Of a stretch of 64,000 nucleotides of DNA, positions 1 to 64,000 are shown in pieces (within the stretch, counting starts at the first letter, position 1; each line of letters starts with the position of its first letter). A program made the position numbers and the translations under genes. The stretch is from Acidimicrobiia bacterium (GTDB lineage: Bacteria > Actinomycetota > Acidimicrobiia > Spongiisociales > ZC4RG35), in the NCBI GenBank assembly GCA_044867525.1, contig JBIOVB010000009.1, positions 599-64,598 of the forward strand, read 5' to 3'. The notes below the pieces were generated by a model. The model saw nothing but the letters and a program-made list of their open reading frames with translations, had not been told where the DNA came from and made no database searches.

Positions 1-617
1 CCGCACTCGCCGATCGCGTGAAACGTGAATCCTTGGCCAAGACCTTCATCTTCCTCCCGCTGGCGATCTCGATGGTCGGTGCCTCGGTGATCTGGGGGTA
101 CATGTATGCCTGGCGGGTGCCCGGGACGTCGCAGGTGGGCCTGATCAATGCCATCATCCAGGCCTTCGGCGGGGAACCGGTCGCGTTCATGCAGGTTCCC
201 ACTCTCAACACCTTCGCCATGATCGTCATCATGATCTGGCTCCAGGTCGGGTTCGCCATGGTCATCCTCTCGGCGGCCATCAAAGGGGTCCCCATCGAGC
301 TCACCGAAGCCGCTCGAATCGACGGGGCCACCGAGACCCAGGCCTTCTTCAGGATCCTGCTCCCTTCGATTTGGGGCTCGATCATCACCGTGTTCACCAC
401 CATCGCCATCGGCGTGCTCAAGGTGTTCGACATCGTCTACGTCATGACCAGCGGGGCTTTCGACAGCAGCGTGGTAGCGATGCGGATGTTCGAGGAGATG
501 TTCCGGTTCCGGAACTTCGGTCAGGCAACCACCATGGCCGTGCTCCTCTTCATTGCGGTGGTCCCGATCATGATCATCAACGTTCGCAACCTCCGAAGAC
601 AAGGGATCGGGCAATGA
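1..617 (+). CDS. Carbohydrate ABC transporter permease (MalF/UgpA-like), 5' end cut by window edge
   Basis: The frame is open from the window edge. The sequence is polytopic and carries the EAA-type loop 'PIELTEAARIDGATETQAFFRILLPS'. Its stop overlaps the next start (ATGA at 614-617). Confidence 0.85.
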   Translation, partial: ALADRVKRESLAKTFIFLPLAISMVGASVIWGYMYAWRVPGTSQVGLINAIIQAFGGEPVAFMQVPTLNTFAMIVIMIWLQVGFAMVILSAAIKGVPIELTEAARIDGATETQAFFRILLPSIWGSIITVFTTIAIGVLKVFDIVYVMTSGAFDSSVVAMRMFEEMFRFRNFGQATTMAVLLFIAVVPIMIINVRNLRRQGIGQ

Positions 618-1516
618 CCGTCACAGCAGAACCGCTACCCGAGGCCGCTGTCCGCCCCAAGCGGGCCAAGGAGCCCACCGCACGAGCCGGGTGGCCGGTC
701 AAGCTCAGCGTTCTGCTGATCGTGATCCTGTGGACGATCCCGAGCATGGGTCTGCTCATCGGGTCGTTCCTACCTGCTTCGGTGGCAACCAGCACCGGGT
801 GGTGGACTGCGCTCTTCAACCCCTTCAGCACGGAATGGACCCTGAACAACTACACCAACGTCCTGGGTCGTGGTGGCATGTTCGAAGCCTTCATCAACAG
901 CCTGATCGTCACCATTCCCTCGACGGTGATCCCGATCACGCTGGCAGCCTTCGCGGCCTACGCCTTCGCCTGGGTCAAATTCCGGGGTCGAGCATTCCTG
1001 TTCGCCGTGGTCGTCGGGTTGTTGGTGGTCCCCTTGCAGATGTCTCTGGTTCCCCTGCTTCAGATCTACCAGTCCGCCGGGCTCACCGGGTCCTTCCTCG
1101 GGATCTGGCTGGCTCACACCGGGTTCGGGCTCCCCCTCGCCATCTACCTGCTCTACAACTACATCTCGCAACTGCCGAAGGACATCTTCGAATCGGCTTA
1201 CCTGGACGGAGCCAGCCCGTTCACCGCCTTCACCCGGCTGGTTCTCCCCCTATCGCTACCGGCGCTCGCCGCCTTCGCCATCTTCCAATTCCTCTGGGTG
1301 TGGAACGACCTGCTGGTGGCCCTGGTGTTCTTGGGGACCACAGAGGACGTCGCGGTGATGACCATTCAGATGGCGACACTGGCTGGGACCAGAGGCGAAG
1401 CGATTCACTTGCTTACCGCTGCCGGCTTCATCTCCATGCTTCTCCCGATGATCGTGTTCTTGCTCCTGCAGCGTTTCTTCGTGCGCGGGCTCCTCGCCGG
1501 CTCGGTCAAGGGCTGA
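614..1516 (+). CDS. Carbohydrate ABC transporter permease (MalG/UgpE-like)
   Basis: I chose the ATG at 614 inside the longer ORF 371..1516. It overlaps the upstream stop (ATGA), and everything upstream of it is Arg/His-rich nonsense. The EAA loop 'IFESAYLDGASPFTAFTRLVLPLS' and six hydrophobic segments are present. Confidence 0.9.
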   Translation: MTVTAEPLPEAAVRPKRAKEPTARAGWPVKLSVLLIVILWTIPSMGLLIGSFLPASVATSTGWWTALFNPFSTEWTLNNYTNVLGRGGMFEAFINSLIVTIPSTVIPITLAAFAAYAFAWVKFRGRAFLFAVVVGLLVVPLQMSLVPLLQIYQSAGLTGSFLGIWLAHTGFGLPLAIYLLYNYISQLPKDIFESAYLDGASPFTAFTRLVLPLSLPALAAFAIFQFLWVWNDLLVALVFLGTTEDVAVMTIQMATLAGTRGEAIHLLTAAGFISMLLPMIVFLLLQRFFVRGLLAGSVKG

Positions 1517-1559
1517 GCAGCAAGCGCACCGGATACCTGGTGCAAGGTACGTTCCAGGC

Positions 1560-2540
1560 ATGAGGTTTGGAGCGTTCGTCCCCCAGGGTTGGCGTCTCGA
1601 CCTGGTCGGCATCGAGCCGCCTGACCACTGGTCGACCATGACAGCCGTGGCCAACGCGATCGAGGCCGCGGGGTACGAGTCGGCCTGGGTCTACGACCAC
1701 TTCCACACCGTTCCCGAGCCCACGCAGGAGCCCACCTATGAGGCGTTCACCCTCATGGCGGCACTGGCGGCCGCCACCGAAACCGTCCGCCTCGGGCAGA
1801 TGTGCACCTGCAACTCCTACCGCCCCCCGTCCTACCTGGCGAAAGTGGCGGCGTCGATCGACGTGATCTCGGGTGGCCGCCTGGAGATGGGGATCGGCGC
1901 CGGGTGGTATCAGGGCGAATACGAGGCCTACGGCTACGAGTTCCCCAGCCCCGCAGTGCGAATCGGCCAGCTCGCCGAGGCGGTCGAGATCATGACGCTG
2001 ATGTGGACCGAGGATGAGGCTCGCTTCGAGGGTCGCTATTACAACGTGGACGGCGCGATCTGCCGCCCCAAGCCGCTGCAGCAGCCCCATCCCCCGCTCT
2101 GGATCGCAGGCGGTGGGGAGCAGCTCACATTGCGGGTTGCAGCCGAGCACGCCGCATACACCAACTTCGGCATCGACCTCGCCCAATTCCATGCGAAGTC
2201 GGCGGCTCTCGAGAGCCACTGCCGCGACGTGGGGCGGGATTTCGACGCCATCGTGCGCTCCAGCAACTTCAACATCATCTGCGCCGCCACCGAAACGGAG
2301 GTGGCGGACAAGCTGGACTGGCTCGAAGACAAAGCCCGAAGTCTCGTCTCCGAGGAGAAGGCGGCCGAGCAGCGGGAGGAGTTCCGTCGCTTCTCGGGCA
2401 CTCCGGAACAGATCGTGGAGAAGCTGCGACCGTGGGCCGATGCCGGCCTGGAGTACACCATCGTCTACTTCCCCGACCCCGCCTACGACCGGAGTGGGTT
2501 GGAGCTGTTTGCCCGGGAGGTGATCCCCGCCTTCGCCTGA
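1560..2540 (+). CDS. LLM-class (luciferase-like) F420-dependent oxidoreductase
   Basis: 326 aa. The sequence 'MRFGAFVPQGW...YESAWVYDHF...GGRLEMGIGAGW...PKPLQQPHPPLWIAGGGE' follows the pattern of the TIGR03560-type LLM family. Confidence 0.85.
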   Translation: MRFGAFVPQGWRLDLVGIEPPDHWSTMTAVANAIEAAGYESAWVYDHFHTVPEPTQEPTYEAFTLMAALAAATETVRLGQMCTCNSYRPPSYLAKVAASIDVISGGRLEMGIGAGWYQGEYEAYGYEFPSPAVRIGQLAEAVEIMTLMWTEDEARFEGRYYNVDGAICRPKPLQQPHPPLWIAGGGEQLTLRVAAEHAAYTNFGIDLAQFHAKSAALESHCRDVGRDFDAIVRSSNFNIICAATETEVADKLDWLEDKARSLVSEEKAAEQREEFRRFSGTPEQIVEKLRPWADAGLEYTIVYFPDPAYDRSGLELFAREVIPAFA

Positions 2541-2544
2541 CCTC

Positions 2545-2597
2545 CCGAAATTTGGACCGTGAGGTCACTATTTGACCCCTGGATGTCCAAATTTCGG
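2545..2597. terminator. 13-bp inverted repeat (CCGAAATTTGGAC / GTCCAAATTTCGG) between convergent genes
   Basis: The arms at 2545-2557 and 2585-2597 are perfect and separated by a 27-nt spacer. The element is locally AT-rich and lies between the LLM stop (2540) and the MFS stop (2604). There is no U-tract and the loop is long. Confidence 0.35.
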
Positions 2598-2603
2598 CGG
2601 GCG

Positions 2604-3854
2604 TCAGTGCCCGACGGAGCGGGGCTCGGTGCTCGGGTCGGGGAACCCGGGTCGGGGCACGACTTGGTCCGCAGCGGCGTCCAGCCTCCTCGCCTGCGGG
2701 TAGAAGGCCAGGGCGATGAGCCCCACCACGACTCCGGCCATTATCAGCGAGCGCTGGACCCCAAAGATCCCGGCGAGCCAGGGGGCCACCGCCAACGGGA
2801 GAAGGTGAGCCACCTCGGAGTGGACCTGGGAGACACCGGTGATCCGCCCCAGCAACGGTTCGGGAGAGTTGATCTGGATCATCGTGCGCAACAAGGGGGC
2901 CATGGCCCCGATGACCAGGCCCCAGGTCATACCGGCGGCTACCACCACGGGTAAGCGATCGGTGCCCACATACAGGAGGTCTCCGATCGAGTTCAACGCA
3001 ACCAAGATCACGACGGTGCGGGCGCTTCGCAGCCGTGCCGGGAGACGAGACGAGATCACGGTGCCGGCAACCAGACCGATCCCGAACAACGAGTTGATCC
3101 AGCCCATGGTCGCCGGGCCCACGCCGAGCACATCGCGGTAGAACAGTGGCTCCAGCGCGCTGAAGGTCCCGAACAGGATCCACACCAGCGAGCCAACGAT
3201 CAGGAAGAAACGCAGCGCGGCGTGCTTGTAGGAGTAGCTGAACCCCTGTCTCAGCTCGTCGAGGCCATGCGAGCCCTCCCGATCCTGCTTGGCCACCGCC
3301 CGCACCGTCACCGGGACCACGATCAGGGCCGCCACTGCGGAAGTGGCTGCATCGAGGACGAAGATGCTCTCCAACCCGATCGTCACCGTCATCAGAGCCC
3401 CTGCCGCCGGGCCCACGACGAATGCGGCCCAAGAGGCGCCTTCGATATAGCCATTCACCTTCGCCAGCCGGTCCTGGTCGTCGGTGAGGTAGGGAGCGAA
3501 GGAAGCGATCGCGGTGAACACCGGGGTGCCCACCAACCCGAGGAGAAAGGTCATCACCACCATCGCCGGGATGGTGTCGGCAAAGATCATCCCGATCGCC
3601 ACCGGGATGAACAGGATCTCCCCGCCGATCAACACCCTTCGTGGGTCGAAACGATCGACCAGGACCCCGGCGATCGCCGACCCGATCAGCGAGGCGACAC
3701 CGAGGGCTGCCATGACCGCGGCCACCTCTCCGGCGGTCGCCTCCAACTGGAAGGCGGTCTTGCCCCAGATTCCGACGAAGAAGGCGGCCTCACCACCGAC
3801 CCGGGAGATGAAGCGGGCGGCGACGACCCGAACGACGTCTCGATCAGCCCACAT
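2604..3854 (-). CDS. MFS transporter (EntS/MFS_3-like)
   Basis: I chose the ATG at 3854 within ORF 2604..4226. The product has about 12 hydrophobic segments, and the N-terminus 'MWADRDVVRVVAARFISRVGGEAAFF' is typical of this MFS subfamily. The upstream extension would overlap the neighbouring gene. Confidence 0.8.
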   Translation of the reverse strand: MWADRDVVRVVAARFISRVGGEAAFFVGIWGKTAFQLEATAGEVAAVMAALGVASLIGSAIAGVLVDRFDPRRVLIGGEILFIPVAIGMIFADTIPAMVVMTFLLGLVGTPVFTAIASFAPYLTDDQDRLAKVNGYIEGASWAAFVVGPAAGALMTVTIGLESIFVLDAATSAVAALIVVPVTVRAVAKQDREGSHGLDELRQGFSYSYKHAALRFFLIVGSLVWILFGTFSALEPLFYRDVLGVGPATMGWINSLFGIGLVAGTVISSRLPARLRSARTVVILVALNSIGDLLYVGTDRLPVVVAAGMTWGLVIGAMAPLLRTMIQINSPEPLLGRITGVSQVHSEVAHLLPLAVAPWLAGIFGVQRSLIMAGVVVGLIALAFYPQARRLDAAADQVVPRPGFPDPSTEPRSVGH

Positions 3855-3880
3855 TGCGGCCACGCTACCGGCGGCGACCG

Positions 3881-5161
3881 TCAGATCAGACTGGAATAGT
3901 CGGCCTCGAGCCGGGTCCAGTCCAACTTGGCCATGAACCCCCCCAGGCTGAGGGCCACGCTGAGGGCGGGGAGGTCGTCGAAGGGCGGAGGGATGAACTC
4001 GGGCTGTTCCACGAGACCTTCCTCCTCCAACTGATGGAGCACCGACATGTCGAGCAGGTCGACCTTTCCGCAGAAGAGCAATGGGATCCGATGCGCCTTG
4101 CCGGTCTGAATCGCCAGCCGCACATAGAGGAGGGTCAGCACCAAACCCTTGCCATAGCCAAGGTCCTTGGTGAACGGGCCTGCATCGGGCAGGCTCCCCC
4201 GGTAGATGCGATGCGCCGCTGACCATGCCTCGTCCTCATTCAGGCCATCAGTGCGGAACGCTTCGAATACCTCGATGAAGGTCGCGCCCTCACTGGCCAT
4301 CTTGATTCCCTCGATGCGGTGCATCAGCTTCGCCAGCCTCCGGGGATGGCTCCTCATGTTGATCATCTCGGTGAGCACCGCCAGGCCCTCCTGGGTGACG
4401 GTGGATCGGGGCGCCGCCTTCCCGAGGAAGGTGCACACCGGCTGGGCGAGGCCGTTGAGTGTGGTACCGACGTGGACCCATCCCTCGTGGGCCTCGAGCA
4501 GGTCGAGGTCGCGCTGGGAGAAGAACTTGTCCTCGTTGAGCTTTATGTAGTCGGCCCCGGCGGCGGCATCGGCCGCGATCCCATCGTCGGCCTTGACGTC
4601 GATCCTCCCCGGGCCCATCGACTGGTCGAGTTGGCGCTGCAGGATTCCCACCGCCGTCGTGCCGTCGATCGAGCGAGCGTCTTCCATCTCCATTATCTCC
4701 CCGGCCAGACCTTCCAGGATGTGCCTCATCTGCTCGGCGAGATCGGCAATCGTCGGCCCGCCGACATGGAACACGTCGTGAGGAGTCCCGTAGAGAAGCC
4801 CACTCAGCTGGGCGAAACCCTCGGTCCCCCGGCTCTCCAACAAGTCCACCACCTGGAGGTACTGCTCACACATGAAGCGCATCATCACCGAGGCCGGAGC
4901 CACCGGGCCGAGCCGGCTCAGGATCTCCCCCTGGATCGCCCGGAGCTCGGTGCGGGTTTGCATCGGGTCCAGCCTGATTTCCTTCGCCTCGTAGTAGCCG
5001 CGGTCCACCTTCGGCTGCTCCTTGAAGCCGGAGGCGAAGAAGTCCTTCTTGACCTGGTCGTCCCAATTGATCGCGCTCAGCACCCGAATCGGGCGCTGCG
5101 TCTCGACGATGCGGTCGGAGAGATCTCTAATCGTCTGGCTGTAGGCATCCGCCCCGGTCAA
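3881..5161 (-). CDS. QEGLA-motif protein (DUF1704; flavohemoglobin expression-modulating / MATCAP-like carboxypeptidase fold)
   Basis: 426 aa containing the family signature 'VTQEGLAVLTE' and an 'HEGWVH' string. The start is TTG at 5161, preceded by AGGAG. Confidence 0.8.
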   Translation of the reverse strand: MTGADAYSQTIRDLSDRIVETQRPIRVLSAINWDDQVKKDFFASGFKEQPKVDRGYYEAKEIRLDPMQTRTELRAIQGEILSRLGPVAPASVMMRFMCEQYLQVVDLLESRGTEGFAQLSGLLYGTPHDVFHVGGPTIADLAEQMRHILEGLAGEIMEMEDARSIDGTTAVGILQRQLDQSMGPGRIDVKADDGIAADAAAGADYIKLNEDKFFSQRDLDLLEAHEGWVHVGTTLNGLAQPVCTFLGKAAPRSTVTQEGLAVLTEMINMRSHPRRLAKLMHRIEGIKMASEGATFIEVFEAFRTDGLNEDEAWSAAHRIYRGSLPDAGPFTKDLGYGKGLVLTLLYVRLAIQTGKAHRIPLLFCGKVDLLDMSVLHQLEEEGLVEQPEFIPPPFDDLPALSVALSLGGFMAKLDWTRLEADYSSLI

Positions 5162-5190
5162 GTTGTCTCCTGGCTGGCTGGATGCCGAAT

Positions 5191-6408
5191 CTACCCCGCG
5201 CGAAACCCGGCCGACCAGGTGTTGAGAAGGCGGGTCGCCGCAGCCCGGCCGGAACGGATAGCCCCGTCGATCGACCCCGACCCCGTGGTGTGCTCACCGG
5301 CGAAGAACACCCGGCCGAACGGCTCCTCGAATTGTCTGAGCAGTGGCCTGATGCCGGGGCCGATCACCGTGTAACAGCCGCCGGCCAATTGATCGGCGCC
5401 CCAGTCCACAATCGTCGGTGCGCCGGTCAATTCGACCTCGGGCGCCGAAGCTCGGAGTCTCGCCTCCGGATAGGCGAGCAGCTCGCCCACACCAGCTGCC
5501 GTTCCGGCAAACCCGGTCACCGCCATCCGCACATCGCCGTGCCCGGCGAGACCGGTCCAATACCAGGCCGGGATGTCGGTGTCCTGACGGCGGAAGAGAG
5601 GCGGATTCGAGCGCGTGGTCATCGCCACCTTGGCCGCGGTCCCCATCTCGATCCGGTCCACCGTGCTCGCCAGGGGCTGGGGAAACCCCGGATCGAACTC
5701 GATGCGCCTGAGCATCGGGAATGGCACCGCCACCACTACCGCATCGGCGTCCATCACCTCGCCGGCTGCTTCGATGGCGACACCGTGACTGCTCTGGGCA
5801 ACCGAGGTGATCACGGTCTCCAAGGACACGGTGAGCCCGGAGGCCATCGCCTTCGCCAGGGAGTCATTCCCCCCGGCGATCCGGTAATAGACGTGCTCGC
5901 CGTAACCGAAATCGGCGCCAATCTCCGAACCGGCCACGATCTCGAGTGGTGCGCCGCAGGTGCCCTCGAGTCGGGATCTCAGCACCTGAAAGGCGGGGCT
6001 CCCGTCGGCGACCTCGTCGACGACTGCGGCTGCGGTGATCGATTCCAACTCACCGTCGGAGAGGCTCGCCACAAGGTCGGCCAGCGCCCGGTTGACCCGC
6101 TGGTGCTCCGCCATTTGTATCTCCTCGCCACCCACCGCGTCCCGGGTCACGAAATCGATGCCGGGGTCGACGAGCCGCAGTCCGAGCTCGGCCGCGAGCC
6201 CGAGGACCGCATCCTGGCCGGAGGCGATCCACTCCCCGCCCAACTCGACCACCTCGCCGTTGTCCAACATGGTCGACCAAACCCTGCCTCCGACCCGGTC
6301 CCGGGCCTCGACCACCACCACGTCACAGCCGGAATTCGCCAGGTCGCGGGCCGCAGCGAGGCCGGCGACCCCGGCTCCGACGACGATCGCAGCGAAACCG
6401 GGGGGCAT
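5191..6408 (-). CDS. Flavin-containing amine oxidase (monoamine/putrescine oxidase family)
   Basis: The N-terminal dinucleotide fold 'IVVGAGVAGLAAARDL...VVVVEARDRVGGRV' and the C-terminal 'FFAGEHT' motif are both present. Confidence 0.85.
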   Translation of the reverse strand: MPPGFAAIVVGAGVAGLAAARDLANSGCDVVVVEARDRVGGRVWSTMLDNGEVVELGGEWIASGQDAVLGLAAELGLRLVDPGIDFVTRDAVGGEEIQMAEHQRVNRALADLVASLSDGELESITAAAVVDEVADGSPAFQVLRSRLEGTCGAPLEIVAGSEIGADFGYGEHVYYRIAGGNDSLAKAMASGLTVSLETVITSVAQSSHGVAIEAAGEVMDADAVVVAVPFPMLRRIEFDPGFPQPLASTVDRIEMGTAAKVAMTTRSNPPLFRRQDTDIPAWYWTGLAGHGDVRMAVTGFAGTAAGVGELLAYPEARLRASAPEVELTGAPTIVDWGADQLAGGCYTVIGPGIRPLLRQFEEPFGRVFFAGEHTTGSGSIDGAIRSGRAAATRLLNTWSAGFRAG

Positions 6409-6415
6409 CCTCCGA

Positions 6416-6463
6416 TTCTCGCGCGCCGTTGTCGACCCATAGGTCGATAACGGCGCGCGAAAA
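6416..6463. repeat. GC-rich palindromic repeat element, copy 1 (TTCTCGCGCGCCGTTGTCGACC-cata-GGTCGATAACGGCGCGCGAAAA)
   Basis: The 22-nt arms pair at 20/22 positions around a 4-nt centre. The right flank is AAAACGAGGGGGG. Copies 2 and 3 lie at 18919-18966 and 43675-43722. Confidence 0.8.
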
Positions 6464-6505
6464 CGAGGGGGGAAGACCGGTGGAGACTCCGGTTACCCTC
6501 CCGCC

Positions 6506-8467
6506 GTGCCCGACCACGGCTACCCCGTCACCATCGATCGCCGGGTGTTCGTGGAAATGGACGACGGCATCCGGGTGGCGCTCACGGTCTACAGGCCGGA
6601 CGCTGCGGGCGACGGGCCTTTCCCCACGGTCCTCGAGTCCCTTCCCTACCGCAAGGACGACGACTGCACCGCCCGCGACTGGACGACCTACGCATATCTC
6701 GCGGCCCGCGGCTTCGCCGGGGTCCGCATCGACCTCCGGGGCACCGGTGCCTCCACCGGGGTCATCGTCAACGAATACACCGGCCAGGAGCAGCAGGACA
6801 ACCTGGCAGTCATGGAGTGGCTGACGGACCAGGACTGGTGCAGCGGTGAGCTCGGGATGTGGGGCATCTCCTGGGGTGGGTTCAGCGCATTGCAGACCGC
6901 CATGCTGCGCCCTCCCCACCTGAAGGCCATCCTTCCCATGCACGCCACACACGACCGGTTCGCCTGTGACGTGCACTACACAGGGGGCTCGTTGCACGCT
7001 GCCGAGCAGGTGGACTGGCCGACATCGATGGTGGCCACCAACGGCTTGCCCCCCGACCCGGACATCGTCGGCGAAGTCTGGTTCGAGCAGTGGATGGAGA
7101 GGTTGGAGTCAACCCCGCAATGGCCGTTCGAGTGGCTGCGCCACCAAAGGCGAGACGCCTACTGGCTCCACGGCTCGCCCTGTGCCGACTACGCCTCGAT
7201 CCAGGCCCCGACCTTGCTGATCGGGGGCTGGCTCGACGGTTACGTCGACGGGATGTTGGCCCTCACCGAGCACCTGACCTGCCCAACCCGGGCGGTGATC
7301 GGCCCCTGGGGCCACTACCGCCCCGCCACCGGCGTGCCCCAACCGACCCTTGATCACCTCGACCTGATGTCTCGCTGGTTCGGGCATCACCTCCGGGGCG
7401 ACGACAACGACATCATGAGCCTGCCCAAGGCCTCCGTCTTCGTGAGGACAGCGGCCCCCTTCGACGGCGACCGGGTGGAGGGCTACTGGCGGGGGGAGCC
7501 CGACTGGCCGCCACAGGATCGCTCGGAATGGCGGGCGACACTGGCCGACTTGACCCACGACACGGTGACCTGGTCCGGGCCGCAATGGGTGGGCGCACAT
7601 GCTCCGGCATGGGACCGGGCCGGGATCGGGAGCAAGCCTGGCGTGGCCGACGACGAGGCGTCCATCACCTTCCAGTCCGCCCCGCTGACCGAGAGACTGG
7701 AGATCCTCGGCCAGCCTGAGGTCGAGCTCACGGTCACCTCGGACCGACCGCTGGGAATGGTGGCGGCAAGGCTCTCGGCGGTGTCCCCCGAGGGGGTCCC
7801 CCACCTCATCTGCCGGGGGAATCGCAACCTGGTGTTCCCCGACGACCTCTCCGAGCCGATCCAGGTCGAACCGGGGCGGGAGCTGACAGTGAGATTCCCC
7901 CTGCTCGCCTCCTCGGCGGTCATCGAGGCGGGATGGAACCTGCGCCTTGCTCTAGCCGGCGCCGACTTCCCGGTCGTATGGCCACCCGGCGAGCGGTTCA
8001 CACTCTCGGTCGATCCGAGCCGGTCGCTACTGATTCTGCCCAACGTGCCCCCCCGACCGGCAGAGCGCAGCCTGGACTGGCCTGAGTCGGAGCCTCCGCC
8101 GACTCCGAACGTCATCGAGGTCAGTGACGATCGGGCCTTCTCGTTGTCCCGGGAGGGCGACACCACGACCTATCACCGGGAGATCTCGAGCACAGAGGAG
8201 CAGCCGGACCGGGATCGGCTCACCTATCACTCCCGCCAGGAGTGGACGGTCCGCGTTGCAGACCACGATCCGGCGAGCACCAGGCTGTGGTCCGTCAACG
8301 AGATCCACCTCGAACGCCCGGGCTGGGACGTGGCCACCATCGGATCCCTGGAGATGAGCGGCGATGCCGACATCTTGCGCCTCCACATCGAGCTGGAGGC
8401 TTTCAAGGACGGCGAGCCGATCTGGCAGAAGACATGGGAGGAGTCTGTGCCCCGGGAGTGGGCCTGA
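6506..8467 (+). CDS. CocE/NonD-family hydrolase (X-Pro dipeptidyl-peptidase S15-like)
   Basis: 653 aa with 'ESLPYRKDD', 'RGTGASTG' and the nucleophile elbow 'GISWGG', followed by a large C-terminal beta domain. GTG start. Confidence 0.85.
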   Translation: MPDHGYPVTIDRRVFVEMDDGIRVALTVYRPDAAGDGPFPTVLESLPYRKDDDCTARDWTTYAYLAARGFAGVRIDLRGTGASTGVIVNEYTGQEQQDNLAVMEWLTDQDWCSGELGMWGISWGGFSALQTAMLRPPHLKAILPMHATHDRFACDVHYTGGSLHAAEQVDWPTSMVATNGLPPDPDIVGEVWFEQWMERLESTPQWPFEWLRHQRRDAYWLHGSPCADYASIQAPTLLIGGWLDGYVDGMLALTEHLTCPTRAVIGPWGHYRPATGVPQPTLDHLDLMSRWFGHHLRGDDNDIMSLPKASVFVRTAAPFDGDRVEGYWRGEPDWPPQDRSEWRATLADLTHDTVTWSGPQWVGAHAPAWDRAGIGSKPGVADDEASITFQSAPLTERLEILGQPEVELTVTSDRPLGMVAARLSAVSPEGVPHLICRGNRNLVFPDDLSEPIQVEPGRELTVRFPLLASSAVIEAGWNLRLALAGADFPVVWPPGERFTLSVDPSRSLLILPNVPPRPAERSLDWPESEPPPTPNVIEVSDDRAFSLSREGDTTTYHREISSTEEQPDRDRLTYHSRQEWTVRVADHDPASTRLWSVNEIHLERPGWDVATIGSLEMSGDADILRLHIELEAFKDGEPIWQKTWEESVPREWA

Positions 8468-8502
8468 TCCGGCCTCGGACAAGGGTCCAGTATTCTCCGC
8501 GC

Positions 8503-9609
8503 ATGGAGCCCACCCTGAGTCGCGACTGTTACGTGGCGGCCGAATGGTTCGATCGAGAGCGGGAAAAGGTGTTCGAGGCGCAGTGGTTCTGCGTCGGGCG
8601 TGAGGAGGAGATCCCGGACCCAGGGGACCATCTCGTCTGCCAGGTGGTCGACGAGTCGGTCATCGTCACCCGGCAGCGTGACGGCGGGCTCTCCGCCTAC
8701 ATCAACCTCTGCCGGCACCGGGGCACGGTGCTGGCGACCGCCCAGGGGAAACCCGGTCAGGTCGAGATCGGGCCCTCTGACACCTTCCATGGCTCCATCC
8801 AGTGCCCCTATCACAACTGGACCTACGCCTTCGATGGCCGGCTCCGTGCCGCTCCCTTCCTCGACGAGGAGGACGGGTTGAGAAAGGATGACCTTCCTCT
8901 GCACGAAGTCGCGGTCGACTCCTGGGGGGGATTCGTCTTCGCCCACCTCGACCCGGCAAATGCTGCGCCCCTCTCCGATCAGTTCCAGGACACCGAGTCC
9001 TACCTGGCCAACTACCCGCTCACCGACCTGCGCAGCGTGGTGCGCATCGTCTACCCGGTCTCAGCCAACTGGAAGGCGATCGTCGAGAACTACAACGAGT
9101 GCTACCACTGCGGACCAGTCCACCCCGAGCTGGTGGAGCTGGTGCCCGCCTTTCGCCAGCGGGGCGGGTCAGAACTGGATTGGGAAGCGGGCATCCCGCA
9201 CCGGGAGGGTGCCTGGACCTTCACCGCCACCGGGACCAGCAACCGCCAGCCCTTCCCCGGGCTCAGCCCCGAAGAGATGGAGCGCCACAAGGGCCAGCTG
9301 ATCTATCCCAACCTGATGCTCAGCCTCTCCGCAGACCATGTCGCTGCCTTCACGTTGTGGCCCAGGGCCGCCGACGACACGGTTGTGGTTTGTGACTTCC
9401 TGTTCCACAAGGACGAGGTCGAGCGTTCGGGGTTCGACCCCTCCGACGCCGTCGACTTCTGGGATCTGGTCAATCGCCAGGACTGGCAGATCTGTGAGCT
9501 GGTGCAACGCGGGATGAGATCGCGGCGGTTCGCCACCGGGTTCTACGCCCCGATGGAGGACTACTCGATGGACATCCGCCGCTATCTGGGTGACCTCGGC
9601 CTGCAGTGA
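8503..9609 (+). CDS. Rieske [2Fe-2S] non-heme-iron oxygenase alpha subunit (GbcA/Stc2-like demethylase type)
   Basis: The start is ATG 8503 within ORF 8242..9609. The Rieske motif 'CRHRG...CPYHNW' and the mononuclear-iron motif 'NECYHCGPVHPEL' are present. Confidence 0.85.
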   Translation: MEPTLSRDCYVAAEWFDREREKVFEAQWFCVGREEEIPDPGDHLVCQVVDESVIVTRQRDGGLSAYINLCRHRGTVLATAQGKPGQVEIGPSDTFHGSIQCPYHNWTYAFDGRLRAAPFLDEEDGLRKDDLPLHEVAVDSWGGFVFAHLDPANAAPLSDQFQDTESYLANYPLTDLRSVVRIVYPVSANWKAIVENYNECYHCGPVHPELVELVPAFRQRGGSELDWEAGIPHREGAWTFTATGTSNRQPFPGLSPEEMERHKGQLIYPNLMLSLSADHVAAFTLWPRAADDTVVVCDFLFHKDEVERSGFDPSDAVDFWDLVNRQDWQICELVQRGMRSRRFATGFYAPMEDYSMDIRRYLGDLGLQ

Positions 9610-10772
9610 AGGCCGACTACGACCTGATCGTCCTCGGCCTGGGCGGGATCGGAAGCGCCGCTGCCTATTGGGGTGCTCGCCGGATCGGGGGCTCGGTGCT
9701 GGGGATCGAGCAATACCAATTGGGCCACGGCAATGGCGGGTCCGAGGACCACAGCCGAATCATCCGGCTCTCGTACCACACCCCGGAATATGTCGAGCTG
9801 GCCCAGGCCGCGTACCAGGCGTGGGAGCAGGTCGAGGTCGAGTCCGGGGAACCACTCGTGCTGCGCACCGGCGGTCTCGACCTGGCTCCGGAAGGAGCCA
9901 GCATCGGGCTCGACGACTATCGGGCGTCGATGTCCACCGCTGGAGTGCCCTTCGAGGAGCTCGATTCGACGGAATTGATGAAACGCTGGCCGCAGTGGCA
10001 GGTCGGAGACGACGTGAGGGCGCTGTATCAGGAGCGATCGGGGATCGCCATGGCCTCCCGGGCCAACGCCACCCACCGTCGGCTCGCCGCGGGGCACGGA
10101 GCCAACCTGCTGGATTCGGTCGAAGTGGAGTCCATCCGGGAGACCGATGGGGAGGTCGAGGTCGTCGCCGGCGGGACCTCCTATCGCGCGGCCAATGTGA
10201 TTGTCGCGGCCGGCGCCTGGACCAACCGCACGCTGCAATCGTTGGGAGTGAGCTTCCCGCTCGAGGTGACACAGGAGCAGGTGGTTTACCTCGACCCACT
10301 CGATCCCGCTGCCTTCCATCCCAGTCGGTTCCCGATCTGGATTTGGATGGACGAGCCCAACTTCTATGGCTTTCCCATCTTTGGGGAGCCTGCGGTGAAG
10401 GTGGCGTGGGACCGTTGCGAGATCGTCACCGATCCCCAGGCCCGCAGCTTCCAGCCCAGGGAGGACGTCAACGAGGCGGTGCTCCGGTTCACGGCCCAGC
10501 ACCTCCCGAGTGCGGCCGGCTCGATCCGTCTCGCCAAGACCTGCCTCTATACCCTGACACCGGACCGGGACTTCATCGTGGACCGTGTGCCCGGCCGGGA
10601 GCATGTGCTCACCGCGGTTGGGGCGGGGCATGCCTTCAAATTCGCCTCCCTGCTGGGCAGGGTGCTGATCGACCTTGCGTTGGATGGGGAGACCGACGTG
10701 AACATCTCCCCGTTCGCAGCCGATCGGGCAATCCTCGGCGAGGAAGACCCGATGCGGACATACATGGTGTGA
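9606..10772 (+). CDS. Monomeric sarcosine oxidase / N-methyltryptophan oxidase-like FAD enzyme
   Basis: 'DLIVLGLGGIGSAAAYW', 'SEDHSRIIRLSY' and 'GAGHAFKFASLLGRVL' are present. The GTG start overlaps the Rieske gene's stop (GTGA at 9606-9609). Confidence 0.85.
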   Translation: MKADYDLIVLGLGGIGSAAAYWGARRIGGSVLGIEQYQLGHGNGGSEDHSRIIRLSYHTPEYVELAQAAYQAWEQVEVESGEPLVLRTGGLDLAPEGASIGLDDYRASMSTAGVPFEELDSTELMKRWPQWQVGDDVRALYQERSGIAMASRANATHRRLAAGHGANLLDSVEVESIRETDGEVEVVAGGTSYRAANVIVAAGAWTNRTLQSLGVSFPLEVTQEQVVYLDPLDPAAFHPSRFPIWIWMDEPNFYGFPIFGEPAVKVAWDRCEIVTDPQARSFQPREDVNEAVLRFTAQHLPSAAGSIRLAKTCLYTLTPDRDFIVDRVPGREHVLTAVGAGHAFKFASLLGRVLIDLALDGETDVNISPFAADRAILGEEDPMRTYMV

Positions 10773-10827
10773 TTACGACGGACTAGCGCATTTGCGCACT
10801 CTTCAAGTAGTCCCTGGCACCTGACGA

Positions 10828-12645
10828 TTGATTCCCGTGGACAACCTGGCCACCAAGCGAGCGCGGGTCGACGACGCCTTGACCGACCACGATCGGGTGG
10901 AGGCCCTGAACGAGTTGTGCTCCGCCCTCTACGAGTTCGACTCCAACGAGGCGGTAGCAGTGGCCGAGCAGTCGATCCAGCTCGCGGAGGCCACCGGTGA
11001 CGCCCTGGGACGGGCATGGGCCCTGCACAATCGGGGCTGGGCATACAGCTCGCTGGGGAGGCTCGACGAAGCACTCGACGACCAGTTGTCGGCCCGTGCC
11101 CAATTCGAGCTCGCCAATGACATGAAAGGTGTGGCCAACTCTCTGATGGCGATAGGGGACCTCTACGGCGACGTCGGCGATACCTCGACCGCCCTGGAAT
11201 ACCTGGAGCGGGCCCGGGCCCCTCTGAAGATGATCGATGACCCCCAGGCCCATGGGCTCCTCGCCAACCTCACCGGGATCGCGCTCAGCAATGAAGGCAG
11301 GCACCGGGAAGCCTTGGACATCTTCGAGCAGACCGAGGACATCTACACCTCCATCGGCGACACCTTGCGCATCGGGACCGCCCGGATCAACCAGGGCTTC
11401 GAGATGATGGTGCTCGCCAAGTCATCCGAGGACGACGAGAGGGAGGCCTTGATCTCGAAGGCCCGAGAGCTCGCGGTGGAGATCGTTTTGCGTGGCGAAA
11501 GCCTTGGAGAGGACGGGCGGCATACCCGGGCCTATGGGGAATACCTCATGGCACTGGTCCACGCCGCGTCGGGGCTTCGGGATCAGGCGCTCTCCCACTC
11601 CGCTGAAGCCGAGCTCGCAGCCAATGCCGGGGGCCTGGACCAACTCGGAGTGGAGATCGCACTCGACCGGGTTGGATGGCTGATCGAGGCCTGTCGCCTG
11701 CCCGAGGCCGGGACATTGCTCGACCAGATCGTGGCCAAGAGCGAGAAGATCGACCTGAAGAGGGCAATCGTCAAGGCCGCATCCCTCCGCGCCGACCTTC
11801 TCGAGGCGCTTGGCGACCATGCCGGCGCCCTCGCCTCTCATCGCGACTTTCATCGGCTCGACGACGCCCTGCACACCGACGAGGCAGAGCGGAGAGCGCG
11901 GCTCACTGCCACCCGATTCCAGGTGGAGCGGGCGCGCCGCGAGGCCGAGGTGGCCCAGGAAAGGGTGGGCGAGTTGGAGGCACTGGACCACGAGAAGCGG
12001 GACTTCCTGGCGAGCGTCAGCCATGAGTTGCGAACCCCACTGGCCGCGGTGCTCGGCTTCGCCACTGAGCTTGCCGAATCGTGGGACCTCTTCGAGCCCG
12101 ACGAAGCCAGGGGCCTGGTCCGGCTCATCGCCAGTCAGTCCGCCGACATTTCCAGCATCGTCGACGACTTGCTCACCATGACCCGGCTCGAGGCGGGGAC
12201 CATGAGCGTCTACCCGACCGAGGTCGCGGTCACCGAGCACCTCTCCGATCTGGTGGAGTCTGCTGGCCGTGACGGATCGCGGCCAATCGCATGGGAGGGC
12301 GATGTCGTTGTCTGGGCCGACGCCAATCGCCTTCGCCAGATAATCCGCAACCTGATCACCAACGCCCTCCGCTACGGGGGCGAAGAGATCAGGGTCGTCC
12401 TCGGCGAGGACGGGACCCATGGCGCGATCGAGGTCCGCGACTCAGGTGGCCCGATCCCACCGGCCAGGGTCGCCACCATGTTCGACCCATTCGAGCATGG
12501 AGACAGCGGCCAGAACACACCGAACTCTGTTGGTCTCGGCCTTGCCGTCGCCAGGAGCCTGGCCCGGGTGATGGGCGGAGACCTCCACTACACGCACGAC
12601 GGGGAGTCGGTGTTTCGCTTGGAGCTTCCCTTGACGCAAGCTTGA
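10828..12645 (+). CDS. Soluble sensor histidine kinase with N-terminal TPR-like repeats
   Basis: The H-box 'SHELRTPLAAVLGF' is present, with HATPase motifs 'NLITNALRYG', 'DSGGPIP' and 'GLGLAVARSLA'. No TM segment is visible. The roughly 380-aa N-terminus has TPR-like repeats ('GRAWALHNRGWAYSSLGRLDEAL'). The start is TTG 10828 or GTG 10837. Confidence 0.8.
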   Translation: MIPVDNLATKRARVDDALTDHDRVEALNELCSALYEFDSNEAVAVAEQSIQLAEATGDALGRAWALHNRGWAYSSLGRLDEALDDQLSARAQFELANDMKGVANSLMAIGDLYGDVGDTSTALEYLERARAPLKMIDDPQAHGLLANLTGIALSNEGRHREALDIFEQTEDIYTSIGDTLRIGTARINQGFEMMVLAKSSEDDEREALISKARELAVEIVLRGESLGEDGRHTRAYGEYLMALVHAASGLRDQALSHSAEAELAANAGGLDQLGVEIALDRVGWLIEACRLPEAGTLLDQIVAKSEKIDLKRAIVKAASLRADLLEALGDHAGALASHRDFHRLDDALHTDEAERRARLTATRFQVERARREAEVAQERVGELEALDHEKRDFLASVSHELRTPLAAVLGFATELAESWDLFEPDEARGLVRLIASQSADISSIVDDLLTMTRLEAGTMSVYPTEVAVTEHLSDLVESAGRDGSRPIAWEGDVVVWADANRLRQIIRNLITNALRYGGEEIRVVLGEDGTHGAIEVRDSGGPIPPARVATMFDPFEHGDSGQNTPNSVGLGLAVARSLARVMGGDLHYTHDGESVFRLELPLTQA

Positions 12646-12746
12646 GGTGCCGGCCGACTTTGGCCTCGACCACCTTCGACCCCACACGGTTGAAGCCGGG
12701 GTGAAACCGAACAGTCTGGGACCAAAGAGACGCCGGTCGGCCGGGG

Positions 12747-13742
12747 CTACCGCTCCGTTGAGGGCATGTCGGCCGCTATCGACACAGCCCAGCATGCAGC
12801 CGCGACCAGTGCTCCCGCCGAGAGAGGGCCCGGGTCGTCGCGGGGACAGCGGGCGGCGACCTCGGGTGCCAACTCCCCCGACTTGAACAAGGGGCATCTG
12901 GGGTGGAACCGACAACCGTTCGGGATCCGGGTCGGGTCGGGTATCTCACCGGTGAGGATCTGCTGCTCCATCGACCGGGTCTCCGGCACGACCGAAAGCA
13001 GAGCCCGGGTGTAGGGGTGTTTTGGGTCCTCGAGGATCTCCTCGGTGGGCCCGGTCTCCACGATCCGCCCCAGGTACATCACCGCGACTCGATCGGCGAT
13101 GTTCCAAGCCAGGCCCAGGTCGTGGGTCACCACCAGAATCGACAACCCGGCCTCGTCCACGAGGTGGCGCATCAGGGCGAGGATCTCGCCCCGGATCGAG
13201 GCGTCGAGGCTGGCCACAGGCTCGTCGGCGAGGAGGAGGCGGGGCTCCATGACCATGGCCCCAGCGATCACCACCCGCTGCCGCTGCCCGCCTGAGACCT
13301 CGTGGGGATACATCGGGAAGAAGCGCTCCGGAGGACGCAGACCGGCCCGGGACAGGGCGGAAGCGACCCTGGCTTCCTCGTCGGCGGGGTGCCCGTGGAT
13401 TCGCAAGCCCTCCGCCACCACCTCGTAGATCGTCTGTCTCGGGTTGAGCGCCCCGGTCGGGTCCTGGAACACCATCTGCACAGTTGGGTTGAAGACGGTC
13501 TGAATCGTCTTCTTCGTCGCAGCGTCGACCGGTCCCCCCTCGACGTGGATCCGCCCCGAGGTCACCTTTTGCAAACCCTGGATGGCCCGGATCAACGTTG
13601 TCTTGCCCGAGCCGGACTCTCCGACCAGGGCCAGGACCTCTCCGGGGTCGACATGAAGTGACGCCCCGTCCACGGCCCGGGCGTTCCCGAAGTCGACATG
13701 GAGGTCTTCGACCTCGACGAGAGGGGTCACACCAGCACGCAC
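12747..13742 (-). CDS. Peptide/nickel ABC transporter ATP-binding protein (DppF/OppF-like)
   Basis: Walker A 'GESGSGKTT', signature 'VSGGQRQR', Walker B 'LLLADEP', and the C-terminal oligopeptide-type extension 'GCRFHPRCP' are present. The alternative GTG start at 13730 would give a GTGA overlap with the upstream stop. Confidence 0.9.
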   Translation of the reverse strand: MRAGVTPLVEVEDLHVDFGNARAVDGASLHVDPGEVLALVGESGSGKTTLIRAIQGLQKVTSGRIHVEGGPVDAATKKTIQTVFNPTVQMVFQDPTGALNPRQTIYEVVAEGLRIHGHPADEEARVASALSRAGLRPPERFFPMYPHEVSGGQRQRVVIAGAMVMEPRLLLADEPVASLDASIRGEILALMRHLVDEAGLSILVVTHDLGLAWNIADRVAVMYLGRIVETGPTEEILEDPKHPYTRALLSVVPETRSMEQQILTGEIPDPTRIPNGCRFHPRCPLFKSGELAPEVAARCPRDDPGPLSAGALVAAACWAVSIAADMPSTER

Positions 13743-14689
13743 GCCGCACTCCTCCCCTCGCCCGATGCCCGCAGCCCTGGCTCCTCCGGCAAACAGGCGT
13801 CATGAGCCAGTGGGCACCGGGGATGGAACGGGCACCCTTGCGGCAGGCTTCCCGGGGTTGGCGGGTCGCCCCCCAGCCCGGCGGGCGCCATCCGCGAGGC
13901 CCTGTCCCCGATTGTGGGAAAGGCGGCGGCCAGGGCCCTTGTGTAGGGATGGGCTGCGTTCTCGAACACCTCGAAGGATGGGCCCTGCTCGACGATTCGG
14001 CCGGCGTACATCACCGCGAGACGTCGGCAGGCGTATGTCAGCACCGACAGGTCGTGGGTGATGAACATCACGGTGAGGTCATGTTCTGCCTTGAGATCGT
14101 CGAGTAGCGCCAGCACCTGGGCCTGGACCATGAGATCGAGGGCCGTCGTCGGCTCGTCGGCGATGAGCAGGAGCGGATCGCAGGCCAGTGCCATCGCAAT
14201 GAGGACCCGCTGCCGCTGCCCTCCCGAGAGTTGATGGGGATATGAGTCGGCCCGGGTCTCGGAGAGCCCGACCCGTCCCAGTAGCTCCACGGTGCGGGTT
14301 CGTGCTGCTCTTTCGTTGGTGGCGGTGTCGTGGATCAACATCGGCTCTGCAATCTGCTCACCGACGGTCTGCACCGGGTTCAGGGCATGCAGCGCCCCCT
14401 GGAACACGATGGCCCCGGCGGTCCATCGCAGCGCGCGCAGCCCTCCGGGGGATAGAGCGAGCACGTCCTTGCCGTCGAGTGTGACCTCGCCGGTCACCTC
14501 CGTCCCTGAAGGCAGCAAACGCAAGAGTGCTCCGGCGAGAGTGGACTTGCCGCACCCGGACTCCCCGGCGAGACCCATCGAGCCGCCCTTTTCCAGGTCA
14601 AAGCTCACTCCACGCACCGCGGGCACCGGCCCACTCTTCGACTGGTAGGTGACCTGGAGGTCGCGAACCGATAGCAGCGGTTGGGCCAT
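13727..14689 (-). CDS. Peptide/nickel ABC transporter ATP-binding protein (DppD/OppD-like)
   Basis: The start is ATG 14689 (TGATG overlap with the permease stop). 'GESGCGKST', 'LSGGQRQR', '[12 protein letters not shown]' and 'GCPFHPRCP' are present. Confidence 0.9.
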   Translation of the reverse strand: MAQPLLSVRDLQVTYQSKSGPVPAVRGVSFDLEKGGSMGLAGESGCGKSTLAGALLRLLPSGTEVTGEVTLDGKDVLALSPGGLRALRWTAGAIVFQGALHALNPVQTVGEQIAEPMLIHDTATNERAARTRTVELLGRVGLSETRADSYPHQLSGGQRQRVLIAMALACDPLLLIADEPTTALDLMVQAQVLALLDDLKAEHDLTVMFITHDLSVLTYACRRLAVMYAGRIVEQGPSFEVFENAAHPYTRALAAAFPTIGDRASRMAPAGLGGDPPTPGSLPQGCPFHPRCPLAHDACLPEEPGLRASGEGRSAACVLV

Positions 14690-15579
14690 CAACGACCGCC
14701 GAGCCGGGGGTTGGCGATCTCCTCGAGGGTGCGACCGATGAGGGTGAACGCCAGGACCACGGCCAGGATCCCGAAGCCTGCGGGAAGGAAGTACCACCAG
14801 GCGTTGCGGGTCATCGCCCCGTTTACGAACGCCTCCTCCAACGTCTTACCCCAGGAGGCGGCCGAAGGATCGCCAAGCCCGAGGAAAGACAGGGTGGTTT
14901 CGGTGAGGATCGAGACCGGGACCGCAAGGGTGGCGTTGGCCAGGATCAACCCGCTGACATTGGGCAGGATGTGATGCTCGACTATGTGCACCCCGCTGGC
15001 GCCCAACGAGCGAGCCCTGTCGACGAACAGGCGTTGCTTCACCGTCAGCACCTGGGCCCGCACCAAACGGGCGGTAGAGGGCCAGGAGGTGACTCCGATG
15101 ACGAAGATGATGTTCCATACATTCCTCCCCAGGACCGAGGCGAGGACGATGGCCAGGGGGAGAAAGGGGATCACCAGGAACCACTCGGTGATCCGCATCA
15201 GGAAGGCGTCGACCTTGCCCCCGACGAAACCGGAGACGATCCCGACCACCGAGCCGATCAGGATCGTGAGCACCGTGGCAGCCAGGCCGACGAAGAGGCT
15301 GACCCTCGAGCCCCAGACGAACTGGGCCCACGACGAGCGCCGGATGTAGTCGGTGCCGAGGGGCGGGAATTCAGATGGAGGAGCCCACTGTGGGTTTCCC
15401 GCAGCACGTGCGAACACCGGGCTCAACTCCCGGGCATCCACGATCAGAGGGGCGGCGAGCGCCATCAGGACGAAGAGGGCGAGCACCGCGAGCCCGATCA
15501 TCCCCTGACGGGAGCTGCGGAACTGCTGCCAGACCCGGCCGGCCGTCGCTCGCCGTCGCCTCATGGCGAGACTGGTCAT
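14689..15579 (-). CDS. Peptide ABC transporter permease (DppC/OppC-like)
   Basis: The start is ATG 15579, overlapping the upstream stop (ATGA). The product is 296 aa with a BPD-transporter core ('VDRARSLGASGVHIVEHHILPN'). Confidence 0.9.
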   Translation of the reverse strand: MTSLAMRRRRATAGRVWQQFRSSRQGMIGLAVLALFVLMALAAPLIVDARELSPVFARAAGNPQWAPPSEFPPLGTDYIRRSSWAQFVWGSRVSLFVGLAATVLTILIGSVVGIVSGFVGGKVDAFLMRITEWFLVIPFLPLAIVLASVLGRNVWNIIFVIGVTSWPSTARLVRAQVLTVKQRLFVDRARSLGASGVHIVEHHILPNVSGLILANATLAVPVSILTETTLSFLGLGDPSAASWGKTLEEAFVNGAMTRNAWWYFLPAGFGILAVVLAFTLIGRTLEEIANPRLGGR

Positions 15580-16553
15580 GCTTCCTCCACGCGTGGGTCG
15601 AGCCAGCTGTAGGTGAGGTCGGCGATCAGGTTGAACACGATCACGGCCGCGCTGAAGAGGAGGAACAGGCCTTGAAGCATGGGAAGATCCGGACCGCGGA
15701 TAGCGTCGGCGGTCGCCTTGCCCAGGCCTGGCCACGAGTACACCGCCTCGACCGCGATCGCCCCCGAGAGCACGAACCCGAAGTTGATCGCGGTCAGGGT
15801 TACCACCGGGAGCAGTGCGTTTGGCACGGCGTGCTTCCGGCGAACCACGACGTCGCGCAGCCCCTTGGCCCGAGCCACGGTCAAGTAATCCTCGCCCATC
15901 ACATCGAGCAGAGAGCTCCGGGTGATCAGCGTGTACTCGCCGAGATAGGCCAGCGTCAAGGTCAACGCCGGGAGGAACAGATGGTGGAGTTGGTCGAGGA
16001 GAAGCGGGATTCCGGTCTCGTTGGAGCCGGGATCGGTGATCCCGCCAACGGGGAACCAGCCCAGGGTCACCGCGAACACCACGAGGAGGATCATCCCCAG
16101 CCAGAAGTCGGGCATGGAATAGAACACCATCGTGCTCGAGGTGATGGCGTGGTCCTTCCAGGTGTTCCTCCTCCACGCCGCGATGATCCCGCCGATCGTC
16201 CCGATCACCGCGGAGAGCACGGCCGAGATCCCGACCAGAACAACCGTCGGTGGGATCGCGGTGACGATGTCGTCCCACACGGCGCGCCTCGTCTGATACG
16301 AGATCCCGAAGTTGAGCTGCGCAGTCTCCTTCAAATAGAGCAGGAATTGCGTGCCCAACGGCTGGTCGAGCCCGAAGGACCGCCTCAGGTCGTCGAGGAC
16401 ACTCTGTGGGATATTCCGGCCCCGGAACAAAGATGCGATCGGGTCGGTCTCAACCACCCGAAACAGAAAGAAGTTGAACACCAGGACGAAGACCAGCGTC
16501 AGCAGCGACCCGAGCACCTTCCGCAGAACGAGGCGGCTTCGGGATTTGCCCAA
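15576..16553 (-). CDS. Peptide ABC transporter permease (DppB/OppB-like)
   Basis: I chose the TTG at 16553 (GAAGAG lies upstream, 20 nt after the SBP stop). The longer ORF reaching 16673 would overlap the SBP gene. 'VARAKGLRDVVVRRKHAVPNAL' is the EAA-type loop. Confidence 0.8.
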   Translation of the reverse strand: MGKSRSRLVLRKVLGSLLTLVFVLVFNFFLFRVVETDPIASLFRGRNIPQSVLDDLRRSFGLDQPLGTQFLLYLKETAQLNFGISYQTRRAVWDDIVTAIPPTVVLVGISAVLSAVIGTIGGIIAAWRRNTWKDHAITSSTMVFYSMPDFWLGMILLVVFAVTLGWFPVGGITDPGSNETGIPLLLDQLHHLFLPALTLTLAYLGEYTLITRSSLLDVMGEDYLTVARAKGLRDVVVRRKHAVPNALLPVVTLTAINFGFVLSGAIAVEAVYSWPGLGKATADAIRGPDLPMLQGLFLLFSAAVIVFNLIADLTYSWLDPRVEEA

Positions 16554-16573
16554 CGCGCTCTTCGCAGTCAGCT

Positions 16574-18334
16574 CTATTCCCGGTCGTCGGCCGACGACGA
16601 GCGGTTTCGCATGGCGAGAAACGCCCCGACGATGACGACCACACCGGCGGCGATCCCGCCCCAGAGCAACCAATTGGTCCCGGACTCACCGCCACTCTCG
16701 CTCCCGACCGGGGTCAGCAGGGCATAGCTTGGTGACGTCTGGGCGAAGATGATCGGCCCGGTGTCCGCCGGCTGGCGCACCCATCCCTCGAAGCGGTCGG
16801 TGCGATAGGCCTGGATCTCGGCTTCTACCAACAATGGGAAGTAGACCGCCGCCTCGTGGAACACGGTCAACATCTCGTGCACTATCTCGATTCGCCGCTC
16901 GGGGTCGATCTCCTGCTTCTGCTCCACATAGAGCTCCTCATACCTGGGGTCGCTCCAGTTGGCGTCGTTGTAATTGCCAAGCTCGGCCTCGGTGAAGTAG
17001 GAGAGCATCGGGTCCGGATCGACAAAAGGCACCCAATCCCAAAGGAAGGTGTCGTAGGTCCCGTCGATGATCGACTGGAACAGCTGGTCGCTGTCCTGAG
17101 GCTCGAGGGTCACCCCGATCCCGATCGCCTCCATCCAGCCGGTGAACAGGTCGGCAAAAGGCTGGGCCGTCTCGTCGCTGGTGAGAACGCCGTGGCGGAG
17201 GACGATCGGATTGGTCCCGTCTGGCATCTCCCGGATTCCGTCACCATCGGTGTCGAGGTAGCCGCCCTCGTCGAGCAGCTGGTTCGCCAGGTCGGGGTCG
17301 TAGTTGAAACGCTGGTCCTCGGGGATGTCCGGAACCCACTTCAGGTCGGCGCCGGGGCTGATGGTCTCGATCGGCTCGACGAGCCCGTACCAGACGTCAT
17401 CGATGAATGCCTGCTCGTCGAGGGCGTGACCGATCGCCCGCCGGACATTGATGTCTGCGAGGGCAGGATGCGGCTGTCCCTCGGCGGCGCCACCGTTGAT
17501 GGCGAGCTCATAGAACCCGCCCTGCGCGCCCACCACTAGCTCTATGTTCTCCGCTCCCTCCATCGCTTCCACGGACCCAGGGGGGATGTCGCTGATGGCA
17601 TCGAGCTCACCGTTCTGGAACGAGGCGACCATGGCGTCGGAGTTGGAGAAGAGCTGGAACACGACGCGATCGATGGGCGGTTCCTCCCCCTCCCACCCCC
17701 AGTAGTTCGGGTTTGCAACCAGGGTGACCGACTGGTCATCGATGAACTCGTCAATCACGAACGGTCCACTGCCCACACCGTCGAGGCCGTCGTACGTGGC
17801 CACGGCCTCGGCGTCGGTGGCCACCTCCTCCCAGACATGCTTGGGGACCAGGTAGACGTCCATCGTCGGCAATTTGGGGTCGGGCACCGAGGACACGATC
17901 TCGACCGTTCTCTCATCGACCACCGTGGCTATCAGGTTTTGGGTCGTCGAGATGTGATTGGCCCAGCCCTGCTCAACAGAGGTGTTGATGTTCCAGGCGA
18001 CATCCTCGGCAGTGATGGGCTCACCATCAGACCAGAGCAGGCCCTCACGGAGCGTGTAGGTGTAGCTGAGCCCGGGCTCGTTCTCCTCCCAGGACTCGGC
18101 GAGGCCCTCGATCACGGAGAAATCATCGGCGGATTTGTCGGTGAGAGTTGCGTAATGGAGGTTCCAGATCTCGTACTCCGCCACCAGGAAGCCGGCCATC
18201 GGGTTCAGGTTGTCGACAGTGAGCGGGGATCCCACCCTGAGCACGACATCGTCGTCCTCCTCTTGAGCCGACGCGATCGGCACCATCAGGGCGGCCAGGG
18301 ACAAGGCAACGAGTAGGACGACGATCCGTTTCAT
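16574..18334 (-). CDS. ABC transporter substrate-binding protein, family 5 (peptide/nickel), with a C-terminal TM anchor
   Basis: The start is ATG 18334 (GGAGAG 9 nt upstream). The signal peptide 'MKRIVVLLVALSLAALMVPIASA' has no lipobox Cys. The family-5 SBP body is followed by a C-terminal 'GTNWLLWGGIAAGVVVIVGAFLAMRNR' hydrophobic helix plus a basic stop. Confidence 0.85.
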   Translation of the reverse strand: MKRIVVLLVALSLAALMVPIASAQEEDDDVVLRVGSPLTVDNLNPMAGFLVAEYEIWNLHYATLTDKSADDFSVIEGLAESWEENEPGLSYTYTLREGLLWSDGEPITAEDVAWNINTSVEQGWANHISTTQNLIATVVDERTVEIVSSVPDPKLPTMDVYLVPKHVWEEVATDAEAVATYDGLDGVGSGPFVIDEFIDDQSVTLVANPNYWGWEGEEPPIDRVVFQLFSNSDAMVASFQNGELDAISDIPPGSVEAMEGAENIELVVGAQGGFYELAINGGAAEGQPHPALADINVRRAIGHALDEQAFIDDVWYGLVEPIETISPGADLKWVPDIPEDQRFNYDPDLANQLLDEGGYLDTDGDGIREMPDGTNPIVLRHGVLTSDETAQPFADLFTGWMEAIGIGVTLEPQDSDQLFQSIIDGTYDTFLWDWVPFVDPDPMLSYFTEAELGNYNDANWSDPRYEELYVEQKQEIDPERRIEIVHEMLTVFHEAAVYFPLLVEAEIQAYRTDRFEGWVRQPADTGPIIFAQTSPSYALLTPVGSESGGESGTNWLLWGGIAAGVVVIVGAFLAMRNRSSSADDRE

Positions 18335-18417
18335 CAGGGCTGACTCTCCGTTCAAGATTCCGACGGCTGGAATCTAGATAGCGATTCGAGGCGGTGTCGG
18401 ACCGACCCACTGCGTGG

Positions 18418-18894
18418 TCAATGGGGGTAGGCAGCCAGCGCGCGCTCGATGACGGTGAGCGCCTCTTCCCTGGGACGCCATCCAATCACCGCCGTCTTCT
18501 TTTTCTCCAATTCCTTATAGACCTGGAAGAAATGCTCGACCTCACTGAGCACGTGGGCCGGGACATCCGCCAGGTTCTCGGCGTCGGGCCACAGCGGGTC
18601 GCCGATGGGAATGCTCAGCACCTTGTGGTCGGCATGGCCCTGGTCCTCCATGAGGAACACACCGAGCGGGCGAACTCGGATCCGGCACCCGGGAAACGTG
18701 GGCTCATTGACCAGGGCCATGATGTCGAGCGGGTCGCCGTCCTCGGCGAGCGTGTTGGGGATGAACCCGTAGTCGGCCGGATACCGGGTGGCGGTGAACA
18801 GCATCCGGTCGAGGAAGATCTCCCCGGTCTCGTGGTCGGTCTCGTATTTGTTGCGGCTCCCCTTGGGGATCTCCACGACCATGGTCACTTCCAT
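18418..18894 (-). CDS. ppa: Inorganic pyrophosphatase (family I)
   Basis: 158 aa. 'VVEIPKGSRNKYE...DRMLFTATRYPADYGFIPNTLAEDGDPLD' matches the canonical family I PPase. AAGGAG RBS. Confidence 0.95.
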   Translation of the reverse strand: MEVTMVVEIPKGSRNKYETDHETGEIFLDRMLFTATRYPADYGFIPNTLAEDGDPLDIMALVNEPTFPGCRIRVRPLGVFLMEDQGHADHKVLSIPIGDPLWPDAENLADVPAHVLSEVEHFFQVYKELEKKKTAVIGWRPREEALTVIERALAAYPH

Positions 18895-18918
18895 ATCGAC
18901 CTCACTCCTTCAACTCGA

Positions 18919-18966
18919 TTCTCTCGCGCCGTTGTCCACCCATAGGTCGACAACGGCGCGATAAAA
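18919..18966. repeat. GC-rich palindromic repeat element, copy 2
   Basis: The sequence is 'TTCTCTCGCGCCGTTGTCCACC-cata-GGTCGACAACGGCGCGATAAAA'. It has the same orientation as copy 1 and roughly 90% identity including the flanks (CGATTCTC ... AAAACGGGGG). Confidence 0.8.
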
Positions 18967-18993
18967 CGGGGGAGGTCGGGGGAGGTCGTGACC

Positions 18994-20889
18994 TCACATC
19001 GGTACCTGGGTCCCGATCTCCATCACCTGCTCCGACGGTAGGCCGAACTGGACCGCAGCACTCGATGAGTTGCGATGGAGAAAGCTGAACAACCGGGCCC
19101 GCCACGCGCGAAAGCCCTTGCCGGGCTCCACGACCACGGACTCCCTCCCGATGAAGTAGCTGGAGTCGGAGGGGTCGAACCCGAACTCGGTGTCCACGAT
19201 GCTCGCCAAGGCAACGGGAACGTCGGGCTCCTCCATGAATCCGTAATCGAGGATCACCTGGTAGAAGTCGTCGCCCAGATCGTGGATGGTGGCCCGCCGC
19301 GCCTGGGGGACCTTCGCCACATTGGCAGCGCGCACCGTGAGCAGGACGATGGTCTCGTGGAGGATCTCATTGTGCCGCAGATTGGAGAGCATCGCCGGCG
19401 GCGCAAACCCGGGCTCTCGAACCAGGTACACCGCTGTCCCCGGGACACGTCGTTGCGGGTGTTGCGCGATCGACGCGATGAAACGCTCGATGGGAACCTG
19501 GCCCTGGCGCATCTCCATGGAGAGGTCGCGCCGTCCCCGGCGCCAGGTGACCATGACCACGAAGATCACCGCTCCCACCACCAACGGGACCCATCCTCCG
19601 GCCGGGATCTTCACGATGTTGGCCGCGAAGAAGGCAAGGTCGACAAACAGGAACAGCGATAGGAGCGACCCTGCCTGGAGCCGGGTCCAACCCCAGCGCT
19701 CCCTCGCCACTCGGTACAGCACCAGGGTGGTGATCACCATCGTCGAGGTCACCGCGACCCCATAGGCCGCGGCCAGGTTGCTGGAGGTGCGGAAGGAGAG
19801 GACCAGGCCGATGCAAGCCGCCATCAGGACCCAGTTGATGGAGTCCACATACACCTGACCGATCTCTCTTGGCGAGGTGTGGTCGATGTCCACCCGGGGG
19901 AGGAACCCGAGTTGCACCGCTTGCATGGTCATGGAGTAGGCCCCGGAAATCAGCGCCTGGGAGGCGATCACCGTCGCCGCGGTGGCCAACAGGACCAGTG
20001 GGGCGAGGAACCAGGCCGGGGCCATGCGGTAAAACGGGTTGTCGATGGCGCCCGGATCTGCCAGCACCAAGGCTCCCTGCCCGAAATAATTGAGGAGCAG
20101 GGCAGGGAAGACCACGAAGACCCACCCCAGTCGGATCGGGCGTCGTCCGAAATGCCCCATATCGGCATACAAGGCCTCGCTCCCGGTGGCGACGAGGAAG
20201 ATCGCGCCGAGGGCGAGGAAGGAGATCCTCGGGTTGTCGACGATGAATTGGATGCCATACGCCGGGTTGACCGCGATCAGGACCGCGGGGTCGGCGAGGA
20301 TCCGAACCACCCCGAGAATCCCGATGGTGGCAAACCAAACGATCATCACCGGCCCGAACACTGCTCCCACGGTCCCGGTCCCGGTTCGCTGGATGGCAAA
20401 GAGGGCGATCAGGATCACGATCGAGATCGGGACCACCCATGCGGCTGCCGCCGGGGCCACTATCTCGATGCCCTCCACCGCGGAGAGCACAGAGATCGCC
20501 GGGGTGATCATCCCGTCGCCATAGAGGAGGGCAGTCCCGAACAGGCCGAGGAGGATCAGGACCCGCTGCGCACCCCGCACCTTGATCCTCCGGTTGGGAG
20601 GCAGGATCAGGGCGGTGAGCGCGAGGATCCCACCCTCGCCAGCGTTGTCGGCGCGGAGCACGAACACCAGGTATTTGATGGAGACGATGATGACCAGCGC
20701 CCAGAACATCAGGGAGAGGACGCCGAGGACATGGGCCCTGGTCACCGCCATCTCGGAGCTGTGAAAAGCCTCTCTCATCGCATAGAGGGGACTGGTGCCG
20801 ATATCGCCATAGACCACGCCAAGGGCACCGACGGAGAGAAGGAGCAAGTAGCGGGGTGACCGGGACCGGTCGGGATTGCCGTGAGTCAT
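18994..20889 (-). CDS. kup: KUP/HAK/KT potassium uptake transporter
   Basis: The start is ATG 20889 within ORF 18994..21033. The signature 'LSVGALGVVYGDIGTSPLYAMREAF' is followed by about 12 TM segments and a cytoplasmic C-domain. Confidence 0.9.
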   Translation of the reverse strand: MTHGNPDRSRSPRYLLLLSVGALGVVYGDIGTSPLYAMREAFHSSEMAVTRAHVLGVLSLMFWALVIIVSIKYLVFVLRADNAGEGGILALTALILPPNRRIKVRGAQRVLILLGLFGTALLYGDGMITPAISVLSAVEGIEIVAPAAAAWVVPISIVILIALFAIQRTGTGTVGAVFGPVMIVWFATIGILGVVRILADPAVLIAVNPAYGIQFIVDNPRISFLALGAIFLVATGSEALYADMGHFGRRPIRLGWVFVVFPALLLNYFGQGALVLADPGAIDNPFYRMAPAWFLAPLVLLATAATVIASQALISGAYSMTMQAVQLGFLPRVDIDHTSPREIGQVYVDSINWVLMAACIGLVLSFRTSSNLAAAYGVAVTSTMVITTLVLYRVARERWGWTRLQAGSLLSLFLFVDLAFFAANIVKIPAGGWVPLVVGAVIFVVMVTWRRGRRDLSMEMRQGQVPIERFIASIAQHPQRRVPGTAVYLVREPGFAPPAMLSNLRHNEILHETIVLLTVRAANVAKVPQARRATIHDLGDDFYQVILDYGFMEEPDVPVALASIVDTEFGFDPSDSSYFIGRESVVVEPGKGFRAWRARLFSFLHRNSSSAAVQFGLPSEQVMEIGTQVPM

Positions 20890-20977
20890 GGCGTAACGAG
20901 CCACTGTATCGGCGCCCGCGGAGGTAACCCACCTTCTGCGCAGGGCGCCGCCAACCGGCGGCGGCACCTGCAAAGGG

Positions 20978-25348
<4,371 letters not shown>

Positions 25349-25429
25349 GGGCTCCCCGATCGGGAGCGAGAAAGTGTAAACCGGGATTTCCAGCTCGATG
25401 CGGGAACATCCACCTCTGCGCCCACAGGG

Positions 25430-26593
25430 CTAGGGCCCCAGGCCTTCCTTCATCCTCCCAATCGCCTTCCCCAGCGTCGCTTCGTCCTTGCAGAATGCGA
25501 ATCGAACCAAACCCGCCCCTTCCGCGGGGTCGTGATAGAACACGCTCGGAGGGATCGCTACCACCCTCGCCGCCTCCGCCAGGTGCCGGCAGAACGCCCG
25601 ATCATCGGAAAAGCCGAATGCGCGATGCCCCGCCATCATGAAATAGGTGCCCTGAGGCGGATACACCTCGAGCCCGACCTCCTCGAGACCATGGGCCAGA
25701 AGCTCCCGTTTCGACGAGTAGGCCGCCCGCAGCTCGTCGTAGAGACTCGCCGGCGCTCCCAACGCGGCGATCGCCCCATGCTGCACCGGCGTGGGGGTGG
25801 TGAAGGTCAGGAACTGGTGGGCGGCCCGCAATCCGGCCGTGAGGTGCGAGGGACCGATCCCCCAGCCCACCTTCCAACCGGTGAGCGAGAAGGTCTTGCC
25901 CAATGAGGAAAGGGTGAGGGTCCGCTCCCACATGCCGTCGAAAGTGGCGAGCCTGAGATGCGGGGCGCTGAAGGTCATCTCCTCGTACACCTCGTCGGTG
26001 ATCGCGATCACATCGAACTCCGAGCAGAGCGCTGCGATCAGACCCAGCTCCTGTTCGGAGAACACCCGCCCGGTTGGGTTGTGCGGGTTGTTGACCAGAA
26101 TCGCCTTGGTCTGTGGCGAGAAAGCCGACCGCAGAGCTTCGGGGTCGAGAGCGAAGTCCGGGGGCCGCAAGGTCACGAACCTGGGGATGGCGCCGGCCAT
26201 TGCCAGGCACACCGGGTAGGAGTCGTAGCTGGGCTCGATGAGAATCACCTCGTCACCCGGGTTGACCAGCCCGAGCACGGAGGCTGCCAGGGCTTCGGTG
26301 CAACCACAGGTCACCGTGATCTCGTCGGCCGCATCGAGCTCCCTCCCGAACAGTGGCCCGTAACGATGAGCCAGGGCTTCCCGTAGCGCAGGGACACCGG
26401 CGCTGGGCGGGTATTGGTCATGGCCACCCTCGGACAGCGAGCGGGCGGCGGCAGCTTTCACGAAGTCGGCGCCATCCCAGTTGGGAAAGCCCTGACCGAG
26501 ATTGACGGCCCCGTGCTGCTGGGCGAGGGCGGTCATCTCGCTGAAGATGGTGACCCCGAAAGGGGCCAGCCGATCAGAGACGGCCACGGTCAC
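25430..26593 (-). CDS. Class I/II PLP-dependent aminotransferase (KAT / YbdL / DapC-like)
   Basis: 'NLGQGFPNWD', 'NPHNPTGRVF' and the PLP-lysine context 'SSLGKTFSLTGWKVGW' are present. Confidence 0.9.
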   Translation of the reverse strand: MTVAVSDRLAPFGVTIFSEMTALAQQHGAVNLGQGFPNWDGADFVKAAAARSLSEGGHDQYPPSAGVPALREALAHRYGPLFGRELDAADEITVTCGCTEALAASVLGLVNPGDEVILIEPSYDSYPVCLAMAGAIPRFVTLRPPDFALDPEALRSAFSPQTKAILVNNPHNPTGRVFSEQELGLIAALCSEFDVIAITDEVYEEMTFSAPHLRLATFDGMWERTLTLSSLGKTFSLTGWKVGWGIGPSHLTAGLRAAHQFLTFTTPTPVQHGAIAALGAPASLYDELRAAYSSKRELLAHGLEEVGLEVYPPQGTYFMMAGHRAFGFSDDRAFCRHLAEAARVVAIPPSVFYHDPAEGAGLVRFAFCKDEATLGKAIGRMKEGLGP

Positions 26594-26596
26594 GGA

Positions 26597-27310
26597 CTAG
26601 GCCGAGACCTCCCAGACTCTCGCCGTCCACAGGAGCCGGCTCCCTCGCTCGGTGAGCTCGATGACCTTCTCCTTGATCAACCCGATCACGGCGGGTTGCT
26701 CGGCGAGGGCCGAGGGAAGCGGGATACTCCGTTCGGAGAGCTGTCGGATCGAGCCGAAAAGGGAGCGAGCCTTGTTCAGGATCGAGGTCTCGTCCTGGAG
26801 AGTGCCGGTGGGGAGAAGGAGCTTGCCGCCCTTGCTCAGGATCCGCTTCGCCTCATCGAGCATCCTCATCGGCAGCTCGGCTCCACTGGGGCCGCCGGAC
26901 AACCCGGAGGGGAACCAACCAGACACCGTCGCCAGGTCGTCGGGGATGCCGGAAACGTCACCGATCACCACGTCTGCCTCGACCCCGTCCGGAATCGGTC
27001 CGAACATGTCACCCTGGAAGAACGTGGTGCGATCGGAAACACCCTGAGCCTCGGCGTTGGAGGTGGCGATCTCCACGGTCTCCGCCGCGGCATCAACACC
27101 GTAGACCCGGCCGGCACCGAGCTTGGCGGCGACGATCGAGAGCACCCCGGAGCCGCATCCGGCGTCAACGACCACCGAGCCTTTCCGGATATCCATCGAC
27201 TCCGCAAGAAGAGTTGAGATCGTGGACGGCCGGAACGTGTCCCGAGCCACTTTCAGCTCGAAAGGCCCACAACGGCCCTTCCACACGATGGTTTCAGTGT
27301 TCATATGCAT
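26597..27310 (-). CDS. Class I SAM-dependent methyltransferase
   Basis: Motif I 'VVDAGCGSGVLSIVAAKLGAGRVYGVD' and the post-I/II motif 'FFQGDMF...VVIGDV' are present. It starts 3 nt downstream of the aminotransferase gene's stop. Confidence 0.75.
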   Translation of the reverse strand: MHMNTETIVWKGRCGPFELKVARDTFRPSTISTLLAESMDIRKGSVVVDAGCGSGVLSIVAAKLGAGRVYGVDAAAETVEIATSNAEAQGVSDRTTFFQGDMFGPIPDGVEADVVIGDVSGIPDDLATVSGWFPSGLSGGPSGAELPMRMLDEAKRILSKGGKLLLPTGTLQDETSILNKARSLFGSIRQLSERSIPLPSALAEQPAVIGLIKEKVIELTERGSRLLWTARVWEVSA

Positions 27311-27364
27311 TACAAGGATATCGGACCTGAGAGCTCAAGAGCCGACGAATCCGCGAAAAATGCC

Positions 27365-28741
27365 TCATCTGGTCCCGACCCGGCCTGCGATGAAGTCCCG
27401 GTACCAATTCCCGCTGCCCTTGATCGTCCGCTCCATCGTGTCCAGGTCGACACGCACTATCCCGAACCGCTTCTCGTAGCCCCGGGCCCACTCGAAATTG
27501 TCGAGCAGGGACCAGACGAAGTAGCCGCCGACGTCCACCCCATTGGCGATGGCGGCATGTATCGCCTCGATGTGACCCTGGAGGTATGCAGTTCGGGCGT
27601 GATCGTCTATAGATCCGTCGGGTGAGACCTCGTCCGGGTAGGCGGCGCCGTTCTCGCACACGTAGAGGGGCAGGCCGGGATGCTCCCTCCCGATCCGCTC
27701 CAGCATCCACCGCAGGCCTTCGGGCTCCACACCCCAGCCCATCTCGGTCAGCTCGCCGGGCGGTCGGGCAATCCGTGCCTCCCAAGCCCCCGGCCACGGT
27801 CCCATCGGCTCCGCTCCTGGGACGTGTTGGACGTGATTTACGTTGTAGTAGTTGACCCCCAGGAAATCGATGGGCTCCACTGCCGACGCCAGCTCCGCGA
27901 GGTCGATCTGGTCGGCCACGTCGTACCGGTCGATCATCTCGAGTACGTCGTCGGGGTAAGTGCCGTCGAACACCGCTCCGGTGAACAGGCGGTTGGAGAC
28001 CGCATCCACCAGCGATGCAGCGACAGCATCCTCCGCGGAATCCGTGGCCGGCCACGCCGGGATCAGGTTGAGGACGATCCCAAATTGGTCGGCGTCCGGC
28101 GGGCTGGAGGCTCTCATCGCCCGAATCCCTGCGTGATGGGCCAGCATCAAGTGATGGGCGGCCACGAACGACCTCGGGGAGTCCTTGATCCCCGGTGCGT
28201 GCTCGCCGGAGCTGTGGCCGAGAAACGCCGAGCACCAGGGCTCATTGAGGGTGGCCCACACCTGAATCAGGTCCCCGAGAGACTCCTTGGCGGCGGAGGC
28301 ATAGCGAGCGAACCAGTCAACCGACTCCCGATTGAGCCAACCGCCACGGTCCTGCAGCGACTGGGGCAGGTCCCAGTGATACAGGGTCGCCACCGGGGTG
28401 ATCCCGGCACCCACCAGCTCCTTGCACAGCCGCCGATAGAAGTCGATTCCTGCCTCGTTGATCCGCCCGGTGCCTTCGGGGAGGATCCGTGGCCAGGATA
28501 TGGAGAAGCGATACGCGTTCACGCCGAGATCGGCCATCAGTGCCACGTCATCGGCGAAGCGGTGATAGTGGTCGACGGCTTGGTCGCCGTTGTCTCCGTT
28601 GTGAGTGAGCCCGGGTGTGTGGCTGAAGGTGTCCCAGATCGACGGGCCGCGCCCGTCTTCGGCGACGGCCCCTTCCACTTGATAGGAGGCAGTGGCCACC
28701 CCCCACAGGAAGCCGGGTGCGAAGTCCGATGATTTGGTCAT
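27365..28741 (-). CDS. GH1 beta-glucosidase
   Basis: The start is ATG 28741 within ORF 27365..29500. 'FLWGVATASYQVEG', the acid/base 'TLNEPW' and the nucleophile 'YVCENG' are present. Confidence 0.92.
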   Translation of the reverse strand: MTKSSDFAPGFLWGVATASYQVEGAVAEDGRGPSIWDTFSHTPGLTHNGDNGDQAVDHYHRFADDVALMADLGVNAYRFSISWPRILPEGTGRINEAGIDFYRRLCKELVGAGITPVATLYHWDLPQSLQDRGGWLNRESVDWFARYASAAKESLGDLIQVWATLNEPWCSAFLGHSSGEHAPGIKDSPRSFVAAHHLMLAHHAGIRAMRASSPPDADQFGIVLNLIPAWPATDSAEDAVAASLVDAVSNRLFTGAVFDGTYPDDVLEMIDRYDVADQIDLAELASAVEPIDFLGVNYYNVNHVQHVPGAEPMGPWPGAWEARIARPPGELTEMGWGVEPEGLRWMLERIGREHPGLPLYVCENGAAYPDEVSPDGSIDDHARTAYLQGHIEAIHAAIANGVDVGGYFVWSLLDNFEWARGYEKRFGIVRVDLDTMERTIKGSGNWYRDFIAGRVGTR

Positions 28742-28776
28742 TGCAGTTTCATACTCGCTGTTCTCGGACCCGGTGC

Positions 28777-29877
28777 CTACTTCTGCACACCGGATAGGTC
28801 GATGCCCTTGAGGAACACCCGCTGGGCGAAGAGGAACACCATGACCGGGATGATCAGGGCGAGCAGGGCGCCGGACTGGATGAGGTTGGGCTGGCTGTCG
28901 TAGGTGGTGTTGAAAGAGCGCAAACCTACCGAGATCGGCTGCAGGTCGACGCGGGTCGACAGGTAGATCATGGGCTCGAAGAAATCGTTCCAGGCGAAAT
29001 AGAAATGGAACAGGGATACAGCCACGATCGGGGCTTTCATCTGAGGCAGGATCACAGACCAGAGGGTGCGGAACGGGCCGGCGCCGTCGATGGTCGCCGC
29101 CTCGTCCAACTCCCTGGGGATGGTGAGGAAGTATTGGCGGAGCAGGAACACGTTGAAGGCGTTGGCGAAGAAGTGGGGGACAATGAGGGGGGCCCAGGTC
29201 CCAACCCATCCGATGCGATAGAAGATGGCGTAGGTGGGGACCAGGGTCACGAAGCGAGGAAGGATGATCGTTGCTATCAGCACCACCATTATCGACCCGG
29301 CGAAGGGGACCTGGAACCGGGCCAGGCCGTATGCGACCAGGATCGAAGACATCACCGCACCGAGCGTGCCGAGGCCCGCGATGACCAGGGTGTTTCGAAG
29401 CAGGTTGGGGAAGTTCATCAACTCCCAGGCCCGTGCAAAGTTCCCCCACTGTGGGTCGAATGTGTAGGCGGCCTCGAGGACCCTCCAGTTCCCTTCCCAC
29501 TCGATCGGGCCTGCGCCGGGATCGGCGGGGTCGATGAACTGGGATACCTGGCGCCCAGGTTGCAGCATCGCCAGCTCGAGCTCGGTGCCGTCTGGCATGG
29601 GAACCGTGTACATCGACAGCTGTTCCCCCTCATATTCGAAGGTGCCCGGCGAGCTGGGCAGGATCGGGCCGGCGAGGTTGCCGATCATCTGCTCCGACTT
29701 GACCGAGGTCACCAGCATGTAACCCAGCGGCAACAGGAAGACAAAGAGGATCAGGCCGGTGATCCCGGTGATCAGCCAGCCCTTGCGCCACTGCGACGAG
29801 GGCGGTGGCTTTTCGATCAATGGCCCGGTGGCACGGATCCTGAGCGTCTCCCGGCTCTCACTCACGTCGACAGCCAT
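28777..29877 (-). CDS. Carbohydrate ABC transporter permease (CebG/MalG-like) with a long extracytoplasmic loop
   Basis: The start is ATG 29877, 2 nt after the upstream stop. A loop of about 120 aa lies between TM1 and TM2. The EAA loop is 'ELDEAATIDGAGPFRTLWSVILP'. Confidence 0.88.
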   Translation of the reverse strand: MAVDVSESRETLRIRATGPLIEKPPPSSQWRKGWLITGITGLILFVFLLPLGYMLVTSVKSEQMIGNLAGPILPSSPGTFEYEGEQLSMYTVPMPDGTELELAMLQPGRQVSQFIDPADPGAGPIEWEGNWRVLEAAYTFDPQWGNFARAWELMNFPNLLRNTLVIAGLGTLGAVMSSILVAYGLARFQVPFAGSIMVVLIATIILPRFVTLVPTYAIFYRIGWVGTWAPLIVPHFFANAFNVFLLRQYFLTIPRELDEAATIDGAGPFRTLWSVILPQMKAPIVAVSLFHFYFAWNDFFEPMIYLSTRVDLQPISVGLRSFNTTYDSQPNLIQSGALLALIIPVMVFLFAQRVFLKGIDLSGVQK

Positions 29878-29879
29878 GC

Positions 29880-30842
29880 TCAGCCCTCCGAGTACTCGTA
29901 GTGGACCCAGTACTTCGCCGACCAGAAAAGGGCACCGGTGACCAGCACCGCCACGAAGAACAACCCCCAGGCCAGGGTTGCCGCGTACCCCATGTCGAAG
30001 AATTGGAACCCGACCCTGAAGAAGTAGAGGGCATAGAAGTTGGTCGCCCCTCCTGGGGCCCCGCTCCCGTTGTTGAGCACGAAGGGCACCAGGAAATAGT
30101 TGAACAGGCCGATCAGGGCGATGACCAGGTTGTAGAAGATGATCGGGGTGATGAAGGGGAGGGTGATGTGGAGGAATGACCTCCACTCCGAGGCGCCGTC
30201 GATCTTGGCCGCGTCGTAGAGGCTGGCCGGCACCCCATTCATGGCGGCGATGAAGATGATCATGGCGTTGCCTACACCCCAGAGCCCGATGAAGACCAGG
30301 GAGGGATAGACCCAGGTCGGGTCGAGCAGCCAGTCGTTGCCCGGTATCCCGAAGAAAGCGAGGATCTTGTTGGCCCATCCCTTCTGCGGGTTGAGGATCC
30401 CGCCGAAGATCAGGACCGCGGCGACGAAGGGGATGATCGAGGGCAGGAAGAAGAGCGAGCGGAATCCCCCCCGCCAGCGGGTGCCCTTGGCCACCAGGAG
30501 ATAGGCGATGAAGGTGGGGAAGAGGATCGCGACCGGGAGTGCCAGTGCCGCGAACTTGACGGTGACCAGCGCCGAGTTCCTCACCTGAGGATCGGTGAAC
30601 AGCTTTTCCCAGTTGTCGAGGCCGATGAACTTCGCCGGCTCGGTGCTCACCAGGTTGAAGTCGGTGAACGAGTACCAAAGCGACAGGACCATCGGGATCA
30701 GGTACCACAGAAGGAATCCGATGATCCATGGCGCCACGAACAGGAGCCCGGCACGCCCTCGCTTGCGGGCAACCGCGCCCTTCTTGGGTCGGGATGGGGC
30801 GACCGGAATCCCGGCCGCCCCATCTTGGGTGGTTACTGCCAA
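29880..30842 (-). CDS. Carbohydrate ABC transporter permease (CebF/MalF-like)
   Basis: 320 aa with six hydrophobic segments and the EAA loop 'SLYDAAKIDGASEWRSFLHITLP'. Confidence 0.9.
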   Translation of the reverse strand: MAVTTQDGAAGIPVAPSRPKKGAVARKRGRAGLLFVAPWIIGFLLWYLIPMVLSLWYSFTDFNLVSTEPAKFIGLDNWEKLFTDPQVRNSALVTVKFAALALPVAILFPTFIAYLLVAKGTRWRGGFRSLFFLPSIIPFVAAVLIFGGILNPQKGWANKILAFFGIPGNDWLLDPTWVYPSLVFIGLWGVGNAMIIFIAAMNGVPASLYDAAKIDGASEWRSFLHITLPFITPIIFYNLVIALIGLFNYFLVPFVLNNGSGAPGGATNFYALYFFRVGFQFFDMGYAATLAWGLFFVAVLVTGALFWSAKYWVHYEYSEG

Positions 30843-30851
30843 GGTCGAGGC

Positions 30852-32315
30852 CTACTGACTGTTCTCTTGGAAGATGGCAGTCAGGTCCGTTTCGAGTGTC
30901 GCGATCGCGCCGGCGAGATCCAGAGCAGGATCGGTGAGGATCGCGCTCTTAAGCACGTCCATCCGCTCCTTGTACTGGCTCCACCCGGGCACGATCGTCT
31001 CGTGACTCGGGTTGTCGGCGAAGCTGGCGCTGTCCAAAGCCACCTGCCAGTTGACGCCCTGGGGATACCGCTCCTCCAAAGAGGCGAAGAAGTCCTCGGT
31101 CAGGGCAGGATTGGCCGGCGCCGCACCGTATGCCGTGAGCAGCGGAAGCGCGGCGTCGGTGAGCAGATAGCTCAGCACCGCGAACGCCTGATCCGGGTTC
31201 TCCGTAGACGCCAGGATCCGGAAGGTGTCGGCGTGCATGTTGGTGGTCACCACCCCACCATTGTTCGGCATCACCGCGATGTCCCAGAAGTCACCAACGA
31301 TGTTGTTGGCGTCGTCCCTGATGCAGCAGGTGTACCAGAGATGGCTGGCCGCGATGGCCACGCTGCCCGACTGGAAGGCGTTGCCTCCGAGGGCGTCGAT
31401 CTCTGCCTGGGTCGGCGAGGCGCCAACTCCCTGCACCTGGTCGAAGTACCAGCTCCACTCGTCCTCCCACTGCTGGGGAATGTCGGCGGAACCGTCATCG
31501 GTCACCGGGTATCCGGCTCCCCAGAACGACCCCTGCTGGTAGAGGGCATCGGTCCATTGCCAGATGAAGCCCCACTGGGTGGTGTTGTCGGTATCGAAGT
31601 CGGCACTCGTGGCATCGTTGCCGTTGGCGTCGACCGCCAGGATCGCCGAGATCTCGGCCACCTTGTCGAAGTCCCAAGGGCCCTCGTACTCGGTGCCTTC
31701 TCCGTAGACCGCGGCGCCGTCCGCGCCGTACTCCTGGGGTGGGTAGGGCAGTCCGGCCTCGTCGAACAGCGCCTTGTTGAAGTAGACGAACGATGGGAAC
31801 GAGGCGAAGGGGAGACCGGGAAGGGTCCCATCCGGTTCGCGGAAGTTCTCGATCGTCTCTGCCGGCCAGATCGACGTGTCGAATCCGGTCGACTCAACGA
31901 GGGGCTCGAGGTCCAGATATTGGCCGGCGAAGGCATTGGAGCCGTCACGGCCTACCGGGCCGATGAGGTCGGGTGGGTTGTCCGACGCCATCTGGGTGGC
32001 CAGGGTCTCATACGCGACGTCGTTGTCAACGGTCTCCAGGACGAGAAGGATCTCGCTCTGAGCGGCGTTGAACTCATCGACGACCGCCTGCTGGGCCTCG
32101 ATCTGCTCGGGTTGGGCGCCGGCACCAAGTCCGACGAACCACCTAATCTCAACTGCCTCACCGGCGGGCGCTGTAGAGCTCGCCTGTGGGGCTGTGGTGC
32201 TTGCGGCACCACCATCGCCTGCGGTGGTGGTTGGCTCTTCTGTACCCCCATCGCCGCATGCGGCGATGATCAGAAACAGAGCCACCACCAGGGCGATGCT
32301 CTTCCATCGTTTCAT
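30852..32315 (-). CDS. Carbohydrate ABC transporter substrate-binding lipoprotein (CebE-like)
   Basis: The lipobox is 'LFLIIAAC'. A Thr/Ala-rich linker is followed by a family-1 SBP body. The ATG overlaps the LacI-family stop (ATGA at 32312-32315). Confidence 0.88.
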   Translation of the reverse strand: MKRWKSIALVVALFLIIAACGDGGTEEPTTTAGDGGAASTTAPQASSTAPAGEAVEIRWFVGLGAGAQPEQIEAQQAVVDEFNAAQSEILLVLETVDNDVAYETLATQMASDNPPDLIGPVGRDGSNAFAGQYLDLEPLVESTGFDTSIWPAETIENFREPDGTLPGLPFASFPSFVYFNKALFDEAGLPYPPQEYGADGAAVYGEGTEYEGPWDFDKVAEISAILAVDANGNDATSADFDTDNTTQWGFIWQWTDALYQQGSFWGAGYPVTDDGSADIPQQWEDEWSWYFDQVQGVGASPTQAEIDALGGNAFQSGSVAIAASHLWYTCCIRDDANNIVGDFWDIAVMPNNGGVVTTNMHADTFRILASTENPDQAFAVLSYLLTDAALPLLTAYGAAPANPALTEDFFASLEERYPQGVNWQVALDSASFADNPSHETIVPGWSQYKERMDVLKSAILTDPALDLAGAIATLETDLTAIFQENSQ

Positions 32316-33418
32316 TGCTCTCCGTTCTCCTCCGTGCCCCCGGCTTTTCCACCGACCACTCGGCCGGCGCGGCCCGCCCCGGGGTTGGGCGCGGCCAATC
32401 CGCTTCCGGTCACCCCCGTCAGGCCTCCCACCGTCGACTGTCTGATCACCAACTCGGTTGGCAATAGGACGCGACGGGGTCCACCCTCGGGGTTTTCCAG
32501 AAGACTCAAGAGGGCGCGCGCAGATTCGCTGCCCTGGGCATGCACTCCCTGCCGGATCGTGGTCAGGGGAGGGCTGAGCTCAGACGCCACCGGGAGATCG
32601 TCGAACCCGGCAAGCGCCACGTCCTCGGGCACCTTGAGACCGGTCCTCGAGATCGACTCCATGGCACCGCTCGCGGTTGCGTCGTTGGCGCAGAAGATGG
32701 CGTCCACCCCGAGGTCGACTAGTTCGGCCGCTGCCTGCGCGCCCACGGGTTGGGTGAAGTCGCCCTCCACGACGAGGTCATCGCCATCGAGGCCGGCGCG
32801 TGCCATGGCGCGTTGATATCCGGTCAGGCGATCCTCACCGGCGACGCTTCCCCGGCGCCCGGTGATATGGCCGACACGCGACCGACCGATATCGATGAGG
32901 TGAGTTGTGATGGTGTCCGCCGCGCCGACGTTGTCTATGTCGACGTAGCTGGCGGCGAGGTCCGAGCGGCGATGGCCGATGAGGACAGTGGGCAGGTCAG
33001 AAGCAAGCAGGCCATCCACCAGAGGGTCGTCGAGGTTGTCTGCGGACACGATGACACCATCCATGAGGCCGGTTCCCAGGATCCGATTGAGGGTCTCCTC
33101 CTTGCTCCTGTTGCCCAGCCACAGCATCATCCCGCTCGCCCGATCGGCGAGCACGTCGCTCACCCCGTGGAGAAGGGCCACGAAATACGAGTCTTCGAAG
33201 AGGACGGGGGGGTCGACATGCATGACCACACCCACCACCCCGGTTCGCCCCGACGCCAGGGAACGTGCCGCGAGATTGGGCCGATAGTTGGTGCCCTCGA
33301 TGACCTCGAGCACCCGGCGCCTGGTCTCCGCAGAGACCGGGCCCCCGTTGATGACCCGGGAGACGGTGGCACGGGAAACACCGCTGAGTTCGGCCAAGTC
33401 GTCGAGCGTGCGCGCCAT
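32312..33418 (-). CDS. LacI-family transcriptional regulator (CebR-like)
   Basis: The start is ATG 33418 ('MARTLDDLAELSGVSRATVSRVINGG' HTH). A periplasmic-binding-fold effector domain follows, then a Gly/Ala-rich C-terminal tail of about 35 aa. Confidence 0.88.
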   Translation of the reverse strand: MARTLDDLAELSGVSRATVSRVINGGPVSAETRRRVLEVIEGTNYRPNLAARSLASGRTGVVGVVMHVDPPVLFEDSYFVALLHGVSDVLADRASGMMLWLGNRSKEETLNRILGTGLMDGVIVSADNLDDPLVDGLLASDLPTVLIGHRRSDLAASYVDIDNVGAADTITTHLIDIGRSRVGHITGRRGSVAGEDRLTGYQRAMARAGLDGDDLVVEGDFTQPVGAQAAAELVDLGVDAIFCANDATASGAMESISRTGLKVPEDVALAGFDDLPVASELSPPLTTIRQGVHAQGSESARALLSLLENPEGGPRRVLLPTELVIRQSTVGGLTGVTGSGLAAPNPGAGRAGRVVGGKAGGTEENGEQ

Positions 33419-33435
33419 CCGCCGGGCTCCTCCTC

Positions 33436-33449
33436 CTGAGAGCGCTTTC
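33436..33449. promoter_or_regulatory. LacI/CebR-type operator candidate (TGAGAGCGCTTTCA)
   Basis: This 14-bp near-palindrome is centred on GCGC, with 12/14 positions symmetric. It lies 18 nt upstream of the lacI-family ATG. It resembles the actinobacterial CebR box TGGGAGCGCTCCCA. Confidence 0.5.
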
Positions 33450-33510
33450 AAACATACAGGCGATTATCAGACGCTGTCAATCAAATCAGGATGGGATTTC
33501 CGCGATTTCT

Positions 33511-33524
33511 TGGGAAGCGCTTTC
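33511..33524. promoter_or_regulatory. Second LacI/CebR-type operator candidate (GGGAAGCGCTTTCA)
   Basis: It shares the core AGCGCTTTCA with the first site and has 10/14 symmetric positions. It lies about 93 nt upstream of the lacI-family ATG. Confidence 0.4.
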
Positions 33525-33563
33525 AAGACAGCCTCTTTTGCCCAATCGAGCTAGGGATGACTG

Positions 33564-34802
33564 TCAGCCCTCGAGGTAGCTCTGATAGAGCCTTCGGGCG
33601 TGTTCCCAGGGTTCGGCGTAGTACTCCTCGACCGTGATGTCGAGGGACAAGGCCCTCGCCGGGGGCCGGATCGTGGGTCGGGTGGCGGAAAACCGTCGCA
33701 CAACATCGGCATGCGGCTTGAGCGAGCCATCGGGTCGGACCAGCCCGAAATGCCGCTCATGGATCGCCCCACCAGGATCACAAGGAGGGCGGTCCCAGAG
33801 GTCCTCGGCGTAGTCGGCGAAGCACCAGAGGAAAGCGCCGGTTGCCCCAACCTCGACCAACCGGGGCAAGACCTCCCCCACATATCGGGCGAGCTCCTCC
33901 TCCCCGGCCATGAACTGAGTACGCGCCCGCCCATAGGAGACCCATTCCCAAACCACCGATTCACTATTGAGCGGAGCGGTGCACCCGCCCCACTCCTCGG
34001 CGAGGCATGGCTTGCCGCTGAGCGCGGTGACCAGGGCGCAGAGATAGGGGACGAAGTCGGGGTCGAGAGCGTGTCGTGCCCAGTCGACGTACATGGGGTA
34101 GCCATGCATCACCGCGACATCGCTCTCGGCGAAGACCTCATCGACCCGCAGCCCGTTGTCCTCGAACAGGCTCGCGGTGTGGAGCCCGGTGGTCACAGGG
34201 TGCGAAGGGTCGAGCTCGTGGATCGTGGCAGTCATCTCCGCCACCCAGGCCCGTCCCGCGGCCGGTGAGCGGGGGTGGGCGAAGAGGTCGGGCTCATTCC
34301 CCAGGTTCCACATCCAGATCGCCTCGTGGTCGCGATAGGCAGACACCACAGTCTCCACCAAGAGCCGCTCCGCCCTGAGGGCTTCGGGATCGTGGAACAT
34401 GTTCCGATACGCGGTGTCGACCACCCGTCCCCCACTCACCACCTGACGCACGTGGGGCGAGGGATGGGTCGCCGCTTCCGGGTCGAGGAGCCACCCCGGC
34501 GACCAGTTGGGCCCGCTCATGTGGCCGGTGAAGAAGGTGACGTCGAGGCCGAGCCCGCGCTCCGCAGCCAGATCGCACACAGCGCCGAAATCCGCCATCC
34601 GCTCGGTGGACACCCGAGCCGGCGTCGGCTGCCAGTCGTCCCAGAGCAGGAACAGGCGGACCACACTCATCCCCATCGCGGCGATGACGTCGAACTCCTC
34701 GGCCACCTCTCCACGATCGAAGTCGCCCCACCAATACATTGCCTTGCGCCGGGGCCAGTAATTGACACCCAGCGGGAACGGTTTGCCCGTTTGGTCATCC
34801 AT
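33564..34802 (-). CDS. Clan GH-A (GH5/cellulase-like) glycoside hydrolase, no signal peptide
   Basis: The start is ATG 34802 (8-nt overlap with the upstream gene). TIM-barrel motifs 'GVNYWP', 'VVRLFLLWDDW' and the acid/base 'WNLGNEP' are present. Confidence 0.7.
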   Translation of the reverse strand: MDDQTGKPFPLGVNYWPRRKAMYWWGDFDRGEVAEEFDVIAAMGMSVVRLFLLWDDWQPTPARVSTERMADFGAVCDLAAERGLGLDVTFFTGHMSGPNWSPGWLLDPEAATHPSPHVRQVVSGGRVVDTAYRNMFHDPEALRAERLLVETVVSAYRDHEAIWMWNLGNEPDLFAHPRSPAAGRAWVAEMTATIHELDPSHPVTTGLHTASLFEDNGLRVDEVFAESDVAVMHGYPMYVDWARHALDPDFVPYLCALVTALSGKPCLAEEWGGCTAPLNSESVVWEWVSYGRARTQFMAGEEELARYVGEVLPRLVEVGATGAFLWCFADYAEDLWDRPPCDPGGAIHERHFGLVRPDGSLKPHADVVRRFSATRPTIRPPARALSLDITVEEYYAEPWEHARRLYQSYLEG

Positions 34803-35328
34803 TGGGACTCCCTCCGACGAGTTGATCGGTGAGAACGGCGACGGCATGGGCGACCTCGAGACTGGTCGTGTCGAGAATCATGTCGGCGCAGGCCTCGTAG
34901 AGACCGGCCCTGCTCTCCAAGCGTGCGGCCTCCTCCTTCCCTATTTGGCGCCGGTGCGAGGAAGCCGGCAAACGCTCACCAACGACCGACTCGTCGGCCT
35001 TGAGCCAGATGCATCGGACGAGGTCGAGAGTCGCTCGCACATCGACGTCTTCGATGACGCTGGCCGCCGCCGCCACGACATGGGGTCGCTCCAAGGACAG
35101 CGCCTCCCAGAACACCTCGAGCTCCAGCTCATGGAGCGCGGCGACCCCTGAATCTGCAGCGATCGCGGCACCATCGCGCCCGGTCCGCTCCACGATCTGC
35201 CTGTCGGAATCGGTGAACGGCAGCCCGAGCTCACGGGCGAGCCCTTCCCCGATGCTCGTCTTGCCGGACGCCATGGCACCCACGATCACGATGTGATCGG
35301 CAGCGGCGGCACGGGTGTCAGCGGTCAC
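34795..35328 (-). CDS. AroK-family P-loop kinase (shikimate kinase-like)
   Basis: Walker A 'GAMASGKTS' is followed by 'FTDSDRQIVERTG', which matches the shikimate-kinase pattern. The usual GGG lid is replaced by 'AAAASV'. Confidence 0.6.
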   Translation of the reverse strand: MTADTRAAAADHIVIVGAMASGKTSIGEGLARELGLPFTDSDRQIVERTGRDGAAIAADSGVAALHELELEVFWEALSLERPHVVAAAASVIEDVDVRATLDLVRCIWLKADESVVGERLPASSHRRQIGKEEAARLESRAGLYEACADMILDTTSLEVAHAVAVLTDQLVGGSPNG

Positions 35329-35395
35329 ACGCCGACCTTATCGGGCAGCGACGTCCCGGCCTCCTACCATCTCGCACCCTGGCAAGGGAGGGCAC

Positions 35396-37141
35396 ATGGG
35401 CCGATCGATGGGAACCTCGACCACGGGGGTCGTGGCCCTGCTCCTCACCGTTGCCTGTACCTCCCTGCCCACGACCAACTCCGCCGCCCCGAATTTGTCA
35501 TCATCAACATCCTCCGTCAACGGACCTCAGGTCACATCGGCCGAGATCTCAGCGGAGGCCGTTGGCAACTACGAGACGATCGAGATCGTTGTCGGCCTCG
35601 ATGCCGAGTATTCCAACCCGTTCGATCATCGCCAGGTGGCGCTCGACGCAACGTTCACTGCCCCGGATGGATCGGCGTTCGAGGTCCCCGGGTTCTGGGA
35701 TGGTGACGAGAGTTGGAGAGTCAGATTCGCGCCGTCTCAGGTTGGCGACTGGGAATTCGAGATCGAGGTTTCCGACAGTACCGGATCCAGCCGGCCATCC
35801 TTGGGCTCGTTTTCCGTGAATCAGTCCCCGCGCCATGGGTGGCTCCGGATCGGCAGCGAGGTCGACCCCTCATACAGCCCCCGCTACCTGGCATGGAGCG
35901 ATGGGACCCCGTGGTATGGACGGGGCCATGCCGACCTGGACATGGCCCTTGGCGGTCCCGACCCCGGTGGTGGTGGGCTCCTCGCCTTCGAAGAGATGCC
36001 CGAATCCGGCGAGAACATGGTGATGTGGTGGCCCTCGTGGGGCAACAACTTCGCGGCACAGGACTACGACCAGTACGCCTCAGCCCAGATGTCGATCATC
36101 GACTTCGTCCTGCGCGACGCCGAGGAGCATGGAGCAACTGTGGTGTTCACCATCTGGACCCACCAGTACCTGCGCACCAATGCACATCCTTGGGGCGATG
36201 CCCTGTGGCAGCAGAACGGATTCAGCCAGCTCACGGATGTGGCCGGGTTCTTCACCGACCCCGAGTCGCTGGCCTGGCAGGAGAACTACTACCGCTACAT
36301 CATCGCCCGCTGGGCTCACTCCCCCGCGATCGCAATGTGGCAGACCATCACCGAGATCGACGGGACCGAGGCCTACGACCGGACCGACCCCTGGCACGAG
36401 TTCGTCAACTCCTATTTCGTGGAGCACGACCCCTATCGCCACCCGACGACGGCCACCATGTCGGGGGCGGTGGACTGGCCTCGGGGTCACGAGGCCATGG
36501 ATGTGGCCCAGGTGCACCTCTATGACTTCCTGGAACACCCGCCCCTCCAGACCGCAGAGCGGTTCGCCTCCTGGACCCGGCTGATGTGGGATCGAGTCGA
36601 GAAGCCGAACTGGGTCGGCGAGTACGGCTGGCGCGGCCAGCAGTGGTACCCGGAGTTGATGCATCACTCCAATTGGGCGTCGCTGGCCGCAGGTTCGGCG
36701 ATGACCCCCATCGAATGGAACGACGATTCGGCTTACGGGCAATTCGATGAGGCGATGAAGGAGGACATGTTGCGGTTCGCCACCTTCGTCGAGGAGACTC
36801 CGCTGGTCATCTGGGACCCGTCGCCGGTGACGATCTCATTCAGCGATCCGAACGTCCGGGGATGGGGCGTGGCCGGCGAGGAGGGTGGGGTGATCTGGGC
36901 CCAGGACTTTGCCCTCGAGGAGGCCGCAATGGAGGAGATCCGGGCCGACCAAACCATGCGTTCCGGAGTCATCGCCACGGTTGACGGCTTGGCTACCGGA
37001 TCGTGGGAGGTCTACCCCTACGACACCTGGGCCGGGATCTGGCTGGAGCCAGTGACCATCGAGTGCGCCGCCGGGGAAGCGTGCGGCCTCCCGCTTCCGG
37101 ATTTCGAGAGGGATCTGGCCTTGCGTCTGGAGCGGGGGTGA
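35396..37141 (+). CDS. Secreted lipoprotein: DUF5060-type Ig-like domain plus clan GH-A-like TIM barrel
   Basis: The start is ATG 35396 with a strong AAGGGAGG RBS. The lipobox is 'LLLTVAC'. An N-terminal beta-sandwich ('FEVPGFWDGDESWRVRF') is followed by a barrel with 'NWVGEYGW'. Confidence 0.7.
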   Translation: MGRSMGTSTTGVVALLLTVACTSLPTTNSAAPNLSSSTSSVNGPQVTSAEISAEAVGNYETIEIVVGLDAEYSNPFDHRQVALDATFTAPDGSAFEVPGFWDGDESWRVRFAPSQVGDWEFEIEVSDSTGSSRPSLGSFSVNQSPRHGWLRIGSEVDPSYSPRYLAWSDGTPWYGRGHADLDMALGGPDPGGGGLLAFEEMPESGENMVMWWPSWGNNFAAQDYDQYASAQMSIIDFVLRDAEEHGATVVFTIWTHQYLRTNAHPWGDALWQQNGFSQLTDVAGFFTDPESLAWQENYYRYIIARWAHSPAIAMWQTITEIDGTEAYDRTDPWHEFVNSYFVEHDPYRHPTTATMSGAVDWPRGHEAMDVAQVHLYDFLEHPPLQTAERFASWTRLMWDRVEKPNWVGEYGWRGQQWYPELMHHSNWASLAAGSAMTPIEWNDDSAYGQFDEAMKEDMLRFATFVEETPLVIWDPSPVTISFSDPNVRGWGVAGEEGGVIWAQDFALEEAAMEEIRADQTMRSGVIATVDGLATGSWEVYPYDTWAGIWLEPVTIECAAGEACGLPLPDFERDLALRLERG

Positions 37142-37144
37142 TTA

Positions 37145-38176
37145 TCAGCTCTCGCTGGACTCAGCCCAGAGATTGAGCTCACCTTCCACCGCAAAGCGGT
37201 CGATCTCCGCCAGCTCTCCGTCGTCGAACCCGGGATGGTCGAAGGCCCCGAGCAGATCGGCGATCTGGGCCCAGTTGCGAGCCCCCACCAACGCCGAGGT
37301 GACTGTGGGTCGGCGAAGCACCCAGGCCACCGCCATCTGCGCCAGGGTCTGCCCCCTGCGGCCTGCGATCTCGTTCAGGCCGCGGACCCGGGCCAGGTTT
37401 TCCTCAGCGAGCATTCCCCGGTCGAAAGAGTCGCCGGTGATCGCCCGCGAGTCCGCCGGCACCCCGGAGAGATACTTGTCACTGAGCAGCCCCTGAGCAA
37501 GAGGGGAGAACACGATGCATCCGACGCCTTCCTCGTCGAGCACATCGAGCAGGCCGTCCTCCACCCAACGGTTGAGCATGGAGTAGGAGGGCTGATGGAT
37601 GACACAGGGCGTTCCCATTCCACGGAGGATGGCGACGGCCTCCCTGGTGGCATCGGGCCCGTAGGACGAGATCCCCGCATACAGCGCCTTGCCCGAGCGA
37701 ACCGCGTGGTCGAGAGCGCCCATCGTCTCCTCGAGTGGCGTCGAGGGATCGTGGCGGTGGGAGTAGAAGATGTCGACGTAGTCGAGCCCCATACGACGCA
37801 GGCTCTGATCGAGGGACGCAATGAGGTACTTGCGCGATCCCCACTCCCCATAGGGACCGTCCCACATCCAATAGCCGGCCTTGGTGGAAATGATCAGCTC
37901 GTCCCGGTGGGGACCGAGGTCAGAGGCGAGGACCGCGCCGAAATTTCGCTCCGCCGAGCCCGGTGGCGGCCCATAGTTGTTGGCCAGGTCGAAATGGGTG
38001 ATTCCCTGGTCGAAGGAGCGGAGCAGCATGTTCCGCATCTCGTCGCTCACTCCGCCACCACCGAAGTTGTGCCACAGGCCGAGTGAGATCCGGGGAAGCA
38101 AGAGGCCGCTACTCCCGGAGCGGGCGTAGGGGATTCGTGAGTATCGATCAGACGCGGGTTGGTACGACACAGTCAA
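37145..38176 (-). CDS. Aldo/keto reductase (YghZ / Kv-beta-like)
   Basis: 'YQPASDRYSRIPYARSGSSGLLLPRISLGLWHNFG' matches the YghZ-type N-terminus. TTG start at 38176. Confidence 0.9.
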   Translation of the reverse strand: MTVSYQPASDRYSRIPYARSGSSGLLLPRISLGLWHNFGGGGVSDEMRNMLLRSFDQGITHFDLANNYGPPPGSAERNFGAVLASDLGPHRDELIISTKAGYWMWDGPYGEWGSRKYLIASLDQSLRRMGLDYVDIFYSHRHDPSTPLEETMGALDHAVRSGKALYAGISSYGPDATREAVAILRGMGTPCVIHQPSYSMLNRWVEDGLLDVLDEEGVGCIVFSPLAQGLLSDKYLSGVPADSRAITGDSFDRGMLAEENLARVRGLNEIAGRRGQTLAQMAVAWVLRRPTVTSALVGARNWAQIADLLGAFDHPGFDDGELAEIDRFAVEGELNLWAESSES

Positions 38177-38227
38177 TTGTGATTGCCGCCCGGCCGGGGG
38201 CTGCTTCCTCGTGACGAGCTCCCCATT

Positions 38228-39202
38228 TCAATCCAGACTCTTCTTGATCGTCGCGTGGATGCGATCCACCGACGGGATGGCGAGGTCCTCGAGGTTCTCC
38301 GCGGCGGGGAGCGGGATGTGGGGCGTGGTGATCCTCACCACCGGCCCGTCGAGATCCCAGAAGGCCTCGTCGGCGACGATCGACGCCACCTCGGCGCCCC
38401 AGCCGCACAGCCTTGGGTTCTCCTCGACCGTGTAGAGCCGACCGGTCTTGGCCACCGACGCGAGCACGGTCCGCGTGTCCAAGGGCACCAAGGTCCGGAG
38501 GTCGATCACCTCCGCTGAGATCCCCTCCTCGCCCAAGCGCTCTGCGGCATTCACGGCCCGGGGGACCATGAATGCCAGCGCGACGATGGTGCAGTCGGTT
38601 CCCTCACGGACCACCTTCGCCTCCCCGAGCCGGGCCACGATCTCGTTGTCGGGCACCTCGGCCTTGGCGGCGAGTAGCGACTTGTGCTCGAAGAACACCA
38701 CCGGGTCCGGGTCGCGCACCGAGGCCGCCATGAGACCGATGACATCTTCCGGCGTGGAGGGGGCCACGACTTTGAGACCCGGGATCATCATGCACCAGTT
38801 CTCAACGCTTTGGCTGTGCTGAGCGCCGAAGCGCACCCCTCCCCCGTTGGCGGTCCGGATCACCACCGGGATCGTGAGTTGGCCGCCGGTCATGTATCGG
38901 CTCTTCGCCATCTCGTTGGCGAGCATGTCGAAGCACACCGCGAGGAAGTCCGAGAACATGATCTCGGCGATCACCGGAGTCCCGGTCATCGCAGCGCCCA
39001 TCGCCGCCCCCACGATCGCCTGCTCCGAGATCGGGGTGTCACGAATCCGGTCCGGTCCGAACTCCTCGAGCAGCCCCACTGTGGTCTTGAACACCCCGCC
39101 CGCACTGGCGATGTCCTCCCCAAGCATCACCAATGATGGGTCACGTCTCATCTCCTGGGCGATGCCCCTGGCAACCGCCTCCCGATAGCTCAGTTCCGCC
39201 AC
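38228..39202 (-). CDS. 2-oxoacid dehydrogenase E1 component, beta subunit (transketolase-like)
   Basis: 324 aa. 'LSYREAVARGIAQEMRRDPSVMLGEDI...DTPISEQAIVGAAMGAAMTG' matches PdhB/AcoB/BkdB. Confidence 0.9.
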   Translation of the reverse strand: MAELSYREAVARGIAQEMRRDPSLVMLGEDIASAGGVFKTTVGLLEEFGPDRIRDTPISEQAIVGAAMGAAMTGTPVIAEIMFSDFLAVCFDMLANEMAKSRYMTGGQLTIPVVIRTANGGGVRFGAQHSQSVENWCMMIPGLKVVAPSTPEDVIGLMAASVRDPDPVVFFEHKSLLAAKAEVPDNEIVARLGEAKVVREGTDCTIVALAFMVPRAVNAAERLGEEGISAEVIDLRTLVPLDTRTVLASVAKTGRLYTVEENPRLCGWGAEVASIVADEAFWDLDGPVVRITTPHIPLPAAENLEDLAIPSVDRIHATIKKSLD

Positions 39203-40260
39203 GCCGAACCTCCGTCGGCCCAGACATCGGTGAGGAGCACGTCCTCGCCGGGGCGTTCTCCCTCCTTGGCGAAAGTGGTGGCCTCCTCGACCCGATCCGC
39301 GACCTGGTGCACGATCTCGGAGAGCCGCGACTCGGGCACCCCGAGCCGGAGCAGACGCTGGTGGTAGATCGGGATCGGATCGTGCTCGTTCCAGGCCTCG
39401 ACCTCCGCCGCCGGCCGGTATTTTCCGGGATCGGCGCGGCTGTGGCCACCGTGGCGGTAGGTCACCGCTTCGATCAGACTCGGACCCTCTCCGGCACGGG
39501 CCTTGGATACGGCGACCCTCGCCGTCTCGTGCACTTCATCGACGTCATTGCCGTCGATCACGATCGGCTCCAGGTCGTAAGAGCCGGCCCGCCCCGCCGC
39601 CGGGTGGCGGGTCGCGGTGACGACATCGATCGGGGTGTATTCCATGTAGAGGTTGTTCTCGCACACGAAGACCACAGGGAGCTTCCACACCGATGCCAGG
39701 TTGAGCGCCTCGTGGAATGCCCCGATATTGGTGGTCCCGTCTCCGAAGAAGGCCACTGCCACCTGGTCGGTGCCCCGCATCTGGGCCGACCACGCCGCGC
39801 CATTGGCCACACACAGGTGGGCGCCGATGATGGCGTAGCTGCCCATCATCCCGTGCTCCACCGAGGTCAGGTGCATCGAGCCTCCCTTGCCCCCGAGGAT
39901 CCCGTTCTCCCGCCCCAGGAGCTCGGCAAGGACCGGGCCCAGAGCCGCCCCCCGCGCGATGGTGTGGGCATGGCCCCGGTAGGTGGCGAAGGTGTAATCG
40001 TCGGAACGCATTGCCTTGGCCACGCCGGTGGCGACCGCCTCCATACCCAGAGAGAGGTGGCTGGTCCCCTTGACCAGGTTCTCCATGAACATGTCGTATG
40101 CCCGCTTCTCGAACTGCCGGAGGAGGTGGAGCATCTCGAACATCGCGACCCGGGTCTCGAGGTCGATGGCGATCCGGTCATTGGCCGGGTCGACGTCGGG
40201 AGGGAGGCGGGGAGGCCGCTGCGCGTAGTCGAGGAGCCCGGGGTCGAGGTCAGTACTCAT
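39190..40260 (-). CDS. 2-oxoacid dehydrogenase E1 component, alpha subunit (TPP-binding)
   Basis: The TPP motif 'FFGDGTTNIGAFHEALNLASVWKLPVVFVCENN' is present. It overlaps the beta subunit by 13 nt and the upstream M24 gene by 11 nt. Confidence 0.9.
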   Translation of the reverse strand: MSTDLDPGLLDYAQRPPRLPPDVDPANDRIAIDLETRVAMFEMLHLLRQFEKRAYDMFMENLVKGTSHLSLGMEAVATGVAKAMRSDDYTFATYRGHAHTIARGAALGPVLAELLGRENGILGGKGGSMHLTSVEHGMMGSYAIIGAHLCVANGAAWSAQMRGTDQVAVAFFGDGTTNIGAFHEALNLASVWKLPVVFVCENNLYMEYTPIDVVTATRHPAAGRAGSYDLEPIVIDGNDVDEVHETARVAVSKARAGEGPSLIEAVTYRHGGHSRADPGKYRPAAEVEAWNEHDPIPIYHQRLLRLGVPESRLSEIVHQVADRVEEATTFAKEGERPGEDVLLTDVWADGGSAWRN

Positions 40261-41527
40261 TGGCCACCATCAACTCCTCGCAAGGAAACAGGGTTGTGAT
40301 CTGCGGCCCCTCGGCGGTGACCACCATCATCTCCTCGATGCGGGCCGCGGAGCGGCCGTCGGCGGCCGGGGCGTAGGTCTCGAGGGCGAAATACATCCCT
40401 TCCTTGATCTCTATGGGGTCGTCCAGTGAGTTCAGCCGGCTGATGATCGGCCGCTCGTGGAGGCCGACACCCACCCCGTGCCCGAATTGGAGCCCGAAGG
40501 CGTCCATTTCGTCCATGAACCCGAAGTCCTCGGCGCGGGGCCACACCTTGGCGATCATGTCCGTGGTATTGCCCGGACGTACCAGCTCGATGCCGGCATC
40601 CATCCACTCCCGGGCCTGTTTGAAGGCGTCGCGTTGCGCGGTGGTAGCCCGTCCCACCACGAATGTCCGGTAGTAGCAGGTCCGGTATCCGTTGTAGGCG
40701 TGGATGATGTCGAAGTACGCCTGGTCGCCGGGCCTGATGAGCCGGTCGCTGAAGACGTGGGGATGAGGACTGCACCTTTCCCCGGCGATCGAGTTGATCG
40801 CCTCCACGAACTCGGAGCCCATCTCGAAGAGTCGGGCGTGGGCCAAGGCGACCACGTCGGACTCCCTGATCCCCGGCTTCAACATCTCGAATATGTCTTG
40901 ATAGACGCCATCGACCATGGCGCTGGCCTGGGTGAGGAGCACGATCTCGTCGGCGCTCTTCATTTCCCTGGCCTGCATCATCGCCTGCTGGCCGTCGGTG
41001 ACATTGAGGCCTTCCTTCTGGAGTGCGAGGAACACTGCGGTTTCGGCCATGTCCACGCCGAGGGGATCGCCATCGATGCCCTCGTCGCGCAGGGCAGCGG
41101 CGATCTCACCGGCGGCCCGGGCGTGGAGGCCCGATCTCGGCCCAATCGCCCCCTGTAGCCCGGTGTTGCCCCCGATCGAGTTCTCGGTGTCGTAGAGGTC
41201 AGGCAACTGGAGGCGATGAGCCTTGGCCGCCGACCCGAAATCCCAGATCCGGGGCCGGCCCTTGCGAGTGATCAGCGCCCAACGCTCCCCCTTGTTGAAC
41301 GCCCAATAGCCGATCTGGGTTGCGGTGGCGTAGCGGATGTTGGAGGTCTCGAAGAGGAGCAGGGCACCCAGGCCTTGTTCCTCCAGCTGCTGCTTGACCC
41401 GGTCGAGGCGATAGGTGCGCAACCGGCCGAAGTCGACCCGGTGCTCCCAATCGACTGCCATGACCCCGGGGGCCGGGGTGGTCGCTACCGGAAAGTCAGT
41501 CATCGGGGTCTCCTTGTGGTCGTCCAT
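40250..41527 (-). CDS. M24-family metallohydrolase (creatinase / prolidase / DoeA / DddP-like)
   Basis: A creatinase-type N-domain is followed by a pita-bread domain with the metal-ligand context 'FDIIHAYNGY', 'GHGVGVGLHERP' and 'ALETY'. The start is ATG 41527, or TTG 41533 overlapping the upstream stop. Confidence 0.85.
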   Translation of the reverse strand: MDDHKETPMTDFPVATTPAPGVMAVDWEHRVDFGRLRTYRLDRVKQQLEEQGLGALLLFETSNIRYATATQIGYWAFNKGERWALITRKGRPRIWDFGSAAKAHRLQLPDLYDTENSIGGNTGLQGAIGPRSGLHARAAGEIAAALRDEGIDGDPLGVDMAETAVFLALQKEGLNVTDGQQAMMQAREMKSADEIVLLTQASAMVDGVYQDIFEMLKPGIRESDVVALAHARLFEMGSEFVEAINSIAGERCSPHPHVFSDRLIRPGDQAYFDIIHAYNGYRTCYYRTFVVGRATTAQRDAFKQAREWMDAGIELVRPGNTTDMIAKVWPRAEDFGFMDEMDAFGLQFGHGVGVGLHERPIISRLNSLDDPIEIKEGMYFALETYAPAADGRSAARIEEMMVVTAEGPQITTLFPCEELMVANEY

Positions 41528-41529
41528 GG

Positions 41530-42420
41530 TCAAGTCGGGCTCTCTTCCCGGAGAAAGGCGGCGATGGCGCTCAGGTCACGGTCACCCATCCCCGCGGCGA
41601 TGGCGCGCTCCACGATGGCGAGGTCGACCGCCGCTTGGTCCATTCGGGCCCCGACCTTCCTCCCCAGCTCGGTTATCAACTCCAGGTCCTTCGCTACCAG
41701 GTCGAGGCTGAATGCGACCGGTGCGTCCTCGGGGTTTTCGTATGCCGCCCGTTTGTACTGGACGAACGGGGCGCCTCCTGCGCCGTTGGCGAAGACGTCG
41801 TAGGCGATGCCCCGCTCCACACCCGCCTTCTCGGCGAGCACCAGCGCCTCCGAGAGCGCAACGTTCAGCCCGTGCACCAAGGCGTTCACCGCAAGCTTGG
41901 TGGCCGCTCCCGAGCCTCGCGGGCCGGTCTCGACCACCCGAGCGGCCAATGCGTCGAGCACGGGCCGCGCCGGACCCAGGGAAGCGGCATCTCCGCCCAC
42001 CATGATCGTGAGCGCCCCCTGCTCGACCGTGGAAACGCTGCCCGACACCGGGGCATCGAACAGAGACGCTCCGGTGGCATCGATGGGAGCACCGATCTCA
42101 TAGACGACTTCCGGGGAGATCGTGCTCATCTCGAGTGCGACCATTCCGGCGCCCAGGCCGCCGACCGCGCCGTCGTCGCCCAGATAGACGTTGCGCACCG
42201 CCTCGTCGTCGGCGAGGCTGCTGATGACGACGCCAGCTTTCTGTACGGCCTCCGCCGGTGTCGCCGCGATGTCAGCACCCAATTGGTCGGCAAGCCGTCG
42301 TGCCTTTTCCCGGTCGCGGCTCCAAAGGACCAACTCGAAGCTGGCGCGGCTCAAGGTGGCGGCCATGGCTCCACCCATCCGACCGCACCCCAGCACGGCG
42401 ACCTTGGGGGCGCTCTCCAT
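41530..42420 (-). CDS. NAD(P)-dependent beta-hydroxyacid dehydrogenase (HIBADH / GarR family)
   Basis: 'VAVLGCGRMGGAMAATL' gives the Rossmann fold, and 'DAPVSGS' is the family motif. ATG at 42420. Confidence 0.85.
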   Translation of the reverse strand: MESAPKVAVLGCGRMGGAMAATLSRASFELVLWSRDREKARRLADQLGADIAATPAEAVQKAGVVISSLADDEAVRNVYLGDDGAVGGLGAGMVALEMSTISPEVVYEIGAPIDATGASLFDAPVSGSVSTVEQGALTIMVGGDAASLGPARPVLDALAARVVETGPRGSGAATKLAVNALVHGLNVALSEALVLAEKAGVERGIAYDVFANGAGGAPFVQYKRAAYENPEDAPVAFSLDLVAKDLELITELGRKVGARMDQAAVDLAIVERAIAAGMGDRDLSAIAAFLREESPT

Positions 42421-42423
42421 CAA

Positions 42424-42442
42424 TGAACAGTCACACTACACA
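42424..42442. promoter_or_regulatory. Shared 19-mer TGAACAGTCACACTACACA (site A)
   Basis: It is 17/19 identical to the site at 51660-51678, including an exact 14-mer AGTCACACTACACA. It lies 4 nt upstream of the HIBADH-like start on the coding strand. Confidence 0.4.
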
Positions 42443-42455
42443 CTGCAGCCATCCC

Positions 42456-43658
42456 TCATCCAGGGAGGAGCTGCCCCGCCAGGCCTGCGATGTGAGCGCC
42501 GATGGCGAGGCTTGCCGTGGCTCCTGGCGAGGGCGCATTGAGCACATTGATCGTCCGAGCGGTCTCCTCGATGACGAAGTCGTCGACCAGGCGGCCGTCG
42601 GGGCCGATCGCCTGCGCCCTGACTCCGGCACCACCTGCTTGGAGGTGCTCGGGCCGGACCGCAGGCACCAGACGCCGAGCCGACCGCGCGTAAAGGGCGC
42701 GGGAACGTGACCTAACCACCTCACCGGCGCCGGTCCACCAGTTTCGCCCGGCGAGTTTCCAAAAGCCTCCCGTGGTCAGTGTCTCCCTTATGTCCGGCCA
42801 CGATGGCGGAGCACCCCGGTAGTGCTCTCTCCCCAAGGCGAGCACCGCGTTGGGCCCGACCTCGACGGTGCCGTCGATGCGTCTGCTGAAGTGGGCCCCG
42901 AGAAAGGGAAACTTGGGGTCGGGAACCGGATAGATGAGGGATCTGACAAGGTCGGCGTGACCCTGATCGAGGGTGTAGTACTCGCCGCGGAAAGGCACGA
43001 TCCGAATCTTGCTCGACACTCCGGCCAATGCCGCGACCCGGTCGGAGTGGAGCCCGGCACAATTGACCAGGAGCCGGGCCCGATGCTGCTCCCCTCCCGC
43101 CACCAGGCCCACCCCGTCGACTCCCTCCGTGATCGACTTCACCTCTTTCCCGAGGCCTATCACCGCCCCCTTGTCCTCGAGCCTCCGCCTCAACGCCCCG
43201 GCTACTCCCGAAAAGTCGGCTACGCCGGCACTTGGCACGTGAAGGGCAGCGACACCCACCGCCGCCGGTTCATGCTCGGCGATGCCCCCCGACCCAATAC
43301 GTTCCAGTCCGGGGAGTCCGTTGGCGGTGCCCCGCCGCTCCAGTTCGCCCAGCTTCTCCAATTCGCGCTCAGAGGACGCGATCACCAGCTTTCCGGTGCG
43401 ACGGAAAGGGACCGACTCCTGGTCACAGAGCTCTTCGAGCATGCGGCCACCCTCGACACAGAGTCGGGCCTTGAGAGACCCTGGCCGGTAATAGAGGCCA
43501 GAATGGACCACCCCGCTGTTGTGACTGCTCTGGTGGGTAGCGACGTCGGATTCCTTGTCCAGGATCGTGATCGAGATCCCAGGGAACCGATCGACAAGTG
43601 CGTGCCCGACACCAAGGCCGATCAGCCCGGCGCCGACAATGCAGACGTCCGAGCTCAC
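42456..43658 (-). CDS. lhgO: L-2-hydroxyglutarate oxidase/dehydrogenase (LhgO/YgaF family FAD enzyme)
   Basis: 'DVCIVGAGLIGLGVGHAL...ILDKE...HQSSHNSGVVHSGLYYRPGSLKA' matches the LhgO signature region. GTG start. Confidence 0.85.
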   Translation of the reverse strand: MSSDVCIVGAGLIGLGVGHALVDRFPGISITILDKESDVATHQSSHNSGVVHSGLYYRPGSLKARLCVEGGRMLEELCDQESVPFRRTGKLVIASSERELEKLGELERRGTANGLPGLERIGSGGIAEHEPAAVGVAALHVPSAGVADFSGVAGALRRRLEDKGAVIGLGKEVKSITEGVDGVGLVAGGEQHRARLLVNCAGLHSDRVAALAGVSSKIRIVPFRGEYYTLDQGHADLVRSLIYPVPDPKFPFLGAHFSRRIDGTVEVGPNAVLALGREHYRGAPPSWPDIRETLTTGGFWKLAGRNWWTGAGEVVRSRSRALYARSARRLVPAVRPEHLQAGGAGVRAQAIGPDGRLVDDFVIEETARTINVLNAPSPGATASLAIGAHIAGLAGQLLPG

Positions 43659-43674
43659 CTAACCGCCCCCGTCG

Positions 43675-43722
43675 TTCTCTCGCGCCGTTCTCGACCTCTG
43701 GGTCGAGAACAGCGCGCGAGAA
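43675..43722. repeat. GC-rich palindromic repeat element, copy 3 (inverted orientation)
   Basis: The sequence is 'TTCTCTCGCGCCGTTCTCGACC-tctg-GGTCGAGAACAGCGCGCGAGAA'. Its reverse complement aligns to copy 1 at about 51/59 positions, including the CGxxGGGGG flank. Confidence 0.8.
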
Positions 43723-43754
43723 CCAGCAGACCTGTGCGCGCGAGAACCAGCAGA
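43712..43754. repeat. Tandem direct repeat (2 x GCGCGCGAGAACCAGCAGA, period 24 bp)
   Basis: The exact 19-mers at 43712-43730 and 43736-43754 duplicate the right end of palindromic copy 3. Confidence 0.85.
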
Positions 43755-43765
43755 GCTGAGGGGAT

Positions 43766-46228
43766 TCAAATCTTTGGCAGTTTGAAGCCGGACTTCTCGA
43801 CCACGAAGTCCCGTGAATCGGTCGCCATCCTCCGCACTGCCGGCCAATCGACATGGAGCAGCTCGCCATGCTCCTTCATCACGTGCCCGGCGATGAGCAC
43901 GGTGTCGACATTCGAGGTGTCCATGCCTGCGACGACCGCAGTGGCCGGGTCGTTGAGGGGGGTTACGTTCGCCCGGTCGGTGCGCAGCATGATGAGGTCG
44001 GCCTGCTTTCCCGGTGTCAGCGTCCCCACCTTCGACTCCAGGCCATTGGCTCGAGCTCCCTCGACCGTGGCGTACTCCAACACCTGGCGTGGCGACACCG
44101 GGGTCTTGCCCTGAGAATTGGCAACAGCTCGTTGCAGTGCGAGCACGGAACGCATCTGGTTGAACATGTCGGCCGGGACGTTGGTCTCGACGTCGATGCT
44201 CAGGCTGGGGCGAAGACCCCGGTCGAGGAACTTCTGGATCGGGGGCATCCCGTGGCCCATCATCATCTCCACCGGGGAGGCGAGAGACACTGTGCCCCCG
44301 CTGTCCACGATCATTTGGATCTCGATGTCGTTGAGGGTCGTGCAGTGGATGTAGGTGGTGTCGGGGCCGAGCAGGCCGGCCTCCCCGAATCGCTGCACCT
44401 TGGCGTCCTGGCCATAGGAACCGACACCAACATGGGTCGTGATCCGGGCCCCGGTCTCCCGGGCCAACTTCCAGTGGTCGCGGGACACCTCGAAGTCGGT
44501 GAACTCGGGGCCGGGTGCAGCCAGGGCGAGGGTGAGCCTCTGGTCCTTGGTCGAGAAGTGCTCGGTGGCGGCACGGACGAACCAACTGGGCTGACGCTCC
44601 TCCCACTTCCCCCACCAGGGGAAACCGTAGGCAAATACCGCCCGAAGGCCCGAGTCCTCGAGGGCTTGGATGACGGCGTCGGTGTGGGCCGGCGATCCCT
44701 GAATGTGCGACCAGTCGAGGAGAGTGGTGATCCCGGCATCGATGGCCCCCAGCGCGGAGACCAGGTTCCCGGCGTAGGCGTCTTCCGGCCGGAAAGCCGG
44801 AGCCAGCTTGTGGAGAACGAACGAGATGTAGCTGGTCCGTCCCTCCAGGGGGACATCAGTCCCGATGTTGCGGAGCAGGCCCTCCCATATGTGACGATGG
44901 GTGTCGACGAACCCGGGCATGACGATCATCCCCGAGGCGTCGATCACCTCGACCTCCCCGTTGGCCAGGCTCGGCCCAATGGCAAGGATCTTGTCCCCTT
45001 CGATCATCACGTCGGCGACGTCGAAGTCCCCGAGACCCGGGTCGAGGGTCAACACCATGCCCCCCTTGATCAGCTTCTTCCCGTTGGGCACAACCGAGAA
45101 GTTGGTGCCAGTCGGGTAGAACGCGGGAACCACCGCTTTCTCCTGGACCCGGTTGCCGATCCACAGGCGCCTGGCCCGCTTGTAGTTCCGTTTGACCAAC
45201 TCCTTGAGATCCCCCGCTTGGAAGAGAAGAAGGCCGAGGAGGATCAGAAGACCGATGATCATGGTGCCGTCACTCGGTGACAGGCCGAGGTAGGGCAATA
45301 CGGTGAGGATCACCGCGAGCAGAAGCGCCGCCACAGTGCCGCCGATGAATGTCGCCCGGCCTCCGGCCAAGGATGCTCCTCCGAGGACTGCTGCGGTGAT
45401 GCTGTTGAGGGCAAACGTCGAGCCCACCTGGGCGTTGCCGATCGGCGACCTCGCCATGACGAAGAAGGAGGCGACAGCCGCGAACAGGGATGCCAGGAGC
45501 AGGGCGCGGACCCGAACCCAGTTGGTACGCACGCCTCCTCGCTTGGCGGACCTCTCGTCGAATCCGACCGCGCGCAGTTGCAGGCCCGACCCGGAAGCGT
45601 GGAGCCAATAGTCGAGGGCGGCGGCCGCGACCACGATGACGATGAACGCCACGGGAACGGGCCCGATGCTTGTGGTGAGCACCGACACCAGCCCGCCGTT
45701 GATGACCCCCTGCGCAGTGGGCCTGAGTGTGAGAGCGATCCCGTCGAGGATGCTCAGTGTGGCCAGCGTGGCGATGATCGAGGGGATCTTGACCCCACGA
45801 ATCAGACCCGCGTTGACCAGTCCGATGATCAGGCCGCAGAGCAGGATCAGGGCCACGCCGGTCACGATCTGGAAGGTGGTCGCCTCGACGCCGATCAGGA
45901 AAGAAGCAAGAACCACCCCGAGACTGATGGTTGACCCAACCGAAAGGTCGATATAGCCGACAAGGAGGGCGTGGGTCTGGGCGAAGGTGGCGACTATCAG
46001 CGGCAGCGCCAGAATGAGGATTTGGTTGACATTGGTGGCGTTGATGAAACCGGGAAAGCGGTTGGTGGTGAACCAGAGCAGCCCGGCGAGGAGGAGGATC
46101 TGCAAGGCAACCGGCATCCACAGTCGGAACTTGACGATCTTTCGCCACCTGTTCTTGTCGCGGGCATCCCGAATGACCTTGCGAACGACCTGTCTCGCCG
46201 AGTCGGCCCGGTTGGTGGTGATAGTCAC
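43766..46228 (-). CDS. Fusion protein: CUT2-type (RbsC/AraH-like) ABC permease N-terminal domain plus ATZ/TRZ-type amidohydrolase C-terminal domain
   Basis: This is a single 820-aa ORF. Residues 1 to about 338 (nt 45215-46228) are polytopic and resemble the permease at 49295..50344. A basic 'KRNYKRARR' stretch and a linker of about 45 aa follow. Residues from about 384 to 820 (nt 43766-45079) align from the very N-terminus of the amidohydrolase at 50341..51585 ('MPGFVDTHRHIW'). The GTG start overlaps the ATPase stop (GTGA). Confidence 0.8.
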   Translation of the reverse strand: MTITTNRADSARQVVRKVIRDARDKNRWRKIVKFRLWMPVALQILLLAGLLWFTTNRFPGFINATNVNQILILALPLIVATFAQTHALLVGYIDLSVGSTISLGVVLASFLIGVEATTFQIVTGVALILLCGLIIGLVNAGLIRGVKIPSIIATLATLSILDGIALTLRPTAQGVINGGLVSVLTTSIGPVPVAFIVIVVAAAALDYWLHASGSGLQLRAVGFDERSAKRGGVRTNWVRVRALLLASLFAAVASFFVMARSPIGNAQVGSTFALNSITAAVLGGASLAGGRATFIGGTVAALLLAVILTVLPYLGLSPSDGTMIIGLLILLGLLLFQAGDLKELVKRNYKRARRLWIGNRVQEKAVVPAFYPTGTNFSVVPNGKKLIKGGMVLTLDPGLGDFDVADVMIEGDKILAIGPSLANGEVEVIDASGMIVMPGFVDTHRHIWEGLLRNIGTDVPLEGRTSYISFVLHKLAPAFRPEDAYAGNLVSALGAIDAGITTLLDWSHIQGSPAHTDAVIQALEDSGLRAVFAYGFPWWGKWEERQPSWFVRAATEHFSTKDQRLTLALAAPGPEFTDFEVSRDHWKLARETGARITTHVGVGSYGQDAKVQRFGEAGLLGPDTTYIHCTTLNDIEIQMIVDSGGTVSLASPVEMMMGHGMPPIQKFLDRGLRPSLSIDVETNVPADMFNQMRSVLALQRAVANSQGKTPVSPRQVLEYATVEGARANGLESKVGTLTPGKQADLIMLRTDRANVTPLNDPATAVVAGMDTSNVDTVLIAGHVMKEHGELLHVDWPAVRRMATDSRDFVVEKSGFKLPKI

Positions 46229-47820
46229 GAGAGACTCGCCTTCGTCGGGCTGCGGGGCATGGCCACTCCGAGTGGGGAGCGCCCGGCCTTGGACAGGCCA
46301 GGGCCGCGGACGATTGCCTCGGTGATGCGACGCTCGTCCAACTCGTCGCCGGGGATCTCCTCGACGATGGTTCCTCTGGACATGACCAAAACCCGGTCGC
46401 AGAGCCCTGAGAGCTCGATGGGATCGCTCGACTTCACGAGGAGGGCAGCTCCGGCGTCGGTGCGCGCCCGGAGCGCCTTGTATATGTCGAATCTGGACCC
46501 CACGTCCACGCCTTGGGTGGGCTCATAGGCCATGATCACCGCCGGGTCCTTCAGGAAGGAACGGGAGACCGAGACCTTCTGTTGGTTGCCCCCGGATAGG
46601 AACTCAACCGGCTGCTCGAGAGATGGAGTCCTTATCTCGAGCTCGCCTACGAGACCGTCGACGGCATTCCGCTCGGACCCTCGCCTGAGGAACCCGAGAA
46701 CGCTGAACTTGCTCAGAGACTGAATCGTGGCGTTGACCCGAACCCCGAGCACAGTGGCCAGGGCTTCCCTCTTGCGGTCGCCGGGAAGAAGCATGACGCC
46801 CGCGTTGACCGCTTCACGAGTGGAGATGAGATTGAGGTCCTTGCCGTTGCAGACCACGCGCCCCGCCCTCGGCGGGACCCTCCCCGCCAAGCAGTCGAAG
46901 AGCTGGGCCTGCCCATTCCCCTCGGCTCCGGCGATGCCGACGACCTCTCCTCCTTCCAGAGTGAACGTCACCGGTCCGAACGACTGCCCCTGCAGGCCAT
47001 CGACCAACAGGACCTCGCGCCTCTCGGCATTCGACGGGGCCGCTGCGGGAAATGCCGCCTCGAATGGCCTTCCCACGATCAGCTCCACGAGCTCGGATTC
47101 GGTTGTCGCCCGGGCGTTGAACGTGCCCCGGTTGCGGCCGTCTCTGAGCACGGTGATCCGGTCGGCAATCTCCAACACCTCGGGGAGCCGATGACTGACA
47201 TAGACGACTCCGACACCGCGCTTCCGGCATGCCACCACGGTGCGATGAAGTGCCTCGACCTCGTCCGGCCCCAGGGCTGTGGTTGGCTCGTCGAGGAGCA
47301 ACACCTTGGGGTTGGTGACCAACGCCTTGGCGACCTCGAAGAGCTGTCTCTCGGCAAGGGTGAGGAACGCGGCAGGGGCGTCGGGAAAGAGCTCGAGGTC
47401 GAGGTCGAACTCCGAGAGCAGCTTGCGCGCCCATTTCTTCCGACGCCAGAACGGTGGCCGTTGGTCCGGCGGCGCTGCCAGGAACAGATTGTTCTTGACC
47501 GGTTCCGCCTGGACAATCGAGGTGTCCTGATAAGCCATGGCCAGGCCAAGCTTCCGGGCAAGTGCTGGGGAATCGGTGCGCAGGGGCTTTCCCCCGATGC
47601 GCACCGCTCCCCTATCGGGCTCTATGAACCCACTGGCAATCCCGAGGAGAGTCGACTTGCCCGAGCCGTTCTCCCCGACCAAGGCGTGGACCTCACCGGC
47701 ATGGCAGTCGAAGCTGACATCGGTCAGCGCTCGAACCGCCCCGAACTGCCGGGAGACACCTTTCAGCTCGAGGACCAGGTCCCCGTCCGCCGATTCTCCT
47801 CTGGGAATGCCGTCGCTCAT
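46225..47820 (-). CDS. Sugar-type (CUT2) ABC transporter ATP-binding protein with duplicated NBDs
   Basis: 531 aa. NBD1 carries 'GENGSGKST' and 'LLLDEPT'. A degenerate second NBD carries 'LSGGNQQK' and a second Walker B. Confidence 0.9.
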   Translation of the reverse strand: MSDGIPRGESADGDLVLELKGVSRQFGAVRALTDVSFDCHAGEVHALVGENGSGKSTLLGIASGFIEPDRGAVRIGGKPLRTDSPALARKLGLAMAYQDTSIVQAEPVKNNLFLAAPPDQRPPFWRRKKWARKLLSEFDLDLELFPDAPAAFLTLAERQLFEVAKALVTNPKVLLLDEPTTALGPDEVEALHRTVVACRKRGVGVVYVSHRLPEVLEIADRITVLRDGRNRGTFNARATTESELVELIVGRPFEAAFPAAAPSNAERREVLLVDGLQGQSFGPVTFTLEGGEVVGIAGAEGNGQAQLFDCLAGRVPPRAGRVVCNGKDLNLISTREAVNAGVMLLPGDRKREALATVLGVRVNATIQSLSKFSVLGFLRRGSERNAVDGLVGELEIRTPSLEQPVEFLSGGNQQKVSVSRSFLKDPAVIMAYEPTQGVDVGSRFDIYKALRARTDAGAALLVKSSDPIELSGLCDRVLVMSRGTIVEEIPGDELDERRITEAIVRGPGLSKAGRSPLGVAMPRSPTKASLS

Positions 47821-47834
47821 TCAGCCGGTATTGC

Positions 47835-49214
47835 TCACCCGGCGGGGAACATCAGGGCCAGCACGTCGTCGGGCACCAATGACGTCCCTGACACCGCCTC
47901 GTGGACCCGATCCGGGTTGCAGTCTGCGGTCGTGACCTGCCGCATCACATGCGGAACCACGACCTCTGCCGGGATCGGTGCGCCTGCGATGGACATCATC
48001 GCCGCGGTGACGCCGGTCCGTGACTGGAAGTTGCCACCGGCGGAGTACCAGATGTTGTAAGTCGGGTCGTTGCGCTCGGCCCAGTCGCAGAACAGGTTCT
48101 GCTCATCTGTCCGGAGAGCCAGCGTCAGGTTGGAGACCGGGATCCCCAGCTCCTCGTACACGGGCAGGCCGTACCAGATCCCGTCGGCGTACTCATACGC
48201 ATATCCCCGGATCTCGGGATTGCTGGTGAGCAACCCGCGGAACACGTCGGGAATCGCAGGCGGGAACCAGAAGGTGTCACCGGTTGTGCTGTCCTCGTTC
48301 GCCGGCGGGTTGACCAGAGTGGCCTCCGCGCTCAGAGAAGAGATCGCACAGCGCTGCCACCCGAGCGAAAGGGCATTGCCCGGAGTTCCCCCAAGCATCG
48401 CCACCTCGCCGGCGCCGACGCCGGTGTTGAGAACGTCGGAGAAGCTCTCGCCGAGGGCACACAGGTCTTCGCCAACCACGGTCAGGTAGCCCTCACCTGG
48501 GGTGAGCGCACCATCCTGTCCGGGCAGACCGACCCATCCCGCCGAGAACGGGACGTACGGAATGCCGGCATCGGTGGCTGCCTGGATCGCGGGCGCGATC
48601 GCCACTCCCATGTCGGGATAGCCGACAATGAAGTCGACGCCTCTCTGCACCAGGAAGTTGATGTCGTTGGCATGCACCGCCGGGTCCGGGTCGAAGTCCG
48701 CCGCCGTGGAGACGATGGTCCCGATCTCGGGGTAGGTGAGCGCCTGGAGGATGGCCTCCATGTGACTCACTGCCCGCCAGACGTTCACGGTGTCGCCACC
48801 ACCATCGGCATAGCCCATGACGAGCTCCCCGCCACTGCCGGTCTCACACTCCTGGCTGCTCCAGCACTCCATTGCCTTGTCGATCGTCGCCTGATCGAGC
48901 GTCTGGTTAGCCCGGGCGATCGACGCCAGAACGATGTTCCAGCTGTCGGCGTCCGAAGGCTCCACCGGGCCCAAGGCCTTGGTGACCAATGCAGGATCCG
49001 CAGCTCCGGGGTCTTCGTTGTAGTCCGCCAGCGGGTTATCGCTGGTCGCCGCGGTCGTGCTGGGCGCTTCACCCGCCGTCGTGGTCGGCTCGGCCGCCGC
49101 GCTCGTCGTTGGCTCGGCTGCGGCGGTCGTACTCGTGTCGCCTGTCTCTCCGTTACACGCGGACACGACCAAGACCAGGACGGCAACGAGGCCGATGATC
49201 TTCAATCGCTTCAT
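47835..49214 (-). CDS. Type-I periplasmic-binding-fold substrate-binding lipoprotein (RbsB-like, divergent)
   Basis: The start is ATG 49214 with a GAGGAGG RBS. The lipobox is 'LVVSAC'. A repetitive 'TTAAAEPTTSAAAEPTTTAGEAPSTTAA' linker follows. The body has at least 7 Cys and only loose similarity to sugar SBPs. Confidence 0.75.
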   Translation of the reverse strand: MKRLKIIGLVAVLVLVVSACNGETGDTSTTAAAEPTTSAAAEPTTTAGEAPSTTAATSDNPLADYNEDPGAADPALVTKALGPVEPSDADSWNIVLASIARANQTLDQATIDKAMECWSSQECETGSGGELVMGYADGGGDTVNVWRAVSHMEAILQALTYPEIGTIVSTAADFDPDPAVHANDINFLVQRGVDFIVGYPDMGVAIAPAIQAATDAGIPYVPFSAGWVGLPGQDGALTPGEGYLTVVGEDLCALGESFSDVLNTGVGAGEVAMLGGTPGNALSLGWQRCAISSLSAEATLVNPPANEDSTTGDTFWFPPAIPDVFRGLLTSNPEIRGYAYEYADGIWYGLPVYEELGIPVSNLTLALRTDEQNLFCDWAERNDPTYNIWYSAGGNFQSRTGVTAAMMSIAGAPIPAEVVVPHVMRQVTTADCNPDRVHEAVSGTSLVPDDVLALMFPAG

Positions 49215-49294
49215 GTTCCTCCTCAATTGGGCGCCTCCGCCCTTGCTCTGTTCATTCGATCGGTGTCGACTGGTTGGAATTCCGATCTCCTTTC

Positions 49295-50344
49295 TCAACC
49301 ATTTCCGCTTGAGCTCTTGGTCGTTTCTCTTTCGGTGCGTTTCGGATTTCTCCGCTCGCGAAGCACGCGCTCCACGCCTTTGATGATCCGATCGCCCGAA
49401 ACCAACATGCCGCCGATGATCACCAGCCCGAACACGACGAACTGGAATGCTGTGGGAAGACCCATCGACCGCATCATGTAGTCGAGCCCGACGAGGAAGA
49501 AGGCTGCGGCGAAAGTGGAGAGCGGGCTGGCCAAGCCCCCGGTCAGAGAGGCACCGCCGATCACCACAGCCGCGATCGGCCCCAAGAGATACTCAGAGCC
49601 GATGGAGACACCGGGACTGCCGAGGAGCCCGGCGAGCGCTACCCCGGCGACTCCATAGAGGGTTGCCGCCGCGATGTAGGCAGACATCTGATTCAGCGTG
49701 ACCCGAAGGCCAACCACCTGTGACGAGACGGGGTTGGCGCCAACCGCCTGGAACCTGCGGCCCACCGTGAGGTATCTGAAGCCCACGATCAGGATCAGGG
49801 TGATCACCAGCCCGATCCAGAACACGGGACTGATCCCGAACACCTTCGTCCTGGTCCAGCTGGACCACGCATCGGGTACCGGGCTCTGAACCGGGAAGGC
49901 CCGCCCGTATCGCGCGACGACACCAATCACCACCTGACCGACAGCCAGGGTGACGATTAGCGGATTGAGCTTGAGCCCACCGACGAGGATCCCGTTGAGG
50001 AGACCGACAAGCGCTGCCGCGCCGACTGCGGTGAGAAGGGCGACTGCGACCCGCTCATCGCTCTGCTGACCGACACCAACCATGAGGGCCGCGGCCAACG
50101 ACATCGTCCCCGGGACGCTGAGATCGATGCCGCCGGTCATGATGACCAGCATCTGGCCCAGGGCGGTTATGGCGAGGAGTGCCCCGTAGGGGGCGATCGC
50201 GCTCAGTGTCACGCTCCCCAGCGTCGCCGGAACCCAAATCATGGCCACGACCACCAGCAGGACCAGCGCGATATACGCCGGCAGATACCGGGACGCGACC
50301 ACGAAGGACGTGATAGCCGTGGAGGAGGTGGTCGCGCTCGTCAT
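49295..50344 (-). CDS. CUT2-type ABC transporter permease (RbsC/AraH-like)
   Basis: 349 aa, polytopic, with 'TGGIDLSVPGTMSLAAAL' typical of this family. The ATG overlaps the stop of the upstream amidohydrolase (ATGA at 50341-50344). Confidence 0.88.
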   Translation of the reverse strand: MTSATTSSTAITSFVVASRYLPAYIALVLLVVVAMIWVPATLGSVTLSAIAPYGALLAITALGQMLVIMTGGIDLSVPGTMSLAAALMVGVGQQSDERVAVALLTAVGAAALVGLLNGILVGGLKLNPLIVTLAVGQVVIGVVARYGRAFPVQSPVPDAWSSWTRTKVFGISPVFWIGLVITLILIVGFRYLTVGRRFQAVGANPVSSQVVGLRVTLNQMSAYIAAATLYGVAGVALAGLLGSPGVSIGSEYLLGPIAAVVIGGASLTGGLASPLSTFAAAFFLVGLDYMMRSMGLPTAFQFVVFGLVIIGGMLVSGDRIIKGVERVLRERRNPKRTERETTKSSSGNG

Positions 50345-51585
50345 GCCACGTCCCCCGAGCCCGATCCGACGAGAAGTCCGGCGGCTCCCGCCACCCGGGC
50401 CTGGGCGGTGGCGGCCAGGCTCCGAGCCTTGGCCACGTCACCAGTGAGATTCCCAGCTTGCATCACCACCTCCCCGCCGACGAAGACCCAGTCCACGTTC
50501 GAGGTGTCCATACCCCACACCACTGCGCCGATCGGGTCGTTGACCGGGGCGATGTTGGGACGATCGGTTCGAAGGAGGATCAGATCGGCCTTTTTCCCCG
50601 GCTCCAAGGACCCGACGACGGACCCGAGCCCTACCGTGTTGGCTCCGTCCACGGTCCCGAAGCGAATCACCTCCCGGGTCGTGAGCAGATTGGGAAGACC
50701 CGCCTTGCCTGCCAGCTTGAGATCGAAATACGTGCCGTGTTGCAGGGAGATGGTTGCCCTCATCTGGGCAAAGAGGTCTCCGGGGGCGACGCGCTCGTCG
50801 TCGATGCCGAGACCGGGCCGGATCTTTCGATCGATGATGCGCTGGATGGGGGGCGTTCCGATCCCGTTTGCCATCTCCGAGGAAGGGGTCAGGGCGACTC
50901 TCGCTCCAGACGCAGCGATAGCGTCGAGGCTCTCGTCATCGAGATTGGTGCAGTGCACGAGGGTGACATCGGGCCCGAGCAGGTCTCGGAGGGATGCACT
51001 GTCTGCGACGTCGGCTTGGTCGATCCCGGCGTGGGCGTGCACCCGGCTGCCCATCCGCCTGGCCTGGGCCAAACCATCGGACAACCCGGCGGCTCTGGCG
51101 CCCAGCGCGATGGTGGTCCTGCCGGCCCCGGGCGCTTGGTGGAGGCGCTCAAACGTCACGGGGTCCGGCACCACCAACACCGTCCGCATCCCGGAGTCGA
51201 AATGGGCTTCGAGAGCAGCCTCGGCCAGGCTGCCGTCGGAGTGTGCATCGGACCAGTCGACGATGGTCGTGATCCCGGCCTCGGCAGCCCCGAGCAGTCC
51301 GATCAGAGTCGCCGCGTACAGGTCATCGGCACCAAAACGATCGCCGACATCGGACGAGGCGTCGCCGAGATTGCGAAACAGAGATCGCCATACGTGACGA
51401 TGGGTGTCGACGAACCCGGGCATCAGAATCGTGTCCCTGGCATCGACGACCTCGGCGTCGCGGGCGCGGATCCCGGGCCCGATTTCGACAATGGTGTCGC
51501 CATCGATCAAGACGTCGGCTTCGGCGAAGTTTGCCTTCGCCATGGTGAGGACGCACCCACCCCGAAGAAGCGCCTTTTTCGTCAT
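50341..51585 (-). CDS. ATZ/TRZ / cytosine-deaminase-type amidohydrolase
   Basis: 414 aa with 'MPGFVDTHRHVWRSLFRNLG' (HxH metal site), 'VHAHAG' and 'VHCTNL'. It is a paralogue of the C-domain of 43766..46228. Confidence 0.88.
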   Translation of the reverse strand: MTKKALLRGGCVLTMAKANFAEADVLIDGDTIVEIGPGIRARDAEVVDARDTILMPGFVDTHRHVWRSLFRNLGDASSDVGDRFGADDLYAATLIGLLGAAEAGITTIVDWSDAHSDGSLAEAALEAHFDSGMRTVLVVPDPVTFERLHQAPGAGRTTIALGARAAGLSDGLAQARRMGSRVHAHAGIDQADVADSASLRDLLGPDVTLVHCTNLDDESLDAIAASGARVALTPSSEMANGIGTPPIQRIIDRKIRPGLGIDDERVAPGDLFAQMRATISLQHGTYFDLKLAGKAGLPNLLTTREVIRFGTVDGANTVGLGSVVGSLEPGKKADLILLRTDRPNIAPVNDPIGAVVWGMDTSNVDWVFVGGEVVMQAGNLTGDVAKARSLAATAQARVAGAAGLLVGSGSGDVA

Positions 51586-51659
51586 CCGTTCCCGCTGGAA
51601 TCGACCGTCGAGAGCACCCGGGCGACGGAGAACGGCGGTGGGTTGAGGGGGCCACTCAC

Positions 51660-51678
51660 TGATAAGTCACACTACACA
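51660..51678. promoter_or_regulatory. Shared 19-mer TGATAAGTCACACTACACA (site B)
   Basis: It is 17/19 identical to the site at 42424-42442. It lies about 75 nt upstream of the amidohydrolase ATG (51585), in the same orientation relative to the downstream gene. Confidence 0.4.
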
Positions 51679-51732
51679 TCTCGGCTGATGACCGGCCCTG
51701 GAAATGACGGTCTGCTGCCCGCACCCCTGTCG

Positions 51733-52629
51733 TCATCCCCCTGCCTCGAGAGCCTCGGTGAGATAGATCCAGTCCCGCCGGAACCGGTAGGAATGACGGG
51801 GTGGAGGCTGAGGCGCCTGGGTCTCGAGCCAGCGAACCGGGCCCTCTCCGACATTGCGGAACTCGTGCACACAGCCCACGCCGGCCCAGGCCACGTCGCC
51901 GGGCCCGAGATGGTATTTGATCCCGTCGAAGGCGGCTTCCACTTCCCCTTCCAGGATCAGGTAGGCCTCTTCGAGCGGGTGATCGTGGGCCCCGGCGAAG
52001 CCTCCCGGGACATATTGGACCATGAACATGGTCGAGAGGTCGGCTCCGAGGTCGGAGTCGATCATCATCTTGACCGAGATCCCGCTGTAGACCAGGAGGG
52101 CGGTCCGCATGCTGGCGCTGAGGGAGAGTCGGTCCTGAGTCTGCATCGCGGGATTCATGTTCTCGGGATCGATATGGCCAAAGCTGCGATTCCTCGGGTC
52201 GCGCACATCGATCAACGCTGCCTCCCCGACGGGTGGCGACTCCGGGAAATAGGTGTCGTAGTCGTGGCGCCGGCGAGGAAGAGGGGCTCTCATCTCGGCA
52301 AACGAGACCGGCCCCGAAGATGGGTTGCGCAGGGAATGAGTCACCCCCACCGGCGCCAGGCCGTAGTCCCCCGCACCAAGCCGGAAGCTGCCCTCGGGAA
52401 GGTCCGCGATCAGCTCCCCCTCCAGGACGTAAAAGGTCTCTTCGAATGAATGGAGATGGTGGGAGATGACACCACCGGGGCCAAGTCGTGAGATCTGAAA
52501 GCCCATCTGCACTGCCCCCGCCTCCTCGTCGACGATCAGATCGCCCAGGTACTCGATGCTCTTTCCCTCGAACCCGGCCGGGACCCGGTATTCGTGATCA
52601 CCGGCCTTCTTGACGATGTGATTCGACAT
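51733..52629 (-). CDS. Bicupin protein (ureidoglycine-aminohydrolase-like fold)
   Basis: The start is ATG 52629. Two cupin barrels are present, each with a His-rich motif ('GGVISHHLHSFEETFYVLEGE' and 'GFAGAHDHPLEEAYLILEGE'). Confidence 0.75.
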   Translation of the reverse strand: MSNHIVKKAGDHEYRVPAGFEGKSIEYLGDLIVDEEAGAVQMGFQISRLGPGGVISHHLHSFEETFYVLEGELIADLPEGSFRLGAGDYGLAPVGVTHSLRNPSSGPVSFAEMRAPLPRRRHDYDTYFPESPPVGEAALIDVRDPRNRSFGHIDPENMNPAMQTQDRLSLSASMRTALLVYSGISVKMMIDSDLGADLSTMFMVQYVPGGFAGAHDHPLEEAYLILEGEVEAAFDGIKYHLGPGDVAWAGVGCVHEFRNVGEGPVRWLETQAPQPPPRHSYRFRRDWIYLTEALEAGG

Positions 52630-52677
52630 GAAACTCCGACCTCGACAGGACCGATCAGCGAGGCTACACACCCACAT

Positions 52678-52693
52678 GGCCCGGATCCGGGCC
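52678..52693. promoter_or_regulatory. Perfect 16-bp palindrome GGCCCGGATCCGGGCC in a divergent intergenic region
   Basis: The sequence is exactly self-complementary. It lies between the bicupin start (52629, minus strand) and the SDR start (52806, plus strand). Confidence 0.3.
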
Positions 52694-52805
52694 CGAGCAC
52701 CGTTGTCATGGGATGATTTCCCCGGCGATTACGGATACTGAGCACCCTTCCCGGGGTCTAGGCTCGCACAGATGACTTTCGTCGAGCGTGGGAAGGACCG
52801 ACCAC

Positions 52806-53498
52806 ATGGGCGATGAGATCGTCCTGATCGTCGGGGGAACCAAGGGCATCGGCCTCGAAGTCGCCCGTCACTACGCGTCCCGAGGCGAGGCCGTGGTGGT
52901 CACCGGGCGGGACGCGGCAAGGGCATCGGCGGCGGCCTCCGAGCTCGGGTCAGGGGTCAGCGGCATCGGATTCGACATGGGAGACCCCTTCCAGGTCGGC
53001 CCTGCGCTCCAAGAGGTGGGCCCGGTCTCCCGTCTGGTGTTGTCTGCGATCGCCCGCGACGAGAACCCGGCACGGGAATACAAGGTCGCGGCCGCGGTCG
53101 AGCTGACGACGTTGAAGCTCGTCAGCTACGTGGAGGCCATCCACACGCTGCTTCCCCGTCTCTCCGACTCGAGCTCGGTAGTCATCTTCGGAGGACGGGC
53201 CAAGGACCGCCCATACCCGGGCTCGACCACGGTCACCACCATCAATGGCGGTGTCAGCTCGATGATCCGGACCCTCGCGGTCGAGCTGGCCCCGATCCGG
53301 TTCAACGCGATCCATCCCGGGATCGTCGGGGACAGCCCGTACTGGAAGGACAAGCCACTCGAGGGAGTGGTGGCCCGGACCCCGACCAGACGCCTGGTAA
53401 CCATGGCCGACGTGGTGGATGCCACCGTGTTCTTGCTCGAGAATCAGTCCGTCAACGGAGTAAATCTCTATGTCGACGGCGGATGGTTGTTGATGTGA
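52806..53498 (+). CDS. Short-chain dehydrogenase/reductase (SDR)
   Basis: The start is ATG 52806 (GGGAAGGA upstream). The cofactor motif is 'IVGGTKGIGLEVARHYASRG', and the C-terminus 'VNGVNLYVDGGW' is typical of SDRs. Confidence 0.85.
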   Translation: MGDEIVLIVGGTKGIGLEVARHYASRGEAVVVTGRDAARASAAASELGSGVSGIGFDMGDPFQVGPALQEVGPVSRLVLSAIARDENPAREYKVAAAVELTTLKLVSYVEAIHTLLPRLSDSSSVVIFGGRAKDRPYPGSTTVTTINGGVSSMIRTLAVELAPIRFNAIHPGIVGDSPYWKDKPLEGVVARTPTRRLVTMADVVDATVFLLENQSVNGVNLYVDGGWLLM

Positions 53499-54142
53499 GT
53501 CAGAGCACCGGGACCACGGTCAAACACGAGCTCGATGGCATCGGAGACCGACTCAGGGAGGAGCGCCTGAAGGCCGGGATCAGCCAGCGTGAGCTGGCTC
53601 GCCGGGTAGGGCTCTCGGCGAGCCTGATCTCACAGCTGGAGAGCGGGCTGTCCAAGCCATCGGTCGGCACCCTGTACGCAATCGTCACCGAGCTCGGCGT
53701 CTCGGTCGAGAGGGTGATTCGCGGTGACCACCCAGCCGGTTCCGAGTCCGTAACCGCTCCACACTCGGACCCGAGCCCACTGGTGCACCCCGACGAGCGC
53801 GCGGTCGTCGACCTCGCATCCGGCGTGCGTTGGGAGCAACTGACCTCGGAGACCGAGGAGGGAGTCGACTTTCTCCACGTCATCTACGACGTCGGCGGCT
53901 CGTCGACTCCGGACAGCTCATTGATGCGTCACAACGGCCGGGAATACGGATACGTGATCTCGGGCACGCTGGGAGTCCAGGTCGGCTTCGAGAAACACAT
54001 CATGAGCCCCGGTGATTCGATCGCCTTCGACTCGACGACACCTCATCGTCTCTACAACGACGGAAACGAACCGGTCCACTCCGTCTGGTTCGTGGTGGGC
54101 CGCGACGGGGACAGTAGAGCCCGGCTCAGCGGACACACATAG
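53483..54142 (+). CDS. XRE-family HTH regulator with C-terminal cupin sensor domain
   Basis: The HTH is 'LREERLKAGISQRELARRVGLSASLISQLESG' and the cupin is 'GREYGYVISGTLGVQVG...PGDSIAFDSTTPHRLYN'. The start is ATG 53483, or GTG 53495 (GTGA overlap with the SDR stop). Confidence 0.85.
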   Translation: MVVDVSQSTGTTVKHELDGIGDRLREERLKAGISQRELARRVGLSASLISQLESGLSKPSVGTLYAIVTELGVSVERVIRGDHPAGSESVTAPHSDPSPLVHPDERAVVDLASGVRWEQLTSETEEGVDFLHVIYDVGGSSTPDSSLMRHNGREYGYVISGTLGVQVGFEKHIMSPGDSIAFDSTTPHRLYNDGNEPVHSVWFVVGRDGDSRARLSGHT

Positions 54143-54163
54143 GTCGAGGGCCCAGACCCCGGC

Positions 54164-54340
54164 CTAGACGTGAATGCTCACCCGAACCGGGGATGCTGCC
54201 CCGGTCAGCATCTCGGCGCTGGCGCCGCAAGCGCACTCGTAACGGACCAGGATCCCGTTCTCGGTGTTCTGGATCCCATCGATGCTCGAGGTCCAGATGA
54301 TCACCTCACGGCCCAATCGCTCACATTCAGCGAGAAACAC
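54164..54340 (-). CDS. Small hypothetical protein (58 aa; 63 aa if ATG 54355 is used)
   Basis: Third-position GC is about 80%, matching neighbouring genes. The GTG at 54340 has AGGAGG 6 nt upstream. I recognise no family. Confidence 0.4.
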   Translation of the reverse strand: MFLAECERLGREVIIWTSSIDGIQNTENGILVRYECACGASAEMLTGAASPVRVSIHV

Positions 54341-54507
54341 GGCCCGCCTCCTCATGGCTCTGGGCGCGGCCTCGGCCCGTCCGCCTATTGGAGCGGGATG
54401 TCGGCTTGAAGAGACGGGCCCTCTCTGCTGCCCGCTGCCGACTGTCCATGATCTCCCTGCTGATCACCAATGCTGCGTAGGGAGTCATCATCTGCCATCA
54501 CCTCCAT

Positions 54508-54537
54508 GTAATGAGTCTTAGTCGGTTCACTCATTAC
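54508..54537. promoter_or_regulatory. Inverted repeat GTAATGAG-N14-CTCATTAC (unit 1)
   Basis: The 8-bp arms are perfect and extend to 9 bp (GTAATGAGT/ACTCATTAC). The element lies in an AT-rich island between the small ORFs and ferritin. Confidence 0.4.
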
Positions 54538-54552
54538 GGTAACTCAGATCCT

Positions 54553-54582
54553 GTAATAAGTCAACTGACTTTGTCTCATTAC
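54553..54582. promoter_or_regulatory. Inverted repeat GTAATAAG-N14-CTCATTAC (unit 2)
   Basis: It has the same architecture and spacing as unit 1, with one mismatch, and lies 45 bp downstream of it. It is 92 nt upstream of the ferritin ATG. Confidence 0.4.
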
Positions 54583-54673
54583 AGCCCACTGGGATCGGCC
54601 CGCTCCGCACAGCCCGGCACCGACGATCTGATGCCGGATACGATTGCGGGCCAGCCATCATCAGGAGCCATAA

Positions 54674-55180
54674 ATGCGGATGCCAGACGACCTCGCCAAA
54701 GCCTTCAACAAACAAGTGACCATGGAGCTTGGCTCGGCAACGTCGTACCTGCAGATGGCTGCGTATTTCTCCGACCGCAACCTGGTGGGGATGAGCAGCT
54801 GGATGCGGGGACAGGCCCAGGAGGAGAGGGCGCATGCCGATCGCTTTATCGACTTCGTGCTCGACCGGGGGAACCAGGTCACCATCGGCGATGTGCCGGC
54901 TCCCCGAGCCGACTTCTCAGGGCCGGAAGAGGTATTCGAGGCCTCTCTCGAGCAGGAACGGTCGGTCACCGAGGCGATCCACGACCTGTACCGACTCGCC
55001 ACCGACCTCGGAGACCTCGCCAGTTTCCCCTTTCTTCAGGCGTTCATAGCCGAGCAGAACGAGGAGGAGTCGACGGTGGAGACCATCCTCGACCGGGTTC
55101 GCCTCGCCGGTGGCGACTCCGGGGCGCTCTTCCTGCTCGATCACGAGTTGGGAGCGAGAGGGGGAGATCCCACCTCGTGA
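54674..55180 (+). CDS. ftn: Ferritin (non-heme, Ftn-type)
   Basis: 168 aa. Ferroxidase-centre residues sit in 'QVTMELGSATSYLQMAAYF', 'QEERAHADRF' and 'LEQERSVTEAI'. AGGAG RBS. Confidence 0.9.
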   Translation: MRMPDDLAKAFNKQVTMELGSATSYLQMAAYFSDRNLVGMSSWMRGQAQEERAHADRFIDFVLDRGNQVTIGDVPAPRADFSGPEEVFEASLEQERSVTEAIHDLYRLATDLGDLASFPFLQAFIAEQNEEESTVETILDRVRLAGGDSGALFLLDHELGARGGDPTS

Positions 55181-55246
55181 CCGATCTGGGTCAGGCCCTT
55201 CTGTCGTAGAGTCGGAGGGCTGAGCTCGATATCAGAGGAGACATCG

Positions 55247-55903
55247 ATGAATTGGGGGCGCCTGTTCGTTGGAGGATTGGTCGTGGTGGCCGGGGTCCTC
55301 CTCCTACTCGACAACACCGGTGTGCTGGATGCCGGAGAGGTGTTCACGACATGGTGGCCCGCCGTAGTGATCGTCGCCGGGCTCCTGGCGCTGGTGGCCA
55401 ACCCGCGCCACTGGGCGGCGCCGGTGATCGTGATGCTCGTTGGGGGTGGCCTCCTCCTCCGGACCCTTGGTGTCGTCGACTCACTCGACCTGGTGATACC
55501 GGCGGCGCTGATCCTGATCGGGATCTTCGTGATCTTCGGGCGGGCCCGACCCAGCGCCGAGGCAACGGGCGCCGACCGGATCAGTACCTTCAACTTCTTC
55601 TCCGGAAGCGAGATCGCCTCCCACTCGAAGCAGTTCAGCGGCGGGAACATCGCCGCAGTGTTCGGCGGCGCCGAGATCGACCTGCGCGACGCCGCCCTGG
55701 CACCGGGCGCCGTGATCGATGCCTTTGCCGCGTTCGGCGGCATCGAAATCAGCGTGCCCGAGGGCTGGCAGGTCGTGACCCGAGGTTTTCCCATATTCGG
55801 CGGCTTCGACAATGCCACCACCAAGGACCGGATCCCTCCCGATGCTCCAACTCTGAGCGTGCAGGCCACGATCCTCTTCGGCGGTGTGGAGATCAAGCAC
55901 TGA
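55247..55903 (+). CDS. LiaF-like membrane protein (cell-wall-active antibiotic response domain)
   Basis: Four N-terminal TM segments are followed by 'FGGAEIDLRDAAL...AFGGIEISVPEGWQV...PIFGGF', the LiaF/DUF2154-type repeat pattern. Confidence 0.75.
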   Translation: MNWGRLFVGGLVVVAGVLLLLDNTGVLDAGEVFTTWWPAVVIVAGLLALVANPRHWAAPVIVMLVGGGLLLRTLGVVDSLDLVIPAALILIGIFVIFGRARPSAEATGADRISTFNFFSGSEIASHSKQFSGGNIAAVFGGAEIDLRDAALAPGAVIDAFAAFGGIEISVPEGWQVVTRGFPIFGGFDNATTKDRIPPDAPTLSVQATILFGGVEIKH

Positions 55904-55923
55904 GCATCCGGGCCGGCTTTACG

Positions 55924-57840
55924 ATGCCGACTGTGAAGCGAGGTTCCCTGATCGCCTTGGCGATGATCGCTGCCGCCTGCACCGGCGAAGCCGATGTCGA
56001 AGCGCCTCTCGTCGATGGGCCGGCGTCCGAAGTAATCGCTGCCCTCGATGGAGTTCCCTGCCCAGAGTCGGACTTCAGGTGTGTCACCATCGAGATGCCC
56101 CTCGACCAATTCGACAGGTCGAACGAGGAAACGATCGGCGTGACCTTCGCAGTGCTCCCCGCGACCGGCGTAAGCGAGGGGGCATTCTTCACAGCGACCG
56201 GCGGGCCAGGTACGGCCGGCATCCTCTCGGCCGATTCGTACACCTCGGCGCTCGACCCGGAGATCACCGAGCGTTTCGACATCGTGTTCTTCGACCAGAG
56301 GGGAGTTGGCATGTCTGGAGGGCTCACCTGCCCCGAGGCGGCTATCGATCTCTACCGGACCGATGCCGACCCCGCCAGCCCGGCGGGTCAGGACGTCATC
56401 GCCGGTGCCGCATCCACTTTTGTCACCGATTGCATCACCGAGATGGGCACCCCCGATGTCCTCCCTTACCTGTCGACGGATCAGGTCGTGGAGGACATCG
56501 AAGACTTTCGCCAGATGTTCGGATTCGACCAGTTCGTCTTGTACGGGGAGAGCTACGGGACCCAGGTCGCCCAGACCTACGCCGCTGCCTATCCCGAGAA
56601 TCTCGATCGGCTGGTCCTCGACGGCACTGTTGACCTGACCCTCGATGGCTTCACGTTCTACGAGCAACAGGCAACAGCCTTCGGGCAGACCCTGGAAGCC
56701 ACCTTTGACGCATGTGTCGAAGACTTCGCATGTGCCGACGACTTCGGCGACGACCCCGGGGCTGCGTACGACCGCTTGGCCGCCCAACTCACGGAGGGAC
56801 CGATCAGCGTCGAGTTCCCTCTGTCCGACGGCACCGCGTCAAGCAGGGACTTCACCCTCGCCGACCTCGAGGTGGTGGCAAGCGCGCAGATGTACGCAGA
56901 AGACGACCGCATGATGTTTCTCCGGGCCCTCGCCGCCTACTCGGGGAGAGATGACCTGATACCGATGCTCAGACTGCTCTACCCGAGCCTGGGATTGGAG
57001 CCACTGGACGAATCGATCATCGAAGATCCTTCGTGGTCCGATGCGATCTACTACTCGGTCGAGTGCCTGGACTATGGCTTCGCGGGTGACACGCCTGAGG
57101 AGGTGGTCGATGCCTTTTTCGAGGCGGGGGCGGGCCTCGACAACCAGAGGCTGGGCTCGATCGTCTACGGGGACTTGCCTTGTGCCTTCTGGCCTGATCG
57201 CAACACCGACGAGGATCGCCCCGAGCCGCTGGTCGCAGAGGGAATACCGACCCTGGTGCTGGGGGCCACGGCCGATCCGGCGACGCCCTACACCCAGGGG
57301 ATGGCGGTGTGGTCGCGCTTGGACACCGGGTACTTGATGACCCAGGGCGGCGGCCCTCATGTCATCTTCGGGAGGGGGAATGCATGCCCCGACCTGGATG
57401 CGACCGCGTTCATCCTCGACGGAACGCCGCCACCGGTGGCCATCTGTGAAGGCGACGTCACCGATAGCTACCTGACGCTGTTGCCCGCAACGGTTGGCGA
57501 CTTCGACAATGCCGAGGCAATGCTGGACTCGATCGAGTGGGAGTTGAGCTACATGCCCGAGTACTACTACTGGGACGGGGTCGAGGAGACCGCTGCCGGG
57601 TGCGCGCTCGGGGGAATCGTGACCTTCGCACCGACCGACCTGGGGTACGGGTACCAATTCGAGGAGTGCGGTCTCACGGAGGGGCTGGTGGTCAGCGGGA
57701 GCGGCGCCTACGCGCTTGATGACGACGTGTTCACCCTGGACGTCAGCAACGGCTCTCCGGACTGCGCTTACCTCTACGAGCGCGCCGGGGAGGACGTCGA
57801 TCTCGATGACCAATGCCCAAGCGACGACTTTGGTGCCTGA
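55924..57840 (+). CDS. Secreted lipoprotein alpha/beta hydrolase (S33 tripeptidyl-aminopeptidase, TAP-like)
   Basis: The start is ATG 55924 within ORF 55252..57840. The lipobox is 'MIAAAC' and the nucleophile elbow is 'GESYG'. The C-terminal TAP-like region carries 'PTLVLGATADPATP'. Confidence 0.85.
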   Translation: MPTVKRGSLIALAMIAAACTGEADVEAPLVDGPASEVIAALDGVPCPESDFRCVTIEMPLDQFDRSNEETIGVTFAVLPATGVSEGAFFTATGGPGTAGILSADSYTSALDPEITERFDIVFFDQRGVGMSGGLTCPEAAIDLYRTDADPASPAGQDVIAGAASTFVTDCITEMGTPDVLPYLSTDQVVEDIEDFRQMFGFDQFVLYGESYGTQVAQTYAAAYPENLDRLVLDGTVDLTLDGFTFYEQQATAFGQTLEATFDACVEDFACADDFGDDPGAAYDRLAAQLTEGPISVEFPLSDGTASSRDFTLADLEVVASAQMYAEDDRMMFLRALAAYSGRDDLIPMLRLLYPSLGLEPLDESIIEDPSWSDAIYYSVECLDYGFAGDTPEEVVDAFFEAGAGLDNQRLGSIVYGDLPCAFWPDRNTDEDRPEPLVAEGIPTLVLGATADPATPYTQGMAVWSRLDTGYLMTQGGGPHVIFGRGNACPDLDATAFILDGTPPPVAICEGDVTDSYLTLLPATVGDFDNAEAMLDSIEWELSYMPEYYYWDGVEETAAGCALGGIVTFAPTDLGYGYQFEECGLTEGLVVSGSGAYALDDDVFTLDVSNGSPDCAYLYERAGEDVDLDDQCPSDDFGA

Positions 57841-57849
57841 GCCGCTCGA

Positions 57850-59286
57850 TCAGTAACGCCAGTCGATCATCTGATCGACGGGGGCGAAGTCGTCACGCAG
57901 CGCACGGGCACCGGAGACGAACAGGTCGAGGGCCCCGCCGGTGACGACCACCTCGGAGCCGGTGCGGGAGAGGATCTCTCGCTCGATCGCGGAGACGTCC
58001 ATCGGGCTCTTCGACCCGACCAGGACGAAATTGCCACCGTCTGTTCCCTGGAAGTATCGGGCCGGAGCGATCACCGCGACGTGCTCGAAGACTTCGAGGA
58101 GGGAAGCAGTGGCGGATCGGGCGAACCGGGCGTCGAAATAGTCGATCACGTTTACGGCATACACGCCATCCGGGCGCAAGCGGTGAGCGATCTCCTCGAT
58201 GAACTCCGAGGTAGTGAGATGCCAGGGCACCGACAGCCCGCTGAATGCATCACCGACCACCAGGTCCAGCGACTCCCGAGCCACTCCGTTCAGGCTGCGC
58301 CGGGCGTCGTCGATCAACACCTCCGCCTCGTCTTCGAACCCGAGGTCCCGGCGCCCGATCTCGAGGAGCTCACGGTCGATCTCGAGGACGAGATGGCGAG
58401 TCCCGGGGCGGGTGGCGGCGAGATATCGGGGAAAGGTGAAGCCGCCACCGCCTATCGACACCACGTCGATCGCCCCCTGCGGGGATTCGGCGTCGACCAC
58501 GTCCGATATCGCTGCGAGATAGCGGAACTCGAGATGCGTCGGGTCCTCGAGGTCGACGTAGCTGTTGTGACCGCGGTCCAGGATCAGGAGCCGGCCTGTG
58601 ACCCGCTCGGGGTCGGCCTGGATGATCGCGCAGTGGTAGGTGGTCTCGTAGTCGCAGGGCCCGTCGGCGGCAGCCAGAGCAGCGCCCAGGCCAACGGCCG
58701 CGAGCACAACGGCGACTCTCGCCAACCTTCGTCCACCGCCCCAATGCAGGGCACCGCCGAGGACGAGCATGATCCCAAGGCCGAGCACGATGGGCCGGGT
58801 GGGGAAGGCGGCGATGAGGATGAATCCGGTGACGAAGGTCCCGAAGATCGCCCCCGCGGTGCCAATCGCCGAGTACGAGCCGACCACCGACCCGGTTTCG
58901 TCGAGCGATGCCAGCCTCGCCTTCACAACCACTGGCGGGACCGCCGACAGCAAAGCCGCAGGGAGAAAGAATGCGACTGCGGTGAGGGACACGATCGACA
59001 CCGGGCCGCCTTGGGCGATAGGGCCCACGAAGTCGATGACCAACGGGGCGACCAGCGAAGCCAGACCGCCACCGACCAGGAGAGGGCCGATCAAGGTAGA
59101 TGGCTGGCGTCGGTCGGCCGCACGGCCACCGAGCCAGGCGCCGAGCGAGATCCCGGCCAGGACCACACCGATGATCCCGGTGAACACCTCCAGGCTCACA
59201 CCCAGGTAGGGGGCGAGCAGGCGCCCGGCAAGGATCTCGAGGACAAGCACCGCCGCCGAGGTCGTGAAAACGAGAAGTCGGGCCAT
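57850..59286 (-). CDS. Fused polytopic membrane domain / spermidine-synthase-like methyltransferase-fold protein
   Basis: Seven to eight N-terminal TM segments are followed by a C-terminal 'VVSIGGGGFTFPRYL...DLVVGDAF' spermidine-synthase-like domain. The start is ATG 59286, with TTG 59298 as an alternative. Confidence 0.8.
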   Translation of the reverse strand: MARLLVFTTSAAVLVLEILAGRLLAPYLGVSLEVFTGIIGVVLAGISLGAWLGGRAADRRQPSTLIGPLLVGGGLASLVAPLVIDFVGPIAQGGPVSIVSLTAVAFFLPAALLSAVPPVVVKARLASLDETGSVVGSYSAIGTAGAIFGTFVTGFILIAAFPTRPIVLGLGIMLVLGGALHWGGGRRLARVAVVLAAVGLGAALAAADGPCDYETTYHCAIIQADPERVTGRLLILDRGHNSYVDLEDPTHLEFRYLAAISDVVDAESPQGAIDVVSIGGGGFTFPRYLAATRPGTRHLVLEIDRELLEIGRRDLGFEDEAEVLIDDARRSLNGVARESLDLVVGDAFSGLSVPWHLTTSEFIEEIAHRLRPDGVYAVNVIDYFDARFARSATASLLEVFEHVAVIAPARYFQGTDGGNFVLVGSKSPMDVSAIEREILSRTGSEVVVTGGALDLFVSGARALRDDFAPVDQMIDWRY

Positions 59287-59399
59287 CGTCTGGGACAAGG
59301 ACGGGTCAGGGTATCCCGAAGCCAGGTAAACCCGATTGCCCGCTGATTCGTGTTATCAGTGTGAGTGCGGTCCGCCAATCAGGGAGACATCTGACAGTC

Positions 59400-59906
59400 A
59401 TGGGTGGGAACGCCTCGAGCCAGGAGTCCTTCGAGGGCTTCTACCGGCGCGAGTACGCCTCAACCGTTGCGATCGCACGGAGTTTGTTGGGCCAGGGCGC
59501 TCCCGCCGAGGACCTGGCTCAGGAATGCTTCGTAACCGCGCACCGGCACTGGAACCGGATCTCGGGTTATGACGATCCCAAGGCATGGCTGCGGCGGGTT
59601 CTGGTGAACCGGGCGACCTCGTTCCACCGAAGGCGCCTCGTCGAATGGCGGGCGATGTCCCGGATCGGCGTCCCCGACGAGATCGTGCCCGAGATATCGC
59701 CGCAGTCGACGGAGGTCTGGGACGAAGTGCGGCGGCTCCCTCGACGCCAGGCGCAGGTGACCGTGCTCCACTACGTGGACCAGATGACCGTCGATGAGAT
59801 CGGAGCCGTCCTGGGTTGCAGCCCGGGGGCGGTGAAGTCCCACCTGTTCCGAGCCCGGGAGCGACTTGGAGAGAGGTTGGCAGGGCTCGAGGAGGAATCG
59901 CGATGA
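59400..59906 (+). CDS. ECF (group IV) RNA polymerase sigma factor
   Basis: Region 2 is 'DLAQECFVTAHRHWNRI...PKAWLRRVLVNR' and region 4 is 'VLHYVDQMTVDEIGAVLGCSPGAVKSHLFRARERL'. The start is ATG 59400, with GTG 59361 as an alternative. Confidence 0.85.
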   Translation: MGGNASSQESFEGFYRREYASTVAIARSLLGQGAPAEDLAQECFVTAHRHWNRISGYDDPKAWLRRVLVNRATSFHRRRLVEWRAMSRIGVPDEIVPEISPQSTEVWDEVRRLPRRQAQVTVLHYVDQMTVDEIGAVLGCSPGAVKSHLFRARERLGERLAGLEEESR

Positions 59907-60634
59907 AAGTCGAAGACCGATTGGAGCAAGCAGGCAAGGAGCTCCGTGATGCCACCCGGCACCTCCAGCCACCGCCACTGGGCAAGGACAGGTTGCAGGC
60001 TCGGGGGTGGCTGGTGTTCGCGGGGGTATTCCTGGTGGTCGCCATCGGGCTCGGCGTGATCCCGCTCCTCATGCGCTCCAACGGCGAGCAGGCCCCGCTG
60101 GCGACGCCGGCCACAGTCGCCGCCACCGTCCCCGCCGAGCAGTCATCGCAGGTTCCGAGCACGGCTCCGGTAGCACGATGCTCCGCCAGCGGGATGTCCG
60201 CTCCTGCAGACCAGGAGGGCCTGCCGCCAGAGGTGGCCCAGGCCCGAGCCGCCATCGCCGAGGCAGCCCTCTCCTGTGACCTGGACGCGTTGCGCTCCCT
60301 CGCGGGTGAGCTGCTCACCAGCTTCGGTGGAGGTGACTTCTCCAGCTTGCAGGAGTGGGAGGACTCCGGTGATGGGATGCTGGGGACCCTGGTACAGCTG
60401 TTCGACACCCGCTACGCAGTCCAGGAGTTCGAAGGCGAGCCAACGCTCTATGTCTGGCCCGCTGCGTTTGCCTACGACTCGTGGGGCGAGATCCCGGAGG
60501 AAGATCTCGCCGCGCTGACCGCGATCTTCGGCGAGGAGGAGATGGAGCGCATCGCAGGTTTCGGCGCCTACGCCGGGTGGCGGATCGGGTTGACCGAGGA
60601 CGGTGATTGGCGTTTCTTCATCGCCGGCGACTGA
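59903..60634 (+). CDS. Single-pass membrane protein co-translated with the ECF sigma (possible atypical anti-sigma)
   Basis: The ATG overlaps the sigma stop (ATGA at 59903-59906). About 35 cytoplasmic residues are followed by the TM 'WLVFAGVFLVVAIGLGVIPLL' and an extracytoplasmic domain of about 180 aa. No ZAS HxxxCxxC motif is present. Confidence 0.6.
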   Translation: MKVEDRLEQAGKELRDATRHLQPPPLGKDRLQARGWLVFAGVFLVVAIGLGVIPLLMRSNGEQAPLATPATVAATVPAEQSSQVPSTAPVARCSASGMSAPADQEGLPPEVAQARAAIAEAALSCDLDALRSLAGELLTSFGGGDFSSLQEWEDSGDGMLGTLVQLFDTRYAVQEFEGEPTLYVWPAAFAYDSWGEIPEEDLAALTAIFGEEEMERIAGFGAYAGWRIGLTEDGDWRFFIAGD

Positions 60635-60650
60635 GACATAGCATCGCCGA

Positions 60651-61700
60651 GTGGAAGCGGATGCAAGTAATGCCGTCGAAGCCGGAGACCGCTGCGTCAG
60701 GCTCGCCGGCCCGGGCGGGATCATCGCCGAGTTGACCGAGTTTGGTGCCCGGCTGGTCCGCTTGGTGCTCCCGGATGTCGACGGTGCTCCCCGGGACGTG
60801 GTGCTCGGCTTCGACACCATCGAGGAGTACCAAGCCAACCCGGACCTGTTCTTCGGAGCGACCATTGGGCGGGTTGCCAATCGCATTGCCGGATCCCGCT
60901 TCATTCTCGACGGGTCCGAGTACCGGCTGACCGCCAATGAGGGCAGGAACCATCTGCACGGGGGTGGCGCAGGTCGATTCGACCAGGTCCGCTGGGAGAC
61001 CGAGCGTCTCGGAGAAACCGCGGTCAGGTTCGGTCACATCAGCCCTCACCTCGACGAGGGATACCCCGGCCGGCTCGAGGTCGAAGTGGAATACCGGCTC
61101 GCCGACGACGCACTGGAGATCGGGTATCGGGCTCGATCCGACCGACCCACTCCGGTGAACATGACCCACCACACCTACTGGAACCTCGACGGAACCGCCA
61201 CCGGGGCAACCGTCGACGGTCATCTCCTTCAGGTATTGGCCGATCACTACACCCCGATCGACAGGGAATTGATCCCGCTAGGACACCTGGAGCCTGTCGG
61301 CGGGACTCCGCTCGACTTCCGGTCGCCGGCAACGATCGGGTCCCGCGCCGACTCCCTGGAGGCGGAGCCCGGTGACGGCATCGACCACAATTTCGTAGTG
61401 TCCGACTGGGACTCGAGCCTGCGAGCCGTGGCTCGGGTCACCGACTCGACGGGTCGGCTTGTCATGGAGGTGATGAGCACCCAGCCCGGGCTCCAGGTCT
61501 ACTCGGGCAACCACCTGTCGCCGACTTCGGGCAAGGGCGGTGTCGTCTATCCCCCCCGGGGCGGGCTCTGCCTGGAGCCACAACATTTCCCGGACTCGGT
61601 TCACCATCCTGGTTTTCCGTCGACGATCATCGAACCGGGGGACGTCTACCAGCAAACCACCGTCTACCGGTTCACCACCCCCGCCAAATTGGGGGCGTGA
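60651..61700 (+). CDS. galM: Aldose 1-epimerase (galactose mutarotase)
   Basis: 'FGATIGRVANRIA...F.LDG..Y.L..NEG.NHLHGG' and the C-terminal 'GLCLEPQHFPDS' are mutarotase signatures. GTG start. Confidence 0.9.
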   Translation: MEADASNAVEAGDRCVRLAGPGGIIAELTEFGARLVRLVLPDVDGAPRDVVLGFDTIEEYQANPDLFFGATIGRVANRIAGSRFILDGSEYRLTANEGRNHLHGGGAGRFDQVRWETERLGETAVRFGHISPHLDEGYPGRLEVEVEYRLADDALEIGYRARSDRPTPVNMTHHTYWNLDGTATGATVDGHLLQVLADHYTPIDRELIPLGHLEPVGGTPLDFRSPATIGSRADSLEAEPGDGIDHNFVVSDWDSSLRAVARVTDSTGRLVMEVMSTQPGLQVYSGNHLSPTSGKGGVVYPPRGGLCLEPQHFPDSVHHPGFPSTIIEPGDVYQQTTVYRFTTPAKLGA

Positions 61701-61742
61701 GCATTACCGGCGAATGATGAGGACCCCAATTTCGGGGTGACC

Positions 61743-62783
61743 TCAGGCTTCGGACGGGACCCCGCCGACCGGAGTCTTGGCGGCCACCACCTCGGCCAGC
61801 GACTGACCGGGAAGGAGCGGGGCGTGGCACGCCGCGAAGTGCCCGCTCGCCATCTCCCGGAGCTCGGGCACTTCCTCGGCGCAGAGGTCGAAGGCGATGG
61901 GGCACCGGGTCCGGAACCGGCACCCGGACGGGGGGTTCACCGGGCTGGGCAGGTCTCCCTCGAGGACGATCCGCTTCCTGGTCCGTTCAATAGCGGGATC
62001 GGGCACCGGGACCGCCGAGAGCAGAGACTGGGTGTAGGGGTGGATCGAGCGGTCATACACGTCCTTGTGGTCCCCGACCTCCATCAGCTTGCCCAAGTAC
62101 ATGACTGCGATCCGATCGCTGATGTGTCGCACCACCGACAGATCGTGGGCGATGAAGATGTAGGAGAGGTCGAGCTCATTCTGCAGATCCTCGAGGAGGT
62201 TGAGGATGCCTGCCTGTATGGACACATCGAGCGCCGAGACGGGCTCGTCGAGGATGATCAGCGACGGCCTGAGGCTGAGTGCCCGGGCGATCCCGATCCG
62301 CTGTCTCTGCCCTCCGGAGAACTCGTGCGGGAATCGCTTGGCGTGGTCCCCTGAGAGGCCAACCAATTCCAGCAATTCGCCGACGATCGCGTCGTGGTCA
62401 CCGGGGATGTCGTGGATCTCCAGCGGCTCGGCAATGGCCGCCCCGATGGTCATTCGCGGATCGAGGGAGGCATATGGGTCCTGGAAGACAATCTGCATCT
62501 CGGAGCGAAGCTCGCGCATGTCCTCCCGGTCGAGGGTCGTGATCTCCTCTCCGCGGAACCGGATCGAGCCCGATGTCGGCTCCAGGAGCCGGAGAATGCA
62601 CCGGCCGACGGTGGACTTGCCCGATCCGGACTCGCCGACCAGGCCCAGTGTTTCTCCTGGGTTGAGGCTGAAGGTCACCCCTGACACGGCATGGACGGTG
62701 TGCTTGATCACCCTCGATCCCACGACCTGGCGCACGTCGAAGAGCTTGAAGAGGTCGGTGACCTCCAGGAGAGGCTCGGTCAA
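61743..62783 (-). CDS. Peptide/nickel ABC transporter ATP-binding protein (OppF/DppF-like)
   Basis: 'GESGSGKST', 'FSGGQRQR', '[12 protein letters not shown]' and the C-terminal 'GCRFRTRCP' are present. Confidence 0.9.
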
Positions 62784-63757
62784 GCGCTCACCTCCGCCGC
62801 GATCTCATCGACCCGGACACACGCGGTCTCCACCGAGCCATAGGGGACCAACTCGGGGATCTCTCCGGCACACACCTCGGCCGCGTATGTGCAGCGAATT
62901 CGGAAGGCGCACCCGCTGGGTGGCCGCAGCATGTTGGGCGGGGCGCCCGGGATCGGCACCAGCCTCTCGATGTTGGCATCGGGGAGCGAGGTGAGCAGGC
63001 CTCGGGTGTAAGGATGGGTGGGTCGCAGGAATATGTCGTGCGCCTCACCGCGCTCGGCGATCCGGCCTGCGTACATCACCTGGACCCGGTCGGCGATCCG
63101 GGCCACGACCCCGAGGTCGTGGGTGATGAACGCGACCGCCGCGCCCAACTCGTGCTGCACCTGTTGGATCACATCCAGGATCTGGGCCTGAACGGTCGTG
63201 TCGAGAGCGGTGGTCGGCTCGTCGGCGATCAGGATCTCAGGAGAGTTGGCAATGGCCATGGCGATGATCGCCCTTTGCCGCATCCCCCCGGAGAACTCGT
63301 GGGGGTACTGCCGGGCCCGGGTCTCGGCTTGGGGAATGCCGACGAGGTCCAACAGCTCGACGGTCTTTCGCTCTGCCTGCTGCTTGGGGATGTCCTGATG
63401 GGCGAGGATCATCTCCACGATTTGGGCGCCAACCCGGTGCACGGGGTTCAGTGCGGTCAATGGGTCCTGGAAGATCATGGCCACCCGCCGGCCCCTCACC
63501 TTCCGGATCTTTTCCGCCGGCTGGCCGACCATCTCCTCTCCCCCGATCCTGATCGACCCGGTCACGATCGCGGACTTGGGGAGGAGCCCCATGACCGCGA
63601 GGAAGGTCACCGACTTGCCCGAGCCCGACTCTCCCACGATCCCCATGAGCTCGTGCTCCGCTATGTCGAAGGTGACTCCGCGCACCGCCTGAACCAACCC
63701 GTCTTGGGTAGGGAAGGAAACGTGGAGGTCGCGGACCGAAAGGACCGGTTCCGTCAT
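62780..63757 (-). CDS. Peptide/nickel ABC transporter ATP-binding protein (OppD/DppD-like)
   Basis: 'GESGSGKSV', 'FSGGMRQR', '[12 protein letters not shown]' and 'GCAFRIRCT' are present. There is a 4-nt overlap with the downstream ATPase gene. Confidence 0.9.
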
Positions 63758-63839
63758 TCAGCTGGCTTCCGACGATGTCGGCCCCGACAGCGGACGCCAT
63801 ACAAGGTCAACTCGCCTGAGCGAACACTCACACCGCCTC

Positions 63840-64000
63840 CTACGGACCCGTCGCCGCCGCAGTGACCTTTTGCTCCTGCTTTGGGTCGAGTGCGTCACGG
63901 AGCCCGTCCCCCATGAAGTTGATGCAGAGGATCGTGATCAGGAGCACCACAGCTGGGAACAGGACGAGCCACCACTTGCCGGTGATGGTGTTGGTCCCCG
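63840..64000 (-). CDS. Peptide ABC transporter permease (OppC/DppC-like), C-terminal fragment only
   Basis: My own reverse-strand translation gives '...[44 protein letters not shown]' (stop at 63840-63842), the canonical OppC C-terminus. This is not in the supplied ORF track because it has no start within the window. Confidence 0.75.

Follow-up and report, generated by a model that had tools for sequence, protein, structure and literature searches.

The general view of ABC importers is that their substrate is set free in the cytoplasm. CUT2 importers (TC 3.A.1.2; LsrACDB, YtfQRT-YjfF, RbsABC, AraFGH) are built on one two-NBD ATPase of ~530 aa, and those with two different permeases combine two BPD_transp_2 permeases with a cluster-B SBP of RbsB fold. 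The Acidimicrobiia locus described here has all of these parts and departs from known CUT2 importers in that its second permease bears a 440-aa metallohydrolase at the C-terminus (Perm2::AmidB), a paralogue of this enzyme (AmidA) precedes the first permease, and the SBP is a lipoprotein ~100 residues larger, with six conserved Cys and a score of 42 bits on Peripla_BP_4 (PF13407; cut-off 35). AmidB has the (beta/alpha)8 fold family and ligands of the ATZ/TRZ-like amidohydrolases (COG0402: AtzA, TrzN, and the guanine, cytosine, 8-oxoguanine and MTA/SAH deaminases).

Within the window, the whole 64,000-nucleotide stretch of DNA that was analysed, ORF calls give six minus-strand genes, encoding a bicupin (51733..52629), AmidA (50341..51585; 414 aa), Perm1 (49295..50344), the SBP (47835..49214), the ATPase (46225..47820) and the 820-aa Perm2::AmidB fusion (43766..46228), and these assignments are matched by Pfam and NCBIfam. 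A gap of 147 nt separates the bicupin stop from the AmidA start. The sequence read directly has the Perm1 start overlapping the AmidA stop in the ATGA of GCATGACG, and the GTG start of the fusion overlapping the ATPase stop in the GTGA of CTCGTGACT; genes, gap and overlaps all lie where an earlier note on this DNA had placed them. The ATPase contains two ABC_tran stretches within 531 aa (Pfam) and scores 340-380 bits on AraG-, XylG- and RbsA-like models, below their equivalog cut-offs, and no NCBIfam equivalog model is passed by any of the transporter genes. PF02653 matches Perm1 with 86.6 bits and the N-terminal domain of the fusion with 63.8 bits, the two permeases sharing 28% identity. SBP orthologues start with MxRxKIIGL and have an AAC/SAC lipobox. 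The protein is modelled with a ribose-binding-protein fold, as its AF2 model (pLDDT 87) is matched by RbsB (Foldseek, 7e7m; E 6.5e-15, TM 0.84 over the target) with ~60 additional N-terminal helical residues, and its top structural matches are all monosaccharide or polyol binders. The two-NBD ATPase, BPD_transp_2 permeases and cluster-B SBP together identify the importer as CUT2 type. In the fusion, the Perm2 domain (residues 1-343; 45200..46228) is joined to the AmidB domain (residues 384-820; 43766..45079) by a basic, Pro-containing linker of ~40 aa (residues 344-383; 45080..45199) that includes KELVKRNYKRARRLWIGNRVQEKAVVPAFYPTGTNFSVVPNGKK. The Perm2 domain is strongly basic at either end, with 12 K/R in 36 residues at the N-terminus and 9 K/R in 32 in the post-TM segment, and by the positive-inside rule this charge bias would place both ends, and hence AmidB, in the cytoplasm.

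The gene neighbourhood, which the earlier note had proposed to survey in related genomes, is strongly conserved. In 80 species-level loci of related soil Acidimicrobiia, the genes follow the order AmidA-Perm1-SBP-ATPase-Perm2::AmidB wherever the locus extends far enough, and the fused architecture of ~817 aa occurs in more than 120 clusters at 90% identity, so the arrangement does not reflect chance. Species genomes, one for each species, gave up to 361 stretches that match the fusion, and the best 80 of these are all full-length. The order was sampled by 200 genomes, of which at least 37, about a fifth, carry the fused gene in one open frame; 30 of its 78 genera have a match. Among 1.84 billion representatives, a single 50%-identity cluster is fused. 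The Perm2::AmidB fusion is real and old. The 4-nt overlap between AmidA and Perm1 is kept in 50 of 54 loci, that between ATPase and fusion in 67 of 72, and the SBP-to-ATPase spacing is -4 or -1 in 50 of 64; because such overlaps are common along the whole operon, they do not single out AmidA and Perm1 as a pair. The earlier note had taken the symmetry of two permeases, each tied to one copy of the same enzyme family, as a sign of functional association. A functional association with the CUT2 importer is indeed borne out by the conserved linkage, whose absence the note had named as a refutation, but the symmetry is not, as AmidA and AmidB are not equivalent and the overlap is not specific to the pair.

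Amidohydrolases of the PRK08204 family also adjoin CUT2 importers in Gaiellaceae (L096), in Acidisoma (L097), on a metagenome contig (L091) and at a second locus of the same genome (contig C61), here with no fusion and usually with one amidohydrolase. The Gaiellaceae locus shares the bicupin, E1 alpha/beta, XRE-cupin, SDR and the Perm-SBP-ATPase-Perm order with the present locus, but has an E2 between E1alpha and E1beta and no M24 hydrolase, and in Acidisoma the ATPase is fused to a permease.

AmidB is predicted to be an intact metallohydrolase of the PRK08204 subfamily. Its HxH motif, the His of strand 5, the His of strand 6 and the Asp of strand 8 are invariant in 81 of 81 sequences, and 60% of its alignment columns are invariant. 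The sole model that it passes is the 'hypothetical protein' model NF006056/PRK08204 (510 bits, cut-off 391), the best named deaminase model, with a cut-off of 609, giving 182 bits. Its best PDB matches are ATZ/TRZ-like amidohydrolases, and its nearest characterised relatives are all C-N or C-Cl hydrolases. In deaminases of the guanine, cytosine and atrazine type, the HxxE glutamate that follows strand 5 serves as the proton shuttle. This Glu is absent from AmidB, which has HVGV aligned with HLAE of 3hpa and HIHE of 4f0r, and no Glu predominates in that column across 66 family representatives of the PRK08204 subfamily. The family does have a specific invariant Glu, in PVEMMMGHG, where deaminases have Asn. 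With the HxxE Glu missing and only the uncharacterised NF006056 model passed, the earlier assignment of the amidohydrolases to the guanine/cytosine/atrazine-deaminase type is weakened. Cultured Cupriavidus, Rhodococcus, Sinorhizobium and Burkholderia have relatives of AmidB (43-51% identity) within aromatic ring-cleavage clusters; the one in Cupriavidus is like kpi and contains FAD-monooxygenase, alpha/beta-hydrolase and FAA-hydrolase genes. KpiC of Arthrobacter sp. IN13, a PF01979 protein, is a 3,4-dihydroxypyridine ring-cleaving dioxygenase (PMC7356986); it belongs to the same Pfam family as AmidB, and it and relatives of AmidB are both found near N-heterocycle or aromatic catabolic genes. 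As KpiC is nearest to enamidase and not to the MTA/SAH deaminases (PMC7356986), it is probably of another subfamily than AmidB, the two being compared by description only.

The free copy, AmidA, is a fast-evolving and partly degenerate paralogue of AmidB (39% identity, E 4e-90). It scores 315 bits in two stretches on NF006056, under the cut-off of 391, and has deletions between strands 3 and 5. Only 24% of its columns are invariant, and it evolves ~2-5x faster than AmidB (tree branches 3-5x longer). In place of the strand-8 Asp, 15 of 54 orthologues (28%) have G, A or E, and 11 of these have no Asp at this position or the next; in place of the strand-6 His, four orthologues have Q or G. The A-type clade of the tree also takes in two unfused proteins, P0132 (Asp to Gly) and P0190 (strand-5 His to Gln). 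AmidA is nevertheless an intact ORF in every locus reaching far enough, and dN/dS is ~0.22-0.25 for AmidA (0.12 within the Asp-less pair L035/L074) and ~0.11 for AmidB, values that are rough because dS in these comparisons is ~1, near saturation. AmidA thus remains under purifying selection despite the loss of catalytic residues. Given its fast evolution, deletions, Asp loss and purifying selection, AmidA most likely serves the tethered enzyme as an accessory partner that in many cases is non-catalytic. It resembles enzyme-pseudoenzyme pairs in being conserved beside an intact copy, with residues lost in many lineages under purifying selection, and differs from them in that its partnership with AmidB is one that we infer and that AmidA of this genome keeps every metal ligand (HxH, His, His, Asp), so it could be an active enzyme here. 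Strict sisterhood of the A and B types is rejected (p-AU 4e-5), so that AmidA may have arisen as a paralogue earlier and have its own function. Two paralogues flank the second, unfused CUT2 locus of this genome; one is canonical, and the other is degenerate, with Asp in place of the strand-5 His.

The bounds first drawn for the locus, from the bicupin to the fusion, were too small, as co-location in related loci indicates that M24-E1alpha-E1beta, HIBADH, SDR and XRE-cupin genes also belong; these and the bicupin accompany the importer in shuffled arrangements. For the bicupin, the start at 52629 was preferred to a longer ORF reaching 52677 because the orthologues have the N-terminus MSxHIVK. 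Both cupin domains carry a full HxH...E...H metal motif, in which H58, H60, E63, H98 and H215, H217, E220/E221, H255 are invariant or nearly so. Foldseek matches of its model (pLDDT 83) include the quercetinase YxaG (7e-19) and oxalate decarboxylase or YlbA/UGlyAH (1e-17 to 2e-16), with the YlbA-type entries 1sfn, 1sq4, 4e2q and 1rc6 at 7.5e-18 to 3e-15. YlbA, quercetinase and oxalate decarboxylase are matched about equally, all at 12-17% identity, and scores on ureidoglycine-aminohydrolase models are 27.6-29 bits against cut-offs of 200-445, so that its former description as ureidoglycine-aminohydrolase-like is not specific. The M24B hydrolase (40250..41533, minus strand) is DddP, prolidase or creatinase-like and scores 98 bits on the DddP model (cut-off 600); its ligand set is D, C, H, E, E, the second Asp of the D, D, H, E, E of DddP aligning with Cys. 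It is present in 44 of 80 loci, always with E1alpha-E1beta following it. The ThDP-dependent E1 alpha (39190..40260) and E1 beta (38228..39202) genes occupy 38228..40260 on the minus strand, and a lipoyl E2 is absent beside them both here and in the Acidimicrobiia loci. The HIBADH-family beta-hydroxyacid dehydrogenase (41530..42423, minus strand) is co-located in many related loci and also adjoins unfused relatives, and the divergent SDR (52788..53498) and XRE-cupin regulator (53483..54142), which span 52788..54142 on the plus strand, are likewise present in loci of unfused relatives. In related loci, M24-E1alpha-E1beta together with the bicupin, SDR and HIBADH is found on the operon strand, either upstream or downstream, or is divergent, and the gene order varies. 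LhgO (L-2-hydroxyglutarate oxidase; 42456..43658, minus strand; NF008726, 492 bits, cut-off 299) is found in L010, L027, L052, L066 and L077 only and, being limited to the closest relatives, is not core.

The 14-mer TGTGTAGTGTGACT occurs without mismatch exactly twice in the 2.68-Mb genome, both times in the window and at the head of a segment on the minus strand. One (51665..51678) lies ~80 nt upstream of AmidA and is a candidate promoter (-10-like TAGTGT) or operator, and the other (42429..42442) heads the HIBADH-M24-E1 segment. Variants precede AmidA in 21 related loci, in one orientation throughout. The importer locus and the HIBADH-M24-E1 module share a cis-motif.

The account that is considered moderately probable is that of a CUT2 importer with a tethered AmidB, an accessory AmidA and a product passed to the co-regulated module. 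The lipoprotein SBP, the single tandem-NBD ATPase and a heterodimeric Perm1/Perm2 channel would form a dedicated binding-protein-dependent ABC importer, with a catalytically intact AmidB carried on the cytoplasmic C-terminal tail of Perm2 by the linker, and the imported compound would then meet its first enzyme at the pump exit. Enzymes of the amidohydrolase superfamily are usually oligomers, and AmidA, encoded always directly upstream of Perm1, may pair with the single tethered AmidB. The pair would sit under the Perm1/Perm2 heterodimer, with translational coupling helping the stoichiometry. The product may then enter a module of bicupin, M24 hydrolase, ThDP E1 alpha/beta, HIBADH and SDR, whose reaction order we infer and which XRE-cupin would regulate. 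A small polar nitrogen-containing compound is the best guess for the substrate; an N-heterocycle is possible, and deamination of a purine, pyrimidine or triazine in the classical way is unlikely. A bolder and more doubtful proposal makes the importer a transport metabolon, in which a heterodimer of catalytic AmidB and pseudo-enzyme AmidA under Perm1/Perm2 converts the substrate as it leaves the pump, and in which a catalytic and degenerate pair is general for PRK08204 enzymes serving CUT2 importers.

The absence of the HxxE Glu from AmidB and its whole subfamily bears directly on a model that follows the earlier note, in which two active deaminase-type amidohydrolases work one after the other on an N-heterocycle with amino or ureido substituents, each enzyme coupled to one channel half, with a UGlyAH-like bicupin beside them. 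No named deaminase model reaches its cut-off, AmidA is without the essential Asp in 28% of species, the bicupin reaches 29 bits where UGlyAH models ask for 200-445 and has an unspecific fold match, and the SBP has the fold and the structural neighbours of sugar or polyol binders. This model is unlikely, even with best named NCBIfam and PDB relatives of the ATZ/TRZ type (AtzA, TrzN, MTA/SAH and 8-oxoguanine deaminases), complete HxH, His, His and Asp ligands in both AmidA and AmidB of this genome, two different C-N hydrolase families in the regulon (amidohydrolase and M24), and relatives in aromatic ring-cleavage clusters of cultured bacteria. There are also precedents, in KpiC for a PF01979 protein in hydroxypyridine catabolism (PMC7356986), and in the lumichrome pathway, where amidohydrolase and ThDP decarboxylase steps occur in N-heterocycle catabolism (PMC12746152).

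AmidA might instead be a soluble enzyme of the usual kind that carries out a second step or acts on a related substrate and simply shares the operon, with no physical pairing, a place by Perm1 that is inherited, and decay where the step is dispensable. The 4-nt or 1-nt overlaps that join most operon genes, the rejected sisterhood of A and B, and the single amidohydrolase of the unfused Gaiellaceae locus, already beside the first permease gene and divergently transcribed, are all consistent with this. It is quite improbable in view of the intact AmidA ORF in every locus reaching far enough, of the recurrence of a canonical and degenerate pair at another CUT2 importer of the same genome, and of purifying selection in Asp-less lineages, which is unexpected for a dispensable enzyme and cannot reflect catalysis by the usual mechanism. 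Some amidohydrolase-fold proteins do non-amide chemistry, and the substrate could be a nitrogen-free sugar, polyol or sugar-acid derivative on which AmidB acts by lactone hydrolysis, an O2-dependent reaction or the like. The CUT2 architecture, the RbsB-fold SBP with only sugar or polyol neighbours and the missing deaminase Glu fit such a substrate; SDR, HIBADH and E1 could make an oxidative sugar-acid route, and KpiC is a PF01979 protein able to act as a ring-cleaving oxygenase (PMC7356986). This is very improbable, as the core of the regulon includes two C-N hydrolase families that are unrelated to each other (PRK08204 and M24), the characterised proteins nearest to AmidB are C-N or C-Cl hydrolases, and the cluster has no conserved gene for a kinase, aldolase, dehydratase or isomerase of the sort that sugar routes use.

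The importer with its tethered AmidB is a natural, undescribed case of an enzyme attached to the pump that probably feeds it, in uncultured soil Acidimicrobiia, where the system is widespread. The conserved covalent tether between channel and enzyme constitutes a natural experiment on the physical coupling of uptake and metabolism. A transport metabolon, if true, would give a binding-protein-dependent ABC importer a mode resembling group translocation, and AmidA, constrained yet losing catalytic residues, would be a new example of pseudoenzyme recruitment if it is a structural partner of AmidB. Once identified, the ligand would provide an annotation for hundreds of genomes and for the uncharacterised amidohydrolase subfamily NF006056.

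The six minus-strand open reading frames that an earlier note had proposed for the locus are all present where it placed them, comprising a bicupin (51733-52629), a free 414-aa amidohydrolase (AmidA, 50341-51585), a first permease (Perm1, 49295-50344), a binding protein (SBP, 47835-49214), an ATPase (46225-47820) and an 820-aa fusion of a second permease to a second amidohydrolase (Perm2::AmidB, 43766-46228). The sequence itself shows the ATGA overlap between AmidA and Perm1, the GTGA overlap between the ATPase and the fusion, and a gap of 147 nt behind the bicupin, and the N-termini of orthologues back the shorter starts that had been chosen, 52629 for the bicupin and 49214 for the SBP. Pfam and NCBIfam assignments were obtained for the bicupin, AmidA, Perm1 (a BPD_transp_2 permease) and the tandem-NBD ATPase, with a weak Peripla_BP_4 match for the SBP, and the architecture is that of a CUT2 (sugar-type) ABC importer, as had been suggested. 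By the same models the fusion consists of a BPD_transp_2 permease (residues ~1-343) and a complete amidohydrolase, AmidB (residues ~384-820). AmidA and AmidB share 39% identity, and Perm1 and the Perm2 domain 28%. The fusion begins with a strongly basic N-terminus (12 K/R in 36 residues) and is again strongly basic beyond its last hydrophobic stretch (9 K/R in 32); by the positive-inside rule, this would place AmidB in the cytoplasm. Perm1 ends in a basic tail of ~30 aa, …RVLRERRNPKRTERETTKSSSGNG (49295-49390, minus strand), which is similar to the start of the linker between Perm2 and AmidB and may be a docking segment.

The fused architecture, at ~817 aa, is found in more than 120 clusters at 90% identity, all of them from Acidimicrobiia or Actinomycetota MAGs. 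In a collection of one genome per species, up to 361 stretches match, the best 80 of them over the full length at 76-94% identity, and in an even sample of 200 genomes from the same order a match is present in 61, spread across 30 of the 78 genera, with at least 37 genomes carrying a full-length gene in one open frame. A sequencing or frameshift artefact as the origin of the fusion is ruled out by the number of clusters and by the absence of internal stops in the 80 species loci. In a few long-read MAGs of the order the permease and amidohydrolase halves occupy two adjacent overlapping frames (G007:C4 80514-82965; G039:C9 434641-436937; G189), reflecting either an indel error, which is preferred, or secondary fission. 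Among 1.84 billion representatives at 50% identity there is one fused cluster (822 aa), and the other relatives among the best 150 are unfused (198-537 aa, with the full-length ones at ~450 aa), a distribution which argues that the fusion of Perm2 and AmidB arose once.

The earlier note had proposed a survey of gene linkage, and across the best 80 loci the core order AmidA-Perm1-SBP-ATPase-Perm2::AmidB does not vary in any contig that extends far enough. The 4-nt overlaps are also kept, in 50 of 54 loci for AmidA/Perm1 and in 67 of 72 for ATPase/fusion. As the spacing from SBP to ATPase is likewise -4 or -1 in 50 of 64 loci, close coupling runs through the whole operon and is not the special tie between AmidA and Perm1 that had been read into their overlap.

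The two amidohydrolases had been regarded as of equal standing, one for each permease, and this symmetry breaks down in scores, conservation, ligands and dN/dS. AmidB is assigned to the uncharacterised amidohydrolase subfamily NF006056/PRK08204 with 510 bits against a model cut-off of 391 bits, whereas AmidA reaches 315 bits in two stretches, and columns conserved at 95% or more make up 60% of AmidB and 24% of AmidA. The metal and catalytic ligands of AmidB (HxH, the His residues of strands 5 and 6 and the Asp of strand 8) are invariant in 81 of 81 sequences; in AmidA the strand-8 Asp is replaced by G, A or E in 15 of 54, 11 of these 15 having no Asp at that or the next position, and the strand-6 His is lost in 4. 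Relative to AmidB, AmidA further lacks ~35 residues between strands 3 and 5 and sits on branches 3-5 times longer in the tree, and its pairwise dN/dS is ~0.22-0.25 against ~0.11 for AmidB, rough values given that dS is near saturation. Despite the ligand losses the AmidA reading frame is intact everywhere in the related loci, and the Asp-less pair L035/L074 has a dN/dS of 0.12, an estimate subject to the same near-saturation. As selection maintains AmidA without an Asp that, to our knowledge, every amidohydrolase needs, AmidA would most simply be a non-catalytic partner, and the copy in this genome could nevertheless be active, since it has all ligands. The tree joins AmidA and the unfused relatives P0132 and P0190 in a clade to which AmidB is sister (SH-aLRT 92), and a strict sister clade of AmidA and AmidB is ruled out by the AU test (p-AU 4e-5). 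Of the two unfused proteins, P0132 has Gly in place of the Asp and P0190 has Gln in place of the strand-5 His.

The six genes first proposed stand as part of the locus; its boundary does not, as genes for an M24 hydrolase (40250-41533), E1alpha and E1beta (38228-40260) and HIBADH (41530-42423), all on the minus strand, travel together with the bicupin and with the plus-strand SDR and XRE-cupin pair (52788-54142). In related loci the M24-E1alpha-E1beta genes always form one block; depending on the lineage, this block and the bicupin, SDR, HIBADH and XRE-cupin genes are found upstream or downstream of the transporter or are transcribed divergently from it. Their retention in shuffled positions marks them, with the transporter, as a functional unit. 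LhgO (42456-43658, minus strand) is limited to the closest relatives. The 14-mer TGTGTAGTGTGACT, which includes a -10-like TAGTGT, occurs exactly twice in the 2.68-Mb genome, both times on the minus strand: one copy heads the transporter segment, 80 nt ahead of AmidA (51665-51678), and the other heads the HIBADH-M24-E1 segment (42429-42442). In 21 other loci variants precede AmidA, always oriented with the operon, and three loci (L001, L010, L066) have a third copy of this type ahead of the bicupin. A degenerate third copy lies near 52650-52672 in the window, and a perfect GC-rich 16-bp palindrome, GGCCCGGATCCGGGCC (52678-52693), is located where the bicupin and the SDR/XRE-cupin pair diverge.

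The best solved relatives of AmidB are AtzA, the uncharacterised amidohydrolase 3hpa, MTA/SAH deaminase, 8-oxoguanine deaminase and TrzN (E 1e-28 to 1e-22), and a guanine/cytosine/atrazine-deaminase type had been proposed for both enzymes. The Glu of the HxxE motif is the proton shuttle in cytosine, adenosine and guanine deaminases, AtzA and TrzN. In alignments this position reads HVGV in AmidB as opposed to HLAE/HIHE in 3hpa/4f0r, Glu is not predominant at the column among 66 family representatives, and the subfamily has an invariant Glu in PVEMMMGHG where deaminases carry Asn. The missing HxxE Glu and the additional Glu argue against the proposed type and indicate that the NF006056/PRK08204 subfamily is not a standard heteroaromatic deaminase. 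Similarly, the bicupin has a complete HxH...E...H motif in both domains, and its supposed likeness to ureidoglycine aminohydrolase (UGlyAH) is not specific: it scores 29 bits with UGlyAH models, whose cut-offs are 200 or higher, and its structural model (pLDDT 83) is about equally like quercetinase YxaG, oxalate decarboxylase, YlbA/UGlyAH and salicylate dioxygenase in Foldseek, at 12-17% identity. The SBP model (pLDDT 87), disordered over residues 1-57, adopts the RbsB fold (TM 0.84), and its first 50 Foldseek neighbours are almost all binders of monosaccharides, polyols, inositol or methylthioribose. No single function or ligand is picked out by the neighbours of either confident model. The M24 protein is nearest to DddP and prolidase, far below cut-offs. 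A Cys in it aligns with the second metal-binding Asp of these proteins, giving a ligand set of D, C, H, E, E that is unlike both the metal-free creatinase type and the classical dinuclear type. KpiC, a PF01979 protein for the oxidative opening of 3,4-dihydroxypyridine (PMC7356986), and the lumichrome pathway, in which a ThDP-dependent heterocycle decarboxylase acts after hydrolases (PMC12746152), are precedents for N-heterocycle routes built from such parts. The best guess for the substrate is a small polar nitrogen-containing compound.

Literature searches on PRK08204, permease-amidohydrolase fusions, bicupin and amidohydrolase clusters and ABC importer-enzyme fusions returned nothing relevant, and the fusion system appears undescribed in the literature searched. 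Compared with known systems, the locus has a covalent permease-enzyme tether, a degenerate paralogue and an attached regulon. Another contig of the same genome (C61, locus L089, 3406-15734) encodes a second, unfused and distantly related CUT2 importer (SBP 8491-9912, ATPase 6840-8360, permeases 5795-6847 and 4806-5798), flanked by a canonical PRK08204 paralogue (3406-4794, 561 bits) and a divergent one (10806-12320, 376 bits) with Asp in place of the strand-5 His; MetE-like, GFO/IDH/MocA and Zn-ADH genes adjoin these paralogues, and an FAD-monooxygenase lies just beyond (16246-17529). Of the unfused relatives, the one nearest to AmidB (56% identity) is flanked by a GntR regulator, an extradiol-type dioxygenase and a Peripla_BP_4/ABC system. 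A Gaiellaceae locus (L096, 45%), ordered bicupin-E1alpha-E2-E1beta-XRE-cupin, Perm-ATPase-SBP-Perm and amidohydrolase-SDR, is the same system in unfused form, with one amidohydrolase, located beside the first permease gene. Its lipoyl E2 lies between E1alpha and E1beta (180-3192) and M24 is absent, whereas in the Acidimicrobiia loci M24 is present and E2 missing. In an Acidisoma relative (L097, 44%; HIBADH-amidohydrolase-Perm-SBP-ATPase::Perm) a single 830-aa protein (12808-15300) combines the tandem ATPase with a BPD_transp_2 permease, a different fusion in a related amidohydrolase-CUT2 system. Relatives 43-51% identical to AmidB in cultured Cupriavidus, Rhodococcus, Sinorhizobium and Burkholderia lie in clusters of aromatic hydroxylase, extradiol dioxygenase, hydrolase and FAA-hydrolase genes, and those in Pantoea and Streptomyces lie in other contexts. 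The neighbourhoods of the unfused relatives, which include CUT2 importers, extradiol dioxygenase clusters, MFS transporters and biosynthetic-looking clusters, share no common pathway. From the second importer of this genome, the Gaiellaceae and Acidisoma loci and the closest unfused relative, the association of the PRK08204 subfamily with CUT2 importers is therefore wider than the fusion.
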